Source: an uncultured Myxococcales bacterium
Lineage (GTDB): Bacteria > Myxococcota > Kuafuiibacteriia > Kuafuiibacteriales > Kuafuiibacteriaceae
Direction of reading: 5' to 3'
DNA length: 64,000 nucleotides
NCBI GenBank assembly: GCA_964463485.1
Contig: CAYXDO010000015.1
Location: 34,259-98,258 of the forward strand
Shown here: positions 1 through 64,000 of the stretch, piece by piece
How the letters are laid out: each line of letters begins with the position of its first letter
How positions within the stretch are numbered: position 1 is the stretch's first letter
Notes under the pieces: model-generated
Databases searched by the model: none
Told to the model about the DNA's origin: nothing
The model's input: only the letters and a program-made list of their open reading frames with translations
Translations under genes and position numbers: made by a program

Positions 1-2720
1 ACAAGCGCCCCCACGTCGCGACGATCGACTTCGATTCACCGAGCTACGAACGAGAGCTGGATACGCTCGCGACGCAGCTCGGAGCGCGACCGTACGTCAT
101 CGCCGCGCTCACGAAATACGACTGGCTCTACTTCGGGACCGATATCGGCTTTCGGCTCTCGCAGAAGGGATCGCGCTATTTAGGCGCTTCTTTGGGGCTC
201 GACGATCACGCGGCTCGGCGCGCGCTTTCGCAGGCCGACGCGAGGTCGACGGCGGAGCTTTTGGCTCCGATTCGATCGGCCCTCGCACGTTTGGGAGCGC
301 TCGGCTCGATCTTGGGTTTGGCGCTCTTGCTTCGGCTGGTTTGTGCGCCGTTTGCGTGGTTCGAAGCGCTGTCCGCTCATGCGCGCAAGCGGATCTCCAA
401 AGACTCGCTCTACCTTGGCCTGGAGCGAGTCGCGCTGCGCTCGATCGGCGTGCGCCCCACGCTCGCCGCGCTCGGCCTGTTCGCGGCTTGGCTTCCGCTC
501 TTGGTCGCGTGGCCGCTGCTCCTGTACGAGGGCGGACCGCTGGCCGGCAGCGCACTCGAGAGACCCAGCGTGGCCGGTCTCGCGATGCTGTTGCTCGTCG
601 TGCTCGCGCGAGTGTCGATGCGAGCGGGCGTTCCTCGAGGCTCTAGGATGGTCTACCTGAGCGCGGCCTTCGCGGGTGCGGCTTGGCTCGCTTCCGAGCT
701 CGCGCTCGGGCTGTCGCTCTTCGCGACGTGTTTCATCGCGCTCGGTCTGCCGCTCGAATGGTGGGCGACGCGACGGGTGTCGACGCGCCTCCGAGTCGCC
801 GAGGAGGTTCAGCCCGGAGCGACCATTCGCGTCGGTGATGTCGAGCTCTCCTCGTTGCCCTCGTTCCGAGCGAGCGCATCCAAAGCGGGTCGACTCGCGG
901 AGCTCGCGCGTTTGTCGACGACGCTCTTCCGCGTGCCCAAAGGCGTGGTGCTCGAGGGACCGCTCACAGATCCGGCGAAGAGCCGAGTCGCCGCGACCTT
1001 GGCAACAGAGCATTTGATCGCGGACTCGTATGCGGTTCGTTCGAGCGCTCCGAAGGAAGATGCTTCGGGCTCGACGCAAGCCGGCAAGTTCCTCACGAAG
1101 CTGAAGGTGGCTCCCGAGTCACTCGCAGACGCGATCGAAGCGGTGGCGCGGAGCTACGGGGACAATGAAGATCGCGCGATCGTGATCGTGCAGGAGATGG
1201 CGCCGGCCAGATCCGCTGGGGTCGCGTTTTCGCGGTCGTTCGCGAGCCCCGCGATCACCCACGTGGAGCTCGGGCTCGGGCTCGCGGACGCTCGGCTCTC
1301 GGGAGAGGAGCAGCCGAGCTCGGTCGGTGTGTCTTGGTTGAGCGGTCGTTCGTTCCCATCCAAGCTCGACGGCGCCGCCGAAGACGCGGCCCTCGTCTCG
1401 CGCGTGCTCGAGGTCCGATTCAGAGCACCGCAAGACGTCGAGTGGGTGCACGACGGTCGCACTCTGTTCGTCGTTCAGTCACGCGACGCGGCGATTTCGA
1501 GCTCGATCGTTCAGGCCGAGCAGGAGCGTATCGTGCGCTCGCTCGATCGGTTCGATGGGAAGCTCGTTCCCGGAGACGCACTTCCGCCGAACGCTTCGAT
1601 TCTGTCGATGTCGATCGTCGCACGAACTTACTCCGACGGCCTTCCGCGAGCGATTCGAGCGCTCGGCGGCCGACCTGGCCGAGTAGCAGCGCTGGTCGCT
1701 TTTGGACGGCTGTACACCGCGACGGGTCGAATCTCGATACGGACGCCAAAGGACGCGACGGCGCGGATCGCACGTCTGAGATCGTCGATCGACGAGCTGG
1801 AAGCGAAGGCCACGCTCAGGACGCACGATGCGAAGAGCATTCACGCGGCGCTTCTCGAGGTTTCGGCTGACACGAGCGTGTCGTTCGAGACCGCGCTGCT
1901 CGCGGCCGCGCTCGATCACGGCGGATCGTCGCGGGTTCGCACGATCACCACCGAGCTCTTCGAGGGCCTTGGCGCCGTAGGGCGTGGCGAGCAGCTCGCT
2001 GAGTTTGTCGCGAAGTTCGGTCATCGCGCGGAGCACGACTACGAGCTCGCGCTGCCCAGCTTCGCGGAGGATCGCTCCGCGCTCGAGCTCTTCGCGCGGC
2101 GACACGCCCGCTGGCCTGCTTCGCGAACGGGCGACAGATCGGGGACGGCTGTGGAGATCATTCGTCTGAAGGAACGCGCCAAGGACGTCGTCGTTCGGCG
2201 CCTGAGATCCGTGCGACCGGCGCTCCTTGCGCTCGGCGCTCGGCTCGGCATCGATCCGTTCGCGCTCGAGCTCGACGATCTGTTGCTCGACGACGCTGAG
2301 CTCGCGGAGGCCGCGCGGCGGCGGGCCGCGGAGCGGGAGATTCTGCTTCGTCAGGAGCTTCCGGAGCGACCGACGAGAGAGGACTTCGAGCGATTGGGAG
2401 CCGACATAGGCGACGGTGCCGCGGGCGTCCGGTTCATCTCGGGCGGTGCGTTCGAAGGTCGGGTCGTCTTCGGACCCCCTGAGGGCGACCCGAGCGGGCT
2501 CGTGTGTGTGGTCCCGAGCCTGAGCCCCGAGCTGACCGCATCGCTGCCTGGCCTCGCCGGCGTCTTGGCGAAGGCGGGCGGAGCTTTGTCGCACCCAGCC
2601 ATCGTCGCGCGGGAGCTCGGTGTACCCATCGCGATTTCGGCAGACGAGGGGATGAGTTTGAGAGAAGGGGACTTCGTGGAGGTGAGGGCTTCGGGAGTCA
2701 CGGTTCGCCGCGGCGTTTGA
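1..2720 (+). CDS. 5'-partial CDS. Membrane-anchored PEP-utilising-enzyme family protein: N-terminal TM helices, a PPDK_N/PEP-synthase-like ATP-grasp nucleotide-binding domain and a C-terminal swivel-His mobile domain.
   Basis: The frame of ORF 192..2720 stays open with high GC3 back to position 3 of the window, so the gene starts upstream. At least four hydrophobic segments (LGLALLLRLVCAPFAWF, LGLFAAWLPLLVAWPLLLY, and others). Motif VRSSAPKEDASGSTQAGKFLTKLKV matches the PPDK_N signature VRSSAxxED..SFAGQ. C-terminal GGALSHPAIVARELGVPIAI matches the PEP-utilisers phospho-His site. Confidence 0.6.
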   Translation, partial: KRPHVATIDFDSPSYERELDTLATQLGARPYVIAALTKYDWLYFGTDIGFRLSQKGSRYLGASLGLDDHAARRALSQADARSTAELLAPIRSALARLGALGSILGLALLLRLVCAPFAWFEALSAHARKRISKDSLYLGLERVALRSIGVRPTLAALGLFAAWLPLLVAWPLLLYEGGPLAGSALERPSVAGLAMLLLVVLARVSMRAGVPRGSRMVYLSAAFAGAAWLASELALGLSLFATCFIALGLPLEWWATRRVSTRLRVAEEVQPGATIRVGDVELSSLPSFRASASKAGRLAELARLSTTLFRVPKGVVLEGPLTDPAKSRVAATLATEHLIADSYAVRSSAPKEDASGSTQAGKFLTKLKVAPESLADAIEAVARSYGDNEDRAIVIVQEMAPARSAGVAFSRSFASPAITHVELGLGLADARLSGEEQPSSVGVSWLSGRSFPSKLDGAAEDAALVSRVLEVRFRAPQDVEWVHDGRTLFVVQSRDAAISSSIVQAEQERIVRSLDRFDGKLVPGDALPPNASILSMSIVARTYSDGLPRAIRALGGRPGRVAALVAFGRLYTATGRISIRTPKDATARIARLRSSIDELEAKATLRTHDAKSIHAALLEVSADTSVSFETALLAAALDHGGSSRVRTITTELFEGLGAVGRGEQLAEFVAKFGHRAEHDYELALPSFAEDRSALELFARRHARWPASRTGDRSGTAVEIIRLKERAKDVVVRRLRSVRPALLALGARLGIDPFALELDDLLLDDAELAEAARRRAAEREILLRQELPERPTREDFERLGADIGDGAAGVRFISGGAFEGRVVFGPPEGDPSGLVCVVPSLSPELTASLPGLAGVLAKAGGALSHPAIVARELGVPIAISADEGMSLREGDFVEVRASGVTVRRGV

Positions 2721-2771
2721 CGAAGTCAGCGAGTCTTCGAACGAGTTGCTGCGAACCAGGGTGCGACAAGC

Positions 2772-3899
2772 TCATTCTCGGCCTGCGAGCGAGCTCAGGA
2801 CCAAATCGTACCGCGCCGAGACATGATCGAGCCCGTACGTACTCACAGCCCGCTGGCGCGCGGCGAGGCCCAGGCGACGACGTAGTCCTTCATCCTTCGA
2901 GAGCGCCCGGAGGACGGTTCCGAGCTCGGAGACTTCTGGGGTGACGACGAGGCCCGTCGAGTCATGATCGATCAAGCTGGCGATCCCCGGTGCGTCAGCT
3001 CCCACGCAGGCACAGCCACAAGCCATCGCCTCAATCAGGGCCTTGGAGTTCCCTTCTCGCTTGGACAAAATGACAAAGACTCGGGCCGCGTTGAGCAGCT
3101 CGGGGAGCGACTGGTTCTCGACGCGAGCGATGAACTCGACCGGCACGCCGCGCGCACGTGCGAGGGCGCGGAGGCGCGTCTCGGCCTCGCCGGTGCCTAC
3201 GATGGCCGCGCAGAGCCCGGTCCCGGCCAAGGCTTCGATCAACAAATCGTGACGTTTGTGATCGTCGAGTCTACCCACCGACACCACGTCATGGCGCGGC
3301 AAGGCGGGGCGCGGCCGAAACAAGTCGGTGTCGACGAAATTGGGCACGACGTGGATGATACGCGGTCCGAGACCGTAGCGGACTCTCGCGAACTCAGCCA
3401 ACTCCGCGGTGGGCAGAATACACTCGGCAGCGGCCCGATGGACGAACCGCTCTTCGAGGATGATTCGCTTCGCTCGCAGTGAGTCATCATTGCGAAGGGT
3501 GAACGCGTCGCCGAGCAGGTTGCCCGAGCGGGCCACGAGCGGAGCTCCCCAGATCTTGGCGGCGATCACGGCTGGGAGGCCGCCGTGGGCTTGGTTCGTC
3601 ATGATCACATGGGGGCGTTCGGAGGGTCTCGGAGGCTTGAGCCACGGGATGAGGAGGCCGTAGGCCGTAGACCAAGCTTTTGGGAGCACGAACGGCCATT
3701 GGGGTACGATGAGTCCCTCGAAACCGCCCGCGGGGACATAGGGAAGGCGGTCGAAGGTGTAGATCGCCACGCGCCAACCTCGCTCGCCGAGCGCGCGGTA
3801 AAGGGCGAGCTCACGGGAGAGGGAACCCACGCGTTCCCAGGTGCGCAGGCCGCGGCCGGTGGTCAGAAACACGGCGAGCCGCTTTTCCCTCGGGCGCAC
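2772..3899 (-). CDS. Glycosyltransferase family 1 (GT4-like, GT-B fold)
   Basis: 375-aa ORF. C-terminal EGNSKALIEAMACGCACVGADAPGIASLIDHDSTGLVV is a typical GT1 E-x7-E region. Converges on the 3' end of the upstream + gene. Confidence 0.8.
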   Translation of the reverse strand: MRPREKRLAVFLTTGRGLRTWERVGSLSRELALYRALGERGWRVAIYTFDRLPYVPAGGFEGLIVPQWPFVLPKAWSTAYGLLIPWLKPPRPSERPHVIMTNQAHGGLPAVIAAKIWGAPLVARSGNLLGDAFTLRNDDSLRAKRIILEERFVHRAAAECILPTAELAEFARVRYGLGPRIIHVVPNFVDTDLFRPRPALPRHDVVSVGRLDDHKRHDLLIEALAGTGLCAAIVGTGEAETRLRALARARGVPVEFIARVENQSLPELLNAARVFVILSKREGNSKALIEAMACGCACVGADAPGIASLIDHDSTGLVVTPEVSELGTVLRALSKDEGLRRRLGLAARQRAVSTYGLDHVSARYDLVLSSLAGRE

Positions 3900-3915
3900 T
3901 TTCGACTCTTCTCTG

Positions 3916-4767
3916 CTACCGACGTCTCGCGGAGAAATAGCCCCACACCGCGCCGGTCGCGGTGGCGGCGGCGAGGGCGAGGTGACCGATCGCGAGGCTG
4001 GGCTCCATGGAGGCCGAGTTGGTCTGTGACGCGAGCCCGACTCTATCGATCCCTCTCGCGGTCAGCGAGCGGAGCGACGTACCGTGCAGCGCGACCGAGC
4101 GGCCGCAGCCGTATCCAACACCAATGGCCTTCTCCAAAAGCTGCCTTGGAGAACGGCGAGACGGGTGCTCCACCACGACGTCGTCCCGGTAGGCGATCGC
4201 AAAACCGAAGCTCGCGGCCCGCCGACCGATTTCTGCGTCTTCTTCGTACTTGCTGAGTCGCTCGTCGAAGCCACCCGCACTCGTGAGGACTTCCCTCCGC
4301 ACGAACAAATTTGCCGTTGCTCCGAATCCTTCGCGCACATATCTTTCTTGCCGAAGGAAACGCGAGCGGTCGAGGCGCTCGGTGTACGTGGGTGGGTCGC
4401 CGGTCGAAATGACGATCCGACCGGCAACGCGCGGAGAGTCAGCCACTGCTGCGACCCCTCGTTCCAGCCAGTCAGGGCGAGGCCGGCAATCAGCGTCCGT
4501 GAATGCGACAATTTGACCCGTCGAGCTCGTCCAGCCCGTGTTTCTAGCTGCGGCGACATTTCCGCCCCCAACTCTTCGAATGACTCGGAAAGGACGAGAT
4601 GCGCGATCGAAGAGCTCTTCGGGATGGTCTTCAGACCCATCGTCGACGACGATCACTTCGAAGTCGTCGCGCGGAAGCGTTTGGGTCTCGAGAGCTCCGA
4701 TCAGATCCGGGAGGAGTGCTCGACCATTTCTAACGGGGACGACGACGGAGATCCTCGCAGCCTTCAT
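3916..4767 (-). CDS. Glycosyltransferase family 2
   Basis: N-terminal ISVVVPVRNGRALLPDLIGALETQT...FEVIVVDDGSED is a GT2 DXD-type signature. 16 nt downstream gap to the GT1 gene on the same strand. Confidence 0.8.
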   Translation of the reverse strand: MKAARISVVVPVRNGRALLPDLIGALETQTLPRDDFEVIVVDDGSEDHPEELFDRASRPFRVIRRVGGGNVAAARNTGWTSSTGQIVAFTDADCRPRPDWLERGVAAVADSPRVAGRIVISTGDPPTYTERLDRSRFLRQERYVREGFGATANLFVRREVLTSAGGFDERLSKYEEDAEIGRRAASFGFAIAYRDDVVVEHPSRRSPRQLLEKAIGVGYGCGRSVALHGTSLRSLTARGIDRVGLASQTNSASMEPSLAIGHLALAAATATGAVWGYFSARRR

Positions 4768-4832
4768 GTCACCTACTCTCGAACGGTCCTACTCGAGGAG
4801 CCGTGGACGTCCAGTCCTAACAGAAGTCGCTG

Positions 4833-5963
4833 GTGTTGGGCGAGAGGGGCTCGCTAGGAGTCGCGAAGCCCAGGCCGGCGACCGTTCCTTCGCCGGGTCA
4901 GCCATGCTACTCTTTCGCGGTGCAGGTTCTCATCTACGGGGCCGGGTCGATAGGCAATCACCTCGCCTTCGCATGCAGAGAGAGGGACTGGGAAGTCACC
5001 GTCGTCGATGTGGACAGTGCCGCCCTGGAGAGGATGCGGAGCGAAATCTATCCCAAGAGGTACGGCGCGTGGGACCCTGCGATCCGCCTGCAGCTCGGGG
5101 AGGAGGCCGCGGGGGCGGACTTGGTCATCGTCGGGACTCCGCCCGATTCCCACCTCGAATTGGCCGAACGCGCTTTGCGCCTGCGGCCTAGAATCGTGCT
5201 CATCGAGAAGCCGTTGTCGGTTCCGTTTTCCGACTTCAGCGTGGTCGAGCGGCTCGCGCGGGAAACGGGCACTCGCGTTCTGGTAGGTTACAATCATCTC
5301 CTTTGCCGGAATACGAGACACGTCGAGCAGTTGCTTGCCGAGGGTGCGATTGGAGCGCCTATCACGATTCGGGTGAGCTGGGTCGAGTCGTGGGTCGGAA
5401 TCCTGAGGGCCCACCCATGGCTCGCTGGCCCCGAGGCTTCCTACTTGGGAAACTGGGAGCGGGGAGGCGGCTCGCTCTGCGAGCACTCCCACGGGTTGAA
5501 CCTCTTTCAACATTTTGCGCGAACTCTTGGGTTTGGCGAAGTCGAGCTCGTGAGTGCGTCTTTCGACTTCGTCGAGCAGCCGGGTTCTTCGTACGATCGG
5601 ATCGCGCAGCTTCATCTCAGGACCGAAGGCGGGTTGACCGGGCTCGTCACTCAGGACGTGGTTCAAGATCCGCCGGAGAAGAGACTTACGATCGTCGGTG
5701 CGGACGGTGTGCTGAGTTGGTACGGCGCGCGTCCCGACTCGACCGACGGGGTCGTGCTCGAGTCTCGAGGCCGCCGGGAGGAGCGGACTTTCGTCCGATC
5801 GCGCCCGGACGACTTTCGCGGGGAGATCTCACATGTGGCTGACGTCCTAGCGGACCGTGAGCTCGAATCGCCGCTCTCGTTGGAGCACGGTATTCGGACC
5901 ATGAAGGTCATCGACGGAGCGTTCCGAAGCGCGCGCGAGCGCCGCTCGGAGGGGCTTCGATGA
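4833..5963 (+). CDS. Gfo/Idh/MocA-family NAD(P)-dependent oxidoreductase. Start is GTG at 4833 or possibly GTG at 4920.
   Basis: Rossmann motif VLIYGAGSIGNHLA, then VGTPPDSHLELAERAL...IVLIEKPLS typical of Gfo/Idh/MocA. The stop overlaps the next gene's start (ATGA at 5960-5963). Confidence 0.65.
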   Translation: MLGERGSLGVAKPRPATVPSPGQPCYSFAVQVLIYGAGSIGNHLAFACRERDWEVTVVDVDSAALERMRSEIYPKRYGAWDPAIRLQLGEEAAGADLVIVGTPPDSHLELAERALRLRPRIVLIEKPLSVPFSDFSVVERLARETGTRVLVGYNHLLCRNTRHVEQLLAEGAIGAPITIRVSWVESWVGILRAHPWLAGPEASYLGNWERGGGSLCEHSHGLNLFQHFARTLGFGEVELVSASFDFVEQPGSSYDRIAQLHLRTEGGLTGLVTQDVVQDPPEKRLTIVGADGVLSWYGARPDSTDGVVLESRGRREERTFVRSRPDDFRGEISHVADVLADRELESPLSLEHGIRTMKVIDGAFRSARERRSEGLR

Positions 5964-7492
5964 CACGCTTCGCTTTCGACCCGCTCTTCGTTTTCGACTT
6001 GGCGAACAACCATCAAGGAAGCCTGGACCACGGGCTGAGGATCGTGTCCGCCATTGGCGAGGTGGTGCGAGGCGAAGGGGTTCGGGCAGCGCTCAAGGTT
6101 CAACTCCGCCACCTCGAGAGCTTCATTCACCCGGCAGCTCGGGGCTCGAAGGAGAACCGCCACGTCGAGCGGTTTTTGAGCACGGCGCTCTCTGGCGAGG
6201 ATTTCGGAAGACTCATCGCTGCGGTCAGGACTGCCGGTCTGATTCCGATGGCGACTCCGTTCGACGAGAAGTCGGTGGACTCGTTGGAAGAGCTCGGTGT
6301 CGAGGTCGTCAAGATCGGAAGTTGCTCGGCGACGGACTGGCCGTTGATTCGCCGGGTCTGCGCCTCAGGCCGGCCGGTCATCGCCTCGACTGGCGGCATG
6401 TCGCTGATCGACATTGACCGGCTCGTGGCGACGTTCACAACGCACGACGTGGAGTTCGCGCTCATGCACTGTGTTTCGATTTATCCGACTCCTGACGACG
6501 CGTTGAGGTTGAATCAGATCGACGTCCTTCGGGCTCGCTATCCTTGGATCACGGTGGGCTTTTCGACGCACGAGACGCCGACGAATCTCACCGCCGTTCA
6601 GCTTGCGTATGCGAAAGGTGCCCGGATTTTCGAGCGGCACGTCGGCCTGCCCGCCGCGGGCATCGTGCTCAACGCCTACTCGTCGACGCCCGAACAAGTC
6701 CGCGACTGGATTCGCGCGCACGAGCACGCGCGAGCGATGTGTGGAGGTACGAGGCGAGCGCCCTCACCCCTCGGCGAGCTGGAGTCGCTTCGCTCCTTGA
6801 TGCGAGGTGTGTTCGCGAGCAGACCCATCGCTCGCGGCCAAACGATCGCGCGAGACGACGTGTTCTTCGCGATGCCCCTCACGGCTGGACAGCTGAGTTG
6901 TTCTCAGTGGACCGAGGGACTGACCGCCGATGGCGATTATGAACAGCTTGCGCCGCTGTCGTTGAAGCTCGCGGAGCGCGAGAAGACGCGAGAACAACTC
7001 GTCTCCGAGATTCTGCTGCAGGTGAAGGGAGCGCTGAGTAGCGCGCGCATTGCCGTCAATCGCGACGCGAGCTTCGAGATCTCGCACCACTATGGGCTCC
7101 AACGTTTTCGAGAGTTTGGAGCAGTGATCGTCACTTGCGTGAACCGGCAGTATTGCAAGAAGCTGCTCGTGCTGCTGCCTCGGCAGAAGCATCCCTATCA
7201 CATGCATCGAACCAAGGAGGAGACGTTCCAGCTCCTCGCAGGAGATCTCGAGCTCGAGCGCGACGGGACACCCATCACCCTTCGACCAGGTGACACGGCG
7301 CTCGTGGGTCCCGGCGTCTGGCACAAGTTTCACACCCTTGGGGGCGCGGTGATCGAGGAGATCTCCACGACGGACTCACCCAACGACTCGGTGTACGAAG
7401 ACTGGCGAATCAACTCGCTCGCGCCGGCCGAACGCAAGACGTCCGTGCGCGGTATCGAAACGAATCTCGAACAGCCCGAGCTTTCCGAGTAG
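5960..7492 (+). CDS. N-acylneuraminate (nonulosonic acid) synthase family protein: NeuB-like TIM barrel, SAF domain and an extra C-terminal cupin domain
   Basis: N-terminal VFDLANNHQGSLDHGLRIVSAIG resembles the NeuB/PseI/SpsE IAEIGxNHNG motif. A mid-region SAF-like segment (ARGQTIARDDVFFAMP). The last ~150 aa (HMHRTKEETFQLLAGDLELERDGTPITLRPGDTALVGPGVWHKFHT) is cupin_2-like. Confidence 0.7.
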   Translation: MTRFAFDPLFVFDLANNHQGSLDHGLRIVSAIGEVVRGEGVRAALKVQLRHLESFIHPAARGSKENRHVERFLSTALSGEDFGRLIAAVRTAGLIPMATPFDEKSVDSLEELGVEVVKIGSCSATDWPLIRRVCASGRPVIASTGGMSLIDIDRLVATFTTHDVEFALMHCVSIYPTPDDALRLNQIDVLRARYPWITVGFSTHETPTNLTAVQLAYAKGARIFERHVGLPAAGIVLNAYSSTPEQVRDWIRAHEHARAMCGGTRRAPSPLGELESLRSLMRGVFASRPIARGQTIARDDVFFAMPLTAGQLSCSQWTEGLTADGDYEQLAPLSLKLAEREKTREQLVSEILLQVKGALSSARIAVNRDASFEISHHYGLQRFREFGAVIVTCVNRQYCKKLLVLLPRQKHPYHMHRTKEETFQLLAGDLELERDGTPITLRPGDTALVGPGVWHKFHTLGGAVIEEISTTDSPNDSVYEDWRINSLAPAERKTSVRGIETNLEQPELSE

Positions 7493-7495
7493 ATC

Positions 7496-8206
7496 GTGTT
7501 CTCTAGCAAGCGAACGTTGGTCGTAGTCCCGGCGAGGGGTGGGAGCCAAGGGATCCCGCTCAAGAACCTCAAGATCGTCGGCGGGCGGTCACTTTTGGCA
7601 CGAACCGGCGAGGTCGTTTCGCAGCTCGATTTCGTCGATCGCGCGGTCTGCTCGACGGATCATCCGCGCATCGCCGAGGAAGCTCGCGCGGTCGGTCTCG
7701 AGACTCCGTTCGTGAGGCCACAGACTCTCTCGGGGCCGCTCGTCTCAGACGCCGAAGTGCTCGAGCACGCGCTACGCGAGGTCGAGCGGCAGGAGGGCGC
7801 CGAGTACGATCTGGTGGTCATGCTGCAGCCGACGTCGCCCTTGCGTCGCGCCGAAGACGTGACGGGCACGGTGAAGATGCTGGTCGAAGGCGGCTACGAC
7901 GCGGTGTGGACGGTGAGTCTGACCGATCCAAAGCACCACCCCCTCAAGCAGCTCATCATCGAAGGTGACGCCCTCGATTATTATGATGCGGAGGGAGCCC
8001 AGATCATCGCACGCCAACAACTCACTCCTGTATACCATCGGAATGGAGTTGCCTACGCCATCTCGCGTGGCTGCTTGCTCGAACGGCGAAGCATCAAGGG
8101 GTCGAGAACCGGCGCGATGATCGTCGAAGCTCCCGCGATCAGCATCGACACCGAGAGTGACTGCGACTTTGCGGAGTGGATCCTCTCTCGGAGGAGCTCC
8201 CGTTGA
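7496..8206 (+). CDS. Acylneuraminate cytidylyltransferase family (CMP-nonulosonic acid synthetase, NeuA/KdsB-like)
   Basis: N-terminal LVVVPARGGSQGIPLKNLKIVGGRSLL matches the NeuA PARGGSKGIPxKN signature. 236 aa, typical for a stand-alone NeuA domain. Begins 4 nt after the NeuB-like stop. Confidence 0.8.
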   Translation: MFSSKRTLVVVPARGGSQGIPLKNLKIVGGRSLLARTGEVVSQLDFVDRAVCSTDHPRIAEEARAVGLETPFVRPQTLSGPLVSDAEVLEHALREVERQEGAEYDLVVMLQPTSPLRRAEDVTGTVKMLVEGGYDAVWTVSLTDPKHHPLKQLIIEGDALDYYDAEGAQIIARQQLTPVYHRNGVAYAISRGCLLERRSIKGSRTGAMIVEAPAISIDTESDCDFAEWILSRRSSR

Positions 8207-8214
8207 TTCCGGAG

Positions 8215-9543
8215 ATGGCGCGCCGAAAGGCCGAGAGCGCCAAGCGCCGGGTGGGTGAGCGCGCGCTCGGCGTGGCTGCCAGGGCTCGTCGGGCCAGGGA
8301 GACCGCGTTGCTCCTGAGGGCCTTGATTCGACCCATCACACCTCGGCGCGGGTCGAACGCGATCAGGATCCTCGTGCTGCCGGCAAATGGGTTTCTGGAG
8401 GACATGCTGGAGGTCGCGGCGAGCGACCCTCGGATCGAGCTCCATGCGCTCTCGCGGACCGCGGTGAAGGCCGTTGCTTCAGCCTTTCTCTCTCCTCGGG
8501 TCAATGACTTCACGTATGGGTCTCCGGACGCGGCCGATCGGCAGGGTATGCGGGCGTATCGCGAGTTTCTCGTCGAGGTGCTCCTTCGAATGCCTTCGGA
8601 GTTGAGGTTCCATGCAGTGGCGAGCGGCAATTTTGCCTACTATGCGGAGCAGGAGCTCGCCGCAGCGTTCGAGGCCTGTGGAGTTCCGTTCGTCGTGCTT
8701 TTGAAGGAGTGTCTCAACACCCCCGGTCTCGAGCGGTTTTGGGAGAGAGTCTATCGTGAGTGGCGCCGACCGTTTGGCGGCCGAAAAATCCTCGTGTACA
8801 ACGAAGGGACTCGGGGGTTGCTCTTGCGCTCGGGTGTTGCGCCGAGCGAGCGCATCTCGGTGGTAGGGATGCCGCGGCTCGATCGCCAACATCGGGACCG
8901 GTCGGGAGGGATGTCCGCCGCACAACTCTTGTTCCTCGTCTTTGGGCCTCGAACAGGGTTGCCGGACATTCCTTCGAGCCGGCGGGACCTCCCCTCAGAG
9001 CTCAGGTACACGGGATGGCGAGACCTCGCGAGGGAGTGCCATCGCGCGGTGCTCGACGTCGCGGTCGAAGCGCCCGAGTCGAGGATCATCGTCAAGGCCA
9101 AGGAAGTCTTGGCCCACCAAAGGGAGGTGGAGGAACACTACCAGGGTCGTCGCGAGCTTCCGCCGAACGTCGAGGTGATCTCGGTGGGCGAGGTGTTCGA
9201 GCCCTTGAGGCGCAGCAGGATCGTGGTGGGTTTCAAATCGACGGCTTTGCTGGAGGCGATGGCGGCCGGCAAGGCGGTCATGGTGCCTCGCTTCGCGGAA
9301 GCGAGCGACCCGGCCTTGGCGGACTTCCTGTTGGATTTGGGAGAGTATGTCGAGTATCCGGAGTCAGCGAGCGCGTTCCGAGCTTCGATGCTACAGCACT
9401 TACGCGGGCAGCGGACGGCGCCGGGCGCTGCCGAATGGGCCGCGCTGGCAAGGCCGGTGTTGGAGCGATGGCTCGGCAACGCCGACGGTCGCTCGGCGGA
9501 GCGAGCTCGGGCCGAGCTCTTGGAGCTGAGTCGTGTCGCATAG
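8215..9543 (+). CDS. Hypothetical protein of about 442 aa. Candidate GT-B-like sugar transferase or modification enzyme acting on the CMP-nonulosonate product.
   Basis: ATG at 8215 is preceded by GGAG. ORF-track start 8176 overlaps the NeuA-like gene. No motif I can name. The position, wedged with overlaps between NeuA-like and GT2, suggests the same operon. Confidence 0.5.
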   Translation: MARRKAESAKRRVGERALGVAARARRARETALLLRALIRPITPRRGSNAIRILVLPANGFLEDMLEVAASDPRIELHALSRTAVKAVASAFLSPRVNDFTYGSPDAADRQGMRAYREFLVEVLLRMPSELRFHAVASGNFAYYAEQELAAAFEACGVPFVVLLKECLNTPGLERFWERVYREWRRPFGGRKILVYNEGTRGLLLRSGVAPSERISVVGMPRLDRQHRDRSGGMSAAQLLFLVFGPRTGLPDIPSSRRDLPSELRYTGWRDLARECHRAVLDVAVEAPESRIIVKAKEVLAHQREVEEHYQGRRELPPNVEVISVGEVFEPLRRSRIVVGFKSTALLEAMAAGKAVMVPRFAEASDPALADFLLDLGEYVEYPESASAFRASMLQHLRGQRTAPGAAEWAALARPVLERWLGNADGRSAERARAELLELSRVA

Positions 9544-10405
9544 TGTCTCGGTCGTGGTTCCGACCGCGAACAGACGACCGCACGAAATTCTCCGAGCCGT
9601 CGACAGCGTGTTGTCGCAGTCTTCGGGCCGAGCGCTCTCGGGCGTCGAGCTCATCGTCGCGAACAACTCGTCCGGGCGGCTCAACCGCGCCATCGAGGTG
9701 CTCGCAGAGTCCGGCGCGCTGCAGGTCGTGGACGCCTCACGGGTGACCGGTGTCAGTCACGCTCGAAACGCGGGCGCTCGTCTGGCGCGACACGAAGTCC
9801 TCGCATTCTTGGATGACGATGACTGGTGGTCCCCGTCTTTCCTCTCAGACTTGCTGCTCGAGCTCGACGCACACTCCGCCGATTTGTGCTCCAGCGGGTT
9901 TTGGGTTTGGACGGAGAGAGGTAAGAAGCCCGGTCCGATGCTCGAATCACCCACGACGGCGGCGCGGTTCTTGAGTGAGAATCCGGGCATCACGGGCTCG
10001 AACTTCATCATTCGTCGGAGCGCCTTCGAGGCGCTCGGCGGCTTCGACGAGGCCCTGTTCGCGTCCAACGATGGGGACTTCATGATTCGCTTCCTGGAGT
10101 CCGGAGAGTACGCATGGCGAGTCGTGATGGCGAGGCTGGTGAACGTAGACCGTACGCCACACGACCAGGTCTCCGTGCCCACGCCAAGACGAGTCCAGAG
10201 CATGCGGAGATTTCAGTCCATCCACGGCGCCAAGATGGGCCCGCGGGTCCAGAGAGACTTCGAGTACCGCCTGGCCGTGTGCGAGGCCGCGAGCAACCGA
10301 TCCTATTGGGATTTGGTCGGGCTGATTCCCCGGCATCCTAGGTGGTCACGCCAGACACTCGGGTGGATCAAGAAGCTCGCGCTGGGCCGGCACTCGACGT
10401 TCTGA
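9533..10405 (+). CDS. Glycosyltransferase family 2
   Basis: MSHSVSVVVPTANRRPHEILRAVDSVLSQS...FLDDDDWW is a GT2 fold signature. Start overlaps the previous stop by 11 nt. Confidence 0.75.
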   Translation: MSHSVSVVVPTANRRPHEILRAVDSVLSQSSGRALSGVELIVANNSSGRLNRAIEVLAESGALQVVDASRVTGVSHARNAGARLARHEVLAFLDDDDWWSPSFLSDLLLELDAHSADLCSSGFWVWTERGKKPGPMLESPTTAARFLSENPGITGSNFIIRRSAFEALGGFDEALFASNDGDFMIRFLESGEYAWRVVMARLVNVDRTPHDQVSVPTPRRVQSMRRFQSIHGAKMGPRVQRDFEYRLAVCEAASNRSYWDLVGLIPRHPRWSRQTLGWIKKLALGRHSTF

Positions 10406-11456
10406 GCGGATCGCGGCTCAGACGTCTGGCGACCGCGTCAGCCATCGCCCGCTCCACGTTCACCGGACCCCCGATTTCGATCCAGCGGTCGAATTCTCGC
10501 CGATAATGAAAGCGAGCCTTCAGCGCCGTCGTGAGCCCGAAATGCACACCTTGATACTCCAACAACAATGGACGTTCTGGGCTTGGCCGACGATCGACGA
10601 TGATGTCGAGCGACGCGAAGGGCAGGTCGAGCTCCTTGGCGGCCTCGAAAGCGAAGTCGAGGATCGTTGCGGGGACCGGCAAGAACTCGAGCCTGCCGCC
10701 CCCGCTCGCCCGAAAGTCGCGCCGACGATTGCGGCGGTAGAGGCCGCACGCGACGTCGTCCCACAGAAGTACTTTCCAATCCCCTTCGCTGACGATGAGC
10801 TCCTGAGCGACGAGTCGCCCAACGGTATGCCGGCGCAGCGCTCGGTCGAGCGCCCGCCTGACGAGACCGCGACCGGGAAACGATGCCGGATCGGTGAGGA
10901 TTCGTCGCGCGGCCCGTCGCGCCTCGCTGGGCGTGCGCGCGAGGCTCACGCCGGAGGCCCCCCACCCAGTCGCGGTCTTCAACACGATGGGAAAGTCCGC
11001 ATCAGCCAAATAGCGATCGAGGTGACCGGAAAAGCCGAAGACTCGAGTCCGCGGGACGGGAATCTTGGAGCGCCCGAGACGGACGGCCTGGTAGACCTTG
11101 TCTTCGTGGGCGAGCATGTGCTCGAACGAAGGCAAGAGGACGACGCCTTGTCTCTCCAGGGCTGAGAGTATCGACCTGATGAAAGCCGAGTACTCTGGAC
11201 GCTGGCTCGTCGCGTACACGGCGGCGGAGGGCCGAGCTGTGGCAAGCTCGAACAACCGCGGATCATGGAGCCCTACCGAAACCGCTTCGAGCCCGTGCCC
11301 GTTCAAGCTCCCCTCGAGCTCCCGCAAGTCTAGCCCCTCGTTCGCGCCGATGCGTTGTGGCACCTGGCCTTTGAAGTCCGTGAGGATCAAGACCCGAGAG
11401 ATGGGTACGGATAGGCGAGGAGAGTCCACCGCCCGACGAATAACTCGACGCTTCAC
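10368..11456 (-). CDS. ATP-grasp domain protein (RimK/D-Ala-D-Ala-ligase-like). Start uncertain, probably GTG near 11456.
   Basis: FPIVLKTATGWGASGVSLARTPSEARRAARRIL is the ATP-grasp glycine-rich ATP-binding region, followed by WKVLLWDDV...YRRN. The full ORF to 11660 would overlap the divergent GT2 start at 11475, so a shorter N-terminus is likely. Confidence 0.55.
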   Translation of the reverse strand: MKRRVIRRAVDSPRLSVPISRVLILTDFKGQVPQRIGANEGLDLRELEGSLNGHGLEAVSVGLHDPRLFELATARPSAAVYATSQRPEYSAFIRSILSALERQGVVLLPSFEHMLAHEDKVYQAVRLGRSKIPVPRTRVFGFSGHLDRYLADADFPIVLKTATGWGASGVSLARTPSEARRAARRILTDPASFPGRGLVRRALDRALRRHTVGRLVAQELIVSEGDWKVLLWDDVACGLYRRNRRRDFRASGGGRLEFLPVPATILDFAFEAAKELDLPFASLDIIVDRRPSPERPLLLEYQGVHFGLTTALKARFHYRREFDRWIEIGGPVNVERAMADAVARRLSRDPLRTSSAGPARAS

Positions 11457-11474
11457 CGATGAGAAGGGGGCCGC

Positions 11475-12407
11475 GTGAATCCGACGCTCTCGATTGTCGT
11501 TCCCGCGCGAAACGTCGCCCGGTGGATCGACGAAGCCGTTCGAAGCGCGCTCGGCTCGAGGCTCGCCTGCGAAGTGCTCGTGGTGGACGATGGCTCGAGT
11601 GATGATACTTGCTGCAGAGTCGAGCAGATTCGCGATTCGCGGGTGAGGGTCGTTCGGCAACGTCCGTTGGGACTCTCATCGGCTCGAAATCGAGGGATCA
11701 CCGAGGCCACCGGGCAATTCATTAGCTTCTTGGACGGCGATGACTGCGTGCTCGCGGCAGAGCTCGATCGAGCGGTGAGTCGCCTGGCGCGTACGGAAGC
11801 CTGGGTGATTTATGGAGAGACCATGATCATGGACTCTCTTGGCAGGGTCTTCGGAGCACGTCCGCCTCCCCTGTTTGCGCCCCGACCGGAGGGTGACGTG
11901 CTCCGGGCGCTCCTCGCTCGCAATTTCATCGCCAGCACGGGAGCCACCGCCATCCGGAGGATCGCGTTCGAGTCGGTGGGTCGGTATGCGCCCGAGCTCG
12001 TCCGGGCGCAGGACTGGGAGATGTGGTGCCGACTCGCAGCCAAGGGTAGGTTCCTTTACGCGGGTCCTCGGCCCATACTCCTCAGGAGAGTCAGAGTCGG
12101 AAGCGTGAGTGCGACGATCGGACTCTCCGCTGCCGAGATGCTTCGTACGATCGAGGTCGTGTTTTCGAATGCGGACGTGGTGGGCGCGATTCCGCGCGAG
12201 CGACTTCGCACGCTGGAGCGCATGCAGATAGCGTTTGCCCACGTAGTCGCGGGAACGGAGTGCTTGAGGGCGCGGCGGTTCGATGAAGCCCGCCGCGCCC
12301 TCGCCCGCGCCCTCGCGATGGATCCGACGCGCCCAGAGGCCGGCGTGCTGCTTCTCGCGGCGCTCGCGCGCCGACTGCCCTCCTCGCTGGAACGCAGACT
12401 CAAGTAG
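11475..12407 (+). CDS. Glycosyltransferase family 2 with C-terminal TPR-like helical tail
   Basis: MNPTLSIVVPARNVARWIDEAVRSAL...VLVVDDGSSDDT...FLDGDD are GT2 motifs. C-terminal Ala/Arg-rich helical region. Confidence 0.75.
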   Translation: MNPTLSIVVPARNVARWIDEAVRSALGSRLACEVLVVDDGSSDDTCCRVEQIRDSRVRVVRQRPLGLSSARNRGITEATGQFISFLDGDDCVLAAELDRAVSRLARTEAWVIYGETMIMDSLGRVFGARPPPLFAPRPEGDVLRALLARNFIASTGATAIRRIAFESVGRYAPELVRAQDWEMWCRLAAKGRFLYAGPRPILLRRVRVGSVSATIGLSAAEMLRTIEVVFSNADVVGAIPRERLRTLERMQIAFAHVVAGTECLRARRFDEARRALARALAMDPTRPEAGVLLLAALARRLPSSLERRLK

Positions 12408-12464
12408 TCGCAGCGGCTTCTCCTTGCACCGCAGCTGCCTCTCGGGTGATCGTCCTCGCTGCTG

Positions 12465-13457
12465 GTGCTCATCTCCATCGTCATACCGATGCTTGACGAA
12501 GCGGGGAGCCTGCCGAGCCTCCACGCGGAGCTCGTCAAAGTCATCGAATCGAGTGGTCTCGAGGCGGAGGTCATCTTCGTCGACGACGGAAGCACGGACG
12601 CGACGTGGCGAGAGCTCGAAGCCATGACCCGACAGGATTCCAGAGTCGTGGCCCTTCGCCTGCGGCGCCGATTCGGCAAGGCCGCTGCGCTCTCGGCGGG
12701 CTTTGCGTTGTCGCGAGGCGAGCTCATCGTGACCTTGGATGGAGATGGCCAAGACGACCCGATGGAGGTTCCTCGGTGCTTGCGCGCGATCGATGAGGGC
12801 CTCGACGTCGTGGTCGGGTGGAAGCGCGATCGAAGGGACCCATTTACCAGGGTCCTCGCCAGCCGAATATTCAACCTCACGGAGAGCCTGCTCAGCGGGT
12901 TGCGGCTTCACGATCATAACTCGGGGCTGAAGGCGATGCGTCGCGCAGTGGTGTCGGAGGTGCGGTTGCACGGGGAGCTCCATCGCTTCATTCCCGCGCT
13001 CGCTCATGCTCGCGGCTTCCGGGTGGGAGAGATTCCGGTGAATCACCGGCCGCGTAAGTTTGGAAAATCCAAGTACGGCTTGTCGCGGTACGTCTGGGGA
13101 CTCCTCGATCTATTGATGGTCCGCCTGCTCGTGGGTTATCGCAGCCGGCCCCAACACGTGTTGGGTCTCTTGGGCTTCGGCTCCTTCTTCGCTGGCGGGA
13201 CCGGGCTGAGTTACCTCGCGGCCACGTGGATCGCCCGTTTTTATCGAGCGGACGAATACCTTCCGCTCGCGTCACGGCCACTGACTTTGTATTCGGTGGC
13301 CGCCCTCGTCTTCGGCGCCCAGATGCTGTCCTTGGGATTTCTCGCGGGACTCCTGCCCGTCTACAGCTCCCGAGATGAGGATCATTACAGCATCAAGGGA
13401 GTCATCGACTCCCGCCGGCCCCTCGACGTGTCCGCGCAGGAGAAGAGAGGAACGTGA
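12465..13457 (+). CDS. Polyprenyl-phosphate glycosyltransferase (GT2, DPM1/ArnC/GtrB-like) with C-terminal TM helices
   Basis: MLISIVIPMLDEAGSL...VIFVDDGSTDATW...VTLDGDGQDDP is the DPM1/ArnC signature. Two C-terminal hydrophobic helices typical of bactoprenol-P sugar synthases. Confidence 0.8.
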   Translation: MLISIVIPMLDEAGSLPSLHAELVKVIESSGLEAEVIFVDDGSTDATWRELEAMTRQDSRVVALRLRRRFGKAAALSAGFALSRGELIVTLDGDGQDDPMEVPRCLRAIDEGLDVVVGWKRDRRDPFTRVLASRIFNLTESLLSGLRLHDHNSGLKAMRRAVVSEVRLHGELHRFIPALAHARGFRVGEIPVNHRPRKFGKSKYGLSRYVWGLLDLLMVRLLVGYRSRPQHVLGLLGFGSFFAGGTGLSYLAATWIARFYRADEYLPLASRPLTLYSVAALVFGAQMLSLGFLAGLLPVYSSRDEDHYSIKGVIDSRRPLDVSAQEKRGT

Positions 13458-15286
13458 ATTCGAGAGAGCCCGGAGTGACCAACTCAGCTCGCCCGGGACT
13501 TCTCGAGGCGATGGGCGCGACCTGGTCGATGCTAGCCGTCAAGGATCGGCGTCGCCTGCTCGGACTCGTGGGGCTGCTCGTGATCGGCGCTGGACTGGAG
13601 GCGCTCGGAGTTGGATCGATCTTGCCGATCGTCCTCATGATCACTCGAGGTGAGTCAGCGGCTGCCCCGGGCTTGTCGCCCAAGCTCTACGCGGTGCTCG
13701 AGCGACTCACTTCGGGAGTCGGTCCTCCTGCGGTGGCGCTGCTCGTAGTCGGCGTCTTCGTTGTCAAGAACGGCTTTCTCTCCCTGACCGCGTACCTGCA
13801 ATTTCGTTTCATCAATCGCTTGCAGGTAGAGGCGGGAGAGGAGTTGTTTCGCCTTTACATGAGTCTGCCGTACGTCGATCATCTGGGTTCGAACCCGGCG
13901 CATCTGCTGAGGGACATCGACTCGGACGTCAAGCTCGCCCATCAAAAGGTGCTGCGCGCGATGATTCAGCTCCTCACGGAGGCCTTCGTTCTCTCTGCCA
14001 TCACGCTCCTGCTCGCGCTGCTCGATCCAGCCGTCGCGATCGCGGCGTTTGGGGTTTGTGGGGCGATGGGTTGGGCGTTTCACAGACTGATTAGGCGAAA
14101 GAGCGCTGGCTTGGGGCTTGCGGAGCGTCGGGCTCGGGGTCGAATCAACGAGCTCGTCCTGCAAGGGTTGCACTCCCTTCGTGAGACGAAGGTTCTCGGA
14201 CGCGAGGGCTTCTTCATCGCCGGTTTCGCGGAGGAGGCTCGACTGTTTTCGCGCGCGCACCTTTTCAACCAAATGGCGACGACGACCCCGTACTACGTTC
14301 TCGAGACGGTCGTGGCGGCAAGTCTGCTCCTGGTCCTGTGGTTGGGTCTGGTTCGGGGGTATGAGTTGTCGACGCTGGCTCCGGTCTTGGCTGTGTTCGT
14401 GGTCGCCGCGCTCCGCCTCGCCCCTTCGCTCAATCGAACGCTCGGAGCGGTCGAGTCGATGAGGTTCCACGGCCCCTCCGTGCGGGCGCTGTTGGCGAAT
14501 CGCTCGCGGGCACGTGCGAGTATCCTCGTCGAGGTGACGATGGGCGAACGAATCGAGCTGACGAATTCCATCCAGCTCCGAGGAGTTTCGTTCTCCTATC
14601 CCGACTCGCGTCGCCGCGCGCTCACCGAAGTCGAGCTTACCATCCCTCACGGCACGATTTTCGGCCTCGTCGGCCCCACCGGTAGCGGTAAGACCACGAC
14701 GGCCGATCTCGTACTGGGGCTGCTGCGCCCTCAAAGTGGGGAAATCCTCGTCGACGGGAAAGACATCTTCCGCGGCCTCGAGAGTTGGCGGGATCAGGTC
14801 GCGTATGTACCGCAGACCGTCTATCTCACGGACGACACGATTCGTCGAAACGTCGCCTTCGCCCTGCCGCCCGAGCGAATCGACGAGGCCGCGGTACTCA
14901 GGGCGCTGGAAGGCGCGCGGCTCCTCGACTTCGTACGCTCGCTCCCCAAGGGGCTCGAAACCGTCGTGGGAGAAGCGGGAGCTAGGCTCTCGGCGGGGGA
15001 GCGTCAGCGGATTGGAATCGCCCGCGCGCTGTATCGACCGGGCCGACTCCTCGTCCTAGACGAGTCCACCTCGGCGCTCGATTTGGAAACCGAGCGGCAA
15101 ATCTGCGAGACGATTTCGAGCCTACGCAAGGATCGGACGATCCTGATCATCGCTCATCGGCCCAGCACGATCGAGTCATGCGACCAGGTCTGCCTGCTAT
15201 CAGAAGGTCGTATCATGCGGATCGGAGCTCCACGAGAGGTGATGGGCGAAGGTTTCGGAGTGGCCTCGGCTGGGGCGCTTTCATGA
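13454..15286 (+). CDS. ABC exporter, fused permease plus ATPase (MsbA/PglK-like). Candidate lipid-linked glycan flippase.
   Basis: Six-TM N-terminal half. Walker A GPTGSGKTT, ABC signature LSAGERQRIGIARAL, Walker B LLVLDESTSALD. GTG start overlaps the upstream stop (GTGA). Confidence 0.85.
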   Translation: MNSREPGVTNSARPGLLEAMGATWSMLAVKDRRRLLGLVGLLVIGAGLEALGVGSILPIVLMITRGESAAAPGLSPKLYAVLERLTSGVGPPAVALLVVGVFVVKNGFLSLTAYLQFRFINRLQVEAGEELFRLYMSLPYVDHLGSNPAHLLRDIDSDVKLAHQKVLRAMIQLLTEAFVLSAITLLLALLDPAVAIAAFGVCGAMGWAFHRLIRRKSAGLGLAERRARGRINELVLQGLHSLRETKVLGREGFFIAGFAEEARLFSRAHLFNQMATTTPYYVLETVVAASLLLVLWLGLVRGYELSTLAPVLAVFVVAALRLAPSLNRTLGAVESMRFHGPSVRALLANRSRARASILVEVTMGERIELTNSIQLRGVSFSYPDSRRRALTEVELTIPHGTIFGLVGPTGSGKTTTADLVLGLLRPQSGEILVDGKDIFRGLESWRDQVAYVPQTVYLTDDTIRRNVAFALPPERIDEAAVLRALEGARLLDFVRSLPKGLETVVGEAGARLSAGERQRIGIARALYRPGRLLVLDESTSALDLETERQICETISSLRKDRTILIIAHRPSTIESCDQVCLLSEGRIMRIGAPREVMGEGFGVASAGALS

Positions 15287-16266
15287 GTAGCGGGAGCCGT
15301 CCGCTTCGGCCTCAGTCGGGTCGGGATGAGAGCTCAACTCCGACCGCGCCGTCGAATCCGGGAAACGGAGGCCAGGTCGCCCTGAGTGTCGTGATTCCAG
15401 CATACCAGATGCGCGACGAGCTCGCGTCGTGCCTCGATGCGTTGATGTCGGAGCGCTCCGACGCGGGAGTTTCTTTCGAGGTGATTGTCGTCGAGAGCTC
15501 TGGAGATTCGACCGCCGCCGACCTGGCCGATCGATTCACCGAGGTGACTTTCGTGGACGTTGGCGCCCGCGCGTTCGCAGGAGAGGCTCGGAACATCGGC
15601 GCACGGCGCGCGAGAGCCCCTATCATCGCTTTTCTCGACGCGGACTGTATCATCGAGCCAGGCTGGGTCGAGGCCACGATTCGGTCCCATGAGTCCGTGG
15701 ACGCGATCGTCGGCGGAGCCGTGCTTCCGCGGCCGCCGATTTCGGCGAGCGGCCTCCTGCTCTTCGCGATCGAATTCTCGGAGTTCCTTCCTCGGGGGAA
15801 GCGTCGCGAGATGCGCTTCGTTCCTTCGTATAGCATGTCGCTTCGCTCGTCGACGATGGCGGCGACTGGCGGGTTCAGTGCCGAGCTCGAAGTCTCCGAA
15901 GATGTCGCATTTTGTGCAGCCGCGCGACGCGCGGGCCGACGCGTGTTGTTCGAGCCTTCCGTTCGCGTCCGTCACGTCGACCGATCTGGGTTCCAACGAG
16001 CGCTCGGGAGGCTTCACAAGCTGGGGGAGGGGTCGGGGCGAGCGAGAGTGTTGCATGAGCTTCACGGGAGCTTCATCGCGCGTTTCAGACCACTCGTACC
16101 CTTGTTGGTTCCCTACCGATTCGCCATGATTTTCGGGCGCGTCGCCGCGAGTGACCACGGTATCGAGCGGGCGCTCGCGTACGCGCTCGGCGCTCCGATC
16201 GTGCTCCTCGGCTTGGGCTCGTGGGCGCATGGGTTCTGGGTCGGGATCAAAGAGGCGAGTCCTTGA
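15283..16266 (+). CDS. Glycosyltransferase family 2
   Basis: VALSVVIPAYQMRDELASCLDAL...FEVIVVESSGD...FLDADC. ATG at 15283 overlaps the ABC-gene stop (ATGA). ORF-track start 15178 lies inside the ABC gene. Confidence 0.7.
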   Translation: MSSGSRPLRPQSGRDESSTPTAPSNPGNGGQVALSVVIPAYQMRDELASCLDALMSERSDAGVSFEVIVVESSGDSTAADLADRFTEVTFVDVGARAFAGEARNIGARRARAPIIAFLDADCIIEPGWVEATIRSHESVDAIVGGAVLPRPPISASGLLLFAIEFSEFLPRGKRREMRFVPSYSMSLRSSTMAATGGFSAELEVSEDVAFCAAARRAGRRVLFEPSVRVRHVDRSGFQRALGRLHKLGEGSGRARVLHELHGSFIARFRPLVPLLVPYRFAMIFGRVAASDHGIERALAYALGAPIVLLGLGSWAHGFWVGIKEASP

Positions 16267-17729
16267 AACGGCTCCCGCTGGCAGACCGGGTCACTCGCGC
16301 GTTGCTGGTGATGTCACTGGTCGTGCTGGTCGGCCGGGTGCTCAGCGTGCCGGGCCCCTTCGGTGCCAACGACGTCTCCAGATGGGCCACCATTCGGTCC
16401 TTGGTCGACTTCTCGACGTTCGCAGTCGGTCAGCGCATTCGGGCGCCGGACGGAAGACTGGTCGAAGACAAGCCTCAGGGGACCATCGATCTCGTGTTGG
16501 ATCCGAGGACTGGATTCTTCTACTCGAGCAAGCCTCCCCTCCTCTCGACGATCATGGCCGCGGAGTACTGGGCGCTCCATCGCGCCCTGGATTGGCGCAT
16601 CGATACTCATGAGCCTCAGATCATGAAGGTTCTGCTTCTGACGTTCAACGTCACGGCGCTCACGACCTATCTCCTCGTCTTCGCGAGATTTCTCGAAGAT
16701 TTGAAGATCGTAGGTTGGAGTCGGGCGGTGCTCATCGGGCTCGCGGGGCTCGGAACCTTCGTCACGACCTTCGCCACGTCGATCACGAATCATGTCCCCG
16801 CCGCCGTATCGACATTGCTCTCTGCATACTGCTTCCGCAACGCCTGGGTTGGCGGAGCGCGGTTGGCTTATTTCGGGGCGGGTCTCTTCGCTGGCGTCGC
16901 CGCGAGCCTGGAGATACCAGCCGTGATTTTTTTGGGCGTCGTCGGGATCGTTCTCGTCGTCAGGAGTCCGCTGCGAACGTTTGGGCTATACTTCCCGGCG
17001 GCCTTGATTCCGATGGGGGGGTTTTGGCTCACGAACAGCCTGTCGTTTGGCGACCCTTTCTTCTTCTACCGACATCCGAAAGACTGGTTTGCGTACCCGG
17101 GTGGGTACTGGGACGCGCCGAGCGGCGTCGATCTCTTCGACAAGGGCCCGGTCGAATACTCGTTTCATTATCTCCTCGGACACCATGGGATCATCTCGCT
17201 CACACCCATGTTTTTCTTGGCGATCGTGGGTCTGGTCCGGACCAACCAAGCCATTCCGCGAGCTCGGTCTTGGATGGTCGCCGGGCTGATGTGCCCGGCC
17301 CTGGTCGGACTTTTGGCCCTGGGTCGCGTCGACGTGCCCGTGCCGACGGTCGTATCGATGGCGCCTTCCCTCCTGGTTGCCGGGCTCTGCTTCGTCTTGC
17401 CATGGAGATGGTTCGAGCGGGCCGGCGCGGATCCGGCAGGGTTCGATCGAGCCTTCTCGCGAGTCACGATCGCCTGCAGCCTCGTCGTCGCTTCGTTCTA
17501 CGTCTCTGGCACCTCGAACTACGGCGGGATCGCGGCCGGACCCCGCTGGTTCATGTGGCTCATGCCGCTGTGGATTGTATTCATGGGCTCGGGGACCGCG
17601 GAGTTGCTCGACTCCAAGCGGGGCCGATTCGTGCTCTCGGCGCTCCTCGCATTCTCTGCCTACTCGGCGCTCAGCCCAGGTGTGAGTGCGTGGACCAATC
17701 CCTGGATCTACTCCTTTTTCTTCCGGTGA
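16263..17729 (+). CDS. Polytopic membrane protein with at least 10 predicted TM segments. Putative GT-C-type glycosyltransferase or glycan polymerase.
   Basis: Highly hydrophobic 480-490-aa ORF. A candidate TTG start at 16263 overlaps the GT2 stop (TTGA). Follows polyprenyl-P GT2, ABC exporter and GT2 in one coupled run. Confidence 0.5.
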   Translation: MKRLPLADRVTRALLVMSLVVLVGRVLSVPGPFGANDVSRWATIRSLVDFSTFAVGQRIRAPDGRLVEDKPQGTIDLVLDPRTGFFYSSKPPLLSTIMAAEYWALHRALDWRIDTHEPQIMKVLLLTFNVTALTTYLLVFARFLEDLKIVGWSRAVLIGLAGLGTFVTTFATSITNHVPAAVSTLLSAYCFRNAWVGGARLAYFGAGLFAGVAASLEIPAVIFLGVVGIVLVVRSPLRTFGLYFPAALIPMGGFWLTNSLSFGDPFFFYRHPKDWFAYPGGYWDAPSGVDLFDKGPVEYSFHYLLGHHGIISLTPMFFLAIVGLVRTNQAIPRARSWMVAGLMCPALVGLLALGRVDVPVPTVVSMAPSLLVAGLCFVLPWRWFERAGADPAGFDRAFSRVTIACSLVVASFYVSGTSNYGGIAAGPRWFMWLMPLWIVFMGSGTAELLDSKRGRFVLSALLAFSAYSALSPGVSAWTNPWIYSFFFR

Positions 17730-20110
17730 ACCTCGAGCGTTCCAAATGGAATCACCGCCAGGCCCAAGTAGATCGCTGCGCCGAGCGCAATGGCCACGTC
17801 GAACCCGAGCGCATGCGAGATCGGGAGGTTGAATCCCGCAGCGAGTACAGCTGCCACTGAGTTTACGGCGAGGGCCCACGGGACGAGGCTCGAGTCGGAC
17901 GCGGACAGCGCGCTCAGGCCCCGTGGAAAAACGAGGCCGAGACCGAAACCGGCCGGCGCGAGCGCGACCACACACCCGAGCATGCGCAGCGCAACCTCCG
18001 ATCCGAGGAGGGTTGCCTTGGCGAGGTCGAGCGCGAAGAGCGAACCCAAAGAGCCCAGAGCGGCCAAGACGAGCGCGCCCCTGATTCCACGACCCGCGGC
18101 CCTGGTCGACCATCTACTGCCCAGCCCGGTAAAGACGATCAGGCCGCCGAGGCCAACGGCCAAGCTCTGACCAGGCCGCCCGACCAAGAGCTCGAGCTTT
18201 TGGAGGAGTCCGAGCTCGACCATCATGAACCCGCTCCCGGCGCCGAAGAACAGAAGCAGAAACTTCACCCGCTCGGAAACGTGGGCGCGAGAAGTTTCCT
18301 CCGCGCGGCGAATGCCGCGAAACCGTCGCAGGAGCAGAGGACCCAAGATGAGTATGACGGCGACCCCCGCGAACGCGGCGAGCGCCTCGCGGCGTCGGAC
18401 TTTGTGCTCGAAGTCCGCCCGAAAACCCAGCCGGTCCAATTCGGTTGGAAGTCTCGGCCACAAATACGCCGACGGTGGGAGCAAATCATAGACGAACGGA
18501 CGTTCATCACCGTCAGGTAACAGGCGCAAGCCGAGGGGGTTCTGTTCCAACACAGAGACTGGATCGTCGGCGTGGAGCAGGTCGTAATACGGGTTTCCTG
18601 GCTGGGAATGACGGGGAGCATACAGAAATCGGCCCGACTCTCCCGCGGCGATGCGCGTCAGGTCGGCGTCCGAGAAGCCGTGCGGCTTGATCAGGATCCG
18701 TGATTGATCGTGAGGGTCCCACCAAGCACGAGTCGCGCCCGAAACCACGGCCATGGCGTCACTCGCCCGTCCGGGACCGAGGGTGGAGTCGAGGACCTCG
18801 CGCACGGTAGCGGCCAATTTGAGCTTGTTGGTGTTCAGCACGGTGAGTTGACCCCCAGGAGCGAGGTGGTCGATGAGTTGGGCAACTCCCTGGCGAGTAT
18901 ACAAGAAACCCATGGCCTCGGTCAGCACGCCTCCGAAGGCCGCATATCCGGCCCCGGTCCAGGAGACGACTATGCAATCGAACTTACGAGCGTCGCGAGC
19001 CAAAAATCCCCGAGCCTCATCGATGACGAGCTCTATGTTGGGTTTGTCGAAAAACTCCGCGAGGTGGAAGTCGGTCTGAGACCGAGGCCAGTCCACGACC
19101 TGCGGCAGCAGCTCGACGCCCGTGATCCGAGCGCGCCCGCCAAGCGCGGCGTCGATCTGAATCATGTCCCAGCCGGCTCCGGCCAAGAGGACGAGCACAG
19201 AATTTCTGGGACATGCGGCCAGCGCTAGCTCAACGGCCTCGTCTGGGTCAGAGAGACTGCCTGGGTCATAGGGAACGATCGTCGCATGACCCCGTCCCTC
19301 CTCATGCGCCATGACGTAGCGCGTGCCTCCGGCCTCCTCGATTCTCAGCGCTGCGACCCGGGTGAGTGCGGTCCAGGTGTGCCATAGCTCCGTCACGGAG
19401 CCGCTCATGGAGCGGCTGAGTTTTCGGAGATCCGGTCTAGGCTCGAACGACTCGGCGACCTTTGGAAGGAGCAGGAGGCTGGAGGACGCCGCGAGCGCCA
19501 GACACACTCCCAGGAGCTTCTGGCTCCGCGAGTAAAGCCCCGCGCAGCAGAAGGCCAAACCGACGACGAACGCGAGAGGAGGTGCGAATCCACCGAGCTC
19601 GAGCAGGGCCACGGCGAGCACACACCCCGCCGCGGCGCCGAAGAGGTCGAATGAGTAAAGGGAGGCGATTCGCTCGGGAAGAGCCGCCGAAAATACCACC
19701 GAGTGTGCGACTCCGATGAAGAAGAACGGCAGGCTCATGAGCGCTCCGATCGCCAGCGCTCCTCGCATCTCGAGCGCCGCCGACTTGGCGACCAACTCAT
19801 CCAGCGTCGCGGCAGGAAGTCCATTCAGGTGCGACTTGATGCGCGCGGCCGCGAAGAATAGAACCAAGACGGACACCGCCGCCCCGAGCATGGCCCATGC
19901 AGCTTCCTGGCCTGCCCTCGACAGAGTCGGGGGCTCCTTCCTCAAGCAAACCCAGGCTCCGGCGACCGCCGTGCCAAGCATGGCCACTGACACCGTGTAA
20001 TATACCGTCGGCGGACCAAAGACGATGCTCAGCACCCGGCTCGCCAGAATCTCGAGGAGCAGGAGCGTCGCGGAGGCGACGAACACGGACCAAGATAGCC
20101 TCACCGTCAC
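17708..20110 (-). CDS. Spermidine-synthase-like (PABS-fold) domain embedded in a polytopic membrane protein
   Basis: Central VLVLLAGAGWDMI...VELLPQVV...FDCIVVSWTGAGYA...LAPGGQLTV is a class-I/spermidine-synthase-like fold. It is flanked by N- and C-terminal multi-TM regions. Start overlaps the next gene's stop by 4 nt. Confidence 0.7.
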   Translation of the reverse strand: MTVRLSWSVFVASATLLLLEILASRVLSIVFGPPTVYYTVSVAMLGTAVAGAWVCLRKEPPTLSRAGQEAAWAMLGAAVSVLVLFFAAARIKSHLNGLPAATLDELVAKSAALEMRGALAIGALMSLPFFFIGVAHSVVFSAALPERIASLYSFDLFGAAAGCVLAVALLELGGFAPPLAFVVGLAFCCAGLYSRSQKLLGVCLALAASSSLLLLPKVAESFEPRPDLRKLSRSMSGSVTELWHTWTALTRVAALRIEEAGGTRYVMAHEEGRGHATIVPYDPGSLSDPDEAVELALAACPRNSVLVLLAGAGWDMIQIDAALGGRARITGVELLPQVVDWPRSQTDFHLAEFFDKPNIELVIDEARGFLARDARKFDCIVVSWTGAGYAAFGGVLTEAMGFLYTRQGVAQLIDHLAPGGQLTVLNTNKLKLAATVREVLDSTLGPGRASDAMAVVSGATRAWWDPHDQSRILIKPHGFSDADLTRIAAGESGRFLYAPRHSQPGNPYYDLLHADDPVSVLEQNPLGLRLLPDGDERPFVYDLLPPSAYLWPRLPTELDRLGFRADFEHKVRRREALAAFAGVAVILILGPLLLRRFRGIRRAEETSRAHVSERVKFLLLFFGAGSGFMMVELGLLQKLELLVGRPGQSLAVGLGGLIVFTGLGSRWSTRAAGRGIRGALVLAALGSLGSLFALDLAKATLLGSEVALRMLGCVVALAPAGFGLGLVFPRGLSALSASDSSLVPWALAVNSVAAVLAAGFNLPISHALGFDVAIALGAAIYLGLAVIPFGTLEVHRKKKE

Positions 20111-21504
20111 GGGTCCTCCGGGGCACTCGAAGACGGCTCATTTCGCTCCCTCAGCGGGAAGCGAGCGCTCGAGATTCCAAGCCAGGCCACGATTCCGATC
20201 AAGAGAGCATTTCGAAGGACCAAGATGGTGACCGTCGGTGCGCTCAGCGCTGGAATGAGTCCTAATTCGTCCACAAGCTCGTCTCCCAAGTGCGAAACGA
20301 AGTGCTGACGATAGACCCAGTCCGTGGCCAAATACACCAGAGTGATGAGACCCATCAGGATCGGAAGCTCGCGAGGTCGAAGGACCTCGAGCCCTACGAC
20401 GCAAGCCATGGGTACGAGCCAGATGAGGTACTGCGGAGAGAGGACCTTGGAAGCAACGACGAACCCGAGAATCGCAACCAAGAGTAAGCCCAGCTCGTTT
20501 TCGCGCCTTGCTCGCAGGGTGCACGACGCCACGATGACGCCCTGCGCGAGCAGAGAGAGCGTCGACAGGGACCCAGCGATCGAAGTCTCGAGCTCGAACG
20601 TGTGGAACGCGAGCACAGCGCGGGCGTCGAGACCGAGAGGGCGCAACATGAGTACCAAACTCGACCATACCGACTCGATCTCGAGCCCTCGCACCGCGTG
20701 GAAATGAAGAAACCTGAGCGCACCGGCTCCCGCGTCCAGATGAGGAAGAAAAGTCGCACCGATCGCAGCTCCAACGGCGACAAGGCCGATCGCCGCTCGT
20801 CTCCGGCTCGCTCTCCACCGACTCGCGAAGAGAACCGGGACGGCCGCGGCCGGAAAAATCTTCAGCGCCACGCATCCGCCCAAGGCCGCATCGGCGGCGA
20901 GGTGTCGCTGACGATTCCAGAGACACAAGAACGCGGAGATTCCTGTCAGGAGCGCCACGTCGAGTCGGTCGTAGAGGACCGACGGCACGAGAGCGGGACC
21001 GAGCGCGTATACGATGGCGCCTAGCCCCGCGCGCCGGGCCGAGTATCGAGACAGAAAGTGGAGGAACGCCACGAATCCAAGAACGTCCAGCCCGGCCATC
21101 AAAGCGCGAAACCGGTGATAGTAGACGAGCAGGACTCGGAGGCGGAGCTTGTCAGCGGGCTCGATGCGCGACCCTGCTACGGCGCCTAGAGGATAGATGT
21201 CGCGCTCATCCAGATCCACGAGCTGCCGCCGGAAATTGGGAAACCAGCCCACGAGAGTCGGATCTCTGATTTCGCGGGCCGAAATGCCCAGCGATGGCAA
21301 CGCGATCAGCCACCACGCAGGGGGTGGATATTCGACCTGGATGTCTCGATACATCGAACCGCCGAGCTTCCAAGCCACGACGCGCTCGTGGTAGCGAACC
21401 ACATCGGTGCCGCCCGTGAGCGACTCTACCTCGAGCAGAACGAACGCGCGGGTGATCACGAACAGCAGCACACCCGGCAAGAGCCAGCCTAGTCTCTTTT
21501 TCAT
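20107..21504 (-). CDS. Polytopic membrane protein, DUF2029/GT87-like (GT-C-type mannosyltransferase-like)
   Basis: N-terminal TM helix followed by RYHERVVAWKLGGSMYRDIQVEYPPPAWW (DUF2029-like eYPP region), with many TM helices after. Confidence 0.5.
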   Translation of the reverse strand: MKKRLGWLLPGVLLFVITRAFVLLEVESLTGGTDVVRYHERVVAWKLGGSMYRDIQVEYPPPAWWLIALPSLGISAREIRDPTLVGWFPNFRRQLVDLDERDIYPLGAVAGSRIEPADKLRLRVLLVYYHRFRALMAGLDVLGFVAFLHFLSRYSARRAGLGAIVYALGPALVPSVLYDRLDVALLTGISAFLCLWNRQRHLAADAALGGCVALKIFPAAAVPVLFASRWRASRRRAAIGLVAVGAAIGATFLPHLDAGAGALRFLHFHAVRGLEIESVWSSLVLMLRPLGLDARAVLAFHTFELETSIAGSLSTLSLLAQGVIVASCTLRARRENELGLLLVAILGFVVASKVLSPQYLIWLVPMACVVGLEVLRPRELPILMGLITLVYLATDWVYRQHFVSHLGDELVDELGLIPALSAPTVTILVLRNALLIGIVAWLGISSARFPLRERNEPSSSAPEDP

Positions 21505-21595
21505 AGATGTCCTGCTCTGGTCCGGACACTCGAGCGACGGTACGCTACTCCAAAGCCCAGCCGCTAGCGACTCCAGGGAGTGAGGGAGTGAGATG

Positions 21596-21695
21596 AGCTC
21601 GGTTCAGCCAGCTCTGTTCGAAGCCAGCTCGGTTCGAAGCCAGCTCTGTTCGAAGCCAGCTCCGTTCGAAGCCAGATTCGTTCGAAGCCAAGTAG
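21596..21695. repeat. Tandem array of about 6 copies of a 16-bp unit gttcgaagccagctcN, in the intergenic region upstream of the 20107..21504 gene
   Basis: Read directly: ggttcagccagctct, gttcgaagccagctcg, gttcgaagccagctct, gttcgaagccagctcc, gttcgaagccagattc, gttcgaagccaagtag. Confidence 0.8.
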
Positions 21696-21716
21696 CCGCA
21701 GGCAAGATGCCTGCGG
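21696..21716 (-). terminator. Candidate stem-loop (ccgcaggc-aagat-gcctgcgg) 26 nt downstream of the outer-membrane-factor gene stop. No clear U-tract.
   Basis: Perfect 8-bp inverted repeat with a 5-nt loop in a convergent/intergenic position. Confidence 0.3.
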
Positions 21717-21741
21717 TCCCAGGGTAGAGGAAGGAACCTAG

Positions 21742-23067
21742 TCAGGGCACTTCCGGCGGCAGTCCGGCGGAGATTTGGAGAGCCGCTCGCGCGGACGCGA
21801 GGTCGCTTTGCGCTTGGATCTGCTGCACTTCTGCGCCGAACAAGTCGCGCTCAGCTTGTATGAGATCGAGCTGCGTGGCGGCTCCGAGTTGATACCTCTT
21901 GGACGCGACCTCGCGGGCCCGCGCTACGGCTTCTACCTGCGCCTTCACGGCTTGAACCTTGGTCAGGGCGGCGTGGAGGGCCTGCCAGTCCGCGTTGATT
22001 TGGTCTCGGGCCGCCATTCGAGTCCGCTCGACCACGAGTGCCAGGATCGCCAGATTCGATCCTTGCACGTCGATACCCATGAGCGCGGGTCCGTCCAACC
22101 TCCACTGGAGATTCGCGCCCAGCGTGAACGAAGCCGAGTGGCTCGAGAACCCAGCCGAGTTGCTCACTCGCTCGGTGAATTGGGCTCCCACGATGGGTAG
22201 GAGCGCGAGCTTTGCGGCGGTCGCCAGCTTCTCTCCGCCTTCACGATCGGCCTCTGCGGCGCGCACCGCGGGCAGCGCGTCGACGTGCATTTCCAAGTCC
22301 TCGAGCCTCCCCGCGGGACTCAGATCGAGCTTGGGAAGCCTCGCCGCGGGCCCAGGGTCGTGCCCCGTGAGCGACGTCAGACTACGCCTCGAAACCGCGA
22401 CGAGTCGCTGCGCATCCGCCACACTTTGCCGATTGCGCTCTACCTCGGCCCGAGCCCGCAACAGCTCGAGCTCGGTCACCGCGCCGGCTCGTTCGCGGAT
22501 CTCCTGGAACTCGAGCTGCGCCTCGGCCGCGACGACCGAGCGCTGGGCCGAGGCCTCGAGCGCCAAAGCTGCGGCGTACCCATACCAGCCGGTCGTCACC
22601 GCACGCCGAACCTGATCCATGGTGAGCTGCTCTCGCGCCGCGAGAGCCTCCCGCGAAGCCTCCGCCGCCCCTGCCCGCATCCACCTTTGAGTATCGATCA
22701 GCGGCACGTCCACCCGCGCGGCCAGGTCGAGCTGATCGAGCGCGACCAGCGTGACCGCGTCGGGACTCAATTTCCCGGGCGGAATCTCCGACTCATACTG
22801 ATTGTGCGTCCAGCCGGCTTGAACCGACAGGCTCGGCACGAGCGCAGACCACGCCTGCTTCACCTCCAGATCACTCTTTCGGTGCTGCTCGACGGTGATT
22901 CGGCGGTCGAGGTTGCGCTCGCTCGCGGCCGTAAGCAACTGAGCCAGAGTGACCGACGGCGCCGACGAGCGACTTTCGATCGCCGTGCTCGTCGTCAGGG
23001 TCGGTCGCAAGACCTCGCCCGCCTCGGGCCCGACTTGGGTCGCGAGCGCGATGACGAGCGAGATCAT
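21742..23067 (-). CDS. Outer membrane efflux protein (TolC/OprM family, OMF)
   Basis: 441 aa with a signal-like N-terminus. Two-repeat coiled-coil/beta-barrel composition. C-terminal QAERDLFGAEVQQIQAQSDLASARAALQ is typical of OMFs. Last gene of the tetR-MFP-RND-OMF operon. Confidence 0.8.
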   Translation of the reverse strand: MISLVIALATQVGPEAGEVLRPTLTTSTAIESRSSAPSVTLAQLLTAASERNLDRRITVEQHRKSDLEVKQAWSALVPSLSVQAGWTHNQYESEIPPGKLSPDAVTLVALDQLDLAARVDVPLIDTQRWMRAGAAEASREALAAREQLTMDQVRRAVTTGWYGYAAALALEASAQRSVVAAEAQLEFQEIRERAGAVTELELLRARAEVERNRQSVADAQRLVAVSRRSLTSLTGHDPGPAARLPKLDLSPAGRLEDLEMHVDALPAVRAAEADREGGEKLATAAKLALLPIVGAQFTERVSNSAGFSSHSASFTLGANLQWRLDGPALMGIDVQGSNLAILALVVERTRMAARDQINADWQALHAALTKVQAVKAQVEAVARAREVASKRYQLGAATQLDLIQAERDLFGAEVQQIQAQSDLASARAALQISAGLPPEVP

Positions 23068-26000
23068 TTAGCCTCCGCTGCTGGGACTGACGCTTGGCGC
23101 GACTCACCCTTCATGGCGCGGATCGCTCTCCAGAGCCACTCGGACGCGTCGTCGAAGAACGAGTATGCGACGGGAACCGCCAAGAGCGTCAGCACCAACG
23201 ACATGATTTGACCTCCAACCACAACACCCGCGGTCGCGCGATTGAATCCCGAGCCGATGCCTCGCGCCGTAACGAGCGGAATCATCCCGGCCACGAAGGC
23301 GAAGGTCGTCATCAAGATCGGACGGAGGCGATCGCGATTTCCGCGAAGGATTGCTTCGTGTCGGAACCTCCAGCGAATCGACCTCTGCTCGCTCCGGTCA
23401 TTCGTCGACTGCAGCGCGGCCTCGAGCTGCGAGTTGCTCTTCTCTCGGAGCTTGTTCGTGTGATCGATCTGCAGAATCGCGTTCTTCTTGACCACGCCGA
23501 ACAGAACGAAAATGCCGAGGAAGCTGTACAGGTCGAGAGCCTGCCTGAAAACGATGACGGAGAGGATTGCGAAGGGGAGAGTCAGCGGGAGCGAAATGAG
23601 GATGGTGATTGGATGGAGCCACGAATCGAACTGGGCGGCCAAGATCAAATACATGAAGACCATCGAGGCCAAGAGCCCGAGGATGAAGGATAGGCCCGTC
23701 TCCTTCATCAGCTTGGTTTGACCCTGAGGTTTGATCGCAAATCCCTTTGGAAGGTTCTCGGCCTGAACGGCGGCGATGACGCCTTCGCCGATCGCGCCTT
23801 CATCCGCTCCGGGTTTGCCGTTCAGCATGAAGGTCACCTGGCGTTCGCGGTTGTAGCGATTGATACTCGAAGGCCCGGAACCCGGCGTGATGCGGACGAC
23901 GTCCGAGAGAGCCACGAGGCCTAGCTTCTTGGAGTTGACGGTCAGGAGCCTCAGTTTATCCTCCTGGCTCCTGTACTCATCGGAGGCTCGGAGTCTGATT
24001 TCGTACTGCTCCCCGTTGTCGGCGAACGTGGAGACTTTTTGGCCCGCAACGAGCATCTGGAGCGCCGAGGCGACGTCGACGACCTGAACGCCGAGGTCGG
24101 CGGCGCGTTCTCGATCGACGTTCACCTGAAGCTCCGGTTTGCCGTTGACCATGGTGGAGTCGACGTCGGCGGCTCCTGGGATTTGACGGATCTTCTCGAG
24201 GATGTTTTGGTTGGCGGCGGCCAGCCGTTCGAGGTCCGGGCCAGCCAGCAGGACTTGCACGCGCTGAGTTGGTTGCCCGCCGCCGAACTCGTTCACGTCC
24301 GCGATGTTAACGCGCCAATCCCTCGGTAGAGCGGGAAGTACTTTCTGGCGCACGACGTCTTTGAATTCGTTCTGGGTGATCTCGCGCTGATCTGGAGGCA
24401 CCATCTTGACGTAGATTCGAGCCTGATTGGGCGTCTTTCCTGGATCGTCCCCCACGGTCATCAGGGTCGCGGTCACCTCGGGATACTCACGGAGGATTCG
24501 AGCCACACGCTCACCCACCAGCTCGGTCGCGGCCACACTTCGACCCTCAGGCAGCCGGACGATCACTTCGAACTGGGCTCGGTCGTCGATGGGCAAGAAT
24601 CCTTTGCGCGCCGACTTCGCGAGCGGACCCATCGCGCCCAGGGCTGCGAGTGATGCAAGTACGATCACCCAACGGTGAGTCATCGAAAACTCGAGCGCGA
24701 CCATGTAGGCCCGCTCGAGCGGTCGATAGAACACATCGACGACACGCTCGAGGATCGGTCTAGCTTCGCCTCGTCGATGAGGCCGAAGGAACTGCGAAGC
24801 CAGCATGGGCGTGAGCGAGAAGCTCACGAAGAGAGAGACCGCGATCGAGAAGCTCATCGTGATTCCGAAGCTCGCGAGGAACCGACCCGGGATTCCGGCG
24901 ACGAACGCGATGGGTAAGAACACCGCGATCAGGGAGAGTGTCGTGGCCAAGACTGCCGGACCAATCTCCTTGGTGCCCACGACCGCGGCGGTCTTGGCGT
25001 CCATACCTTTTTCCTCGACCTGCTTGAAGATGTTCTCGAGCACCACGATGGCGTCGTCGATGACGATCCCCACGGCGAGCGCGAGCGCGAGCAGCGTGAT
25101 GGAATTCAGCGTATAGCCCACCAGCTTCATGACGGCGAACGTCCCGATGATCGAAGTTGGGATGGCGACGGCGGCGATGAACGTGCTCCGGAAGTTGCCG
25201 AGGAACATCAACACGACGATCGCGGCGAGGATCGCGCCCAGGATGAGGTGCTCGGTCACCGCTTCGGTTCCCGTGCGGACGACCGCCGAGCCATCGCGCT
25301 GAACGACGAGAGAGTATCCGTTCGGGAGCTCGCCCTGAATCTCCGTCATGCGAGCCCTGACCGCATCCACGACGGCCACGGTGTTGGTTCCCGACTGCTT
25401 CCGAAGCGCGAGCAGGACCGTTCGCTGACCGTTCCACCTAGCGGAGGTGGCGACGTCCTCGACGCCGTCTACGACCTCGGCCACTTCGTCCAATCGAATG
25501 GCTCGGCCGTTGACTTCCTTCACGATCACGCCTCGAAGTCCGTCGACGGACTCGACGCGACCGGCGACTCTCAGGGTCAAGTAGTCACGACTCGCGTCCA
25601 ACCGCCCGCCGGGCAAAGTCACGTTCTGGGCATTGACCGCAGCTCCGACCTCGCCAGCCGAGAGCCCGAGAGATCGCATTTTCAAGGGGTCGACCAAGAC
25701 CTGAATTTGCCGCTTTCGCCCGCCGATGAGTACGACCTGCCCAACGCCGCTGACGGACTCGAGACGCCTGCGCACGAGCCGGTCCGCGATGTCGGTCACT
25801 TCGCGTACGTCAGTCTCCCTTCCGTCTTTGGGCGGCGCGCTGAGCGCGATGTAGAGGACCGGCTGCGCGTCGGGGTCGAGCTTCTGCACGATCGGTGGGT
25901 CGATCCCCTTCGGCAACTCGGCCAAGACGGCGTTCACCTTCTGCTGGACCTCTTGGGCCGCGGTGTCGATGTTCTTCTCGAGGAGGAACTGAATGACGAC

Positions 26001-26273
26001 CTGAGACAGTCCCTCGGACGAGCTGCTACGGAGCTCGTCGATGCCCGAGATCGTATTCACAGACCCTTCGATCTTTTCCGTGATCTCCCGCTCGACGTCC
26101 TCCGGCGAGCTGCCAGGCAAGGCCGTAAGAATCACGACCGCGGGAAAATCGATCTTCGGAAACTGATCGACCCCGAGCTTGGTATAGAAGACACTTCCAA
26201 CGACCAAAATCACCAACGAAAGCACCGACGCCAGCACAGGGCGGCGCACGCAGAGCTCGGCTAGCCACAACAT
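23064..26273 (-). CDS. RND-family efflux transporter, inner-membrane permease (AcrB/CzcA-like)
   Basis: 1069 aa. N-terminus MLWLAELCVRRPVLASVLSLVILVVGSVFYTKLGVDQFPKIDFPAVVILT is the canonical AcrB start. 12-TM topology with two large periplasmic loops. Overlaps both neighbours by 4 nt. Confidence 0.9.
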   Translation of the reverse strand: MLWLAELCVRRPVLASVLSLVILVVGSVFYTKLGVDQFPKIDFPAVVILTALPGSSPEDVEREITEKIEGSVNTISGIDELRSSSSEGLSQVVIQFLLEKNIDTAAQEVQQKVNAVLAELPKGIDPPIVQKLDPDAQPVLYIALSAPPKDGRETDVREVTDIADRLVRRRLESVSGVGQVVLIGGRKRQIQVLVDPLKMRSLGLSAGEVGAAVNAQNVTLPGGRLDASRDYLTLRVAGRVESVDGLRGVIVKEVNGRAIRLDEVAEVVDGVEDVATSARWNGQRTVLLALRKQSGTNTVAVVDAVRARMTEIQGELPNGYSLVVQRDGSAVVRTGTEAVTEHLILGAILAAIVVLMFLGNFRSTFIAAVAIPTSIIGTFAVMKLVGYTLNSITLLALALAVGIVIDDAIVVLENIFKQVEEKGMDAKTAAVVGTKEIGPAVLATTLSLIAVFLPIAFVAGIPGRFLASFGITMSFSIAVSLFVSFSLTPMLASQFLRPHRRGEARPILERVVDVFYRPLERAYMVALEFSMTHRWVIVLASLAALGAMGPLAKSARKGFLPIDDRAQFEVIVRLPEGRSVAATELVGERVARILREYPEVTATLMTVGDDPGKTPNQARIYVKMVPPDQREITQNEFKDVVRQKVLPALPRDWRVNIADVNEFGGGQPTQRVQVLLAGPDLERLAAANQNILEKIRQIPGAADVDSTMVNGKPELQVNVDRERAADLGVQVVDVASALQMLVAGQKVSTFADNGEQYEIRLRASDEYRSQEDKLRLLTVNSKKLGLVALSDVVRITPGSGPSSINRYNRERQVTFMLNGKPGADEGAIGEGVIAAVQAENLPKGFAIKPQGQTKLMKETGLSFILGLLASMVFMYLILAAQFDSWLHPITILISLPLTLPFAILSVIVFRQALDLYSFLGIFVLFGVVKKNAILQIDHTNKLREKSNSQLEAALQSTNDRSEQRSIRWRFRHEAILRGNRDRLRPILMTTFAFVAGMIPLVTARGIGSGFNRATAGVVVGGQIMSLVLTLLAVPVAYSFFDDASEWLWRAIRAMKGESRQASVPAAEAK

Positions 26274-26285
26274 CTGGAGCTCCGT

Positions 26286-27359
26286 TCACTGAATGGGATG
26301 GCCGTCGTGAAGCCCCGGCGGTGGGGAGACGATGACTCGGTCTTTGTCGCTCAGCGGTTCGAGCACGGCGATGCGTCCATCCTTCTCCACTCCGGTGCGC
26401 ACGACCATTTCGAACGCGGCGCCTTCACGAGCTAAAAAGATCCTTTTCACGATCCCGTCGGAACGAACTGCAGCGGAGGGGACCGTGGGTTCGTCCGCCT
26501 CCCCCACGACCAAGGAGACTGTAGCGAACATCCCCGGCATGAGTTTCCTCTCCTCGTTCTTGGCGAAGGCTTCGACGATGAGATCGCGTGTAGCAGGTCG
26601 AAGCGCCGGGCCGAGGAGCCTCACGACGGCGGGAAAGGTCCTGTCCGGATAGGCCGAGACTCTCACATCGAGCGTCTGGCCTTCACGGACCAATCTCACG
26701 GCAGACTCGGGAACGCTGATGTTGATTCGGACAGGATTGATCGAGTAGAGGCTCGCCACTCTCGAGCTGGGTTGTACATACTCGCCCACGTTGATGTAAC
26801 GTTCACCGATCAAACCGTCCATCGGAGCTCGGATTTCGGTGTCACCGGCGAGCTTGCCGGCGAGATCGGCCTGCGCCTGAATTGCGTTCGCGTTGTATAG
26901 CTGGGCCGAGCACTGGGTGGTCTGGCGGTCATACTCGGACTTGGGGAGCGCGCCTTCCTTGAACAGCATTTCGGCGCGAGCGCAGTCCTGGCGAGCGAGC
27001 GCCACTTGGGACTCAGCGGCCTTCGATTGAGCGATGGCCGCGGCCACTTGAAAACTGGCGGCCTTGGCGTCGACCACCGCGATGATTTGCCCGGCCTTCA
27101 CGGGCTGGCCACGCTCGACGTAAGTCGCCGTCACGTGCCCGGATACGTTCGCCGCGATCTCGGAACTGCGATCGGCCAGAACGCTCCCTGTGAGCGTGAG
27201 GTATTTGGGCATCTTCCGTGTTTCGACAGCCGCCGTGTCGACCTTCACCAAGTCGACCACGGGCTTCGACTTCTGAGTCGGCGTAGCCGCTTCGGGTCGG
27301 CCGCAGCTGAGCAGAATGATCGGAAGGAGCTCGAGCGTTCGATGATTCATGTTCTTCAT
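26286..27359 (-). CDS. RND efflux membrane-fusion protein (periplasmic adaptor, HlyD/AcrA family)
   Basis: Lipoprotein-like N-terminus (ILLSCG). Coiled-coil hairpin region (AQADLAGKL...), then barrel-sandwich and beta-barrel segments. Sits between TetR and the RND pump. Confidence 0.85.
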   Translation of the reverse strand: MKNMNHRTLELLPIILLSCGRPEAATPTQKSKPVVDLVKVDTAAVETRKMPKYLTLTGSVLADRSSEIAANVSGHVTATYVERGQPVKAGQIIAVVDAKAASFQVAAAIAQSKAAESQVALARQDCARAEMLFKEGALPKSEYDRQTTQCSAQLYNANAIQAQADLAGKLAGDTEIRAPMDGLIGERYINVGEYVQPSSRVASLYSINPVRINISVPESAVRLVREGQTLDVRVSAYPDRTFPAVVRLLGPALRPATRDLIVEAFAKNEERKLMPGMFATVSLVVGEADEPTVPSAAVRSDGIVKRIFLAREGAAFEMVVRTGVEKDGRIAVLEPLSDKDRVIVSPPPGLHDGHPIQ

Positions 27360-27970
27360 GTGCCTCGTCGGGATCTCTTCGTAGAGCTCGTCCCAAGGCC
27401 CCTCGCGACGAGCCTTGCGAGCTCCAACTCGAACTTGGTCCGAGCTCGGCTCGTGCGACGTTTCTCGGTCAGGCGAGCTTCGATCGCTCGAAGGGTCACC
27501 GCGCCCACGATCGACGTCGCGGCGGTTTCGAGCGCGTCGCTCTCGATGGCGCTCGCTTCTCTACGCTCGGTCAGCCAGCGCGTCGTCGCCGCCACCGCTC
27601 GCACGGGCATGGGCAGCCTGATGCGATCTCGAATCAACTCGTGCGAGACTCCGCACTCCTTCAGGGCCATCACACGCGGCAAAGCGAGCTCGAAATACGC
27701 GGCCAGCCGCCCGACCAAGGAAGCGAGTTGGTCGACGAACGGGCGATCGTCGATCGGCATCGCAAAGACCTCATCGAGCTCCACTTCCCTCGGGCAGAGC
27801 GCCTGGAGCATCAGGTTCTGCCGCGTTCCGTAGCGTTTGATCAGCGCCGGAGACGTCACGCCCAGTCGTTGAGCGACGAAATCGAGGGACACTTGCGCTC
27901 CCTTCTCGAGCACCGCAGCCCGAGTGGCATCGAGGATCTGCTCGTCGGTGACCTGACGGGGACGCGCCAT
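27356..27970 (-). CDS. TetR-family transcriptional repressor of the efflux operon
   Basis: N-terminal HTH ILDATRAAVLEKGAQVSLDFVAQRLGVTSPALIKRYGTRQNL is the TetR_N signature. 4-nt overlap with the MFP gene. Confidence 0.85.
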   Translation of the reverse strand: MARPRQVTDEQILDATRAAVLEKGAQVSLDFVAQRLGVTSPALIKRYGTRQNLMLQALCPREVELDEVFAMPIDDRPFVDQLASLVGRLAAYFELALPRVMALKECGVSHELIRDRIRLPMPVRAVAATTRWLTERREASAIESDALETAATSIVGAVTLRAIEARLTEKRRTSRARTKFELELARLVARGLGTSSTKRSRRGT

Positions 27971-27977
27971 GCTGTCA

Positions 27978-28007
27978 GGATGGTTAGTAAGTGTTCACTA
28001 ACCATCC
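27978..28007. promoter_or_regulatory. Candidate TetR operator: perfect 11-bp inverted repeat GGATGGTTAGT-N8-ACTAACCATCC, 8 nt upstream of the tetR start codon
   Basis: Read directly from the sequence. The position in the tetR promoter is typical of an autoregulatory operator. Confidence 0.6.
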
Positions 28008-28211
28008 GGCAAGTGAAGAAGTGTGAAGACTGGCGAAGGTGCTGAACAACAGTGTCTTGCCTCGGGAACGATCCGGCTGGGTCGGCATCAGCCAGGGATA
28101 GTTGCGTCACGAGGAAACGTGTCCGGAATTTCACGGCCTAAGTACTGAGTGTGAGTGCGAGTCCCTCCGGATCCCCTCGCAAGCTTGCGGAGGACGTGAG
28201 AGAGTCCCCTG

Positions 28212-28619
28212 GTGCAGCTCAGAAATTTCCAGGGTGTGCTCGAAGCGATTCGCTCGGCGCGCGTCGATCAAGGTGTAGCGCTCGCTCATTGTGCGCAGAG
28301 CATCGAGCTCTCCATATCCGGATTTCCACAGCTCCGTGGGCTTGTGGTTCGAAGGCTGGTCGGACCCTTGGTGTTCCGCAGGTTCGCCCGGCGCGGATTC
28401 ATGAAGCACGCGTTGAAAGCGCAGATCCCGGGCGCGGCCGAGATCGACCCAAACACGACAGTCGAGGCCGGTAGGGCGCGACTCGAGGCCGCGATCGAGG
28501 CGTTTCGCGCCCATGATGGCACGCTGGCCGAGCACTTTGCGTACGGGCGCTTGAGCCGCGATGAGTACGAGCTCGCTCATTCGATGCACGTAGCCGACCA
28601 TTTGGGCCTGAGCTCGTGA
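28212..28619 (+). CDS. Hypothetical small protein. Low confidence; the first half has poor GC3 and the true start may be near 28401.
   Basis: GC3 is high (about 17/20) only in the 3' half. C-terminus ends HSMHVADHL. A competing minus-strand ORF 28131..28697 is not clearly better. Confidence 0.3.
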   Translation: MQLRNFQGVLEAIRSARVDQGVALAHCAQSIELSISGFPQLRGLVVRRLVGPLVFRRFARRGFMKHALKAQIPGAAEIDPNTTVEAGRARLEAAIEAFRAHDGTLAEHFAYGRLSRDEYELAHSMHVADHLGLSS

Positions 28620-28675
28620 CCACTGCGCCGGGTCATGACGTTCTCGATCGCTCGGACCGACTCGTGGTGAATCGC

Positions 28676-30025
28676 TCACCGGCTGACTTCGAGCCACCAG
28701 ACCTCGCGACCCGTCGAGTTGTCCGCTGCGCTCCCGAGGATCAGCGCTCGGTCGCCGGGTGCGGGAGTAACTGCATAGAACGAGAACTCTCGGAGCGACT
28801 GGTCTTCGACCTGGCAGTAGCCGGTCTCCATGCTGAAGTAACCCATCGATCCCGCCACACCGGCCACTGCGTACCCACCACCGTCGAGCGGACGCATATC
28901 GTACAAAAGCCCGGGAGCGGCGAAAATGTCGATGACGTACCAGACACCACGCGCTGGGTCCCAGGCGAGCAGAACCGTGCGCCCTCCCGCATCCCCGAGG
29001 AGGAGGACGCCGAGGTCGGTGTTGGCTGCGCGGTAGAGAGTGAGCTCGTCCCGAGACTCATCGAACTTCGGCGTGATGCGTTCGTGCTGCCCGTCGTGCC
29101 ACCAGATCATCTGCGGCTTCGAGATGGTCGTCACGGTCGCATCAGGACCGATCCACTCCATAAAATCGAAATAGAAAGGCTTCACATCGAACTCGGCGAT
29201 GGGTATTCCGCGATCCTCGTCGTAGCGGATCAGGGTCGTGCCGCGAGTGAGTCCGAAGCGCTGTTCGGTTCCGTCGGGCAACTCACCTTGAACGAGGCGC
29301 ACGACGGGGAATTCGTCGTGCACGTGGTCGACGGGGCACGCCGCGTCCATGTGGACCTCGAACGCGCCGGTGGCCGGATCGACCGGCACGAGTCGAGCGA
29401 GGCGACGCGTCATGCAGCCGGAGAGCCAGATGGAGCCGTCCTTGCTTTGGACGGCAGCGTCTCGTGGGAGCTCCCTTGGAAGCGGGAGGGATGTCATCGT
29501 GTCGAGGGTGACTCGGTAGAACTGACCAGCATTTCCGTCCGCCTGAGTTACGAGGAGACTCCCGTCGGCCAGTACGACAGCGTCGGTGAACCAGTCGCTC
29601 GCGGTTCCGGTCAGAGTGTGCACCGACATACGCGGGCAGCTCGCGACGCGCTCTCTGCGGTCGGCCAGCCACACTCGTGCGGGCGCCGGGTCCAAGGTCA
29701 CCTCCGCATGATCCGAGCTGGACTCGTAGACGAGAGCGGCTTTGGGGAGCGGTCGTCCGAACCTGCCGGACTCGGCGAGCTCCAGCAGCCCGGGTCCGAG
29801 GCCGAGCTCTTGGAGACTCTCTTTATAGACGTGGATTTCCGCAGGAGCCGAGTCTGCCACGGCCACGGAGTGCGGAGATCGATCGAGCGCGACGGCCCGC
29901 GCCACCCGTCGGCCAGAGACCTCCCCGATCACGACTGCGGTCTTGACCTCGCGAGGGAGCGCCAAGTCGGCGTTTTGAGCGTCCAAACATCCCGCGAAGC
30001 TCACAGCGACCAGGGCCCAGCGCAC
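28676..30025 (-). CDS. Hypothetical lipoprotein, beta-rich and probably beta-propeller-like
   Basis: Signal peptide with lipobox MRWALVAVSFAGC. Coding-like composition on the minus strand. The overlapping + ORF 28616..30034 looks antisense. Confidence 0.6.
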   Translation of the reverse strand: MRWALVAVSFAGCLDAQNADLALPREVKTAVVIGEVSGRRVARAVALDRSPHSVAVADSAPAEIHVYKESLQELGLGPGLLELAESGRFGRPLPKAALVYESSSDHAEVTLDPAPARVWLADRRERVASCPRMSVHTLTGTASDWFTDAVVLADGSLLVTQADGNAGQFYRVTLDTMTSLPLPRELPRDAAVQSKDGSIWLSGCMTRRLARLVPVDPATGAFEVHMDAACPVDHVHDEFPVVRLVQGELPDGTEQRFGLTRGTTLIRYDEDRGIPIAEFDVKPFYFDFMEWIGPDATVTTISKPQMIWWHDGQHERITPKFDESRDELTLYRAANTDLGVLLLGDAGGRTVLLAWDPARGVWYVIDIFAAPGLLYDMRPLDGGGYAVAGVAGSMGYFSMETGYCQVEDQSLREFSFYAVTPAPGDRALILGSAADNSTGREVWWLEVSR

Positions 30026-30169
30026 GCCGCATAGTAACGCAAAGGCGCTCCGGCGCCTGCGTCAGATCGTCCCGCGAAGGAGCGACCACGCCGGATGGAC
30101 GCCAAACCCGCACAGGCCCCGGCATGAATCGAGTCTCGTGAGTAGAGCTTCCAGCGGAATGAGTCCTTC

Positions 30170-32131
30170 ATGTCGCATCTCACCTTTGATGTCCCGGCCA
30201 AGCACATTTATCTGCTGGTCTTTGCGGGCCACCTCGCGTTACACCAAGTCGAGCTCATGGAGGACGACGAGTCGAACCTGCGGAGCGCGCTCGACGTTCG
30301 GCAGACCATCGAGGCCAATCTACCGGCCTTTCTCGAGGCTGCGCCCGACGCGATGGTCATCGTCGGGGCCGACGGTCGTATCGTACTCATCAACGGCCAG
30401 GCTGAGAGGTTGTTCGGATATCCTCGGAGTGAGTTGCTGGGTCAGTCGGTCGAGGTCTTGATTCCGGTTCGGTATCGGCACTTGCACCCGGCCCATCGCG
30501 GCGAGTTTTTCAAAAGTCCGCGGCCGCGCCCGATGGGGGCAGGCGTCGATCTTTGCGCGGTGCGCAAGGACGGAACGGAGTTTCCGGCCGAAATCAGCCT
30601 CGGGCCAGTGGAAACGGCGCAGGGAGTGCTCGTAACCGCCGCGATTCGCGACGTCACGGAGCGTCGCAAGGTCGAGGCGAAGTTTCGTGGGTTGCTCGAA
30701 GCGGCACCCGATGCCGTCGTGATCGTAAATCGCGACGGGCACATCGTCCTCGTCAACTCACAGACCGAGAGACTCTTCGGTTACTTGCGGGACGAGCTCC
30801 TTGGTAGACCGGTGGAGCTGCTCATTCCGGAGCGATTTCGTGGGGCCCATCCTTCACATCGAGATCACTACTTCGCCGGCCCAAAAGTCCGCACGATGGG
30901 TTCGGGGTTGGAGCTTTGGGGGCGACGCCGAAACGGCTCCGAGTTCCCCGTGGAGATCAGCCTGAGCCCGCTCGAGGCGGAAGGGGGCGTGCTCATTTCC
31001 AGCACCATTCGCGACGTGAGCGATCGGAGGAGGGCCGAGGAGCTCAGGGCTCAGTTGGCGGCGATCGTGGATTCGTCCGACGACGCGATCATCGGAAGGA
31101 GCCTGGAAGGGGTGATTCGCAGCTGGAACAAGGGTGCCGAGCGGATATTTGGTTACTCGGCGGACGAGATGATTGGCCGACCGATCGAAGTTCTCATACC
31201 CTCAGGAAGAGCGGGCGAGGAGCGATCGATCGTAGAGCAACTGAAGCGGGGCGAGCGGGTCGCACCCTTCGAGACCGTTCGACACCGTAAGGACGGGACG
31301 GAGATTCACGTGTCGGTGACCATCTCGCCGATTCACGACTCTCGGGGCGAGGTGGTGGGCGCGTCAAAGGTGGCTCGAGACATTTCCGAGCGCAAGCGGT
31401 CCGAGGAGGCGGTCGCTCGGGCGAAGGAAGCCACCGAGGTCGCCAATCGCGAGCTCGAGGCATTCAGTTACTCGGTGGCCCACGACTTGCGAGCCCCGCT
31501 TCGCGGAATCGATGGTTTCAGTCTGGCGCTCCTCGAAGACTACTCAGACCGGCTCGACGAGGATGGGCAGCGCTACCTGCGAAGGGTACGCGAGTCGGCT
31601 CAACACATGGCCCAACTCATCGAGAGTTTGCTCTCGCTCGCTCGTATCACGCGGGGGGAGATTCGGCGTGAGAAGGTCGACTTGAGCGAGCTCGCCCGCA
31701 GCACGGCGGAGCGACTTCGAGCCAGCCAACCCGACCGAAACGTCGAATTCTTACTCGAGAAGGGCCTGACGACGATGGGTGATGGTCGGCTCCTCGGCGT
31801 GGTCGTCGAAAACTTGCTCGGCAACGCCTGGAAGTTCACCCGCGATCGCCCCAAGGCCACCATCGAGCTCGGGTCCAAGCGCGAGCGTGGAACCGTCGTC
31901 TATTTCGTTCGCGACAATGGCGCGGGCTTCGACATGGCGTTCGCGTCGAAGCTCTTCGGTGTGTTCCAGCGGCTGCACTCGCCGACCGAATTCGAAGGAA
32001 CCGGCATAGGTTTGGCGACCGTCCAGCGAATCATCCGTCGACATGACGGCCACATTTGGGCGGAAGGAGAGGTGCATCGCGGAGCCACCTTCTTCTTCAC
32101 GCTCGACGCGAGGGCCAGCGCCGATGAGTGA
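30170..32131 (+). CDS. Multi-PAS sensor histidine kinase (three or four PAS domains, then HisKA and HATPase_c)
   Basis: Repeated PDAxVIVxxDGxIVLxNxQxERLFGY...ELLG...VExLIP PAS cores (x3), plus a fourth PAS. H-box [15 protein letters not shown]1 and G2 boxes ([27 protein letters not shown]). Confidence 0.85.
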
Positions 32132-32564
32132 GGAGCACGTCATCTTGCTGGTCGAGGACAATCCGATCGATGAGGAGCTGACGTTGCGGGCGCTCAAAAA
32201 GAGCAAGATCGGCAACAAGGTCGTGGTGACGAGGGATGGAGCCGAGGCGCTCGACTACCTCTTCGCTCGAGGCCGCCACGCTGGGCGGAACCTGAAGGAG
32301 GTGCCGCAGATCGTTCTGCTCGATTTGAACCTCCCCAAGATGGGCGGCCTCGAAGTGCTTCGTATCATGCGGAGCGACGACCGAACGAAGCTCCTTCCCG
32401 TCGTCATTTTGGCGTCCTCCAAAGAGGACCAGGATTTGATCGGCGGCTATGAGTCGGGCGCCAACAGCTACATCGTCAAGCCGGTCGATTTCACCCAATT
32501 CGCGGACGCGGTGAAGCAACTCGGAGTCTATTGGCTCGTGCTCAACCAGTCCGTGCCGCCTTGA
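32124..32564 (+). CDS. Single-domain response regulator (CheY-like receiver)
   Basis: [20 protein letters not shown]...[13 protein letters not shown]...KP. ATG at 32124 overlaps the kinase stop (ATGAGTGA). Confidence 0.8.
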
Positions 32565-32651
32565 TTCCCGTCCCTTCGGAGTGACGTGCCCACGCTCGGC
32601 GAACCGTGCGCGTGGCGGGAGCGACCGGTGCGACTTTGGTACACTTCCCTG

Positions 32652-33416
32652 ATGAGACGATGGAACGCTCTGTTGGTCGCGATGTTCGGATGCGCCGGAT
32701 CCGAGGAGCCCGGCGGGAGCTCGGCAGCGGATCGGGTCGCCGGGTACATTCGCGGCGACGCCTACTCCCGGTTGGTATTCGAGGTCGACGCCGTGCCTAG
32801 TGTCGCGCTGCGATCCGGCGTGAGCCCGGCGCTGACCCAGGAGCTCGCTTCGCTCCTCGACAAACCAGCCGGAATCGAGCTGGTCGCGAGCGGTTCCATC
32901 GAGAGCCGCGGCGCCGAGCACGCCTGGACGGAGCAAGAGGTCTTCGACCTCGAATCGACCACGGACGACCTCGCGCCATCATCGACGGGCGCGATCAAAA
33001 TTCACCTGCTGCTCGTCGATGGACATTCCGCCGAGGATGACGAGAACGGTCAGGTGCTCGGCTTTGCCTGGGCCAACCGGAACGTAGTTCTCTTTTTGAA
33101 GACGATCGAAATGGGTTGCTCGGGATTGCTCCCTAGACTCTCCGCCAAGCTCTGCGAGGCCGCAGAGATTTCCGTCGCCACACACGAGGTGGGCCATGTG
33201 ATCGGCTTGGTGGACAATGGGCTCGAGATGGTGGCGAACCACCGCGACGCCGAGCACGGCGCGCATGACGTGAACGACGATTGCGTCATGTATTGGGCGT
33301 ACGAAGGCGCGGGAGTGTTGGACGTCCTCGGAGCTCGGTTCAACTCGGGTCAGGAGAGCGCGCTCGGCTTCGACGATGCGTGCCGCGCGGACGTGGACAA
33401 AGTGCGACTTCGCTGA
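32652..33416 (+). CDS. Metzincin-like zinc metalloprotease lipoprotein (snapalysin-type HExxHxxGxxD)
   Basis: Lipoprotein signal MRRWNALLVAMFGCAG. Zinc site SVATHEVGHVIGLVDNG (HExxHxxGxxD) followed by a CVMYW Met-turn-like segment. Confidence 0.65.
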   Translation: MRRWNALLVAMFGCAGSEEPGGSSAADRVAGYIRGDAYSRLVFEVDAVPSVALRSGVSPALTQELASLLDKPAGIELVASGSIESRGAEHAWTEQEVFDLESTTDDLAPSSTGAIKIHLLLVDGHSAEDDENGQVLGFAWANRNVVLFLKTIEMGCSGLLPRLSAKLCEAAEISVATHEVGHVIGLVDNGLEMVANHRDAEHGAHDVNDDCVMYWAYEGAGVLDVLGARFNSGQESALGFDDACRADVDKVRLR

Positions 33417-33478
33417 TCGACGGAAAAGGGTGAGCGTTCAGCCATGAGCGTTGAGCGCTCAGCAGGATCAAGCGCTTC

Positions 33479-33526
33479 GCTTACGGAAGATGAGCTTACG
33501 GAAGATGAGCTTACGGAAGATGAGCT
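33479..33526. repeat. Tandem 15-bp repeat gcttacggaagatga x3.3 at the convergent 3' ends of the metzincin and chagasin-like genes
   Basis: Read directly: gcttacggaagatga gcttacggaagatga gcttacggaagatga gcttcag. Confidence 0.8.
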
Positions 33527-34661
33527 TCAGTACTGCGGTTCCTGGCCGATTTTGTACCAAGTGACTTTGTCACTCGGCGGAAACAGTGACTGCACCGACG
33601 CGTAGATCTGGCCCTTGATCGCGTAGGCGTTCACGTTGGCCTCGAGGCCGGCCTTGGTCATCGAGATTCGCTCGGCCTTCTTCCAGCCGGCGGGCGCCCG
33701 TCCGAGCTTGGTAGCGGTCTTGTCGTCTCCGAAGAGCGCGTCCTTCACCATGCCTCGAATCACGGCCTTCCGGTCGGCTTCGGTCGGTGCCATGATCGAC
33801 GCGCCTTCGGCGTCCTCCACTTTCACGGTGAAGTTGAACTTCTTGGCCGGATGCGCAGGATCGAACGGCCGAACGTATTCGAGCTCCACCTTGTGCGTGC
33901 CCACCGTGTTCAAGAACCCATCCGTCTTCCAGACGAGCTTGGTGTGACCGCCCGCGCCGACCGGCCCGCCGGCCCCGGGGCCCACGTACTCATTGGTGGC
34001 CGGATGGCCGAAGGTCTTGTCGGTCGAGTTGACCTGCCACTTGTATCCGGTCGTCGCGTTCGACCCCAGCTCGACGATGACGTCTTCGCCGCGCTTGACC
34101 GTGATGGTCTTGCCGTTGTCGTCGTCGCCGAGCTTGTTCACTTTGGCCGACGCGGCCTCCTTCACGTTCAGGGTGAAGGTGAATTTCTTGGCCGGATGGG
34201 CCGCATCGAAGGGACGCACGTACTCGAGCTCGACCTTGTGCTTCCCGACCGTATTCAAGAACCCATCGGTCTTCCAGATGAGTTGGGCAACTCCGCCGCC
34301 CCCCACCGGACCGCTCGAACCCGGACCGATGTACTCGTTCGACACGGGATGGCCGAGGGTCTTGTCGGTGGAGCTGACTTGCCACTTGTACCCAGTCGTG
34401 GCGTTCGCCGGCAACTTCACGACGACGTTCTCGCCCTTGGTCACATCGATCGTCTTGCCGTTGTCGTCCTCACCGATTCGGACACCGGTAATCATCTTGC
34501 CGCGCGTGCTCGACGGGCCGCCCAGTCGGCTCGCAGCCGAGGTGCCTACACGCTCCGCGGTATCGAGCGCCTTCTTGCTGCTCTTCTTCTTCGCCGTGGT
34601 GGGTTCAGTGGAAGTCGAGTGGACGGCGCCGGCCCCACCGGCTTTTCGGATGCTGCTGCTC
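33527..34661 (-). CDS. Tandem chagasin-family (MEROPS I42) cysteine-protease-inhibitor-like protein: two about 115-aa repeats plus a C-terminal domain of unknown function
   Basis: Two copies of GKTIxVxxGExVxVxLxxNATTGYKWQVxSTDKTxGHP...VGxHKVELEYVRPFDxAHPAKKF. NATTGYKW matches the chagasin NPTTG(Y/F)xW loop. ATG at 34661 has a GAGG RBS. No signal peptide. ORF-track start 34948 adds a basic, unlikely extension. Confidence 0.65.
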
Positions 34662-34842
34662 ATGATCGCCTCTGAAGATCGAACTGTGTCGGTCTTCTCC
34701 GGAGTTAATTGTGGGCCTATGTCGGTCGAACGAACGAATTTGTCAAGGGAAAACCGGGCGCGTCTGCTGACGGAGCCCCAGACACGAAGCCGCAAGTGAT
34801 CCGGAGCAACAGTGGGTCGCTTCAGCCGATAACGAGAGCAGG

Positions 34843-36444
34843 TTGAATCCGCCAATCCATCGGGCTCGGTGTGTCTTAGTCTTCGCTGTCTTCGCCGCTT
34901 GCGGAGACTCGGGATCGATCGGGAGGACGCCGCCCTATCTGGCTGCATCGGCCGACAAGATCGACTTTGGGGAGCGGACGGTCGGGACGGACGAAGAGCG
35001 CACGATCTACCTCATCAACAAAGGTCAGACGCCGCTCGAGCTCGAGATTCCGTCCGGAGACACACTCAACGGCATTTTCGCGGTGCTCTTGGATGAGTTC
35101 ACGGTGGCCGGAGAGCAGGACACAGTGGCTCGGGTTCGTTTCGAGCCCGCCGATCCGGTCTCCTACGAGACGGTGCTGCACGTACGCAACAACAGCTCGA
35201 ACCAGCCGGAGCTGAGTATCCAGGTGCTCGGGGTGGGGATCGAGCGAGACCCGTGCGACGGCGTGGACTGCTCCGCCGCGCCGGCGCCGTCGTGTGTATC
35301 CGAGTCGACCAGTCGTCACTACGAGCCGCTCGGAGTGTGCAACGCCGGTCATTGCGAGCATCAGTACCAGGACGACGTTTGCGAGCGTGGGTGCGACGTC
35401 ACGAGCGGAGTCTGCCGGCGAGACCCGTGTGAAGGGCTCGCGTGCAACACGCCACCGAGCCCGTGTTTCTTTGCGCAGGGCGCGTGTCGCGACGGCGCGT
35501 GCCAATACGAGCCCAACAACGCGGGCGTCTGCAGTGACTCGAGCCCGTGTACTCAGAACGACCGTTGTGCGGAGGGCAACTGCGTGGGTGACCCCATCGT
35601 GTGCTCGACGCCTCCGGACCCGCTCTGTGTAGACTCGACGACGCGGGAGGTAGCCAACCCGCAGGGCGTATGCAACCCGGCGACCGGGGGTTGTGAGTAT
35701 GCCGTTCAGCGTCAGTTTTGTGAGTTTGGATGTCTACCTCAAGGCTGTGACGGCGACCCTTGCATGGGTGTGGACTGTAACATGCCTCCGGCCACGCAAT
35801 GCTTTTCGCAGACGGGCGTGTGTGAGCTCGGCGTATGCAGCTACGAGTTGGTGGCGGGCCCTTGCGACGACGGCGACCCCTGCTCCCTCAACGACGCCTG
35901 TCGTATCGGCAGCTGTGTAGGCCAACCCACGATCTGCAACTCACCGCCGCCGCCGGACTGCGCCGCGCCCGACACGCGGCGTGTGTATGACACGAGCGGC
36001 GTGTGCACCAACGGCGCTTGTGAGTACGGAGCCACGACCGTCGCCTGCAACGACAGCAACGCGTGCACGGCGGGCGACTACTGCAGCGCCGGTGCTTGTC
36101 ACAGCGGCAGTGGGGTCAATTGCGACGACGGCAACCCATGCACGAGTGATAGCTGCGATCCGGGCGCGGGGTGCCGACACACCGCGATCAGCGGCGGGAG
36201 CTGCGTGAGCCCGAGCGGCGCGTGCCCCACGGGTACGTGCTCGTCCGGGACCTGCGTGCCCGTACCCAACGTGACTTGTGTGGCCACGTACCAGGCCGAC
36301 TTGTGCAACGACGTGGAGGTCGCCGGAATATGCGCTGCGAGCGGCGACTGCGTGGTGAGTCAAACGCCCCCCGAGTTCTATTGCCCGTGGTGTTACGGCA
36401 TCTGCCTGCAGTGTTATTTCATCCAGCTCTGCATCCCGTTCTGA
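34843..36444 (+). CDS. Cysteine-rich repeat lipoprotein (myxobacterial Cys-rich repeat type)
   Basis: Lipoprotein signal VLVFAVFAACGDSG. More than 15 repeats of C-x-D-G/N-x-C. Hydrophobic Cys-rich C-terminus CPWCYGICLQCYFIQLCIPF. Confidence 0.65.
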   Translation: MNPPIHRARCVLVFAVFAACGDSGSIGRTPPYLAASADKIDFGERTVGTDEERTIYLINKGQTPLELEIPSGDTLNGIFAVLLDEFTVAGEQDTVARVRFEPADPVSYETVLHVRNNSSNQPELSIQVLGVGIERDPCDGVDCSAAPAPSCVSESTSRHYEPLGVCNAGHCEHQYQDDVCERGCDVTSGVCRRDPCEGLACNTPPSPCFFAQGACRDGACQYEPNNAGVCSDSSPCTQNDRCAEGNCVGDPIVCSTPPDPLCVDSTTREVANPQGVCNPATGGCEYAVQRQFCEFGCLPQGCDGDPCMGVDCNMPPATQCFSQTGVCELGVCSYELVAGPCDDGDPCSLNDACRIGSCVGQPTICNSPPPPDCAAPDTRRVYDTSGVCTNGACEYGATTVACNDSNACTAGDYCSAGACHSGSGVNCDDGNPCTSDSCDPGAGCRHTAISGGSCVSPSGACPTGTCSSGTCVPVPNVTCVATYQADLCNDVEVAGICAASGDCVVSQTPPEFYCPWCYGICLQCYFIQLCIPF

Positions 36445-36529
36445 TCCCTTCTGATCCCTCGATTCGCGCCGATCGAGACCTCTGACGAAGGCGGTTCAAC
36501 ATCGGCCTCCGCCGAAGTATAGGGCCTCG

Positions 36530-37534
36530 ATGATCGACGCGCATGCCGCGGTCTTCCTGCCCGGCGCCCAAAAGAGTGGCACGACCGCGCTCTTCTCCGT
36601 GATCAGAGACGCCGGAGGACAAGGGCCCAGCATCCCGAAGCGCAAGGAGCCGGTGTTCTTCGCGCTCCAACCCCATGCGATCGCGCGTTACATCGATTGG
36701 TATCGCTCGCTTTACGACGCCAACGATCCGCGACCGTTCGTCGACGGGTCCACCGCGTACTTGTCGTGTCCGAGCGCGCCGGCGGCCATTCGCTCCTTTT
36801 TTCCGAAGGCCAAGATCGTCATCGTACTCAGGGACCCGGTGCTGCGGGCGTACTCGGGCTTTCTGCACGAAGCCAAGAAATCACCGTGCCCAGAGCGCCG
36901 CACCTTCGAGCAGGTGATCGAAGACGCGTCGACGACCGAGGGCGGAGCTGACAGGGTCGAGCGGGAGCGCGTGGCTCTGCGGATACGGACAGGGGAGCTC
37001 GACCCTTCGCGATACGGCGATCGATATCTCGAGCAGACGGTGGGCGCTCCTTTTAGGGCAGAGCTCGCGGACCCGTTGTGGGCCTACCTGCATTTTTCCA
37101 ACAGTCGTTACTCGGAGAAGGTCGATCGGTGGAGGCAGGAATTCGGAGCCGAGAACGTCAAAGTCACTTTTCTCGAGCAACTCGTCTCGGACCCCACGCT
37201 TCGACTCGGCGAGGTGCTCGACTTCGTCGGCCTGCCTCATACGGGCGCGCTCACGCTGCCGCGTGAGAACGAGACGAGAGTTCCGAAGGGTTCGGCCGCT
37301 CGATTGTTCACGCGAGCTCGTTCGGCTCCTGGCATCCGCGAGGCTTCGAGGTTTCTGCGAGACCTCGGGTTTGGCGGCGCGATGGAGCGGGTGAAGCGAG
37401 GCGGAACCGAGACCAGGAAGTCACTCGATCGAAGCACGTACGATCGGGCCAAGAAGAACCTTTTGGCCGAGTATGATCGATTCATCCGCGAGGAGCCCAA
37501 GCTCGAGGAGTCATGGCGGTTCGGCGCGCACTGA
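36530..37534 (+). CDS. Sulfotransferase-family protein (PAPS-dependent)
   Basis: 5'-PSB motif FLPGAQKSGTTALF, and the 3'-PB region RDPVLRAYSGF. No signal peptide. Confidence 0.75.
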   Translation: MIDAHAAVFLPGAQKSGTTALFSVIRDAGGQGPSIPKRKEPVFFALQPHAIARYIDWYRSLYDANDPRPFVDGSTAYLSCPSAPAAIRSFFPKAKIVIVLRDPVLRAYSGFLHEAKKSPCPERRTFEQVIEDASTTEGGADRVERERVALRIRTGELDPSRYGDRYLEQTVGAPFRAELADPLWAYLHFSNSRYSEKVDRWRQEFGAENVKVTFLEQLVSDPTLRLGEVLDFVGLPHTGALTLPRENETRVPKGSAARLFTRARSAPGIREASRFLRDLGFGGAMERVKRGGTETRKSLDRSTYDRAKKNLLAEYDRFIREEPKLEESWRFGAH

Positions 37535-37544
37535 AGGTCGGCGC

Positions 37545-39299
37545 TCAGCGGCGCTGACTCAGGAGTTGCGCGTGAACGGAGACGTCGATCGGGGCGTCAG
37601 GGGTCGCGGATCCCGTACGGATTTCGATCCACCCCTGCCAGAAAAAGCCCACGACTTCGAGCTCGGCGCCGGGTCGTGGAATGCGCAACAAGGCACCCGC
37701 GACGCTCTCGCCATCGATGGGAACGAGCCCGCTCGCGAGCTTCTGAGGGTCCATCACGACGTACACCACTGGGATTGATCCGTCGGCGGTCGTGGAGGCT
37801 TGAAGCAAGACGACCCGGCCGAGATCGTTGGGTTCGACGCCGATTCCGGCCGAGCTTCCGACGATCAAGCCTTCGATCCGCTGGGCGCCGACGGTTGCGG
37901 TGAAGGTACCGGTTCCGGTCCGGAAGATGTCTGGGGCAGGGTGAGTTCCGAAGCGGGTTTGGATGTGCGCCGAGAGTGAGGCGAAGTCGAAGCACAATGG
38001 GTCGCGGGCCGGATTGGTCCACTCGGCGCCTCCGAGATCGAGCTCGGCGCGGAGTTGGCGTTCGCGAGCGGTAACGAACCCTCGGAGCCGCTCGGTCGCG
38101 TCGTGGAGGGGCTGAATCGCTGCGGCGGGAACGGCCGGAGCGATCACCCGGGCAGCGCGGTCGATTTCAGCCCGCATCTGGTCAGCATCCCAAATCTCGT
38201 CGAGGATCGACTCGAAGGTTGCGACATACCGTTGGCGGCCTTGCGGGTGGAGATAGAGTCTTCGGGCCAAATAACCCTCCGCGAGCACGGAGGTCGGTGC
38301 GACGTCCCGCGAGTCGAAGATCCCATCGGCGCCCCACGGGATGAAGCGAAACTTCCCATTCACGGGGTGTCGGTAAACGAAGAAGTTGTTGGTGTTGCCG
38401 GCGTAGCCGTCCCAGTGAGCGATCAGACTCTCGACGACCCAGAATCGGTAGAATTGGTCCAGATCGACCCAAGGCTCGAGGGACTCGAAGAGTCGAGCGT
38501 CGGGGGCGTCCAGCGCCCGAGTGAGCCCTTCGAGGTCGGCGCGATCGTAAGGCGTGTCCTCGTTGGTCTTCTGTTCGAAGGTTCCGAGCCACTCGTCACG
38601 AAAATCGCTGAGCGTGCCTTCATAGAGTTGACCTTCGTCCTCGACGAAATGGCTTCGGAGGAAGGGCTTGTTGACGGTTTGCAGGTTCACATAGGGCCCG
38701 AGCGATTCACCGTTGACGATGACTTCGGCATAGTTGCACCGGGGAGCGGGCAAGCCGGCGCGTCGGAACACGTCGTAGCCGAGGCAAGGCTTGATGAGTG
38801 TGGGATCCTGCTGGCCGTTGTTGAGGGTGAGAGAGCTCAGCCCCAAGAATTCGAGGCCGGGTAGGTACTCGTCGAGCTTGATTTTGAGCGATGGTCGAGT
38901 TTCGCTGAGTGAGCCTAGGAAGCCTTTCTTGCGCACGCCGACGTGTTCGAAGCGCTCGCCGTCGATTCGGACCTGGGCTTTGAAATACGTGAAGGGAGAC
39001 TCGAAGGGTGCGGCCAGGCACTCCGCGCGCGCCAGCGTGGACTCGAGAGTACGGGTCTGGGACCTCAGGGCGTCCCAGTCGTGGGGCGCGAGCTCGATTT
39101 CGATGGACACGAGGTGGTCGCGATCGAAGAGGGGGTCAGCCATATCTTCTGCGTGAATGGTCGGAGCGCCGGAGTCGATCTCATGGATCGCAGCGTCGGT
39201 GGGTGATTCGGCTCCGGCGTCCCGTGACAGTCGTGTGCCTTCAGTCGTCGACCCGCAGGCGCAGGCGAGGAGCGCGACCACCAACGCTTTACGACACAC
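37545..39299 (-). CDS. Secreted lipoprotein, CotH-like (putative atypical kinase fold)
   Basis: Signal with lipobox VVALLACACGST. The segment LIAHWDGYAGNTNNFFVYRHPVNGKFRFIPWGADGIF resembles the conserved core of the CotH family. Assignment is by motif only. Confidence 0.5.
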   Translation of the reverse strand: MCRKALVVALLACACGSTTEGTRLSRDAGAESPTDAAIHEIDSGAPTIHAEDMADPLFDRDHLVSIEIELAPHDWDALRSQTRTLESTLARAECLAAPFESPFTYFKAQVRIDGERFEHVGVRKKGFLGSLSETRPSLKIKLDEYLPGLEFLGLSSLTLNNGQQDPTLIKPCLGYDVFRRAGLPAPRCNYAEVIVNGESLGPYVNLQTVNKPFLRSHFVEDEGQLYEGTLSDFRDEWLGTFEQKTNEDTPYDRADLEGLTRALDAPDARLFESLEPWVDLDQFYRFWVVESLIAHWDGYAGNTNNFFVYRHPVNGKFRFIPWGADGIFDSRDVAPTSVLAEGYLARRLYLHPQGRQRYVATFESILDEIWDADQMRAEIDRAARVIAPAVPAAAIQPLHDATERLRGFVTARERQLRAELDLGGAEWTNPARDPLCFDFASLSAHIQTRFGTHPAPDIFRTGTGTFTATVGAQRIEGLIVGSSAGIGVEPNDLGRVVLLQASTTADGSIPVVYVVMDPQKLASGLVPIDGESVAGALLRIPRPGAELEVVGFFWQGWIEIRTGSATPDAPIDVSVHAQLLSQRR

Positions 39300-39322
39300 G
39301 CCGCCAGCTTACGCCCGTTCGC

Positions 39323-40294
39323 TCATTCCGCGAAGTGAACATATCCGGCCGGAATGGGGGCCCCGCGGAATTCGAAGGATGGGTTGGACGTGACCGTTCC
39401 CAGCCGCGTCAACGAGACGCCCGTGGCCCGCACAATCTGCATGAGCTCGGCCTGGTGTTCGTTCGGAGCGGTGAACAAGAGCTCGTAGTCTTCGCCGCCG
39501 GAGAGCGCGAGCGGGAGGGCAGCGTCACCGAGCAGCCGTTCAAGCTCCGGCTCCACGGGAAGCTCGCTCAACTCGGCGCCGAGCCCGTGGGGCCCGAGCA
39601 GGCGAACGAGGTCACGTCCGAGTCCGTCCGAAATGTCGCAGGCCGCGCGGACGAGCCCGGATTCGCTGAGTCGCTGACCGATCTCGACTCGCGGAGTGGG
39701 GTCGATCAGTCGGCGTTCCAGCTCGGGCCAGGCCTTCAGCGCACCGCGCCTTTGGACCTCGAGGCCACCACGCGCGCCGCCCAATGAACCCGTGACGAAG
39801 ATGCCATCTCCCGGGATGGACGCGGACCTTCGCAAGGTCTTCAGAGGGTCCACGGCGCCAAGGAGAGTCAGATCGAGCACGAGCGGACCGTCGATGCGCG
39901 AGACGTTGCCGCCGATCAAATAAACGCCAAACTCGCCGAGGCGCTCCCTCAACCCTCGACCGATCTCCGCGAGTCGATCGGCGCTTTCGGAGCCGCTGAC
40001 GCATACGGAGAGGAGCGCGAAGCGAGGACGAGCTCCCATCGCGGCCAGGTCGCTCAGGTTGACGGCGGCGAGCTTCCTCCCGATCGACCTCGCCGGAGTG
40101 GTTTTTAGGAAATGTGAGCCTTCGACTTGAGCGTCGGTGGTCGCGACGGTTGCGCCGGGAAAGGAGGTCCAGACCGCAGCGTCGTCGCCGTTATCCACGA
40201 CGACGTCCGAGGGAGCATCCGCGGGATCGACCAAGAGGCGAATGAGTTGCTCCTCGCCGATTTCGGAGATGGTTCGCTCCACGTACTCCTCCAC
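39323..40294 (-). CDS. thiL: Thiamine-monophosphate kinase (ThiL, AIR-synthase-related fold)
   Basis: GDDAAVW...ATTDAQVEGSHF and downstream PurM-like motifs. Probable GTG start near 40294 with a GGAG RBS. The ORF-track extension to 40438 is unlikely. Confidence 0.7.
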   Translation of the reverse strand: MEEYVERTISEIGEEQLIRLLVDPADAPSDVVVDNGDDAAVWTSFPGATVATTDAQVEGSHFLKTTPARSIGRKLAAVNLSDLAAMGARPRFALLSVCVSGSESADRLAEIGRGLRERLGEFGVYLIGGNVSRIDGPLVLDLTLLGAVDPLKTLRRSASIPGDGIFVTGSLGGARGGLEVQRRGALKAWPELERRLIDPTPRVEIGQRLSESGLVRAACDISDGLGRDLVRLLGPHGLGAELSELPVEPELERLLGDAALPLALSGGEDYELLFTAPNEHQAELMQIVRATGVSLTRLGTVTSNPSFEFRGAPIPAGYVHFAE

Positions 40295-40307
40295 GTACTC
40301 TCCACGA

Positions 40308-41855
40308 TCATTCGAGGATGGGGATGTCAGGGAGGGAGCCGCTACGCTGCTCGCGCTCCTCCGTGCGGGGCGGTAAATCAGCCAGGCGCACGGTCTTCTG
40401 GGCTTTGCAGAAGACGCGAAGCTCAGGCCGGCTCTCACTCTCGAGCACCATGTGGGAGAGTTTGCACGTGCAGGGAGCTTGGGGATCCAAGTGATCCTGA
40501 GTGGGGAACGGGGGAAGCCAACAGCCGGTATTGAGATAGGTGCGACCGTTCGGGAGCGGGATGTTTCGTCGGACGTGGCTGTGTCCCATGACGACTACGG
40601 GCACTTCGAGGGTCTCGGCGATCTTGTCGGCAGCGCGCGCTTGCTTCGGACCGGGCAGCAAGAACCGGTGTCGCAACATCGACTTGTTGGCTCGCAAGGC
40701 CGCCGCGAAGACGAACCCGATGCCGACCAGCTCCAGCCAAGTTCGTTCGACGAACAGGAGCACCAGGAAGACGAGGAACATCGCGCCGACGGCGAGGAGC
40801 ACTCGGTCGAGGAACAAGAGCCGCATCAGCTCGGGTAGGTTTCGAATCACCGTGAGGTGGTGAAGATTGTCGATCCGTTCGAGCTTCTCGGGATCGATGC
40901 CGAACCGGTTCGCTTCTTCGACGAGTCGCTTTTTGTGCTCCTGGTTGTAGCGACCCACGCGCCCGAAAGTCCATTGACCGGCGAACCATACGATCCGAAG
41001 CCCTGCGACCAGGCCCATCCGAACGGTGTAGAGCGCGCCCCCTGGACCCTTTTCTCTGGCCCAGCTGAGATAGTCCCGCCAACCCCAAGTCTCCACGTGA
41101 TCCGCGGTGTAGTCACTCATCATGTTCACGAAGAACCGCATCGCGAAGGCCGAGACGGGCGTGTCGATCATGCGAGGATTCGTCGGACTGACGGGGTACA
41201 GCCAGTGATCGAAGGAGCAATATTCGTCGTACTGGTGTCCGTGCTCGACGTAGATCCGGCCTGGCTCGAAATAGATCCAGGGGGCAAAAATCACGCGAGA
41301 CTGAAACTCCGATCGACGCCTCAAGTCGTCGTCGATTTCGGCCGGGTCGTCGCGAAAAGCGAGGGACGCGAGCTCCCTGCGGAAGGCTCTTTGGACTTTG
41401 GGCCAATAAAACTCCACGTCGTGATTTCCGCGCATCACGACGATCTCCCCGCCGCCTTTGACGAAGCGAGCGAGGCGGGCGAAGAGGTCTTGGTGATACT
41501 CGAGGGTGGTATAGAGCTTCTCGAGGACGCGTTCGGCGGCGGTACCCAGCCCGAATTCTTGTTCCTCGTTGGTGACGTCGAAGGAGAGGAGGAATCGGCG
41601 GCGGTCGTCTCTCACCACGACGACCTCGAGGAAGTCGATGAAGTCGCCGGCCAGGATCAGCTTCCAGTCACCTTCCTTGCCAGCGGTGTACAGGTCGAGC
41701 AGGTCGACGAAGGCGCGATCGAACGCGGGGTTCGGGCGACCTTGAGCGAAGCCGGTGATGAGCTTCTGGTCACGGCCCACGTGCATGTCGGAGACCACGA
41801 GGAGCTTTCGCCCCTTGGTTCCGATGTTCTTGGCTAACTCAGTCCTCGACGACAC
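40308..41855 (-). CDS. Calcineurin-like metallophosphoesterase with a C-terminal TM helix
   Basis: LLVVSDMHVG...ILAGDFIDF...MRGNHDVEF...EHGHQYD metallophosphoesterase motifs. Hydrophobic segment LLAVGAMFLVFLVLLFV. Confidence 0.75.
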   Translation of the reverse strand: MSSRTELAKNIGTKGRKLLVVSDMHVGRDQKLITGFAQGRPNPAFDRAFVDLLDLYTAGKEGDWKLILAGDFIDFLEVVVVRDDRRRFLLSFDVTNEEQEFGLGTAAERVLEKLYTTLEYHQDLFARLARFVKGGGEIVVMRGNHDVEFYWPKVQRAFRRELASLAFRDDPAEIDDDLRRRSEFQSRVIFAPWIYFEPGRIYVEHGHQYDEYCSFDHWLYPVSPTNPRMIDTPVSAFAMRFFVNMMSDYTADHVETWGWRDYLSWAREKGPGGALYTVRMGLVAGLRIVWFAGQWTFGRVGRYNQEHKKRLVEEANRFGIDPEKLERIDNLHHLTVIRNLPELMRLLFLDRVLLAVGAMFLVFLVLLFVERTWLELVGIGFVFAAALRANKSMLRHRFLLPGPKQARAADKIAETLEVPVVVMGHSHVRRNIPLPNGRTYLNTGCWLPPFPTQDHLDPQAPCTCKLSHMVLESESRPELRVFCKAQKTVRLADLPPRTEEREQRSGSLPDIPILE

Positions 41856-43845
41856 ACAGATAGAATTTGTTGCTGGAGCGATCGATGATTTGGATCTTGT
41901 TGCGCTTCTCGGGGGACAAGGCGCTCTTGAGAGCCTGATATCGCTCCTGTTCGGTGACGATGAACTCGCGGCCGGGTTGGTCGACGAGGCTTCGAATACG
42001 TTGGTTGGCGCCGCTCTCCTTCACTTGCAGCACCCGATTCCTCGAGTAGAAGGTCTCGCCCCGCCAGTTGAGTTGGTACGCGTAGATCGGCTCGGTCCCT
42101 TTCTTTTCGGCGTAGTACGTCTTGAAGAGGTGAGCTTGGCTCCAATGGGGCGAGAGCATGTTGAAGTGGTGGTGTGAAATCCAGGTGCCGAAGAGGACTC
42201 CCATGGCGACGAACGCGAGGAGGGCGCGGGCGCGCTGTTTGAGAGCGTAAGCGAGGATCGCGAGGGCGCCGGTGGCGCCGACGATCGCCCCCATGAAGGG
42301 CCGGGGCTGAACCTCCCGAGGAAATTCTCGGTCGTATTTGTAGGTGAACAGGTTCACGAGGTCCCGCGGCTCGTCGAACAAATCACGGGCGACCACAGCG
42401 AAGAGAACGACGATCACGGCGACGACGCCGCGGTCGAGCCTCGACGGACGCTCGGCGATGTGAGTCAGCCAGTAGGCCACGAGCACGGAAAAGGCGGGGA
42501 CCGCGGGGAAGATGTAGTGATGGAACTTGGTCTGGCTGATCGTGAAGAAGCAGTAGCTCCACAAGGCCCAGAGCGCCAAGAACAAGACCAGTCGGCTTCG
42601 CTGTGCGTCTCGATCTTGGTGGACGGGCACCTCAGTCAGGGTCGGGATCGGCTCGGGCCACCTCAGCTTCAGCGCGTAGGCGATGGCGATGGGGAGCAAG
42701 GCGCTCCATGGGAACATTCCGTAGCCGAGCTGCTCGATGAAGTAGCCAAGCCCCGCCCGATCCCCGTGCACGCCGGCGCCGACGCGGGAGAAGTTGTCGT
42801 GCACGACGAAGCGCTGATAAAAAGTGAGCCCTTCGTCGTCGCGCCCATTGAAGCTCAAGAGCGTGGCGTACCAGGGAGACGCGACGAGCAGAAACAGAGG
42901 GGCGAAGACGAGCACTCGACTGCGCCGCAACACGTTGGGGTCGATCGCGAAGAGCAGGTACAAGATGACGAGCGGACCTACGACGGCGAGCACCGCGAGT
43001 CCCTTGGCGATGACGGCGAGGGCCATCGCCACGTAGAACATGACGAGCTTTTGATCTCTCCTCGAGCCGGCCATGAAGACCCAGCCGATCACGAGGAATC
43101 CGGCGAGCGCTCCGGCGGCGCAAAGCAGCCTGGCTGTTTGGGGCACGGACTGATTGGCCCCGATCAACGCGAGCTGCGAAAACAGCGCTACCCCGGTGCC
43201 GAAGGCGGTTCCGATTCGAAGCAGCGGGGACGGCGGCCCGTCTTCTTCCACGTCGAAGACGGCTTCGATGAAGAACGCGAGCCCGATGGTGAGCAAGCAG
43301 ACGAGCGGGTTGTCGGTGATGGCTTGCTTGCCGATGAAGACGAATTGAGGCGAGGAGGCGAGGACCACGGCGGCGAGCAGTCCGGTCGCGCGGCCAGCGA
43401 GCCGAGATCCGATCCGGTAGACGGCGATCATCGCGCCGATGGCGAGGAGGGCAAAAGGCATGCGAACGCCCCACTCGGTGAGGCTGCCCAGCGCTTCGCC
43501 GGCAGGGGTGGACTCGGCGCCGACGACGAACATCCCGAGGGCCATGAGCCACAAGGTGAGGGCGGGCTTGGAGAAGAAATAGGCGCTCTCCCAGTATGGG
43601 TAGACGTAGTCGCCGCGCTGAATCATCGCGCGCGCGACTTCGCCGTAGTGGGTCTCCCAAGGATCCCAGAGCCCGAGGGTGCCCAGGAAGGGCAAAAAGA
43701 GCAGCGCGCCGAGGATCGCGACGAGGACCACCGCTGATTTTTCGGTGGGCACGCGCGCCTCGAGCGCGGTGAGCCACGACGCGCGAGGCTCGTCGTGGGA
43801 GGCATTCGGGCCCGCGGGGGGGGCTAGCGGTTGTTCCGAAGTCAC
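41839..43845 (-). CDS. GT-C glycosyltransferase of the PMT/ArnT type (GT39/GT83-like dolichyl/undecaprenyl-phosphate-sugar:protein or lipid transferase)
   Basis: 668 aa with at least 11 TM helices. First-loop acidic motif LWDPWETHYGEVARAM is comparable to the PMT/ArnT D-E loop. Composition typical of PMT_2 proteins. Confidence 0.7.
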   Translation of the reverse strand: MTSEQPLAPPAGPNASHDEPRASWLTALEARVPTEKSAVVLVAILGALLFLPFLGTLGLWDPWETHYGEVARAMIQRGDYVYPYWESAYFFSKPALTLWLMALGMFVVGAESTPAGEALGSLTEWGVRMPFALLAIGAMIAVYRIGSRLAGRATGLLAAVVLASSPQFVFIGKQAITDNPLVCLLTIGLAFFIEAVFDVEEDGPPSPLLRIGTAFGTGVALFSQLALIGANQSVPQTARLLCAAGALAGFLVIGWVFMAGSRRDQKLVMFYVAMALAVIAKGLAVLAVVGPLVILYLLFAIDPNVLRRSRVLVFAPLFLLVASPWYATLLSFNGRDDEGLTFYQRFVVHDNFSRVGAGVHGDRAGLGYFIEQLGYGMFPWSALLPIAIAYALKLRWPEPIPTLTEVPVHQDRDAQRSRLVLFLALWALWSYCFFTISQTKFHHYIFPAVPAFSVLVAYWLTHIAERPSRLDRGVVAVIVVLFAVVARDLFDEPRDLVNLFTYKYDREFPREVQPRPFMGAIVGATGALAILAYALKQRARALLAFVAMGVLFGTWISHHHFNMLSPHWSQAHLFKTYYAEKKGTEPIYAYQLNWRGETFYSRNRVLQVKESGANQRIRSLVDQPGREFIVTEQERYQALKSALSPEKRNKIQIIDRSSNKFYLCVVED

Positions 43846-43961
43846 GACGAAAGGCGCGGAACCCTAGAAATGGCGTCGGGTTGTGTCAATCGAGAAGCCC
43901 AATCTCCCGTCGGACAAGAGGCCCAGGGCCGGAACCGCACGGGAAGTGCTATACCTCGAAT

Positions 43962-46900
43962 ATGATCGGCCGGAGAGTTTTTCACGCGGCGCCTTTGCTT
44001 CTCGCGCTCGTCTCGTGTGGTCGCGATGGGCCGGCGCTCGGCAAGTCCGTCGAACGCTCCCTGCTGATTCGTCCAGGGTCCTTCGAGCTGTATCGAGGCC
44101 AGCGCTTCGGGTTCGACGTGTTGCTCGTCGAGGGCGGGTTGGAGAAGTCGGTGCTCTCCGAGGCCGAGACCTCCCTCGAGCCCGCGAAGATCGTGGAGCT
44201 CCAAGGGCTCGGCGCGGGGATCGCGCGGGCTGCGGGCGAGGCGAAGCTGCTCGCTAAACATGGGCCGCTCTCCGCATCGGCCGACATCACGGTCCATGCG
44301 GCCGAGCTGACCGGCATCTCCGTCAAACCCGAACGCTTCACCTTGGCCACGGGTGAGTCGCGGCCGCTCGAGGTCGAGGGAACGCTGAGCGATGGGTCCC
44401 GAGTCGATCTGACTCCTGGCGCCACGGGGACGACGTACCGCAGCTCTGGGGCGCGGTTTGCGAGCGTCGATGCGAATGGCTCGGTGCTCGCGCTTGCTCC
44501 CGGCGAGGTCGAAATCACCGTGACGCACGGCAGATTCTCCGCGACCGCGAATCTCACGATCACCGGCGAGCCTCCGAAGGGCTTCGTGAGCTTGCGACTC
44601 GACCCCGACGTGTTGGCGTTGGGATTCGGCCAGAGCGCTCTCCTTAGAGCCATCGGCAAAACCGAAGACGGAACCGAGCACGACCTCGTCAGAGAGGGCT
44701 TCGAGGTGAGCTTCGGTTCCTCGGACAACAACTTACTGGTCGTGTCTCCCATGGGGTCGGTTCAAGCTCGCAACTCGGAGGGCTCCGTCACGGTCACCGC
44801 CAAACACCGCGAGCTCTCGGCGACGGCGAAGGTCGACATCAAGCGGGAGGTCGAGCGCCGACTCACTTCCATCACCATCGTGCCAGAGACCGCGACGCTC
44901 AACGTCGGCGAGACTCTTCAGCTCCAAGTGCTGGGAAATTATTCGGATGGAACTCAGGCCGATCTCACTCGCGGCTCCGGAACGACCTATCGCCCCACGC
45001 CCGCCAACGGCCCGGCGACCGTGGGCCAAACCACCGGGCTCGTGCGCGGGGCACGACCAGGCAACTCGGTCATTACGGCGACCAACTCGGGATTCACCGC
45101 GCAGACTCGCATTCGAGTGCTGGAGGCGGACGTCACACTCACCGAGCTCATCGTCGAACCCGCTCAGGTCTCCATCCCCGTCGGGGAGACTCGCGAGCTG
45201 ACCGTCACCGCCGTGTTCTCCGATGGGTCTCGCACCAACGTCACGAGCTCACCGTCCACAACGTACTCGGTGTCTCCCATCGACGTGGCCACGGTGAATG
45301 CTGGTCGAGTCACGGGCCGACGCCCCGGGCGCGCCGAAGTTAGGATCACATACGGCGGAATCACGCGCTCGGTCGAGGTCGTGGTCACCGATCAGCCGGT
45401 CACCGTCGTCGGACTGCGGTTCGTGCCGGACCCGATCCGAGTCGCCGTCGGCAGCTCCGTACCCTTCCAAGTCATCGCGCAATACTCGGACGGGTCGACG
45501 CGAGACGTAACCGGCTCGAGGGGGCTGGCGCTCCGCATTTTGGACACTTCCGTCGCGGCCCTCTCCGGTATCGGAGGGATCCAGGGACAAGCGGCCGGCG
45601 ATACTTTCATCGAAGCCAACTTCCAGAACGCGTCGGCTCGCGCACGGATCGTCGTCGAAGGGGGGCCGGTCGGATATGTCGCACTCATCCTGGTCGTACC
45701 CAATACCATCGACGTCGGATCCACGGAGGCTTGGCAGGTGGGCGGAGTGCGTTCCGACGGCCAGATCGACGATCTCACACACGACCCTAGGCTCCAAATC
45801 TCGGTGTCGAGCTCGAACGTCATCGCCGTGAGGCCGGGCGAGGTCGAGGGGCTACGCGTGGGGGTCTCGGATCTGACCGTGCGGATGTTGGGGCTGAGCG
45901 CGACGCGCAGCGTACGTGTGATCGCGACGGTCGATCCAGTGGTTCGGATCGAGTTCGTGCCTGCCTCCATCACGATGGACGTGGGCGATCAAGTCATCGT
46001 GCAGTTGTTCGCAATCTACCAGTCCGGAGCTCGGCGCGACATCACGTACGATCCCGGCGTGAACGGCAGCGCGACCGGCCCCGTCGACCTGCTCCCCGAT
46101 CCGAACGGGGTGATCGTGGTTGCGCTCGGTGCTGGGCGGGCACAAATCGACGTCACCTACCAGAACCTCTCGGCGAGCCTGCCGATCACGATTCGGGGCG
46201 CGAACCCCACCCTCACGTCGCTCGAGGTGGTCGCGCCCACTTCGATGAACGTGGGCAACGTCGTGGCGTATCAAGTCATCGCGCACTACAGCGACGGGTC
46301 GGTCGAGGACGTGACCTTCGATCCGAACGTCGTCGTGCGAGTGTCTCCGCCTGGAGTGGCCAGCCTGCTCGGCGCCGGGGCCATCCGAGGAGACTCTCCG
46401 GGGACGGCGATGGTCGAGGCCGTGCTCGGGGGCTTCCAGGCGAACGCGTTCATCCGCGTGCTACCCGCGTCATTCGTGGCGCTCTTCTGGGTACCCTCGG
46501 CGCTCACACTGCAGGTCGCAGAGTCGGCGACGGCCGAGCTATTCGGTCGCCGAGCGGACGGGAGCACCAGCCGAATTTCTCCGTCCGGCGTGGACGCGCT
46601 CTCGGCGTCTGGCCCGATCGCAGTCAGCGTGGGCCCGACGAGCTTCATCATCAGCGGCAGCGGCGTTGGGACAGGTGAGTTGCGTGCCTCGATGGATGGG
46701 CTCGAGGCGGTGCTTCCCGTCAACGTGACACCTGGCCCAGCCCAGGTCACCGGCATTCGCGGAGAACCGAACCCGATGAACCTGACGATCCTGGGAATCG
46801 GTCGAATCACCGTGATTGCGACCTACTCGGATGGGCGGGAGGGCCCTGTCACCGGCGCAACCTTCGTGAGCGCGAACGGGATGGTCGCAAACGTGGATCC

Positions 46901-48710
46901 CAGCGGCACGGTGATCGGATTCAGCCCGGGCACCACGACGATTCAAATCAGTTATTCGGGCTTCAACGCGACGGTGACGGTCAATGTCGGCGCGACGCCC
47001 TTACGACTGATCGTCACGCCAGACCCGGTCGACGTCGACGTCGGTTCCGTCGTGGCGCTGAGTGTGTCCGTCCAACTCAGTGACGGAACGACTCAGCCCG
47101 CTACGGGTGCGACCTTCAGCTCCGACGACCCGTCGGTGGCCTCAGTCGGTCCACTCGGCGGCGTTCGCGGGGTGACCGCGGGACAGACGTTCGTGACGGT
47201 CAGCGCGATGGGATTGAGCGCGCGCATCGGCGTCACCGTCCACGCGGTCCCGCCGCCGGTGCTCACGCGCCTCGACCCGGATGCGATCGCGGTGGGTTCG
47301 CCAGCGACGACCGTTCGTGCGCTCGGGAGTGATTTCCGAGCGGGCGATCGTATCATCTTCGATGGCGGCGTGCTCACGGCGACCTTCGTCAGCGCCAACG
47401 AGCTCACCTTCAGACTCACCGCTACTCAGCTCCGGACCGTCGCCAATCACCGCGTCCAGGTCGAGCGTCCCACGACCGCGCAGAGATCGGTCGTTCGAAC
47501 TCTGCGGGTCGGAGAGCCTCCCAACATCAGCGAGCTCAACCCGGCGGCGATGCGAGAGGGTACGACGGAGGATTTGGAGGCCGTCGGCAGCGGACTCACG
47601 GGGCTGACGATCACCTCCAACAGCCCGGTGATTTCGATTTGCTGTGCGGCCGAGTCAGGGACTTCGGTCCAATTCAGGGTGACCGCGCCGGCGAGCTCGG
47701 CGGGTTCGTATACGCTCACCTTCACGAACGACTTTGGCTCGACGACGGTCACGCTCACCGTCCTGGCTGGCCCAGCGGATCTCGTGGTCAGTGCGGGTCA
47801 AACGGTCCATCTGTCCGGTGCGAATACCTATCACGACGTTCGTGTCGAGGCTGGCGGGACGATCATCGGGGATGGGTTCACGCCCCTGCACCTGTTTGCG
47901 GAGGGCACGATCACGATTCGAGGGATGATCGACGTAAGCGGGTCGGACGGGCAGGACGGCTTTCGCGGACCGGCGGGCGGCGGTGACGCAGGACCCGGCG
48001 GCGGTGGCGGTGGCGGCGGTGCGGACGGCAACACCAACTCTCCTGCGGCAGGCGGGCAAGGCGCGCCGAACGGAGGCTCTGCGGCGATCGGCGCGGGAGC
48101 TGGCACGGCGGCCGGAGACGGCGGCGGCTTGGGTGCGGGCGAAGGTGCAGCCGGAGGCTGTGGACAAGGCGGTGGCGGTGGCGCCTTTGGCGGCAACGGT
48201 GGCGCGGGCGGCGGCGACGCTGGAGACGGGCGCGGAGCCCCCGGAGGCACGGCCTCCGGCGGGAGCACGTTCGCGGGTGGCACCGGCGGAGGCGGCGGAA
48301 GCACATGCAGCAATAGCTCCGGCGGAGGCGGGGGCGGAGGCGGAGGCGTGCTCGTCCTCGAGACTGCAGGCGGCCAAATCTCGGTGGTCGGCATCGTGAG
48401 GGCTAACGGCGGCAAAGGGGGCGATGGGTTTGGCAACACCGGAGGCGCAGGCGGAGGCGCGGGCGGCCGAGTTCAGCTCGCAGCCCCAGGCGGAGTCGTG
48501 AGTGTGTCGGGTACGGTCGAGGCGGTCGGCGGCGGCGGCGGCAACTCCTTCGACGGGGATGCCGGCGGCGGCGGCGGCGGCGGCCAGATCGTGATCAGCG
48601 CGGGGACTCGCAATCTCACCGGAGTCATCGACGTGGCGGGAGGCAACGGCGGGCTCGCCATTCGAAATGGAAACTCGGGGCGACCCGGAGCCTCGGGAGT
48701 CACGCCCTAA
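43962..48710 (+). CDS. Giant surface lipoprotein, about 1580 aa: about 14 tandem bacterial Ig-like (Big_2) domains, IPT-like segments and a Gly-rich low-complexity C-terminal region
   Basis: Lipoprotein signal MIGRRVFHAAPLLLALVSCG. Recurrent about 85-aa units with ...G..A..G.A.ITA/VT....... typical of Big_2. Final about 215 aa are Gly/Ala/Asp-rich. ORF-track start 43881 precedes the signal peptide. Confidence 0.75.
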   Translation: MIGRRVFHAAPLLLALVSCGRDGPALGKSVERSLLIRPGSFELYRGQRFGFDVLLVEGGLEKSVLSEAETSLEPAKIVELQGLGAGIARAAGEAKLLAKHGPLSASADITVHAAELTGISVKPERFTLATGESRPLEVEGTLSDGSRVDLTPGATGTTYRSSGARFASVDANGSVLALAPGEVEITVTHGRFSATANLTITGEPPKGFVSLRLDPDVLALGFGQSALLRAIGKTEDGTEHDLVREGFEVSFGSSDNNLLVVSPMGSVQARNSEGSVTVTAKHRELSATAKVDIKREVERRLTSITIVPETATLNVGETLQLQVLGNYSDGTQADLTRGSGTTYRPTPANGPATVGQTTGLVRGARPGNSVITATNSGFTAQTRIRVLEADVTLTELIVEPAQVSIPVGETRELTVTAVFSDGSRTNVTSSPSTTYSVSPIDVATVNAGRVTGRRPGRAEVRITYGGITRSVEVVVTDQPVTVVGLRFVPDPIRVAVGSSVPFQVIAQYSDGSTRDVTGSRGLALRILDTSVAALSGIGGIQGQAAGDTFIEANFQNASARARIVVEGGPVGYVALILVVPNTIDVGSTEAWQVGGVRSDGQIDDLTHDPRLQISVSSSNVIAVRPGEVEGLRVGVSDLTVRMLGLSATRSVRVIATVDPVVRIEFVPASITMDVGDQVIVQLFAIYQSGARRDITYDPGVNGSATGPVDLLPDPNGVIVVALGAGRAQIDVTYQNLSASLPITIRGANPTLTSLEVVAPTSMNVGNVVAYQVIAHYSDGSVEDVTFDPNVVVRVSPPGVASLLGAGAIRGDSPGTAMVEAVLGGFQANAFIRVLPASFVALFWVPSALTLQVAESATAELFGRRADGSTSRISPSGVDALSASGPIAVSVGPTSFIISGSGVGTGELRASMDGLEAVLPVNVTPGPAQVTGIRGEPNPMNLTILGIGRITVIATYSDGREGPVTGATFVSANGMVANVDPSGTVIGFSPGTTTIQISYSGFNATVTVNVGATPLRLIVTPDPVDVDVGSVVALSVSVQLSDGTTQPATGATFSSDDPSVASVGPLGGVRGVTAGQTFVTVSAMGLSARIGVTVHAVPPPVLTRLDPDAIAVGSPATTVRALGSDFRAGDRIIFDGGVLTATFVSANELTFRLTATQLRTVANHRVQVERPTTAQRSVVRTLRVGEPPNISELNPAAMREGTTEDLEAVGSGLTGLTITSNSPVISICCAAESGTSVQFRVTAPASSAGSYTLTFTNDFGSTTVTLTVLAGPADLVVSAGQTVHLSGANTYHDVRVEAGGTIIGDGFTPLHLFAEGTITIRGMIDVSGSDGQDGFRGPAGGGDAGPGGGGGGGGADGNTNSPAAGGQGAPNGGSAAIGAGAGTAAGDGGGLGAGEGAAGGCGQGGGGGAFGGNGGAGGGDAGDGRGAPGGTASGGSTFAGGTGGGGGSTCSNSSGGGGGGGGGVLVLETAGGQISVVGIVRANGGKGGDGFGNTGGAGGGAGGRVQLAAPGGVVSVSGTVEAVGGGGGNSFDGDAGGGGGGGQIVISAGTRNLTGVIDVAGGNGGLAIRNGNSGRPGASGVTP
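47990..48640 (+). repeat. Gly-rich low-complexity coding region (GGGxGxG runs) at the C-terminus of the giant lipoprotein
   Basis: Translated runs GGGDAGPGGGGGGGGADG...GGGGGGGGGVLVLE...GGGGGGQIVIS. The underlying DNA is GGC/GGN-rich. Confidence 0.8.
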
Positions 48711-48803
48711 TCGGTATTTTTGACAGGCCCTGGCCCCAGGTACGGCGAACGTAAATCATAGAGCAGCCCCAAGCGCGGCGTGACAACTCACGGGCGTGAC
48801 AAC

Positions 48804-51341
48804 TCACGGGCGGGCCCTGGCGACGGCCACGCGGCGGCCAGACATTCCGAAAGCGAGCTCTTGGTCACCGATCAGGGCCACAGCGCCAGCGAATTCAGCA
48901 TCGAGCCGCGTCCATCGGTCGAGGGCGAAAGGCCTTTCGATGAAAGTGCGGCGACCGAGCGACAAGGTCTGCGCAAAGACGGTCAAGTGCCCCAGCGGGT
49001 CAATCAGCACCGACGGAGTTCCCGTCATGAGTAGCCTGGGAGAGTCTCGCGCCGGCACATCGTACCCGGGCAACGCTCGGATTCGAAGCCCGTCGGCGCG
49101 GTCTGCGAGTCGGCGCGGTCGAGCCTCGACCAGGTTGACTCGATCGAGGATGCTGGAGCGAACCGCGAAGAGGACACCGCCCTGCTCGAGGTCTTGAATC
49201 GATTCGATGGGTCGACTCTGCCCGAGAGTGGAGTCTGCGACGACCTCGGCGGGGAGGGCAACACGCTGGACTCTGCCAGCCGCGTATCGGGCCAGCACTC
49301 CGGAGCAGCCCCCGAGCCAGGCGACACCCCCTCCCGCGGATGCGACGTGACGCCACGACCCCGGGATGGGTGCGAACGGATCCGGAAACTCGGCGGTTCG
49401 CGCGCAATCGTTCGTGCCCGGCGAGGTTTCGAGTTCGGGAGTGCTCGGATCGTCCCACGCGACCTCGACCTCGGCGGCGACGTCTCCTCGGAGCTCGTAG
49501 ACTTTCCAGCCCGCACCCACGAGGAGCCCCACTCCGTGGGCGACCTCTGCGACGTCGTCGTAGGTGATTTCGGGTAGGTCATATTTGGTCCAATGAGGCG
49601 GGTTGATTGAAACGTCGAGCCGTCCAGCGAAGCCGCCCTCGGGTGTCGTCGCTGCGATCCAGAACGTCCCATCCGCGCGCGATCGAGCGGCGCCGACGAC
49701 AAAAGCGCGAGGATCGACCGGCAGCGAGATCGGCGAGCCCAGAGCGCGGCCTTCGAGCTTCGTGACCTCCGGGGGGCTTGGCCAGAACACCCAAGCCGCG
49801 TCGCCGTCGGGTACGATCGCGGCGGCAGGGAGGGTGTGCTCGCGGCCGTAGGTAGGTTCGGGAGGGCTGCCCGAATGAGACCGCAGCCACTCGCCATCGC
49901 GGGCTCTCGCGAGCAAAGTCCCGACGGGAATCGAGTCTGGCCGAAAGAGATCAGCTGGCAGGCCCAACTCGGCAAGTAAACCGGCGCGAGCGTGGTCGTC
50001 GGCATCCAGCACGAGCGCTCGACCGTCGGCCATACTCACCCAGGTCTCGGTCTCCGTTCGATGAACGATTCCGGAGATGGCGACCGAGGAGGTCAGGATT
50101 GTCTCCCAAGGACTCGTCCCTCGGACCTGGGATCGATGAAGTCGGTAACGCCCCTCTTCGACGGTGTAGACTAGGCCTTTGCTACCGACGCGACCCAGGT
50201 GGACCCGCGACCCGAGGCGACTGACATCCCGAGTCGCCAGCTGAGGAGACAAGTCGAGCGCGAAGACGGCGCCCTGCCCGCCGAGGAGCAGCGTGGACTC
50301 GTCGAGGGCGACCACAGATTCCGCCTTGTCTGGGGCTCTCGACAGGCTGCCGCGGACGGTGCAAGTCGACAGATTGTCGCACTCATAGACGATCAATCGG
50401 TGGGGCGAGTTGATGTCTTGGTGTATGATGAGTACGGACCCAGAGGGAGCTCGACACAAAGTGTATTTCTCGATCCCCGAAAACCGTGGAATCGAGTGTT
50501 TCAGCTCGACACCTCGACTCGACATCGAGAAGACGCGCGCGAGGTCCGCTTGGTCGGTGTCGAGGCTGAGCACGAGGACGGAAGCGTCACCGAGGGCCTC
50601 CGCATCGATGATCGGCCCGGGGAAAGTCACCGGGTGCGTCGTTCGCTCCCCGGCTGAACCGATCCACAGCGCGACTCGCTCGCTGACGAACGCGGATGCG
50701 CCGCTCGGCGTCATCGCGGCGATCTCGACGGGCTCTGCGTCCAAAGGGGGATGGATGAACTCGATATCCAGCGGAGGGCTCGTCGCGGCGACTTCCGGCC
50801 AGGCCGAGCAGGTGCCCGGGCGCGTCACGACGACCGACCGTTCGAGCGCGAGCGCGGAGGGATCTGAGGAATCGAGCCTATGAGTCGGGTCGAACACGGC
50901 GGCGAACGGGGGGATCGGGCACGCGTCGCCTTCGAGCAAGAGCTGAGGAGGTTGCGTCGCGGGCACGGCGCAGAACGGACAGCTCCCAATCAGAGGGGCA
51001 TCGGTGGACTTTCGCACATCGAGCGCTCCGACTTCGGTGACACTCAGCGGCGCGCTGGTGGGGCCCACGAGGTCCGCGGCAGCGACGACCACGAGGAGCT
51101 TCCCGTAGGTTTCGTCGACCTCGACGCGACCCAGTCCGTCGCGAATGGGTACGACTTTGTCCACCTGCCCGCTGGCGTCCATGGAAACGAAAACGACCAG
51201 ATCGCCGGGCAGCGCGTCGACGGGAAACGTGAGCGCGTCGGGAGCGCAAGCGATCAGGCCGCAAGCGATCAGGCAGCAAGCGATCAGGGCGAGGCGCAGC
51301 GTCGCGCTCCCTGAAGAGGGACTCACCTTCTCAGCATGCAC
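48804..51341 (-). CDS. Large secreted (lipo)protein of about 845 aa, of unknown function. The signal peptide contains three tandem LIAC lipobox-like motifs.
   Basis: N-terminus ...SATLRLALIACCLIACGLIACAPDA. Long beta-rich body with no motif I recognise. Start placed at a GTG about 51341; ORF-track start 51419. Confidence 0.55.
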   Translation of the reverse strand: MHAEKVSPSSGSATLRLALIACCLIACGLIACAPDALTFPVDALPGDLVVFVSMDASGQVDKVVPIRDGLGRVEVDETYGKLLVVVAAADLVGPTSAPLSVTEVGALDVRKSTDAPLIGSCPFCAVPATQPPQLLLEGDACPIPPFAAVFDPTHRLDSSDPSALALERSVVVTRPGTCSAWPEVAATSPPLDIEFIHPPLDAEPVEIAAMTPSGASAFVSERVALWIGSAGERTTHPVTFPGPIIDAEALGDASVLVLSLDTDQADLARVFSMSSRGVELKHSIPRFSGIEKYTLCRAPSGSVLIIHQDINSPHRLIVYECDNLSTCTVRGSLSRAPDKAESVVALDESTLLLGGQGAVFALDLSPQLATRDVSRLGSRVHLGRVGSKGLVYTVEEGRYRLHRSQVRGTSPWETILTSSVAISGIVHRTETETWVSMADGRALVLDADDHARAGLLAELGLPADLFRPDSIPVGTLLARARDGEWLRSHSGSPPEPTYGREHTLPAAAIVPDGDAAWVFWPSPPEVTKLEGRALGSPISLPVDPRAFVVGAARSRADGTFWIAATTPEGGFAGRLDVSINPPHWTKYDLPEITYDDVAEVAHGVGLLVGAGWKVYELRGDVAAEVEVAWDDPSTPELETSPGTNDCARTAEFPDPFAPIPGSWRHVASAGGGVAWLGGCSGVLARYAAGRVQRVALPAEVVADSTLGQSRPIESIQDLEQGGVLFAVRSSILDRVNLVEARPRRLADRADGLRIRALPGYDVPARDSPRLLMTGTPSVLIDPLGHLTVFAQTLSLGRRTFIERPFALDRWTRLDAEFAGAVALIGDQELAFGMSGRRVAVARARP
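51246..51290. repeat. 15-bp x3 tandem repeat gcaagcgatcaggNc inside the signal-peptide coding region of the 48804..51341 gene
   Basis: Read directly: gcaagcgatcaggcc gcaagcgatcaggca gcaagcgatcagggc. On the minus strand it encodes LIAC-C, LIAC-G, LIAC-A. Confidence 0.85.
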
Positions 51342-51673
51342 TCGACCGTGGAGACGAGGAAGCCTTGCACATCGAAATTCCGGCGGAATGTCGTCCGGGG
51401 ACAGGTGACACGACCCCATGTCCGCTGACCACGGGCATCGAACGAGTCTCTGCGGGGCTCGGCCACAAGCCTTTCTTCGTCAGCCGAGTAGGCCGGGAGC
51501 TGGTCGAGATGCCCGCAATGGAGCTCGAGTGAAGCACCGGTTTGACACCTCGTGCGATCCTCCCCATGACTGAGGAGCCCAAACGAGGGCTGCCGAACGA
51601 ATCCGAGGAAGTCGAGAGGCCGGAGCGAGTCTTGTGAGTGAAGCCAAGCGACGCGAGGTTCGACGACAGGAAA

Positions 51674-52615
51674 TCACCAGCGGAACTGGTTGGGATCGAA
51701 CTCTCGCTCGTCGAGGAGGCGATAGCCTTCGGGATCTTGGATTTCCGCCGGGATCGACTCACCCGATCCGAGCCCCGCGGGCTCGCTGACGTCGACGACC
51801 ACGCGCGCTTGAGTTGCGGAGGGATCGGCGCTCGGCGTGCTCTCAGGGGCGTCCCACGACTTGACGAGCTGCGCGGTGAGCCAGCGATCAGCCGGGATGC
51901 CGAGTACGACGTGGAGCCGCGAAGTCTCCGAAAGCTCGACGACCAAGTCGACCGAGTCGGAGCCTCGGAGCTCGAAGGGGACCGAAGCCTGAGCTCGGAG
52001 CGCATCACGATCGCACGCGATTCGATACCACCAATCCGGTCGCGCGGGCTCGCCATCCGGGCCCGGTTCACGAACGTCCTTGGCCGGCTCACCATCCGGG
52101 CCCGGTTCGCACGGATCCTTCGCGGGCTCTCCGTCTGGGCCTGGCTCGAGGGGTGACTCCCGATGAGTGACCCCTTTTTCGTCGGTGACCGTGGGGCCGC
52201 TGACTCGGCCGCGGATCACGACGGAGGCTCCGTCCAAAGCCTCGGTTGGGCCGACTCTGCCGAACACGGCCAACCCACCTTGAACGTAGGCCTCGGGGAA
52301 CGGAAAGAGGGCCTCGCCTTCTCGAGAGCTCAGGAGGTGCGGTCCTTCGACGAGGGGGTGCCCGCCCGTGGGAATGGCTGGGTTATCGCCGAGCAAGCGC
52401 AAGACGTCGACGTTCACGGAGATCTCTTCGACGGTGACCCGGCCAGAGAGCTCGCTCGAGAGTCCACCGAGGTCGAGCGCGGCGACCAGCCCAACCCGCG
52501 CTTCACGCGGCTCGGGCAGCGAGAGCGAAGCGTCGGTGCGCTGGCCACACGCGGAGAGGGCGAGCATGGAGCTCGCGGTGAGTGTTACCCATTTTGGAGT
52601 TCTTCGGCCTTTCAT
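51674..52615 (-). CDS. Lipoprotein with three acidic Pro/Gly-rich 13-aa repeats ([13 protein letters not shown])
   Basis: Signal with lipobox [30 protein letters not shown] lies 9 nt upstream of the ATG at 52615. Start overlaps the stop of the upstream regulator gene (ATGA). Confidence 0.55.
52044..52160. repeat. 39-bp x3 imperfect tandem repeat encoding [13 protein letters not shown] / [13 protein letters not shown] / [13 protein letters not shown]
   Basis: Recurrent catccgggcccggttc(a/g)c cores read in the sequence, matching the 13-aa protein repeats. Confidence 0.7.
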
Positions 52616-55600
52616 CGCGCCGCCTCCTGGCACAACTTCTTGAGTGCCTCGTTTGCATTGATGATTTGGGACAACCTCGGCCGCTTCATGCCCAGCTTTT
52701 CGGCGGCTCGCGTGATGTTCCCTTGGCTCTCCGCGAGCGCCCGCGCGATCGCTTCTACCTGAATCCTCTTCTTCAGCTCGGACAGCGAGACGTCACCCGC
52801 GAGAATTCGCGAGAGCAGCGCGTCCTCGGGATTCTTGGCCGGTCGCTCCTCGGGCCTCGCGCGAATCACCTCGGGCCGCTCGGCGGTCACGAGGGGCTCG
52901 GTCGGATCGGGAGGAGGGGCCGCCGAGCGAGTGAGGGGTGGCGAATCAGCGAACAGCTCCTCGTACTCTGCGAAGTCGTCCGGACCGATCACCGAGCCAT
53001 CGGCGAGCAGAGCCACCGAGCGAATGACGTTCTCGAGCTCGCGGACGTTTCCGGGCCAGGAATACCTGGTCAGCATGGCCTCTGCGCCTTTGGACATGGA
53101 CTTCTGCGGCGTGCCGGTCTCGAGCGCATGGCGGCCGAGGAAGTGCTGTGCCAGCTCGATGATGTCCTCGACTCGCTCGCGGAGCGGCGGGAGCTCCACG
53201 GTGATTCCTCGGAGCCGATAGTAGAGGTCCTCGCGAAAAGTGCCTTGGCGCACGAGCTCCACCAGGTTCTTGTTGGTCGCACAGAGTACCCGGGCCTCCA
53301 GCTTGATGGGTCGGCCTCCGCCAACCCGTTCGAACTCACGCTCCTGCAATACTCTCAGCAGCGAGACTTGAGTCTTGGGAGAAATATCGCCGATCTCGTC
53401 GAGGAAGATGGTGCCTCCGGCCGCCATCTCGAATCGACCGGCCTTCTTCTGGTGGGCGCCGGTGAACGACCCGCGTTCGTGCCCGAACAGCTCGGACAAC
53501 AACAGGGTCTCAACCAAGGCCGCGCAGTTCAACTTCACGAAGGGTCCCGACGCGCGCGGAGACGATCGATGCAACGCCTCAGCCGCGAGCTCCTTGCCGG
53601 TACCCGACTCTCCGAGGATCAAGACCGTGTTGTCGCTGTGCGCCACTCGGTCGAGAATGTGAAAGACCTTGAGCAGCTTCGGGGAACGGCCGATGAGTGC
53701 GACATATCGCTCGTCCCATTCGGAGCTCCTCGTCCGTGCACCGCGCGGCTGCGGAGCGACGAGGATCGGCTCGCCGCTCTGTCGGCGCGACTCTCCCTTG
53801 ATCCGTTTCGAACCGGGCTCGTCGAGCGCGCGCATCGCCTGCTCGAGCTCCACCTGCGTGCGGGAACCTGCAAACGCAGCGCGAAGGTCCGCCGGGAGCT
53901 CCGCGGAGAGCTCCCCTCGCAGCTTCTCGGCCTGAAGCAAGTGGGCCCTGGCCGTTTGAGTGTCTCCGCGAAGTAGGAGCGCTCGCCCGAGCGTCGCCTC
54001 GACCTCTGCGCGGAGCAGCCTGTCCTCGGTCTTGTGCTCCGAGGCCGCCGTTTGCGCCGCTTCGACCGCCCTCGGATCCTTCTCCGCGATACGGATCTTG
54101 GCGGCGAGCAGGCTCACCTTGGTCGCGATGCGAGCGGTCTTGATCTTGGCCTTGGATGCCTCGAGCTCCGCCAGAATCTGGGCCGCCACTTGCGGCTCTC
54201 CGGCCCGCAGCTCGACTTCGGCCAGGTCTGCCAGAGTTTCGACCGGACGCTCGGGCCCGAGCCTTCGCTGATGAATCATGGCTTCGCGGAGCCGCTTGGC
54301 GGCGAGCTCGTACTGACCTCGCTCCGCAGCGATGCTCCCATCGAGCGCCAAGGAGATCGCGCGGAGGCGCTCCACCCCGCCGGCCTCGGCGATCCTGAGC
54401 GCCTCGGCGTTGTAGGCCTCCGCGCGATCCAGCGATCCGACAGCGAAGGAGAGATTCGCGAGGTTGTAAAGCACGCGGGCGAGCTGAGTCTTGTTGCCGA
54501 GCCTGCGGAACAGGCCGAGCGCGGAGCGATAGTGTCCGAGCGCGACGCCCAGCCGGGACTGCTGGTGAGCCAATACACCGAGGTTCAAGTGGCCGAACGC
54601 CAAGTGCGACATTTCTCCGGCCGACTTGGCCCGCTGAATACCGGCCTCGAGGCTCGCTTCGGCGAGGGACTCGCGCCCCGCGCGCATGTGCGCCAGGCCG
54701 ATGTTGACCAGCGAACGCGCCTCCGCGCGCAACAGCCCGCTCGACTCGGACAACCTCAACGTCTCGTCGAACGACAAGAGCGCGGTGTCCACGTCGTCAG
54801 CCGCCAGCGCGATCTTGCCCAGCAAATTCACCAGCTCGATTCGCACACGCACGGACCCGCATGAGTCTATGCTCTCGAGACCTGCTCGGCCGCGCTCCCG
54901 CGCTTCGTCCAATTTTCCCTTATGGTACAAGGCTTCGGCGCAGGCCACTTCGAGCTCGGGGCGCTCGGCAGCATCATCCGCCAATGCCCGACGAGCTTCC
55001 TCGATCACCGCCAGCGCCCGGTCGTACTCGCCCGACTGATTGGCAAGCTCCGCTTCGAAGAGTACGGCCGGTCCCACGCTGGACTCAGGCAGCGCAGCCT
55101 TCCACTCTTCGGCCCGCCGGAGCGCATCTCGACGCTCCCCGCGGATCGCCGCCAGGCGCGCCAGTTGCTCGAGCACCAGGACACGAGACTCGCCCGAGGC
55201 CAGTGGCAAGACCTCTTCATACGTGCGCGCCGCCGCGGCATGAGCCCCCGCCACGGCGTGGGCCTCCGCGGCCTTGATCGCCAAGCTCATCCCACGCTCG
55301 GGCTGATCGGAGCGCAAGTAGTGATGCGCGATGATCGCGGCTCCGGCCGGACGACCGGGCTCCGAGGCCAACACTTCAGCCCACCGCCGATGAAGGCTCT
55401 GCGCGAGAGCTGTGGGCATCGCGGCGATCGTCGAATCGAGGTTCACGCGTCGAGCGAACGAGAACCGAAGCTCGCCGTTCTCGATCGAACGATCGAGGAT
55501 TCGAGAGTCTCGCAATCCAGAGAGAGATTTCACGACGTCCTTTTGCGGGCGTCCGGTGACTTCGGCGACGACTTTGGCGGAGGCGGGCGCGGAGGCGAGC

Positions 55601-56457
55601 GCGAGCGCGTAAAGGAGCTCCCGCGAGAGCGGGTCGAGCCCGGCGAGCCGGCGCGCATAGAGCTCCTCGACGTTCGACGGCAGAGTCTCGAGGAGCTCGT
55701 CGATCTCGCGGGGCAACCCATTGGACGCGGCGAGCAACCGCTCGAGCACGCGAGGTGAGTCGAGGTAACGTCGCAACCCATCCAAGTCGAGACGACCGAG
55801 GAACATCACGTCGTCCGCGCGACGCTCCCTTTGCTCCTCGAGAAAGTCTCGTACCGGCGCACTCGACTCCGACTCATCTGAGAAACTCAGTACGAGCAAC
55901 CCAGGACGGGCTGCCTCGAGCGGCTCGCCCCGAAATCCCTCCGCCAAGTCCGCAGCGAGCTCGAGCGTATCAGCGCCCGCTCGCTCGAGCTCGTGTACGA
56001 TGACGAGCAGCCGCGTTCGCTCCGCGACTCCAAGCAACAGGCGTCGCACCGAGTCGAAAAACAGGAGTTTTCGTTCGAGCGACGGAGTCCCCGCGGCACT
56101 CTCCTCGGCCCCAAGCACCGGTTCGAGCCCAGAGAGCAGCGGGTCGATGAGCGCCCGCTCTCCCATGCTCTCCGCCCAAACGATCGCGGCTCTCGCAATT
56201 TCCGCGAAGGGCGCGAAGCTCGGGCCCGCTGCGTGGGGCGTACGCCCCTCGAGCACCAGGACGTGCCCGGCTTTTGCGCCCTTGACGAGACCGAAGAGCA
56301 AGCGACTCTTCCCTGCCCCGCTCGGTCCGTGCAGCACGACGGCGCTCCCGCGATCGGCGAGCAACCGCTCCTGCAACCGCACGAGCTCCGAGCCGCGAAC
56401 TTCCCACTTCGCGCTGCGCTCGGAGTCGGACGAAAACGATCGCGCAAGCTCGGTCAT
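52612..56457 (-). CDS. Sigma-54-dependent transcriptional activator (bEBP) with an N-terminal STAND-like P-loop NTPase and a long TPR array (about 1281 aa)
   Basis: N-terminal P-loop [14 protein letters not shown]. About 600 aa of TPR-like repeats. Central sigma-54 AAA+ domain: [23 protein letters not shown] (GAFTGA variant), [18 protein letters not shown]-terminal Fis-type [24 protein letters not shown]. Start placed at ATG 56457 (MTELARSF); ORF-track start 56820. Confidence 0.8.
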
Positions 56458-56667
56458 TGCTCCCACTCTAGGGGCTCGACCACGCGGGAGGCCAGTCGCC
56501 AGTTGGGGGATGGGACCGCGACGTACCCGAACAAACCCGCCGGCAAAGTGGCGAGGTTCATCGGCGAGCGTAGCGCGCACCGAACGATCTGTAGCTTCCA
56601 AGGCACGAAAGACGTAGCCACCGCAGAACGACCAGCGCAGCCGGCCCCTTTCGAACGCGTACGAACG

Positions 56668-56686
56668 GGTGGCACGGGGGCTGCAT
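56668..56686 (+). promoter_or_regulatory. Candidate sigma-54 (-24/-12) promoter TGGCACG-GGGG-CTGCA, facing the 56698 gene and divergent from the sigma-54 activator gene
   Basis: TGGCAC at about 56670-56675 and GC at about 56683-56684, with exact GG-N10-GC spacing. The predicted TSS falls at or just before the ATG at 56698. Confidence 0.5.
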
Positions 56687-56697
56687 TTTCGGCTTGC

Positions 56698-57957
56698 ATG
56701 GTTGCCGTCGCGATTCAGAATCCCTTCTCGCTCCCCGCCGCTCAGCTTTCCGTGGTTGGCGAACCGACTCATCTCGATGCGGCCGAGCTTGCTGGCGCCT
56801 TCGAGGAGCTCGGACTTCAAGGTGGGGCCTCGAAGTCCGCCATCCGGCAGTTCCAGGCCCGATTCAACGCGCTCAACCCGAGCACGCCGATCAAGGTCGA
56901 TGGGATCGTCGGTCCCGAGACGCTCGGAGCCCTTCGTCAGGTGTCGAACGGCGGCGCCGACTGGACCGCGCCCTCCGCATCGTTCAACCCACAGGCCGCC
57001 TATCGCTCTGCTTCACCGGAAATGAGCGCGGATGCGCCGCGCGTCGACGCGCGCTGGCTCAATACGTTCGGCGACGCCGCGGCTCGGGAGAGCCTTCTGA
57101 GAGCGACCAACCGACAGACGGACCCACAGTCGGACGCTGAAGGCGCTTCCGTGGCGTCCGTGGCTGGCAGCCTGTCGGGCCTCGCCGCAGGCGCAGCCGT
57201 CGCCGCGCGGGCAAAGTCTCCGGTCAAACTCACTTCGATCCAAGGCGGCGCCCTGGTCGACGACGTCGCGGGCTCGATGGCCAAGAAGGCCACGCTCACG
57301 AGCCGGCCCTACACCGCGAGCTTCAACGGCGCCGAGCTCCGCGTGAACCCAGGTGAGTCGGCGAAGGTCGCCGTCGAACGTTGGGCAGCGGCCCCCCGAA
57401 CCCTGACTCAGTTCCCCACCAACACCAGCATGCTCCGCGGAGTCATGGGCGGGGACACGCTCGAGTCGGTCGCCAAGCGCATGTCCGATGCCGCCGCGAA
57501 CAGCGGCAAGCTCATCGGTCATGAGTTCAACGGCGTCAAGCTGCTCGCGCGGCCGGGTGACTCACAGGCCCAAATCCTGAAGTCGTTCACCGCCGGTCAG
57601 GCCGCCAAGAAGGCCACGAGCCAGGCCGCGGCGGTCGCAGCCAAGGCCGGAATCGCCTCGAAGATCGCCCCTCGCCTCGGCGGCGCGGTCACCGCAGCCT
57701 TCGCCGTCGCGGACATCGCCTCCGGATTCCACGCCGACAAGGTTCGCAACGACGGCTCGTACACCGAGACGACCAAGGCGAGCGGACGAGCGGCGGGCGG
57801 CGTGGCTGGCGCGTTGGCCGGCGCGAAGGTCGGAGCGGCCGTCGGCACGATCTTCTTCCCCGGCGTTGGGACCGCGGTCGGCGCGGCCATCGGCGGCGTC
57901 GCCTTTGGCGTCGCCGGATCGATCTTCGGTGAGAAGATCGCCGACGCCACCAACTGA
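56698..57957 (+). CDS. Putative peptidoglycan-binding (PGB_1-like) protein with an Ala/Gly-rich region and a C-terminal glycine-zipper membrane segment
   Basis: [20 protein letters not shown]...[17 protein letters not shown] resembles the PG_binding_1 helix-repeat. C-terminal [33 protein letters not shown] is a GxxxG zipper. The first 235 codons of ORF 55993..57957 overlap the activator gene and were excluded. Confidence 0.5.
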
Positions 57958-58207
57958 GTCTGTCGGCCGTCGGCCGTCACACGCGGAGAGGGTCCGACGA
58001 CCGTCGTCGGGCTCGAATATCCGGGTTCGGGCGCGAGCATGACGAGCATGGGCGCGTGAGTATGAGTGGCCTTCGACCCACCGACGAAATCTCTTCCGAA
58101 GCAGCGGACAAGGTCTCCGGGGGACAACTCAGAATCGGTGCGTCGGACGATCCTTTGGAGCAAGAGGCCGACCGGGTGGCTCGCTCCGTCTTTTGACGCT
58201 CCCGCCT

Positions 58208-59617
58208 TCAGGCAGATCCGCGATCAGCGCCACTGATACTCAGCCTTCCGCCCGACTGAATACTCAGCGCGCCGGGCGAGCCACGGTGCTCGCACACCGA
58301 GAGCGCTCCTTCCATTCGCGCTGGCACGACCGCTGAGTCGATCGCCTTTTCGATTTCGCGCGCTAGCTCCTCGATCCCCTCGGCGTCTGGCCGCGGACTC
58401 CGACATGGGACGTTCCGACGCGGGCGAGGGACGAGCCAGGTCAGCGCACGTCGGAAGCTGCTGATGCCTCCGAACACGAACAGAGTGGGCAACATCCAGA
58501 ATCCGACGAGAAAGGGGACGCCGAGCGGAACCATGAACCAGGGACCACGATCCGTGAACATCGCCACGGCGAGGATTGCTGCCGAACCGGCCGAAAGCGT
58601 TGCCACCACGACCGCGAACCCCTGGAGCTTCCGAGCCAGCGCGGCGTGGATCGACCCGCGATGCCGCAGGGTCCAAAAGACGGAGAACGCGGCCACACAA
58701 GCGACCCTCGTGACGAAGAGACGCGCCACGTCGAACGGCACTTGCGCGTCGAGGATCACTCTCGGGCTACTCAGCCGCGAGTAGCACAGAGTCGCCGCCA
58801 CGAACATGAGCACGCCTGCGAAGACGGCTTCGATCGCGGTCGCTTGGGGCTCCGAGGAACACTCAGTCCCGCCGTTGGGCCAACGCACGAGTCTCCGATA
58901 CACGACCAGCGCGCCGGCACCGAACAGCAGTAAGATCGGCGTCGCGGCGCCCACCGACACCGCCAAGGCCAAGAGCTCGGAGGCGCTGAGTCTGAGGGTC
59001 GGGGTATAGAAGTCTCCGAAGGGAGCCGCTCGAACCGCGAGTATGAAGAACACTCCCACCGCGACGAGGAACTGCGTCCTCGCAAAGTCGGTCACTTTCC
59101 TTCCGAAGGCGTCGGTGGCCGGGTCGTGGCTTCGAATGGCCAGCGAGAGCGCCCGACGGGTGAGTCGCTTGAGAGCCCGTCGACTCTCCGCCATCGCCCG
59201 AGTCCCCCCATTTCCCAAGCGCGCCTCGCGATCGATTCTCCACTCCAAAGCGTCGAGAGCTCGAAGAATCTCTCGCACGGGCCGGAGCTCGAAGCCGACC
59301 AGCGTCCGCCGGATCCTGCTCAGGGCCACGCTCGCCGAGCGAGGAAACCGAAGCGCGGCGACGAAAATGAGTATGGAGACGACGAACAAGAACGTGAGAC
59401 CGACCACCAACGTGCCGCCCATCATGAATTCGACGAGGTCCGAGCGCTGCATGACGCGGTCCCATGGCCATGGGCCAAAGCAGAGCTCTGGAGCCGTCAG
59501 AAGAAATCCGAGCGCCAACACGGTCTCGAGGCGGGCCTCGATCGGATGAGACGCGATACCCCAAGTGCCTCGACGAAGTGCCATAGCCGATGGGTCTCCA
59601 AACGTCGTACCAAGCAC
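58208..59617 (-). CDS. Hypothetical polytopic membrane protein with at least 8 TM helices
   Basis: 469-aa ORF with many long hydrophobic segments. No recognisable catalytic motif. Confidence 0.45.
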   Translation of the reverse strand: MLGTTFGDPSAMALRRGTWGIASHPIEARLETVLALGFLLTAPELCFGPWPWDRVMQRSDLVEFMMGGTLVVGLTFLFVVSILIFVAALRFPRSASVALSRIRRTLVGFELRPVREILRALDALEWRIDREARLGNGGTRAMAESRRALKRLTRRALSLAIRSHDPATDAFGRKVTDFARTQFLVAVGVFFILAVRAAPFGDFYTPTLRLSASELLALAVSVGAATPILLLFGAGALVVYRRLVRWPNGGTECSSEPQATAIEAVFAGVLMFVAATLCYSRLSSPRVILDAQVPFDVARLFVTRVACVAAFSVFWTLRHRGSIHAALARKLQGFAVVVATLSAGSAAILAVAMFTDRGPWFMVPLGVPFLVGFWMLPTLFVFGGISSFRRALTWLVPRPRRNVPCRSPRPDAEGIEELAREIEKAIDSAVVPARMEGALSVCEHRGSPGALSIQSGGRLSISGADRGSA

Positions 59618-59817
59618 GAAACCTGCGGGCCATTCGAGAGGCTGGGGAGCTTCTTACACACTCGGGAAGCCGACGGCACGGACCACACCTTCGCTACCGA
59701 GGCCAGCCCGGGCGGGCGCAGGGACTCGCGATGGGTGAGCGGCCTGGCTGGACGGTCGACTATCGAGCCCTGATCGAGCCCTGAAGGGCGGACGGTGGGG
59801 TCGGTAGAACGATGAGA

Positions 59818-61260
59818 TCAGCGGCAGTCAGCCGGGCAGGTCAGACTCGATTCGCCGCCGGGATTCTCACACTCACCGTTGCCGCACTCTGCTACTTGGT
59901 AATGGACGACTACGTCCTGACCCTCGGAGGGCGCGGGCGTCAGCACCAGGTCTTGGCCATCACTCGAGACCGTGAAGTCGGACCCGTAGCTGAGTTGCCG
60001 ATCTCCCAAGCTCACGCTGACCCCCTTGGGAAAGGCGGCGGGCGGATCGAGCAAAATTCTGTTCGGCACGATGAGCTCATTGGCAATACGCTCCAGGGTG
60101 TTGGCGAACTCGGTCTGGCAGATTGAATCGACCAGGCACGCGGCCTGTTGGCCTTGCGGGGCGTGGCAGAGAGCCCGACCAAGACCCGGGGCTGCGTCGG
60201 CGATCTTCTGCTCCATGGCGACGGCGAACTCGACGTACCGACTGCCGGCCAGGGCCGAGCAACACGACGGCGTATCGTAATACGAGCACCAGTGGCAATT
60301 TTCCCAAAACATCAGGTTCTGGTTCTCGCACCGATCGAGCGAACGGTCGCAGAACTCTCCAGCTGGACAGAGGCCTGGATTGCTGATGCAGCCCGCCGCA
60401 TGACTTCCAGGGGAAGGCGTCTGATTACACGTGTCCCCGCAGGAGGTTGGTCCGCCGTCGATGCCGATACGGCACTGGCTTGCGGAGCCGTCGTTCCCGA
60501 TCCCGCCGATCACCGCCACGCGCACCTTCGACGCCTCCTTGACGTTGAGCAGCTCGTCGACCACGACCGCGACCGGAGTGACCTGAGGATCGTCGTCGTT
60601 TTCATCGGTGACGAAGACGACGATCAAATTCGCATCCTCGCGAAGAAATCCGGCGTTGCAGCTCTCGAGGCGATCTTTACTCAGCGCGAGCAACATCGCG
60701 CTCAACCCTTCTTCCTGTCCCGATCCGCAGGAGCCGACCCGGACGTTCCCTTTGAAGAATCGCAGTTGGTCGGCGGGGGCCATGTCGGACGTGATGATCT
60801 TGCTTCCTTCGCGGCCTCGGAAACAGCCGTGTCGCAGCTGGAGGGGCTCACACTGCGAGACGTCTGGGCTCCCTTCGAGACGGCCGTTCGGGGAGTACGT
60901 GCTCACAGCGAGTCCGCCCAACTCTCCTCGGTCGCATCGCGTCGTCTGTCCCGGAGCGCAAAGCGGAAGGTGGGCGTCCGAGACGTCGGTGGTGACGATG
61001 CCGATCTGGTAGCTGCCAGACCGGGGAAGCTGGCTGATGAAGGCTTCGAAGTTCCGCGCGAGGTTCTCCTGTTCATCGGCCATGGACCCGGAGTTGTCGA
61101 CGACGAAGAGAATGTCGGCAGGCGTTGGCTTCGGTGCCGAGACGAAGACTTCGCGTTCCGTCGCCGAGCGCACCGGCGGGCGCTCGAAGTCGTAGGCAAT
61201 GCAGGCAGTCAGCAATCCAGAAGAGAGGGCGGTGAGGACGAAAGGGGACTCCTTGAACAT
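59818..61260 (-). CDS. von Willebrand factor type A (vWA) domain lipoprotein with a Cys-rich C-terminal region
   Basis: Lipoprotein signal MFKESPFVLTALSSGLLTAC. MIDAS motif ILFVVDNSGSM (DxSxS). Downstream vWA elements. C-terminal CxxC-rich region ending ECGNGECE...CPADCR. Confidence 0.7.
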   Translation of the reverse strand: MFKESPFVLTALSSGLLTACIAYDFERPPVRSATEREVFVSAPKPTPADILFVVDNSGSMADEQENLARNFEAFISQLPRSGSYQIGIVTTDVSDAHLPLCAPGQTTRCDRGELGGLAVSTYSPNGRLEGSPDVSQCEPLQLRHGCFRGREGSKIITSDMAPADQLRFFKGNVRVGSCGSGQEEGLSAMLLALSKDRLESCNAGFLREDANLIVVFVTDENDDDPQVTPVAVVVDELLNVKEASKVRVAVIGGIGNDGSASQCRIGIDGGPTSCGDTCNQTPSPGSHAAGCISNPGLCPAGEFCDRSLDRCENQNLMFWENCHWCSYYDTPSCCSALAGSRYVEFAVAMEQKIADAAPGLGRALCHAPQGQQAACLVDSICQTEFANTLERIANELIVPNRILLDPPAAFPKGVSVSLGDRQLSYGSDFTVSSDGQDLVLTPAPSEGQDVVVHYQVAECGNGECENPGGESSLTCPADCR

Positions 61261-61282
61261 GCCCCAGGGTGAGGGGCTCGAT

Positions 61283-61316
61283 GCGAAAAAAGCAAGGCGG
61301 CGAGTCTTCGCCGCCT
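61283..61316 (-). terminator. Rho-independent terminator on the minus strand: 9-bp stem aggcggcga / tcgccgcct with a 4-nt loop, followed on the minus strand by TGCTTTTTT
   Basis: Read directly: aaaaaagcaaggcggcgagtcttcgccgcct on the + strand. Lies 3' of the methyltransferase gene (stop 61464). Confidence 0.5.
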
Positions 61317-61463
61317 CGGACCGAAGGTGCGGAGACTCCCTCGAGCTTGAATCTATTGAAGGCGGGCTCCGAACCCGAACGAGCGCAAGTCCCGCCGTTC
61401 GACGTGCGCGGTGGCGTCTTCGCCAACGGTGTACCGCCATCGCTGGTCCGGACCGCAACGTTC

Positions 61464-62108
61464 TTAGGCAGGCCGACCGAGCGCCGAAATCGAGATCTGT
61501 TCGGTACGACCCCGAAACGACACCTCCCGGAACGTCTCCTCGTGAGTATATCCTGAGGCTTTCAACCGATGGACGAGCTCGTACACGACGTGACGGCGTG
61601 CCTCGGATGCCGACAAGACGAGCTTCCCTCCGGGCAGCAGCAGGCCACGAGACTCGATCAGCTCGAACAACACCGGCGGTGAGTCGGGCTCGTACAGAAT
61701 ATCCGAGCCCACCAAAAAATCGCTCGGACTAGCCTCTGTGATCGCCCAGTCGAGAAATCTCACCGAAATGCCGCGCAGCCCGCTCTGTTCGATGTTGAGC
61801 GCTGCGAGCGCCAGCGCGCCCGGCTCGCGGTCGGACGCCTCCACTTCGTAACCCAGATGGGCCAGTGTGAGGCTCACCAGCGCGGGGCCGCAACCGAGCT
61901 CCTTGATTGGTGTACTCGCTGAAATTCGAGGCCCCTGCAAGAGCCACTGGCTCGTGGCGACCGCCGCCGGCCAGATCTTCGACCAGTAGCGATCGGGCTG
62001 GTTCTTCACTTCGAACAAGCGAAAAGACAGGCTCGGCGTGAGCACGACGTCGATCGGACGAACTCGGTACGCAGAAAGGGACTCCGGTAGGCTCGGCTCG
62101 CCGCCCAT
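61464..62108 (-). CDS. Class I SAM-dependent methyltransferase (Methyltransf_16 / protein-lysine-methyltransferase-like)
   Basis: SAM motif I region IKELGCGPALVSLTLAHLGYEVEASD. Post-I acidic residue. FLVGSDILYEP motif. Confidence 0.7.
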   Translation of the reverse strand: MGGEPSLPESLSAYRVRPIDVVLTPSLSFRLFEVKNQPDRYWSKIWPAAVATSQWLLQGPRISASTPIKELGCGPALVSLTLAHLGYEVEASDREPGALALAALNIEQSGLRGISVRFLDWAITEASPSDFLVGSDILYEPDSPPVLFELIESRGLLLPGGKLVLSASEARRHVVYELVHRLKASGYTHEETFREVSFRGRTEQISISALGRPA

Positions 62109-62115
62109 CGAAGTC

Positions 62116-63129
62116 TCAAACCAGCCCGCGCGTGGAGAGCTCGTCCTTGAGCCACGCGTAATAGATCGGGGCTGCGACGAGCCCGGCCACGCCGAACGCG
62201 CTCTCCATGATCAGCATCGCCGTGAGGAGCTCCCAGGCCGACGCGCGGATCGTGGACCCTACGATTCGTGCGTTCAGGAAGTACTCGAGCTTGTGAATGA
62301 CGACGAGAAACACGAGCGAACCCACGGCAACGACCGGCGACACGGCCAGACTCACGACGACGATCGCGGTGTTCGAGACGAGATTTCCGATCACCGGCAT
62401 GAGCCCAGCGATGAACGTGACCAGCACGAGCGTCTTCGAGACGGGTAGGTGCGCGTTCAGGATGGGAAGCAAGACGAGCAGATACAGCCCCGTGAACAGC
62501 GTGTTGATCGCGGAGATTCGAACCTGAGCGAACACGATCCTCCGAAACGCTTCGCTCAGCTTGTGTACGCGGTCGGCGAGGGCTCGCGCCAGCGGGGCGG
62601 CCGCGTGGTGCTCGGTCACCTCACGGAGCGAGACCATGCCTCCGATCACCATACCGATGAGTATGTGAGCGAGGGTGTGGCCGGTCTTCTTTCCGACGAG
62701 CTGGATTTCGGAGGCGTGCTCGCGTAGCCACCGCGTCGCATCTTCTTGGACCGCGGCGGCGCTGCTCGGGATCCAGTTGGCCGCCCACTCGGGCAAGGAG
62801 GAGCGTGAGCCTTCGATGATCTCGGCCATCTTGGCCAGGAGCGCGGGGATGCTGGCGTCCTCGCTCTTGACGAGCCCGAGAGTCCAGACGACCGCGACGG
62901 TCACCATGGCGACCACGACGCCCACCAAAACCCCGACCGCCAACCCCTTCGACCCTTTGGTGGACAGGCGTCGCGCGAAGACGGGAGCGATCGAGGTGAC
63001 GAGCTCGTGCACGAGAAGGCCCGCCACGAGGGCGGGCAGGAGATGCAAACCCAGCACACCGAGGGCGCCGATGACCGACACGCCGTAGGCCGCGTACTCG
63101 GTCCGGGTCGGCTGAGTTGCTTCGGTCAT
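62116..63129 (-). CDS. AI-2E family transporter (PerM/YhhT, UPF0118)
   Basis: 8-TM protein with the conserved C-terminal core ...FIAGLMPVIGNLVSNTAIVVVSLAVSP...LVFLVVIHKLEYFLNARIVG. ATG at 63129 overlaps the stop of the upstream POT gene. The about 210-aa Arg-rich extension to 63756 in the ORF track is unlikely. Confidence 0.7.
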   Translation of the reverse strand: MTEATQPTRTEYAAYGVSVIGALGVLGLHLLPALVAGLLVHELVTSIAPVFARRLSTKGSKGLAVGVLVGVVVAMVTVAVVWTLGLVKSEDASIPALLAKMAEIIEGSRSSLPEWAANWIPSSAAAVQEDATRWLREHASEIQLVGKKTGHTLAHILIGMVIGGMVSLREVTEHHAAAPLARALADRVHKLSEAFRRIVFAQVRISAINTLFTGLYLLVLLPILNAHLPVSKTLVLVTFIAGLMPVIGNLVSNTAIVVVSLAVSPVVAVGSLVFLVVIHKLEYFLNARIVGSTIRASAWELLTAMLIMESAFGVAGLVAAPIYYAWLKDELSTRGLV

Positions 63130-64000
63130 TACTCGTGTTCTTCTCCGGTCATGGGAAGCTCGGGATGAATCCACTTTTTGAGCAGCGGGGTCAGCGCGAA
63201 GAGCAATACGGCCGCGATCCCGGAGGCGATGGCGATGCGGCCGAACACGTCGGCATAGACGTGCAGGGTCTCGATCGGCGGGGGAATGATCTTTTCCTCG
63301 CCTGCGGTGTGGCTCACGCCGGTCAAGGTCGCAATCAGCCCCGCGAGGTACTCGGAGAATGCAGTGGCCAGAAACCAGCCGCCCATCATCGTCGACACCA
63401 TGTGGGCCGGCGACAGCTTGGTGACCATCGAGAGACCCACCGGGCTCAAGCAAAGCTCTCCGGTGGTGTGCAGCAGATACGCGAGCACGAGCCACGAAGC
63501 TCCGATCATGCCGCGAGGCGTGGCGCCCTGGGCACTCCACCAGAGCACCGCGAACCCAAGCGAGAGTTGCACGAGCCCCAGCGCGAACTTGATGGGTGTG
63601 GAAGGCTCCATGCCCAGCCGGCCCAATAAGCCCCAGAGCATCGTGAAGACGAGGCCGAAGAGGAGCACGAAGGCTGGGTTCGCGGCCTGAAACACACTGG
63701 CGGGGACTTCGTTGCCTCCGATCCCCATCCCCACGTGAGAGGTCTCGACCGGCCAACTCACCGTCGCGGTGCGCGAGGCTCTCTGGGCCTCCTGCTTGAG
63801 CGCGTCGAGGCGATCGATGGTGAAGACTTTCCCATTCAAGACATAACCAAGCTGCTCTTGGTTCACCTCGATCGTGAGGGACTGGCCGACGTCCGCCTGA
63901 GTCACCACTTTGGACTCACGCACGCGATCCACGTTGCGGTCCGCGAAGTTGTTCATCGAGCTCCCGGCCTGCTCGAAGAACGCCCAGAACAGCATCGAAA
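63129..64000 (-). CDS. Proton-dependent oligopeptide transporter (POT/PTR2 family, MFS), 3' portion only. The gene continues beyond the window end.
   Basis: FWAFFEQAGSS matches the POT FWxxFxQ signature. Multiple TM helices. The frame remains open to position 64000. Confidence 0.7.
   Translation of the reverse strand, partial: SMLFWAFFEQAGSSMNNFADRNVDRVRESKVVTQADVGQSLTIEVNQEQLGYVLNGKVFTIDRLDALKQEAQRASRTATVSWPVETSHVGMGIGGNEVPASVFQAANPAFVLLFGLVFTMLWGLLGRLGMEPSTPIKFALGLVQLSLGFAVLWWSAQGATPRGMIGASWLVLAYLLHTTGELCLSPVGLSMVTKLSPAHMVSTMMGGWFLATAFSEYLAGLIATLTGVSHTAGEEKIIPPPIETLHVYADVFGRIAIASGIAAVLLFALTPLLKKWIHPELPMTGEEHE

What the first reader, a model, noticed from the sequence alone, without database searches (positions are those of the whole stretch)
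51246..51290. In-frame 15-bp triple repeat creating three consecutive lipobox motifs (LIAC-C, LIAC-G, LIAC-A) in a signal peptide
The DNA repeat gcaagcgatcaggNc x3 encodes ALIACCLIACGLIACA in the h-region of the 48804..51341 protein. Each LIAC matches the lipoprotein lipobox [LVI][ASTVI][GAS]C. Copy-number change by one unit keeps the frame but shifts the lipidated cysteine or the signal length. This is a potential slipped-strand mechanism to tune localisation or processing of a large secreted protein. I am not aware of this being described.
Basis: seen in the sequence. Interest (0 to 1): 0.5.

Follow-up and report, generated by a model that had tools for sequence, protein, structure and literature searches.

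The report
Triplicated lipobox in lipoprotein signal peptide
A 15-base stretch has been copied three times in a row inside the export signal of a large, uncharacterised bacterial lipoprotein; it looks like a recent, tolerated duplication rather than a switch, and only the last copy sits where relatives carry their lipid-attachment cysteine.

Summary
The repeat is real. On the minus strand, a 13-nt core (CCTGATCGCTTGC) occurs three times at 15-nt spacing (51246..51288) and encodes A-LIAC-C-LIAC-G-LIAC-A. It lies in the signal peptide of a real gene (48804..51326, 840 aa, NCBI MBI4818488.1, a Deltaproteobacteria MAG).

About 100 distant homologues (25-35% identity) form a family of 800-900 aa tandem beta-propeller lipoproteins. 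Almost all have one lipobox. In 61 of them the Cys sits 10-16 residues (median 13) before a conserved first strand (GDLVV), and the mature end reads C-[SAG]-P. Only the third Cys here (C27) fits: spacing 14, h-region 15, C-A-P-D. No other family member has a repeated signal peptide.

The locus is seen in five assemblies (the MAG and four Logan contigs from four runs, three of them identified). All have three units, and the three Logan contigs compared are 100% identical to the window, so there is no evolutionary depth.

The window holds six strong tandem arrays against about 0.05 in shuffles. One is a 16-bp duplication across this gene's own stop codon.

Best reading: a recent, lineage-specific, in-frame slippage duplication that lengthened the h-region from 5 to 15 residues, with C27 lipidated. 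Interest is low.

The parts
48804..51326 (-). CDS of an 840-aa lipoprotein precursor (NCBI MBI4818488.1, HY791_19635). Alternative in-frame starts are GTG 51341 (845 aa) and ATG 51419 (871 aa, as called in the Logan assemblies). The mature part is a small N-terminal domain plus tandem beta-propellers.
   Evidence: ORF list. Identical NCBI protein. 99 representatives of a distant family. AF2 pLDDT 86, pTM 0.87, all-beta. Foldseek hits to double beta-propellers. GC3 rises to 0.7 or more only from about 51340 downstream. No Pfam family.
51246..51326 (-). Signal peptide, residues 1-27: n-region MSPSSGSATLR (R11 = 51294..51296), h-region L12-A26, and the lipidation Cys inferred to be C27 (51246..51248).
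   Evidence: Sequence. AF2 helix 8-26 followed by coil 27-42. Family comparison.
51276..51290 (-). Repeat unit 1, GCC CTG ATC GCT TGC = A-L-I-A-C (C17). This lipobox lies only 5 residues after R11.
51261..51275 (-). Repeat unit 2, TGC CTG ATC GCT TGC = C-L-I-A-C (C18, C22).
51246..51260 (-). Repeat unit 3, GGC CTG ATC GCT TGC = G-L-I-A-C (C27). It is followed by A-P-D, the family-typical mature N-terminus.
51180..51206 (-). First conserved beta-strand of the mature protein (G41-D-L-V-V-F-V-S-M49). It begins 14 residues after C27. The first in-frame ATG downstream of the repeat (51180..51182) lies inside it.
   Evidence: Motif found 10-16 residues after the lipobox Cys in 61 homologues. AF2 strand 43-49, pLDDT above 90.
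48777..48812 (-). A second short tandem duplication in the same gene: 16 bp x 2.2, 100% identical, spanning the stop codon (CCCGTGAGTTGTCACG x2).

Best explanation
This is an ordinary signal-peptidase-II (lipoprotein) signal peptide that has recently gained two extra copies of a 15-bp segment through in-frame tandem duplication, by replication slippage or unequal exchange.

The segment covers the end of the hydrophobic core and the lipobox, so the duplication produced three L-I-A-C motifs and lengthened the h-region from 5 to 15 residues.

The precursor is expected to be exported by Sec. The helix L12-A26 would sit in the inner membrane, with R11 on the cytoplasmic face and the third Cys (C27) at the periplasmic interface. 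There Lgt would add diacylglycerol and LspA would cleave before it, giving a mature protein that begins C-A-P-D. The two upstream LIAC copies would then be only hydrophobic filler inside the cleaved signal peptide.

The duplication is a by-product of a genome-wide tendency to make short tandem duplications. It survived because it is in frame and keeps (or improves) a workable signal peptide. It is not a programmed variable element.

Shown: the repeat, its reading frame, the family's single-lipobox architecture, the fit of C27, the absence of variants in the available assemblies, and the excess of tandem duplications in the window. Inferred: which Cys is lipidated, the slippage origin, and neutrality.
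For: 1. Repeat and frame.
2. The gene is real and its start is upstream of the repeat. There is an identical NCBI protein, a family of 99 representatives, a high-confidence AF2 model with helix 8-26, coil 27-42 and strand 43-49, and GC3 rises from about 51340.
3. Family architecture. In 61 homologues with a recognisable lipobox, the distance from the Cys to the first strand is 10-16 (median 13, sd 1.3). The h-region length is 8-18 (median 11.5). The residues after the Cys are mostly S/A/G, then P.
   - C27: distance 14, h-region 15, C-A-P-D.
   - C22: distance 19, h-region 10, C-G-L-I.
   - C17: distance 24, h-region 5, C-C-L-I.
4. Cys+1 must lie at the membrane-periplasm interface for Lgt (PMC8048626). 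That matches the end of the predicted helix.
5. It is a one-off: no other of 102 family N-termini has a repeated 4-mer or longer in the signal peptide. Three paralogues in the same MAG (HY791_15735, _31875, _28240) have unrepeated signal peptides.
6. Recent origin: the three 13-nt cores are identical, including all third codon positions.
7. General mutational background. The window has 6 distinct tandem arrays with TRF score 70 or more, against 1 such array in 20 dinucleotide shuffles combined. Arrays in coding sequence have periods 15, 39 and 345, all multiples of 3. Non-coding arrays have periods 16/32, 15 and 16. One of them spans this gene's own stop codon.
8. All 5 contigs carrying the locus have 3 units.
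Against: - No experimental or dedicated predictor result (LipoP or SignalP was not available) shows which Cys is acylated. C22 also gives an h-region length (10) inside the family range.
- The only differences between units fall in the two junction bases (GC to TG and GG) and none in the 39 core bases. For randomly placed substitutions this is unlikely (about 0.0003 to 0.007 depending on the assumed history; computed after seeing the pattern). It could point to selection on the residue after the internal Cys, or to imprecise junctions.
- A one-unit ancestor would have had an h-region of 5 residues, below the family minimum of 8. The duplication may therefore have been selected rather than neutral.
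- The five assemblies are clonal, so stability over evolutionary time is untested.
Confidence: 0.7

Rival explanations
1. Selected, compensatory lengthening. The pre-duplication signal peptide (MSPSSGSATLR-LALIA-C) had too short a hydrophobic core to be exported efficiently. Duplication of the 15-bp unit, once and then again, was fixed because it restored a normal h-region length. The mechanism and the lipidation site (C27) are the same as in the best explanation, but the repeat is adaptive and kept at 2 or more copies.
For: With one unit the h-region is 5 residues, below the minimum of 8 seen in 46 homologues with a definable n-region. Two units give 10 and three give 15, both inside the family range of 8-18. 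The junction codons have changed (Ala to Cys, Ala to Gly) while the cores have not.
Against: No ancestor or close relative is available: the nearest homologue is 32% identical. The pre-duplication state is therefore hypothetical, and R11 or the n-region could have changed after the duplication. There is no measure of export efficiency.
Confidence: 0.2
2. One reading: the repeat is a contingency-like element. Slipped-strand gain or loss of 15-bp units in the population changes the signal-peptide length or which Cys is acylated. That would change the residues at +2 to +7 that sort lipoproteins, and so tune localisation or processing.
For: Three perfect 13-nt cores are a possible slippage substrate. 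In Myxococcus xanthus, residues near Cys+1 (+2 Lys, +7 Ala) influence sorting to the inner membrane or the extracellular matrix (PMC3222651). A shift of the lipidated Cys would therefore change the sorting context; for example, +7 is Ala if C22 is used and Thr if C27 is used.
Against: No variant allele was found in the 15-billion-protein collection or in 5 assemblies, nor in JGI metagenomes. There are only 3 copies of a long unit. Nothing similar occurs in 102 family members or in the other lipoprotein genes of the window. Gain or loss of whole units always leaves a final LIAC followed by APD, so the mature N-terminus stays the same if the last Cys is used. Non-coding arrays of the same size class in the window argue for a plain mutational origin.
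Confidence: 0.05
3. Heterogeneous or alternative processing without any DNA change. Lgt and LspA use C22 (or both C22 and C27), giving a mature protein with a 5-residue hydrophobic extension (C-G-L-I-A-C-A-P-D...), or a mixture of two N-termini.
For: C22 has a consensus lipobox (L-I-A-C) and an h-region of 10 residues, within the family range.
Against: C22 lies in the middle of the predicted helix 8-26, not at its periplasmic end. It is followed by hydrophobic residues, unlike the polar [SAG]-P-[ED] context seen in the family. Its spacing to the first strand (19) is outside the family range of 10-16.
Confidence: 0.1
4. Artefact: the repeat is an assembly error, or it lies outside the real coding sequence because the true start is downstream.
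For: The source is a metagenome-assembled genome. None of the candidate starts has a good Shine-Dalgarno sequence, on my own reading of the sequence returned (not a tool result).
Against: Three of the four independent Logan contigs, from three sequencing runs, were compared and carry the same three-unit sequence, base for base; the fourth encodes the identical 871-aa protein. The array is 45 bp, shorter than a sequencing read. The family conserves a lipoprotein signal peptide and the strand at residues 41-49, which a start at ATG 51182 would remove.
Confidence: 0.02

Closest known systems
Bacterial lipoprotein (signal peptidase II) signal peptides with a lipobox [LV][ASTVI][GAS]C
   Same: [quoted passage not shown] Homologues and neighbouring genes carry the same kind of signal.
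   Different: The lipobox and the last part of the h-region are present three times as a perfect DNA tandem repeat, and four Cys lie in the signal peptide. A full-text search for 'tandem', 'two', 'second', 'double', 'duplicated' or 'multiple' lipobox(es) found no paper.
In-frame intragenic tandem repeats (VNTR-like) in bacterial surface or secreted protein genes
   Same: Head-to-tail copies with a unit length that is a multiple of 3 and near-perfect identity, in a gene for an exported protein. The adjacent lipoprotein gene has a 39-bp x 2.7 in-frame repeat in its mature part.
   Different: Such repeats usually lie in the mature, exposed part of the protein and vary in copy number between strains. 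Here the repeat lies in the cleaved signal peptide, and no variation could be shown.
Phase-variable repeats in signal-peptide coding regions, such as the CTCTT pentamers in Neisseria opa genes and the CT dinucleotide repeats at the 5' end of Helicobacter outer-membrane protein genes (recalled from general knowledge, not tested here)
   Same: A DNA repeat is located in the part of the gene that encodes the signal peptide, and slipped-strand mispairing is the presumed mutational mechanism.
   Different: Those tracts have many copies of 1-5-bp units and switch expression on and off by frameshift. This one has 3 copies of a 15-bp unit that always stays in frame, in an environmental MAG, with no evidence of switching.
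Unnamed family of 800-900 aa Cys-rich tandem beta-propeller lipoproteins in Deltaproteobacteria MAGs (paralogues HY791_15735, HY791_31875, HY791_28240; HYV07 and IT384 MAGs)
   Same: Full-length homology at E-values down to 4e-51, shared conserved cysteines (C116, C119, C136, C173, C316, C322...), the WDDP.T...E motif, the lipobox followed by the GDLVV strand, and the double-propeller fold.
   Different: It is only 25-35% identical to any other member, and it is the only member with a repeated signal peptide.

Membership tests
Lipoprotein (SPase II) signal peptide | Lipobox [LV]-3 [ASTVI]-2 [GAS]-1 C+1 | tested here: met
   L-I-A-C is present three times. The consensus is as quoted in PMC8048626.
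Lipoprotein (SPase II) signal peptide | Positively charged n-region followed by an uncharged hydrophobic h-region that ends at the lipobox | tested here: met
   R11 (and K5 if the start is GTG 51341) is followed by L12-A26 with no charged residue. AF2 predicts a helix at 8-26. The h-region length of 15 for C27 is within the family range of 8-18.
Lipoprotein (SPase II) signal peptide | Homologues carry a lipobox Cys at the equivalent position | tested here: met
   61 of 98 homologues have a recognisable lipobox 10-16 residues before the conserved first strand. C27 is 14 residues before it.
Lipoprotein (SPase II) signal peptide | S-diacylglyceryl modification by Lgt and cleavage by LspA at the Cys | not testable with these tools
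   This needs mass spectrometry, globomycin sensitivity or palmitate labelling.
Contingency locus (phase- or copy-variable simple sequence repeat) | Copy-number polymorphism within a population or between strains | tested here: inconclusive
   All 5 contigs that carry the locus (the MAG and 4 Logan contigs) have 3 units, and there is no variant in the 90% cluster. However, the three Logan contigs compared are 100% identical to the window over 5-6.6 kb, so they sample one clone.
Contingency locus (phase- or copy-variable simple sequence repeat) | Long tract of short units (typically 1-9 bp, many copies) giving high slippage rates | tested here: not met
   The array has 2.9 copies of a 15-bp unit.
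Contingency locus (phase- or copy-variable simple sequence repeat) | A unit change alters expression (frameshift or promoter spacing) | tested here: not met
   The unit is a multiple of 3, so the frame is always kept.
In-frame intragenic tandem repeat | Head-to-tail copies of high identity, with a unit length that is a multiple of 3, inside a CDS | tested here: met
   TRF reports period 15 and 96% matches, with a 13-nt core that is 100% identical in all three units, inside the CDS.
Tandem beta-propeller lipoprotein family (unnamed) | Significant full-length sequence similarity and shared conserved Cys and motifs | tested here: met
   99 representatives at E of 1e-3 or better, 47 at 1e-10 or better, with the best at 3.6e-51 over residues 40-830. 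Invariant cysteines are reported.
Tandem beta-propeller lipoprotein family (unnamed) | Double beta-propeller fold | tested here: met
   The AF2 model has pLDDT 86 and pTM 0.87. Foldseek against the PDB returns tandem WD or propeller structures at E of about 1e-16 to 1e-12, with modest TM-scores of 0.3-0.4.

The most novel reading that the evidence does not exclude
The 15-bp array could be a genuinely variable in-frame element. Unit gain or loss in the population would set the h-region length (5, 10, 15 or 20 residues), and with it the efficiency of export or the choice of lipidated Cys. That would give a graded, heritable and reversible control over how much of this large propeller lipoprotein reaches the envelope, or over which sorting context it carries. 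Such a mode of variation has not been described for lipoprotein signal peptides.
Probability: 0.05. Interest if true: 0.6.

Novelty: new member of a known kind. Interest (0 to 1): 0.2.

Why it matters
As it stands, this is a neat natural example of how a short in-frame tandem duplication can remodel a signal peptide without destroying it. It is also a caution for lipoprotein predictors and annotators, because three consensus lipoboxes occur within 15 residues.

It offers a ready-made allelic series (1, 2, 3 or 4 units, giving h-regions of 5, 10, 15 or 20 residues) for asking how Lgt and LspA choose among competing lipoboxes, and how h-region length limits lipoprotein export.

If copy number were found to vary in natural populations, it would be a new way of modulating lipoprotein export. 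Nothing seen here indicates that.

Tried and rejected
1. Close relatives for a copy-number comparison. The word-indexed protein search found only the protein itself. The exhaustive HMMER search found nothing between 100% and 32% identity. A GTDB species-representative scan with the protein found no relative. A JGI metagenome scan with the last unit plus its 3' flank found 0 hits.
2. Alignment-based locus search in genome contigs. A degenerate DNA pattern for WDDPxTPE gave 117 loci, none of which proved to be a homologue by local tblastn. That was a wasted scan.
3. Looking up synthetic 1-, 2- and 4-unit protein variants by exact match. I prepared them but did not submit them. Any such variant would be more than 98% identical and would already sit in the 90% cluster, which has only two members.
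4. Looking up the neighbouring gene, to catch contigs where the target gene differs. It returned the same five contigs, all with 3 units.
5. Pfam: no family for the protein or its upstream neighbour.
6. Rfam (E up to 1) over 48600..52000 found nothing. The sigma-70 promoter scan over 51200..51750 also found nothing, so neither helped with the choice of start codon.
7. Literature. There was no hit for phrases describing multiple or tandem lipoboxes. Broader searches on repeats in signal peptides returned nothing relevant.
8. Plus-strand ORF 50880..51314, in which the repeat would read SDQAA x3. I rejected it as spurious, because the minus-strand frame has the homologues, the confident fold and the GC3 signal.
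9. GATC sites: there are three at 15-bp spacing inside the repeat. GATC is generally common in the window (528 observed against 212 expected from base composition), so I attach no significance to this.
Full report
**1. The observation**

The minus strand at 51300..51237 reads GCT GCG CCT CGC... In the gene's frame it is ACG CTG CGC CTC GCC CTG ATC GCT TGC TGC CTG ATC GCT TGC GGC CTG ATC GCT TGC GCT CCC GAC. This translates to T-L-R-L-A-L-I-A-C-C-L-I-A-C-G-L-I-A-C-A-P-D.

Tandem Repeats Finder reports 51245..51288 with period 15, 2.9 copies, 96% matches and score 81. The 12-mer CTGATCGCTTGC occurs exactly three times, 15 nt apart. No dinucleotide shuffle of the window gives as many matches.

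The three units are GCC/TGC/GGC followed by CTGATCGCTTGC. A 13-nt core is therefore identical in all three units, and only the two junction bases differ. Each L-I-A-C fits the lipobox consensus [LV][ASTVI][GAS]C (PMC8048626).

**2. The gene**

The repeat lies in the ORF 48804..51419 on the minus strand.

- NCBI annotates it as MBI4818488.1 (HY791_19635, hypothetical protein), 840 aa from the GTG at 51326. It sits on contig JACQYO010000084.1 of MAG GCA_016208175.1, "Deltaproteobacteria bacterium".
- Other gene calls use the ATG at 51419 (871 aa).
- All three candidate starts (51326, 51341, 51419) are upstream of the repeat.
- GC3 in this frame rises to 0.7 or more only from about 51340. This favours 51326 or 51341.
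- No Pfam family matches.

An exhaustive HMMER search finds 99 cluster representatives, mostly 800-900 aa and 25-35% identical. Several of the best hits are paralogues in the same MAG (HY791_15735, HY791_31875, HY791_28240). The family shares invariant cysteines and a WDDP.T...E motif.

AlphaFold2 with an 85-sequence alignment gives pLDDT 86 and pTM 0.87. The model has an N-terminal helix at residues 8-26, a coil at 27-42, and then an all-beta protein. Foldseek matches the all-beta part to tandem beta-propellers.

The neighbouring genes are also lipoproteins: a 313-aa protein upstream and a 1582-aa Big_2 protein downstream on the other strand. A sigma-54 activator lies further upstream.

**3. 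What the family says about the signal peptide**

Nearly all homologues with a complete N-terminus have a classical lipoprotein signal peptide with a single lipobox. About 13 residues after it comes a conserved first beta-strand (for example EPGDLVVVA).

In 61 homologues where both features can be located:
- The distance from the Cys to the strand is 10-16 (median 13, sd 1.3).
- The distance from the last charged n-region residue to the Cys is 8-18 (median 11.5).
- The residues after the Cys are mostly S/A/G, then P, then E/D.

The three cysteines of the target compare as follows:

| Cys | Distance to first strand | h-region length | Following residues | Fit to family |
|---|---|---|---|---|
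| C27 | 14 | 15 | C-A-P-D | fits on all three counts |
| C22 | 19 | 10 | C-G-L-I | spacing outside the range |
| C17 | 24 | 5 | C-C-L-I | spacing and h-region outside the range |

The predicted helix ends at A26, which puts C27 at its periplasmic end. That is where Lgt needs Cys+1 to be (PMC8048626).

The in-frame ATG at 51182 downstream of the repeat lies inside the conserved first strand, so it cannot be the start.

The third LIAC is therefore the homologue of the family's lipobox. The other two copies are extra h-region.

**4. Is it variable?**

The 90%-identity cluster in a collection of about 15 billion proteins has only two members. They are the 840- and 871-aa start variants, both with three units.

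The 871-aa protein is encoded on four Logan contigs from independent assemblies; the three shown come from runs SRR12113400, SRR12113402 and SRR12113406. Those three are 100% identical to the window over 5-6.6 kb and each carries three units.

I also looked up the upstream neighbour, to catch contigs where the target gene might differ. This returned the same five contigs (the MAG and four Logan contigs), all with the 840- or 871-aa product.

A JGI metagenome scan with the last unit plus its flank found nothing. A scan of GTDB species representatives found no close relative.

The repeat is therefore not an assembly artefact, and no variant is known. The sampled population is clonal, however, so stability across diverged strains is untested.

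**5. Background**

The window contains six distinct tandem arrays with TRF score 70 or more. Twenty dinucleotide-preserving shuffles gave one such array in total.

- In coding sequence, the periods are 15 (this array), 39 (the neighbouring lipoprotein gene, [11 protein letters not shown]...) and 345. All are multiples of 3.
- In non-coding DNA, the periods are 16/32 (21596..21690), 15 (33479..33527) and 16 (48777..48812).
- The last of these spans the stop codon of the target gene itself.

This is what a general slippage or duplication process filtered by selection for reading frame would produce. Among 102 family N-termini, only this one has a repeated 4-mer or longer in the signal peptide.

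**6. Mechanism**

Best explanation (confidence 0.7): two recent in-frame tandem duplications of a 15-bp segment covering the end of the h-region and the lipobox, tolerated because the result is still a normal SPase II signal peptide. Export, lipidation at C27 and cleavage before it are inferred, not shown.

Two details suggest the duplication may not be entirely neutral:
- A one-unit version would have an h-region of only 5 residues, below the family minimum. Lengthening may therefore have been selected (rival, 0.2).
- All differences between units fall in the two junction bases. This changes the residue after the internal Cys from Ala to Cys and Gly, and there are no changes in 39 core bases (about 0.0003 to 0.007 by a calculation made after seeing the pattern).

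Alternative use of C22 without any DNA change is possible but disfavoured (0.1).

Against it:
- Gain or loss of whole units leaves the final LIAC-APD junction unchanged.
- The tract is short.
- No variation is seen.
- Nothing similar recurs in the family or in the window.

**7. Comparison with what is known, and novelty**

The element meets the sequence-level definition of a lipoprotein signal peptide and of an in-frame intragenic tandem repeat. It fails two of the three defining features of a contingency locus, and the third (polymorphism) is inconclusive.

I found no paper that describes tandem or multiple lipoboxes. To my knowledge, the known repeats in signal-peptide coding regions are frameshifting on/off switches (Neisseria opa, Helicobacter outer-membrane protein genes), which this is not.

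I therefore file it as a new member of known kinds: a curiosity with some value as a natural test case for lipobox choice and h-region length. Interest is 0.2.

Noticed in passing
window 48777..48812: A perfect 16-bp x 2.2 tandem duplication (CCCGTGAGTTGTCACG on the minus strand) spans the stop codon of the same gene. The gene therefore carries recent short duplications at both its 5' and 3' ends.
   Followed up: partly
window 52043..52148 (in minus-strand ORF 51674..52615): A 39-bp x 2.7 in-frame repeat encodes [11 protein letters not shown](PC/VR)... in the mature part of the adjacent 313-aa lipoprotein (signal peptide [24 protein letters not shown]). There is no Pfam match.
   Followed up: partly
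window 21596..21690 and 33479..33527: Two further near-perfect short-unit arrays lie in intergenic DNA: 16/32 bp x 5.3, and 15 bp x 3.3 at 100% identity. Four of the six strong arrays in the window have 15-16-bp units. Overall, the window has six arrays with TRF score 70 or more, against about 0.05 per shuffle. This points to a genome-wide tendency to make tandem duplications of that size.
   Followed up: partly
window 33808..34476 (in minus-strand ORF 33527..34948): A 345-bp x 1.9 repeat at 78% identity, which looks like an internal domain duplication of about 115 aa. I did not analyse it.
   Followed up: no
window 51246..51290: All sequence differences between the three units lie in the 2-nt junctions (GC, TG, GG, GC). 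The 13-nt cores are identical, including their synonymous positions. The junction changes alter the residue after each internal Cys (Ala to Cys, Ala to Gly). The cause could be chance, imprecise duplication junctions, or selection.
   Followed up: partly
proteins P0101 (HY791_15735), P0004 (HY791_31875), P0013 (HY791_28240): The closest homologues (about 30% identity) are paralogues in the same MAG. This uncharacterised family of Cys-rich tandem beta-propeller lipoproteins is therefore multi-copy in the genome. 11 of 61 homologues carry an extra Cys inside the h-region, and so does P0101 (read separately), for example STAC-VALSC.
   Followed up: partly
window 51365..51532 (+): NCBI annotates a 55-aa ORF on the opposite strand, in the 347-nt gap between the 313-aa lipoprotein gene and the target gene. 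It overlaps the 871-aa version of the target ORF and is probably spurious.
   Followed up: no
window 47980..48600 (+), C-terminal part of ORF 43881..48710: The 1582/1609-aa Big_2 lipoprotein ends in a long Gly-rich, low-complexity region (GGGGGG/AGG runs) that produces many small TRF hits. It converges on the 3' end of the target gene.
   Followed up: no

Follow-up and report, generated by a model that had tools for sequence, protein, structure and literature searches.

Both bEBPs and STAND ATPases are well-studied signal-driven oligomerising machines, and the usual input domain of a bEBP is a receiver, GAF or PAS domain. To our knowledge, no characterised protein joins a STAND ATPase and a bEBP. 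The canonical bEBPs (NtrC, NifA, PspF, NorR, XylR/DmpR and LevR) have an AAA+ core, a lid and HTH_8. MalT/LAL regulators are STAND proteins built from AAA_16, TPR_MalT and a LuxR/GerE HTH, which act on the sigma-70 holoenzyme. In AfsR, a large SARP with the order SARP-NOD-arm-TPR, a STAND-TPR unit is likewise joined to a transcription-activating effector; this effector is inhibited by the NOD and TPR domains, and the inhibition is relieved by ATP binding (PMC10936776).

Here, we analyzed a fusion gene in a window of 64,000 nucleotides, by which we mean the whole stretch of DNA under study. Its product has the AAA+ core, lid and HTH_8 of canonical bEBPs, but carries a STAND/TPR input of ~900 aa instead of a receiver, GAF, PAS, V4R or PRD domain, so that each chain contains two P-loop modules. 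In contrast to MalT/LAL proteins, its C-terminal effector is a sigma-54 AAA+ motor with a Fis-type HTH, and no LuxR-type HTH is present. In AfsR, the effector sits at the N-terminus and acts at a sigma-70-type promoter through sigma adaptation, whereas here it sits at the C-terminus and is an oligomerising ATPase in its own right, the second in the chain.

A single gene encodes the fusion

52612..56457, minus strand: STAND/TPR-bEBP fusion gene, whole, 1281 aa (open frame and start codon; identical protein called in NCBI GCA_016208175.1)

The minus-strand frame from 52612 to 56820 contained 1402 codons without a stop. A GGGAG Shine-Dalgarno-like box lies 5 nt upstream of the ATG at 56457, and both the NCBI and the Logan gene calls start the gene at this ATG. 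GC contents at the three codon positions were 0.71/0.48/0.79, which is a coding signature. The original prediction described one polypeptide in which a STAND-type NOD and TPR are followed by a complete bEBP AAA+ core and a Fis-type HTH, and the frame, the Pfam matches and the homologues all confirmed it. The N-terminal P-loop might instead have belonged to a separate gene, split off by a missed stop or a frameshift; neither was present in the frame, and homologues of 1277-1338 aa spanned 96-100% of the query, thereby excluding this possibility. Twelve full-length homologues (36-71% identity) were found, and two protein searches together yielded no fewer than 79 collinear proteins, 1150-1450 aa long, with the same arrangement. 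Thus, the fusion is a single intact gene, real and conserved.

The sigma-54 activator half

53197..53697, minus strand: bEBP AAA+ core, Sigma54_activat, aa 921-1087, with Walker A GESGTGKE and a further Walker-motif segment of 16 letters (Pfam, E 9.5e-68)
53455..53472, minus strand: sigma-54 contact loop GSFTGA, aa 996-1001 (translation)
52963..53181, minus strand: AAA+ lid domain, aa 1093-1165 (Pfam AAA_lid_14, E 9.1e-23)
52678..52761, minus strand: Fis-type HTH, HTH_8, aa 1233-1260 (Pfam, 25 bits; cutoff 22)

All four domains for which a search had been suggested (AAA_16, TPR_12, Sigma54_activat and HTH_8) were matched by Pfam. The core aligned to the NCBIfam models of NifA, NtrC and PspF with E values of 1e-85 to 1e-108, under the equivalog cutoffs. 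Its motifs GESGTGKE (aa 949-956) and IFLDEIG were kept in 71/79 and 73/79 family members, respectively, and both FREDLYYRL (arginine-finger) and VRELEN (sensor II) were invariant in the homologue alignment, as was ELFGHERG, which flanks the contact loop. The HTH contained a 19-residue segment that was almost unchanged among homologues.

The contact loop was GSFTGA in 19 and GAFTGA in 58 of the 79 family members, and GSFTGA was fixed in the ten nearest homologues. The identical loop, an A2-to-S variant, occurs naturally in the validated activator LevR (PMC3162934). The concern that the variant loop might be non-functional therefore failed on both counts. Judging from its sequence, the bEBP half looks fully functional.

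The N-terminal STAND module

55798..56400, minus strand: nucleotide-binding domain (NBD) of the NOD, aa 20-220, Pfam AAA_16 (Pfam, AlphaFold model, phmmer)
56305..56328, minus strand: Walker A / P-loop GPSGAGKS, aa 44-51 (translation)
55990..56010, minus strand: non-canonical Walker B strand LLVIVHE, aa 150-156 (modelled strand aa 150-155)
55879..55899, minus strand: sensor-1 strand LLVLSFS, aa 187-193, Ser193 replacing Arg (family column 193)
55588..55785, minus strand: helical domain, aa 225-290, with GxP motif S245-N-G247-L-P249 (AlphaFold model)
55456..55578, minus strand: winged-helix domain closing the NOD, aa 294-334
53821..55449, minus strand: arm and TPR-like solenoid, presumed sensor, aa 337-879
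53713..53820, minus strand: disordered linker between sensor and AAA+ core, aa 880-915 (AlphaFold model, homologue alignment)

Pfam AAA_16 matched aa 23-173 with 56.2 bits (cutoff 32.6), and the AlphaFold model of the NBD showed five strands with helices in between. By phmmer, aa 30-259 matched the LAL/MalT-like proteins P0102 and P0105 as well as the AfsR-like P0086, the latter being a detectable homologue of the query NOD. The NBD, helical domain and winged-helix domain together form the tripartite NOD of STAND NTPases of the MalT/AfsR-like AAA_16 clade; it is followed by an arm and a repeat sensor, with an effector domain at one end, as is characteristic of STAND proteins. The best whole-module structural match was PH0952 of Pyrococcus horikoshii (PDB 6mfv; Foldseek E 5e-13, 681 columns), which has the same NBD-HD-WHD-arm-TPR order; however, PH0952 is archaeal, carries an N-terminal ArsR-type DNA-binding effector and is only 14% identical. 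Sequence comparison of aa 1-906 with PDB chains gave only weak TPR matches (best E 0.004), which carried no information on the NOD. Assignment to antiviral STAND (Avs)/defence NTPases was rejected, as the N-terminal module had no PADLOC match and the bEBP core alone matched RtcR-type models.

The 14-residue P-loop stretch pointed out originally was located at aa 41-54 of the translation. G44, G47, G49 and K50 were unchanged across 12 close homologues; across the whole family, the Walker A Lys was found in 60/79 and Ser/Thr in 44/79. The helical domain was the best-conserved N-terminal domain (58% identity in close homologues), and its GxP motif retained G247 in 79/79 and P249 in 70/79. In contrast, the Walker B strand of the query carries His-Glu (VIVHE) in place of the Glu-Asp of its LAL and AfsR-like relatives (hhhhEDLHWAD), so it lacks the pair of acidic residues (hhhhED/DD) of a canonical motif. 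In the family (n=79), the first of these positions was occupied by H in 45, R in 15 and D in 8, and the second by D in 56; an acidic first residue was present in 10/79. An Arg that senses the gamma-phosphate (sensor 1) is expected after strand 4, where the query has Ser193. LAL and AfsR-like relatives have R in this column, as do 44/79 family members; S was found in 9/79. Only 5/79 members combined the Lys, the Ser/Thr and both acidic residues.

Pfam also matched TPR_MalT (54.2 bits, cutoff 45) and TPR_12. The original prediction of about 600 aa of TPR held as to the presence of helical repeats, although in the AlphaFold model arm and TPR together measure ~540 aa. The middle TPR block was more conserved than the NBD in close homologues (51% vs 43% identity), and the TPR region was closest in structure to TPRs that bind proteins or peptides, such as those of LGN and Rap/NprR. 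From aa 882, pLDDT fell below 50, and the linker showed 18% identity and varying length among close homologues.

Neighbouring genes and a candidate promoter

51674..52615, minus strand: 313-aa lipoprotein gene with three PGPDGEPA repeats, translationally coupled (start overlaps the bEBP stop codon as ATGA)
56670..56685, plus strand: candidate sigma-54 -24/-12 promoter TGGCAC-GGGGG-CTGCA (consensus match)
56698..57957, plus strand: divergent 419-aa gene, candidate regulated gene (NCBI and Logan annotations)

The downstream product contains a lipobox, LSAC, and a coupled lipoprotein gene always follows the regulator. Homologous lipoprotein partners with a 4-bp overlap were observed in loci L001, L002, L003, L006 and L011; the coupled partner in L012 belongs to this family too, but its repeats have diverged. 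The lipoprotein family is small, comprising only 14 clusters, and PDGEP repeats occurred in 12/14. These neighbourhoods were taken from exact-protein look-ups; a contig scan with narrow peptide patterns gave three loci, one of them a duplicate. The exported lipoprotein was the sole conserved neighbour at the loci. The coupled lipoprotein and regulator mark an uncharacterised envelope-related operon in uncultured Myxococcota-like bacteria.

An adjacent sigma-54 promoter had been expected to point to targets, and a candidate match was located at 56670-56685, in the 240-bp intergenic region adjoining the bEBP gene and 13 nt 5' of the ATG of the divergent gene. No other site in the window matched at least 10/11 consensus bases with both doublets, GG and GC, in place; the overall number of such sites in the window was not above chance. 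No sigma-54 promoter was found upstream of the bEBP gene itself in the window; at sister loci, -24/-12-like elements were present upstream of the orthologues. The divergent 419-aa product showed a sub-threshold N-terminal PG_binding_1 match (Pfam, 21.1 bits; cutoff 23) and a hydrophobic Gly/Ala-rich C-terminus. The homologue search returned only the protein itself, and as an orphan its conservation could not be used. CGAACG repeats were weakly enriched upstream (3 vs 0.6 expected in the window), and the same was seen in L006 but not at the other loci; CGAACG, considered as the enhancer, was kept as a lead only.

Proposed mechanism and alternatives

We consider it moderately probable that the fusion is a bEBP motor with a STAND latch that is off at rest and opened by a ligand, its likeliest target being the divergent promoter at 56670-56685. 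The protein would be a cytoplasmic sigma-54 enhancer-binding protein in which a MalT/AfsR-type STAND unit (NBD, HD, WHD, arm, TPR) replaces the usual input domain. At rest, the nucleotide-bound, closed NOD-TPR module would keep the AAA+ core off, whether it masks the core or blocks hexamer formation. We adopted the AfsR style of inhibition, that of the NOD/TPR on the SARP effector, as a model, together with that by the GAF domain in NorR. Binding of a ligand to the TPR groove would cause the NOD-TPR module to open, and the flexible 35-residue linker would then allow the AAA+ core to assemble on enhancer DNA via HTH_8. The GSFTGA loop would touch sigma-54, and ATP hydrolysis would open the -24/-12 promoter. 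The promoter at 56670-56685 would drive the peptidoglycan-binding-like envelope protein of 419 aa, and the coupled lipoprotein gene would be co-expressed with the regulator.

The NOD lacks the sensor-1 Arg and an acidic residue at the first Walker B position. It is therefore probably a conformational latch that binds nucleotide and turns over little of it, if any, rather than a cycling ATPase. Given VIVHE and Ser193, and a family in which the Walker A Lys and especially the first acidic residue are incompletely kept, canonical ATP hydrolysis by the NOD seems doubtful, whereas conservation of the P-loop and GxP motif suggests that nucleotide binding is retained. On these motifs, a poorly hydrolysing, nucleotide-binding autoinhibitory sensor appears more likely than a canonical ATP-gated oligomeriser. 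The original prediction of ATP-gated oligomerisation upstream of the AAA+ motor is thereby weakened.

The canonical STAND switch behind that prediction, in which a ligand triggers ADP-to-ATP exchange and a NOD multimer nucleates the bEBP hexamer through local concentration as positive control, is an unlikely alternative. The full NOD-arm-TPR layout with intact P-loop and GxP motif agrees with it, and the flexible linker would tolerate a stoichiometry mismatch between the NOD and the AAA+ ring. Even a weak hydrolase would be compatible, since MalT-type STANDs multimerise on ATP binding and do not need hydrolysis (PMC6468293). However, the residue that senses the gamma-phosphate is lost, and 19/79 family members without the Walker A Lys still hold the fusion and an intact bEBP core, so that sensing of the nucleotide state cannot be essential family-wide. 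Furthermore, ATP left the oligomeric state of AfsR unchanged (PMC10936776).

Conversely, the NOD might be a pseudo-NTPase scaffold with no nucleotide switching, whose TPR solenoid docks a partner protein. This partner would control the bEBP in trans, much like the anti-activators of PspA-PspF or NifL-NifA; we regard this, too, as improbable. The relaxed catalytic constraint, with the full residue set in so few members, the likeness of the TPR region to LGN and Rap/NprR, and a middle TPR block more conserved than the NBD all point in this direction. However, the invariance of the P-loop in the close clade and of the GxP glycine throughout the family argues for a retained nucleotide pocket, and a conserved cytoplasmic partner gene was absent from the loci, where only the exported lipoprotein was conserved.

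A regulator-signal cassette resembling the quorum-sensing cassettes rap-phr and nprR-nprX is very unlikely. Acidic, Pro-rich repeat peptides specific to each clade (PDGEPA here, where the repeats are invariant; PDPDVDPS/PADEPAPI elsewhere) would be freed from the exported lipoprotein, re-imported and bound by the TPR. The system would then be a Gram-negative counterpart of RRNPP peptide quorum sensing with a sigma-54 activator as its output. However, the RRNPP layout of a TPR sensor with a short secreted pro-peptide directly downstream was not observed, the downstream product being the 313-aa lipoprotein; processing sites, exporter and importer were not conserved at the loci. Envelope proteins commonly contain acidic Pro-rich repeats as flexible spacers, and the resemblance to RRNPP sensors is of the generic kind shared among TPRs, with higher scores for LGN and MalT. 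Least probable is a sigma-70-type regulator with a leftover bEBP-like core, as in TyrR, DhaR and HupR, because sigma-70-dependent bEBP relatives have deletions or disruptive changes in the contact loop (PMC3162934), whereas GSFTGA is intact here, a sigma-54 promoter match adjoins the gene and -24/-12-like elements recur at the sister loci.

The family places a ~900-residue STAND/TPR sensor directly N-terminal of a sigma-54 motor and, as far as motifs can tell, seems to have abandoned hydrolysis in the NOD. It extends the catalogue of bEBP inputs by one class. As a natural system, it allows one to ask how a second ATPase ring is controlled by a STAND module and whether STAND nucleotide binding can act as a static latch. 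The impact is moderate, as current models are not contradicted.

Recurrence and other arrangements

The architecture had been thought rare, which the survey of protein databases did not bear out: with at least 79 collinear proteins, the STAND/TPR-bEBP design recurs in many environmental Myxococcota-type genomes and is no one-off. Databases already contain it, uncharacterised and generically named. No described STAND/TPR-bEBP fusion was found in the literature searched, which was mostly without subscription papers, so an earlier mention is possible. The Myxococcus bEBP PexR was rejected as a relative, being GAF-regulated.

Two further arrangements of the same building blocks were observed. Proteins from Sorangium, Polyangiaceae and Planctomycetota have the order Pkinase-AAA_16-TPR-(GAF)-Sigma54_activat-HTH_8, and differ from the query in that a Ser/Thr kinase is added at the N-terminus and, in many cases, a GAF domain is present. 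Others carry the blocks in the opposite order, bEBP-HTH-AAA_16-TPR. BLAST similarity between the query and these kinase-containing or reverse-order proteins was limited to the bEBP core (16-33% coverage), which suggests that they arose by fusion events separate from that of the query.

Domain organization of the regulator

The bEBP gene (52612-56457, minus strand) encodes 1281 aa. Translation of its minus-strand frame from 56820 to 52612 gave 1402 codons without a stop, so that no missed stop codon or frameshift separated the P-loop region from the rest. The ATG at 56457, with GGGAG located 5 nt upstream, was chosen in two independent gene calls, both of 1281 aa, one from NCBI (GCA_016208175.1, JACQYO010000084.1, 282.7 kb) and one from a Logan assembly. 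GC contents of 0.71/0.48/0.79 at the three codon positions, with a genome GC of 66%, show the pattern of a real gene. The following Pfam domains were detected, all above the curated cutoffs.

aa 23-173, AAA_16
around aa 600-780, TPR_MalT and TPR_12
aa 921-1087, Sigma54_activat (E 9.5e-68)
aa 1093-1165, AAA_lid_14
aa 1233-1260, HTH_8

Both the P-loop string (aa 41-54) and GSFTGA (aa 996-1001) quoted in the original prediction were present. Taken with the open frame and the full-length homologues, these domains bore out its proposal that a STAND-like NTPase, a TPR array, and a bEBP module are joined in one polypeptide. NifA, NtrC, PspF, and similar NCBIfam models aligned to the C-terminal third only and stayed below every equivalog cutoff; therefore, the protein is a bEBP and not an orthologue of any named bEBP.

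Next, the N-terminal module (aa 1-906) was modeled by AlphaFold2 with 15 sequences as input, giving a mean pLDDT of 83. The model contained the following elements, of which the first three make up the nucleotide-binding unit (NOD).

aa 38-44, 67-72, 150-155, 186-193, and 217-219, strands of an alpha/beta nucleotide-binding domain
aa 225-290, helical domain
aa 294-334, winged helix with a hairpin at aa 321-334
up to aa 879, solenoid of about 24 helices
aa 882-906, disordered tail

A direct phmmer comparison showed that aa 30-259 are homologous to LAL/MalT-like (AAA_16 + GerE) and AfsR-like (BTAD + AAA_16 + TPR) regulators. Because of this homology, the Pfam membership in AAA_16 and TPR_MalT, and the NOD-arm-TPR order, which is a STAND characteristic as defined previously (PMC6468293), the N-terminal module is, as judged from its sequence, a MalT/AfsR-type STAND. 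PADLOC found no defence-type STAND signature in the protein.

Distribution of the fusion

An identical protein was found in NCBI under the title 'MAG: sigma 54-interacting transcriptional regulator [Deltaproteobacteria bacterium]', and 11 further proteins of 1277-1338 aa showed 36-71% identity across 96-100% of the query. When only the N-terminal 906 aa served as the query of an exhaustive HMMER search, 69 of 1.84 billion cluster representatives matched at E <= 1e-30. The top 150 HMMER hits and the protein-search hits were then re-scanned with the NTPase and bEBP segments of the query, and at least 79 proteins, the query's own entry included, were 1150-1450 aa long and collinear with it, having an N-terminal NTPase and a bEBP core starting from about residue 830-990. 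The fusion of a STAND/TPR module to a bEBP is thus genuine and conserved; with at least 79 collinear proteins across the database search, it is not rare, contrary to the original prediction. Nearly all named family members were MAGs labelled Deltaproteobacteria, Myxococcota, or Sandaracinaceae, and a few lay on 7-8 Mb contigs. A scan of species-representative genomes, for which narrow patterns were used, gave only three loci.

Other domain orders were also observed. In the reverse order, AAA_16-TPR comes after an N-terminal bEBP-HTH_8 unit (e.g., P0035, P0042, P0060, and P0064), and a kinase-bearing order, Pkinase-AAA_16-TPR-(GAF)-bEBP-HTH_8, was found in proteins of 1400-2200 aa from Sorangium, Polyangiaceae, and Planctomycetota (P0015-P0034, P0066, P0068, and P0074). 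We found no description of a STAND/TPR input on a bEBP in the full-text literature, where coverage of subscription journals is thin and an earlier passing mention is possible. A 2011 census of EBP architectures has only the generic class 'other N-terminal signal recognition domains' (PMC3162934). The protein is a variant, so far uncharacterised, of known kinds and overturns nothing; its interest is for specialists in sigma-54 regulation and in AAA+ and STAND signalling. At the Sandaracinaceae locus of P0013 (L008), an FHA-domain bEBP gene (4446-5858) lies directly upstream of the STAND-TPR-bEBP gene, and these two tandem sigma-54 activator genes are flanked by two histidine kinase genes.

Nucleotide sites of the two ATPase modules

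In the bEBP AAA+ domain, GESGTGKE was conserved in 71 of the 79 family members and FLDEIG in 73. The loop read GSFTGA in 19, including all ten nearest homologues, and GAFTGA in 58. Among close homologues, VRELEN and a second bEBP segment of 23 residues were invariant, and the mean identity of the AAA+ core was 80%. The Ala-to-Ser change at loop position 2 is a natural variant in LevR (PMC3162934); this precedent and its retention in the ten nearest homologues do not support a non-functional loop. Judging from these motifs, the bEBP ATPase site is canonical and strongly constrained, and all sequence criteria that were tested class the protein as a bona fide bEBP.

In the NOD, the P-loop GPSGAGKS was intact in the query and invariant across the close clade, and the [ST]xGxP motif of the helical domain was the best conserved feature of the N-terminal module (G247 in 79/79 and P249 in 70/79). 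The Walker B region of the query (VIVHE) deviated from the hhhhEDLHWAD of LAL and AfsR-type relatives, and the family consensus there was H/R followed by D. The sensor-1 Arg, present in these relatives and in 44 of the 79 members, corresponded to Ser193 in the query. Furthermore, the Walker A Lys was absent in 19 members, and a fully canonical NOD catalytic set was retained in only 5. From these motifs, we infer that the NOD pocket still binds nucleotide with weak or lost catalysis, and the N-terminal module would work across the family without the need of a hydrolysis cycle. Since the module departs from STANDs in two catalytic motifs, Walker B and the sensor-1 Arg, its accurate label is 'STAND-derived, probably hydrolysis-deficient'. 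The proposed ATP gating agreed with the intact P-loop and GxP motif but not with the deviant Walker B and sensor-1 positions, and is probably too simple.

Coupling of the two halves

The linker between the halves (aa 880-915) was predicted to be disordered, was variable in length, and showed 18% identity among close homologues. In bEBPs of the NtrC1/DctD type, by contrast, the linkers are structured coiled coils. A floppy tether, as predicted here, fits intramolecular masking or tethered proximity, but not rigid transmission. In AfsR, the SARP effector is inhibited by the NOD and TPR until ATP binds, with the oligomeric state unchanged (PMC10936776), and in NorR, the GAF domain represses via the sigma-54 interaction surface (PMC2941729). 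Because of these precedents of negative control, we favor, with about even confidence, an autoinhibited regulator that would be released when a ligand binds the TPR sensor. Its main rivals are the nucleated oligomerisation upstream of the AAA+ motor in the original prediction and control by a trans-acting partner. It is unlikely that the ligand for the TPR sensor is supplied by the repeat lipoprotein encoded by the coupled gene.

Coupled lipoprotein gene and neighbours

A lipoprotein gene was located 3' of the regulator gene, with a 4-bp overlap or a few-base gap, in every locus examined, namely the window, the homologous loci L001, L002, L003, L006, L007, L008, L011, and L012, and two JGI loci.

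51674-52615, minus strand, lipoprotein gene of the window, 313 aa, translationally coupled through an ATGA overlap with the bEBP stop codon
L001 13846-14787, lipoprotein partner
L002 11861-12946, lipoprotein partner
L003 11891-12922, lipoprotein partner
L006 from ~9810, lipoprotein partner
L011 6882-7988, lipoprotein partner

The close-clade partners were homologous to each other. Their family is tiny (14 clusters among 5.8 billion proteins) and had no Pfam match; two of the 14 clusters were on contigs equal in size to regulator contigs (P0259/P0008 and P0269/P0004). An invariant PDGEP(A/S/N) core was found in 1-5 copies in 12 of the 14 clusters, and the protein outside these repeats diverged to ~37% identity. 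In more distant partners, the acidic Pro-rich repeats were different, with three copies of PDPDVDPS in L012 and three of PADEPAPI in L007.

Further neighbours in the window were as follows; none was conserved beside orthologues.

43881-48710, plus strand, Big_2 repeat protein, ~1600 aa
48804-51419, minus strand, 871-aa protein with no Pfam match
63129-64000, minus strand, POT/PTR2-type peptide transporter gene, running past the window end

The character of the neighbourhood is that of envelope or exported proteins.

Upstream regions of the regulator genes

Upstream of the bEBP gene, a 240-bp intergenic region contained a sigma-54-type match and was followed by a divergent gene.

56670-56685, plus strand, TGGCAC-GGGGG-CTGCA, sigma-54-type match
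56698-57957, plus strand, 419-aa gene annotated as peptidoglycan-binding protein, with sub-threshold PG_binding_1 and a Gly/Ala-rich hydrophobic C-terminus

No other site in the 64-kb window kept both invariant doublets and agreed with the consensus at 10 or more of its 11 positions. Sites with up to one mismatch were not enriched window-wide (5 found versus 2.35 expected), and the chance of such a site in this interval was estimated at ~0.01. Directed away from the bEBP gene, the match leaves only 13 nt to the ATG of the 419-aa gene; as a caveat, so short a distance means that the transcript is nearly leaderless or that the start codon is misplaced. The 419-aa protein is an orphan, having no homologue among 5.8 billion proteins.

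The intergenic region (56528-56669, plus strand) also contained four CGAAC and one AGAAC, all in the same orientation. A 19-nt sequence is directly repeated there (56569-56587 and 56613-56631), and the -24 element is adjoined by a palindrome (56646-56669). Among the loci, CGAACG enrichment was limited to this region and the one upstream of the L006 orthologue. A non-coding block, CATCCCCCnnCTGGCGACTGG, was common to the window (56487-56520, minus strand) and L001 (~9925-9960), the locus of the 71%-identical orthologue, 30-75 nt upstream of the bEBP start, and could be a promoter or operator.

In the sister clade, the gene order was def-fmt-bEBP-lipoprotein, and TGGC(A/C)C-N5-TTG(T/A)A, which is absent from the window and L001, was found 31-50 nt upstream of the bEBP start in all five loci with DNA available.

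L002 ~7964
L003 ~7953 (=L004 5929)
L006 ~5909
L011 ~2967
L012 ~2951

This sigma-54-like element has the -24 consensus and correct spacing, with a non-canonical -12 of TTGT or TTGA, not TTGC. Its sequence and position suggest sigma-54-dependent autoregulation of the regulator-lipoprotein operon in this clade. A dyad, CGTTAGTnnACTAACG, was common to L002 (~7830-7850) and L011 (~2835-2855), ~115 bp upstream of the -24/-12-like element, and GGTTGACC boxes were present in L002, L003, and L011. The dyad and the boxes are candidate enhancers that the nearly invariant HTH_8 may bind.

Follow-up and report, generated by a model that had tools for sequence, protein, structure and literature searches.

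The window, which is the whole stretch of 64,000 nucleotides analysed here, contained a divergent gene pair with a predicted promoter of the sigma-54 type between its two members. The genes and features of the locus are listed below, with positions counted from the first nucleotide of the window.

51674-52615, minus strand: gene of 313 aa, with its ATG overlapping the stop codon of the activator gene (ATGA) and a lipoprotein-like N-terminus; kept in every locus of an activator orthologue.
52612-56457, minus strand: gene of a sigma-54 activator (enhancer-binding protein, EBP) of 1281 aa, with AAA_16 (STAND-type NTPase), MalT-like TPR, Sigma54_activat, AAA_lid_14 and HTH_8.
56490-56515, minus strand: block, CCCATCCCCCAACTGGCGACTGGCC, in front of the EBP gene and conserved in the sister genome (sequence comparison).
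56569-56587 and 56613-56631, plus strand: two 19-nt direct repeats, CGTAGC-N7-GAACGA, at about -127 and -83; candidate upstream activator sites (UAS) by position only.
56646-56669, no strand assigned: 24-bp imperfect palindrome, CCCTTTCGAACGCGTACGAACGGG, a candidate regulator binding site that abuts the -24 element and is centred near -39.
56670-56685, plus strand: predicted sigma-54 type -24/-12 promoter, TGGCACGGGGGCTGCA (motif scans and E. coli matrix).
56696-56698, plus strand: predicted transcription start (TSS), G56696 from the TSS rule and A56698 as the other nearby purine.
56698-57957, plus strand: target gene of 419 aa with its start at ATG 56698; the N-terminal motif IQNPF...QLSV is common to P0039, P0040 and P0041.

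The activator contained Walker A and B motifs, the GSFTGA loop and FLDEIG, and was the only EBP in the 64-kb window. Its architecture of STAND ATPase, TPR, sigma-54 AAA+ and HTH is unusual, and no description of an activator built in this way was found. In the target protein, residues 40-79 gave a weak PG_binding_1 match below threshold; two helix/beta-hairpin repeats were also present, the C-terminus held a glycine zipper, and no signal peptide was detected in its 419 residues. Its AlphaFold2 model had a mean pLDDT of 48 and was too poor for a fold search. The closest relatives of the proteins of the window genome carried the labels Myxococcota or Sandaracinaceae. Furthermore, neither rpoN nor any Rfam family was found within the window.

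The predicted promoter was intergenic, lying in the 240-nt divergent region on the plus strand and pointing to the target gene. It was composed of a TGGCACG -24 element (56670-56676), a GGGG spacer and a CTGCA -12 element (56681-56685). The GG doublet (56671-72) and the GC doublet (56683-84) were separated by 10 nt, and the -12 C was at 56684. Among the 12 specified positions of TGGCACG-N4-TTGCW, the sole departure was the C at -15 in place of T. The near-consensus site with both doublets and the correct spacing, which had been proposed in the sequence-only reading, was therefore recovered at exactly 56670-56685 (plus strand) with this single departure. The exact sequence TGGCACGNNNNYTGCW occurred once in the window, compared with 0.02 expected from 100 shuffles, and two matches were obtained when one mismatch was allowed in the pattern, compared with 0.84 expected. 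In a core scan of the 64-kb window, GG-N10-GC was required and eight further consensus positions were counted; this site was the only one reaching 7/8, and all sites at 6/8 were intragenic.

The quality of the site was also evaluated with a matrix derived from the E. coli ChIP-seq data of Bonocora et al. 2015 (PMC4591121), built on 42 sigma-54 sites that are intergenic and in sense orientation; the four spacer columns were ignored. The score was 15.5 bits, about the median of the E. coli sites themselves (leave-one-out median 15.8, range 6.8-19.7), and the background frequency of such a score was 2.3e-5 per position. It was the top score on both strands of the window, and the runner-up (12.8 bits) was intragenic. 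The stretch from -11 to -1 after the site, ATTTTCGGCTT, was relatively AT-rich. A promoter scan of 56300-58400 gave no sigma-70-like promoter. The promoter region was the same in two independent assemblies (NCBI GCA_016208175.1 and the Logan assembly of SRR12113402). A near-identical 16-mer, TGGCTCGGGGGCTGCT, at 49304-49319 on the minus strand was treated as a chance occurrence; it is located inside an 871-aa gene and its flanks were without similarity. The site at 56670-56685 resembled canonical sigma-54 promoters, such as E. coli glnAp2, pspA and norV and Klebsiella nifH, in its TGGCACG-N4-YTGCA sequence, its GG-N10-GC core, its intergenic and gene-facing position and the EBP gene nearby, but differed from them in the G-rich spacer and the C at -15. 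On these grounds, it is probably a real sigma-54 promoter of the target gene.

According to the TSS rule of Bonocora et al. (PMC4591121), transcription starts 19 bp downstream of the motif centre, that is, 12 nt after the -12 C. The ATG at 56698-56700 is located 14 nt past this C (56684) and 12 nt downstream of the site, and would be at +3 if +1 were 56696. With a start at G56696 or A56698, the leader would therefore be 0-2 nt long and free of a Shine-Dalgarno sequence, and the mRNA would begin with GCAUG or AUG. No Shine-Dalgarno-like motif was present in the 30 nt upstream of ATG 56698; since these genomes lack one for about half of their called genes, its absence at the target is weakly informative. 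The 5' region of the mRNA was not more structured than shuffles (z +1.1). The transcript is predicted to be probably leaderless. This layout was different from that of canonical sigma-54 promoters, as the predicted distance from TSS to start codon was 2 nt here. For 41 E. coli sites ahead of protein genes it was at least 18 nt and typically 25-90 nt, a Shine-Dalgarno sequence being present, and several E. coli sigma-54 mRNAs have unusually long leaders (PMC4591121).

An exhaustive HMMER search yielded only three full-length relatives of the target protein (P0039, P0040 and P0041), and the family comparison accordingly rests on four genes. Scanning contigs with the target protein gave no further members, and scanning them with the family alignment gave unrelated PG-binding-domain proteins only. 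A metagenome scan with the C-terminal alignment produced no matches. A degenerate DNA pattern for TExxKAxGRAxGG hit 98 loci, of which tblastn retained two; both were either the P0040 contig or a 99.8% copy of it, in which the upstream region did not differ. A word-indexed protein search with the alignment returned P0001 and P0039 only. The sites upstream of the four genes were as follows.

Window: TGGCACGGGGGCTGCA, 15.5 bits, 14 nt from the -12 C to the ATG.
L009 (P0040): TGGCATGCGGAGTGCT, 12.5 bits and best of the locus, -12 C at 1377 and ATG at 1391, i.e. 14 nt.
L010 (P0041): TGGTCCAGATCCTGCT, 10.0 bits, 43-nt leader, Shine-Dalgarno AGGAGGA.
L007 (P0039): TGGCACGCTTCCTGAG, 9.4 bits with GA in place of the -12 doublet, 16-nt leader, Shine-Dalgarno GGAGGA.

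A sigma-54-like site within 150 nt upstream was thus present in all four family genes, two of the sites being weak (9.4 and 10.0 bits). The Fisher combined p was 4.8e-6, calculated from the frequency at which each score occurs as background in about 130 kb of related DNA, with a target of 150 nt. Together with the matrix score, this result bore out the earlier proposal that a sigma-54 promoter candidate of high quality faces the PG-binding/glycine-zipper gene, and it looks as though sigma-54 control is a trait of this small family. The 14-nt spacing between the -12 C and the ATG was shared by two of the four members, the window gene and L009, whose proteins are about 35% identical to each other; in L009, another in-frame ATG (1367) falls inside the -24 element. 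Given this ATG, and the in-frame GTG 56548 and TTG 56503 ahead of the start in the window, longer proteins made from a different promoter are formally conceivable. The leaderless layout does not appear to be a family rule, because the other two members combine weak sites (9-10 bits) with a normal leader and a Shine-Dalgarno sequence. Beyond the target gene, no synteny was detected between the window and the sister-genome locus L007.

Turning to the divergent activator, the start of its gene (56457, minus strand) was 213-228 nt from the sigma-54 motif. Four loci contained orthologues of it, 43-68% identical in the sensor part, and in all four a gene of 313-361 aa overlapped the EBP stop codon. 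None of the four loci had a homologue of the target beside the EBP orthologue, and the upstream position was taken by def-fmt or a radical SAM gene. The sister MAG that holds the closest EBP orthologue also encodes the nearest homologue of the target, but on a different contig, where an FHA-type EBP and a Ser/Thr kinase lie 4 kb away. The conserved block at 56490-56515 corresponded to the place of a strong sigma-54 promoter in the more distant EBP orthologues, and only the -24-like half CTGGCGA was kept here. A search of 56500-56640 for inverted repeats as EBP sites had also been suggested, and no candidate in the divergent region was statistically convincing. The best palindrome (56646-56669) was borderline, with its 10 of 12 pairs reached by 49 of 1000 dinucleotide shuffles (p about 0.05). 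Likewise, neither the recurring words GTAGC and CGAACG nor the direct repeats of 19 nt exceeded dinucleotide shuffles. Motifs shared with L003 and L007 (CGAACGG and AGCTTCCA) were considered as activator sites and rejected, being at the chance level for 7-8-mers.

Other explanations concern the start codon and the reality of the promoter. The in-frame start candidates were TTG 56503, GTG 56548, ATG 56698, GTG 56752 (codon 19) and GTG 56941 (codon 82). The sequence-only reading had noted GTG candidates downstream and no in-frame ATG for about 115 codons; the former are present, and the next ATG is at codon 109, slightly earlier than stated. It had left the choice between a leaderless mRNA and a downstream start, and the comparison of homologues favoured the former, with its leader of 0-2 nt. 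In BLASTP and MAFFT alignments, IQNPF and QL.V (residues 6-19 of the window protein) matched the first 10-30 residues of the homologues, and the motif is encoded between ATG 56698 and GTG 56752, running across that GTG. If the promoter were real and translation began at GTG 56752 or later, the leader would be an ordinary one of about 56 nt. The GTG is in frame, its context TTCCGTGGTTG is similar to that of the ATG, TTGCATGGTTG, and codons 1-34 have a low GC3 (0.65, compared with 0.83 in the rest of the gene). Besides cutting into the conserved motif, such a start would have no Shine-Dalgarno sequence ahead of it, a GC2 of 0.47 over the same 34 codons agrees with coding sequence in this frame, and ATG 56698 was chosen by two gene callers; a downstream start is improbable. 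A start further upstream, at GTG 56548 or TTG 56503, would place the sigma-54-like motif within a coding region, as is the case for many in E. coli. The frame is open back to 55993, and third-position-like GC is 0.83 in 56458-56600, in phase with this frame. However, GC1 is below GC2 in the same segment, so the opposite strand fits better, and the divergent intergenic region would shrink to 45-90 nt. Moreover, the homologues are without such an extension, and in L007, the closest relative, a long one is barred by a TGA in the same frame (4971), 30 nt ahead of the called ATG; we regard an upstream start as very improbable. ATG 56698 is the best-supported start of the target gene, because the N-terminal motif shared by the homologues precedes GTG 56752 and the stop in L007 bars an extension. 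It is also conceivable that the site at 56670-56685 is a chance match or binds sigma-54 without producing a transcript, and that an unrecognised sigma-70-family promoter further upstream makes a leadered mRNA with an ATG lacking a Shine-Dalgarno sequence. In E. coli, sigma-54 occupies many sites that are never productive as promoters (PMC4591121). High-scoring chance matches occur within genes, for instance in L065 and L102, and the C at -15, the GGGG spacer, the lack of a significant upstream activator site and the many genes without a Shine-Dalgarno sequence in these genomes would agree with such a reading. Set against it are the expectation of 0.02 exact matches per window, the rank of the site as the single best of 64 kb together with its intergenic position, the recurrence of sigma-54-like sites upstream across the whole family of four (p about 5e-6), a distant homologue with the identical spacing and the promoter scan without a sigma-70-like hit. 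We therefore judge a chance or non-productive site to be unlikely.

The identity of the activator is a separate matter. Divergent pairs are the commonest arrangement for dedicated EBPs and their targets. The adjacency of the EBP and the target is suggestive, because such pairs are common, as with pexR-ahpC in myxobacteria. Myxobacterial EBP genes divergent from their targets, with less than 300 bp between the two and a sigma-54 promoter in that interval, are described, as are leaderless mRNAs in these bacteria, which have been proposed for pexR (PMC12754779). The present locus was similar to Myxococcus xanthus pexR-ahpC, pspF-pspA and norR-norVW in having a divergent EBP and putative target, a sigma-54 promoter and a short intergenic region of this kind, and the likeness to pexR-ahpC extends to the Myxococcota-like taxonomic neighbourhood of the window. 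In contrast, cassettes of the pexR-ahpC type are conserved across species and have defined repeated UASs, whereas here the adjacency was not conserved and no UAS was significant; the sensor module here is a STAND NTPase with TPR and not a GAF, PAS or receiver domain. The activator gene noted earlier at 200-240 bp on the other strand does lie at that distance, but its role as cognate activator was not supported, as the orthologues never adjoin a target homologue and no significant UAS was seen. For the neighbouring EBP as activator of the target promoter, we would give slightly less than an even chance on this comparative evidence. Alternatively, the promoter may be real and the mRNA leaderless, with a different EBP encoded elsewhere as activator, and the STAND-type neighbour may control other genes, perhaps its own operon. 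The adjacency is unique to this genome, the homologue in the sister genome is close to the FHA-type EBP and kinase, and the distant STAND-EBP orthologues have strong sigma-54 sites before their own genes. On the other hand, no second EBP is encoded in the 64-kb window, the layout is the usual one for a dedicated pair, and a distance of 213 nt is typical. Activation by a different EBP is a substantial possibility, somewhat short of even, and it does not conflict with the main explanation for the promoter as such.

That main explanation, which we hold with moderate confidence, is that the 419-aa gene is transcribed from a functional sigma-54 (RpoN) promoter at 56670-56685, opened by an EBP and feeding leaderless translation. 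RNA polymerase with sigma-54 would sit on the -24/-12 elements as a closed complex, and an enhancer-binding ATPase, for which the divergent STAND-TPR-AAA+ activator 213 nt off is the likeliest candidate, would open it. Transcription would then start at G56696 or A56698, and the 5'-proximal AUG 56698 would initiate translation by the leaderless (70S) route. Initiation by 70S ribosomes has been reported for an AUG located at the 5' end or close to it (PMC9031893). Under this mechanism, expression would be gated almost entirely at open-complex formation, and there would be no 5' UTR for post-transcriptional control.

The predicted transcript shared with known leaderless mRNAs (lambda cI and those of mycobacteria, Deinococcus and rhizobia) an AUG lying at the predicted 5' end or a few nt from it and the lack of a Shine-Dalgarno sequence. 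Leaderless mRNAs from sigma-70-type promoters have been described in rhizobia and many other bacteria. The leaderless genes described have promoters of the sigma-70 family, often with an extended -10 close to the ATG, whereas the promoter predicted here is of the sigma-54 type. Sigma-54 promoters are silent until opened by an ATPase activator, and leaderless mRNAs skip the usual ribosome-binding step. The two have hardly been looked at in combination, because the E. coli sites are all at least 18 nt from the start codon and the phyla best known for leaderless genes (Actinobacteria and Deinococcus) are not known to have sigma-54. A full-text search of part of the literature found no paper describing a sigma-54-dependent leaderless mRNA. 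What is proposed here is an unusual combination of two known things, a sigma-54 promoter and leaderless initiation, and not an element of a new kind. Should the two occur together at this locus, expression of the target would hang on one regulated event, with no 5' UTR for further control.

A wider reading is that sigma-54 promoters in this Myxococcota-like lineage recurrently put the start codon at +3 to +6 and so form a class of enhancer-dependent leaderless mRNAs. The examples behind it are the window gene, the L009 homologue with identical spacing and two further intergenic sites in L007 of the sister genome. These strong sites, at 4838 (minus strand, 16.2 bits) and 6685 (plus strand, 16.4 bits), have called ATGs 3 and 5 nt after the predicted +1; they are taken as hints only, because a second gene caller picked other starts for both genes. 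L065 and L102, which came up in a survey of about 0.9 Mb of loci as further cases of an ATG after a sigma-54 site, were dropped as intragenic. We consider the lineage-wide reading rather doubtful. If it were true, all control would lie at open-complex formation, translation would be independent of the Shine-Dalgarno sequence, and the gate at the present locus would be a previously uncharacterised EBP of the STAND-NTPase/TPR type. The practical value of the case described here is modest, namely better annotation of start codons and promoters in high-GC Myxococcota genomes and possible use as a tight, minimal expression switch.

The activator encoded divergently from the target gene and the gene that follows it were analyzed by domain search and by comparison with orthologue loci.

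Window 52612-56457, minus strand: activator, a single fusion of a STAND-type NTPase (AAA_16), a MalT-like TPR sensor, a sigma-54 AAA+ module and HTH_8
Window 51674-52615, minus strand: partner gene of the activator, encoding a lipoprotein-like protein, with an ATGA overlap with the activator

The STAND-type NTPase is fused with the sigma-54 AAA+ module, and thus one protein carries two ATPase modules. No description of this STAND NTPase/TPR/sigma-54 AAA+/HTH_8 architecture was found in the literature searched. In all orthologue loci, the partner was translationally coupled to the activator by the ATGA overlap, and its lipoprotein-like product (313-361 aa) matched no Pfam family.

Furthermore, strong sigma-54 sites, scored with a matrix from 42 E. 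coli ChIP-seq sites, were located ahead of distant activator orthologues.

L004 (orthologue locus) 4952-4968, plus strand: sigma-54 site, 15.9 bits, 22 nt upstream of the orthologue's own start codon
L005 (orthologue locus) 4963-4979, plus strand, same sequence in L006: sigma-54 site, 17.6 bits, 11 nt upstream of the orthologue's own start codon

The -12 element of these sites was GA or GT. Their position at the activators' own genes suggests positive autoregulation of the distant orthologues. At the homologous place in the window (56490-56515), a block conserved between the window and the sister genome keeps just the -24-like half of such a site, CTGGCGA.

Two further features of the window were considered.

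Window 56454-56699, especially 56454-56561, minus strand: antisense ORF of 81 aa, or 35 aa from the ATG at 56561
Window 49304-49319, minus strand: promoter look-alike TGGCTCGGGGGCTGCT, sharing 14 of 16 positions with the promoter, GGGG spacer included

The TGA of the antisense ORF overlaps the ATG of the activator (ATGA), and the GC periodicity of 0.83/0.50/0.65 in window 56458-56600 was in keeping with its frame. The ORF is probably due to chance, because it had no Pfam match and no conservation in the sister genome. TGGCTCGGGGGCTGCT was likewise taken as a chance match, since it lies within an 871-aa gene and its flanks are without similarity.

Elsewhere, window 192-13457 and 21742-26273 hold a biosynthesis cluster of the polysaccharide or sialic-acid-like kind, with NeuB, CTP_transf_3 and several glycosyltransferases, as well as an RND efflux pump and its outer membrane factor; neither is tied to the promoter finding.

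The target family was very small, with four members (the target and its homologues P0039, P0040 and P0041) among 1.8 billion representative proteins. In the common layout, a QNP motif at the N-terminus is followed by a helical domain of PG-binding-like type, the repeat FNG..L..RPGD (helix, beta-hairpin, helix) in one to three copies, and a C-terminal glycine zipper, DG..TE..KA.GRAAGG. On its own, this tail gave hundreds of matches to unrelated proteins.

In the sister genome, the locus of the closest target homologue (L007) contained a cluster of small hypothetical proteins at 700-7320. All of them lacked a signal peptide and had polar N-termini of similar appearance (MTIQIK.., MAIQLEINNPPG.., MRITQPANPRPF.., MTLSVPNSIVQNPIF). 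Three strong sigma-54 sites were present in L007, at 707 (+), 4838 (-) and 6685 (+), and the cluster may represent a co-regulated, perhaps secreted, protein set. Genes for a Ser/Thr kinase and for a sigma-54 activator of the FHA type lie downstream in this locus.
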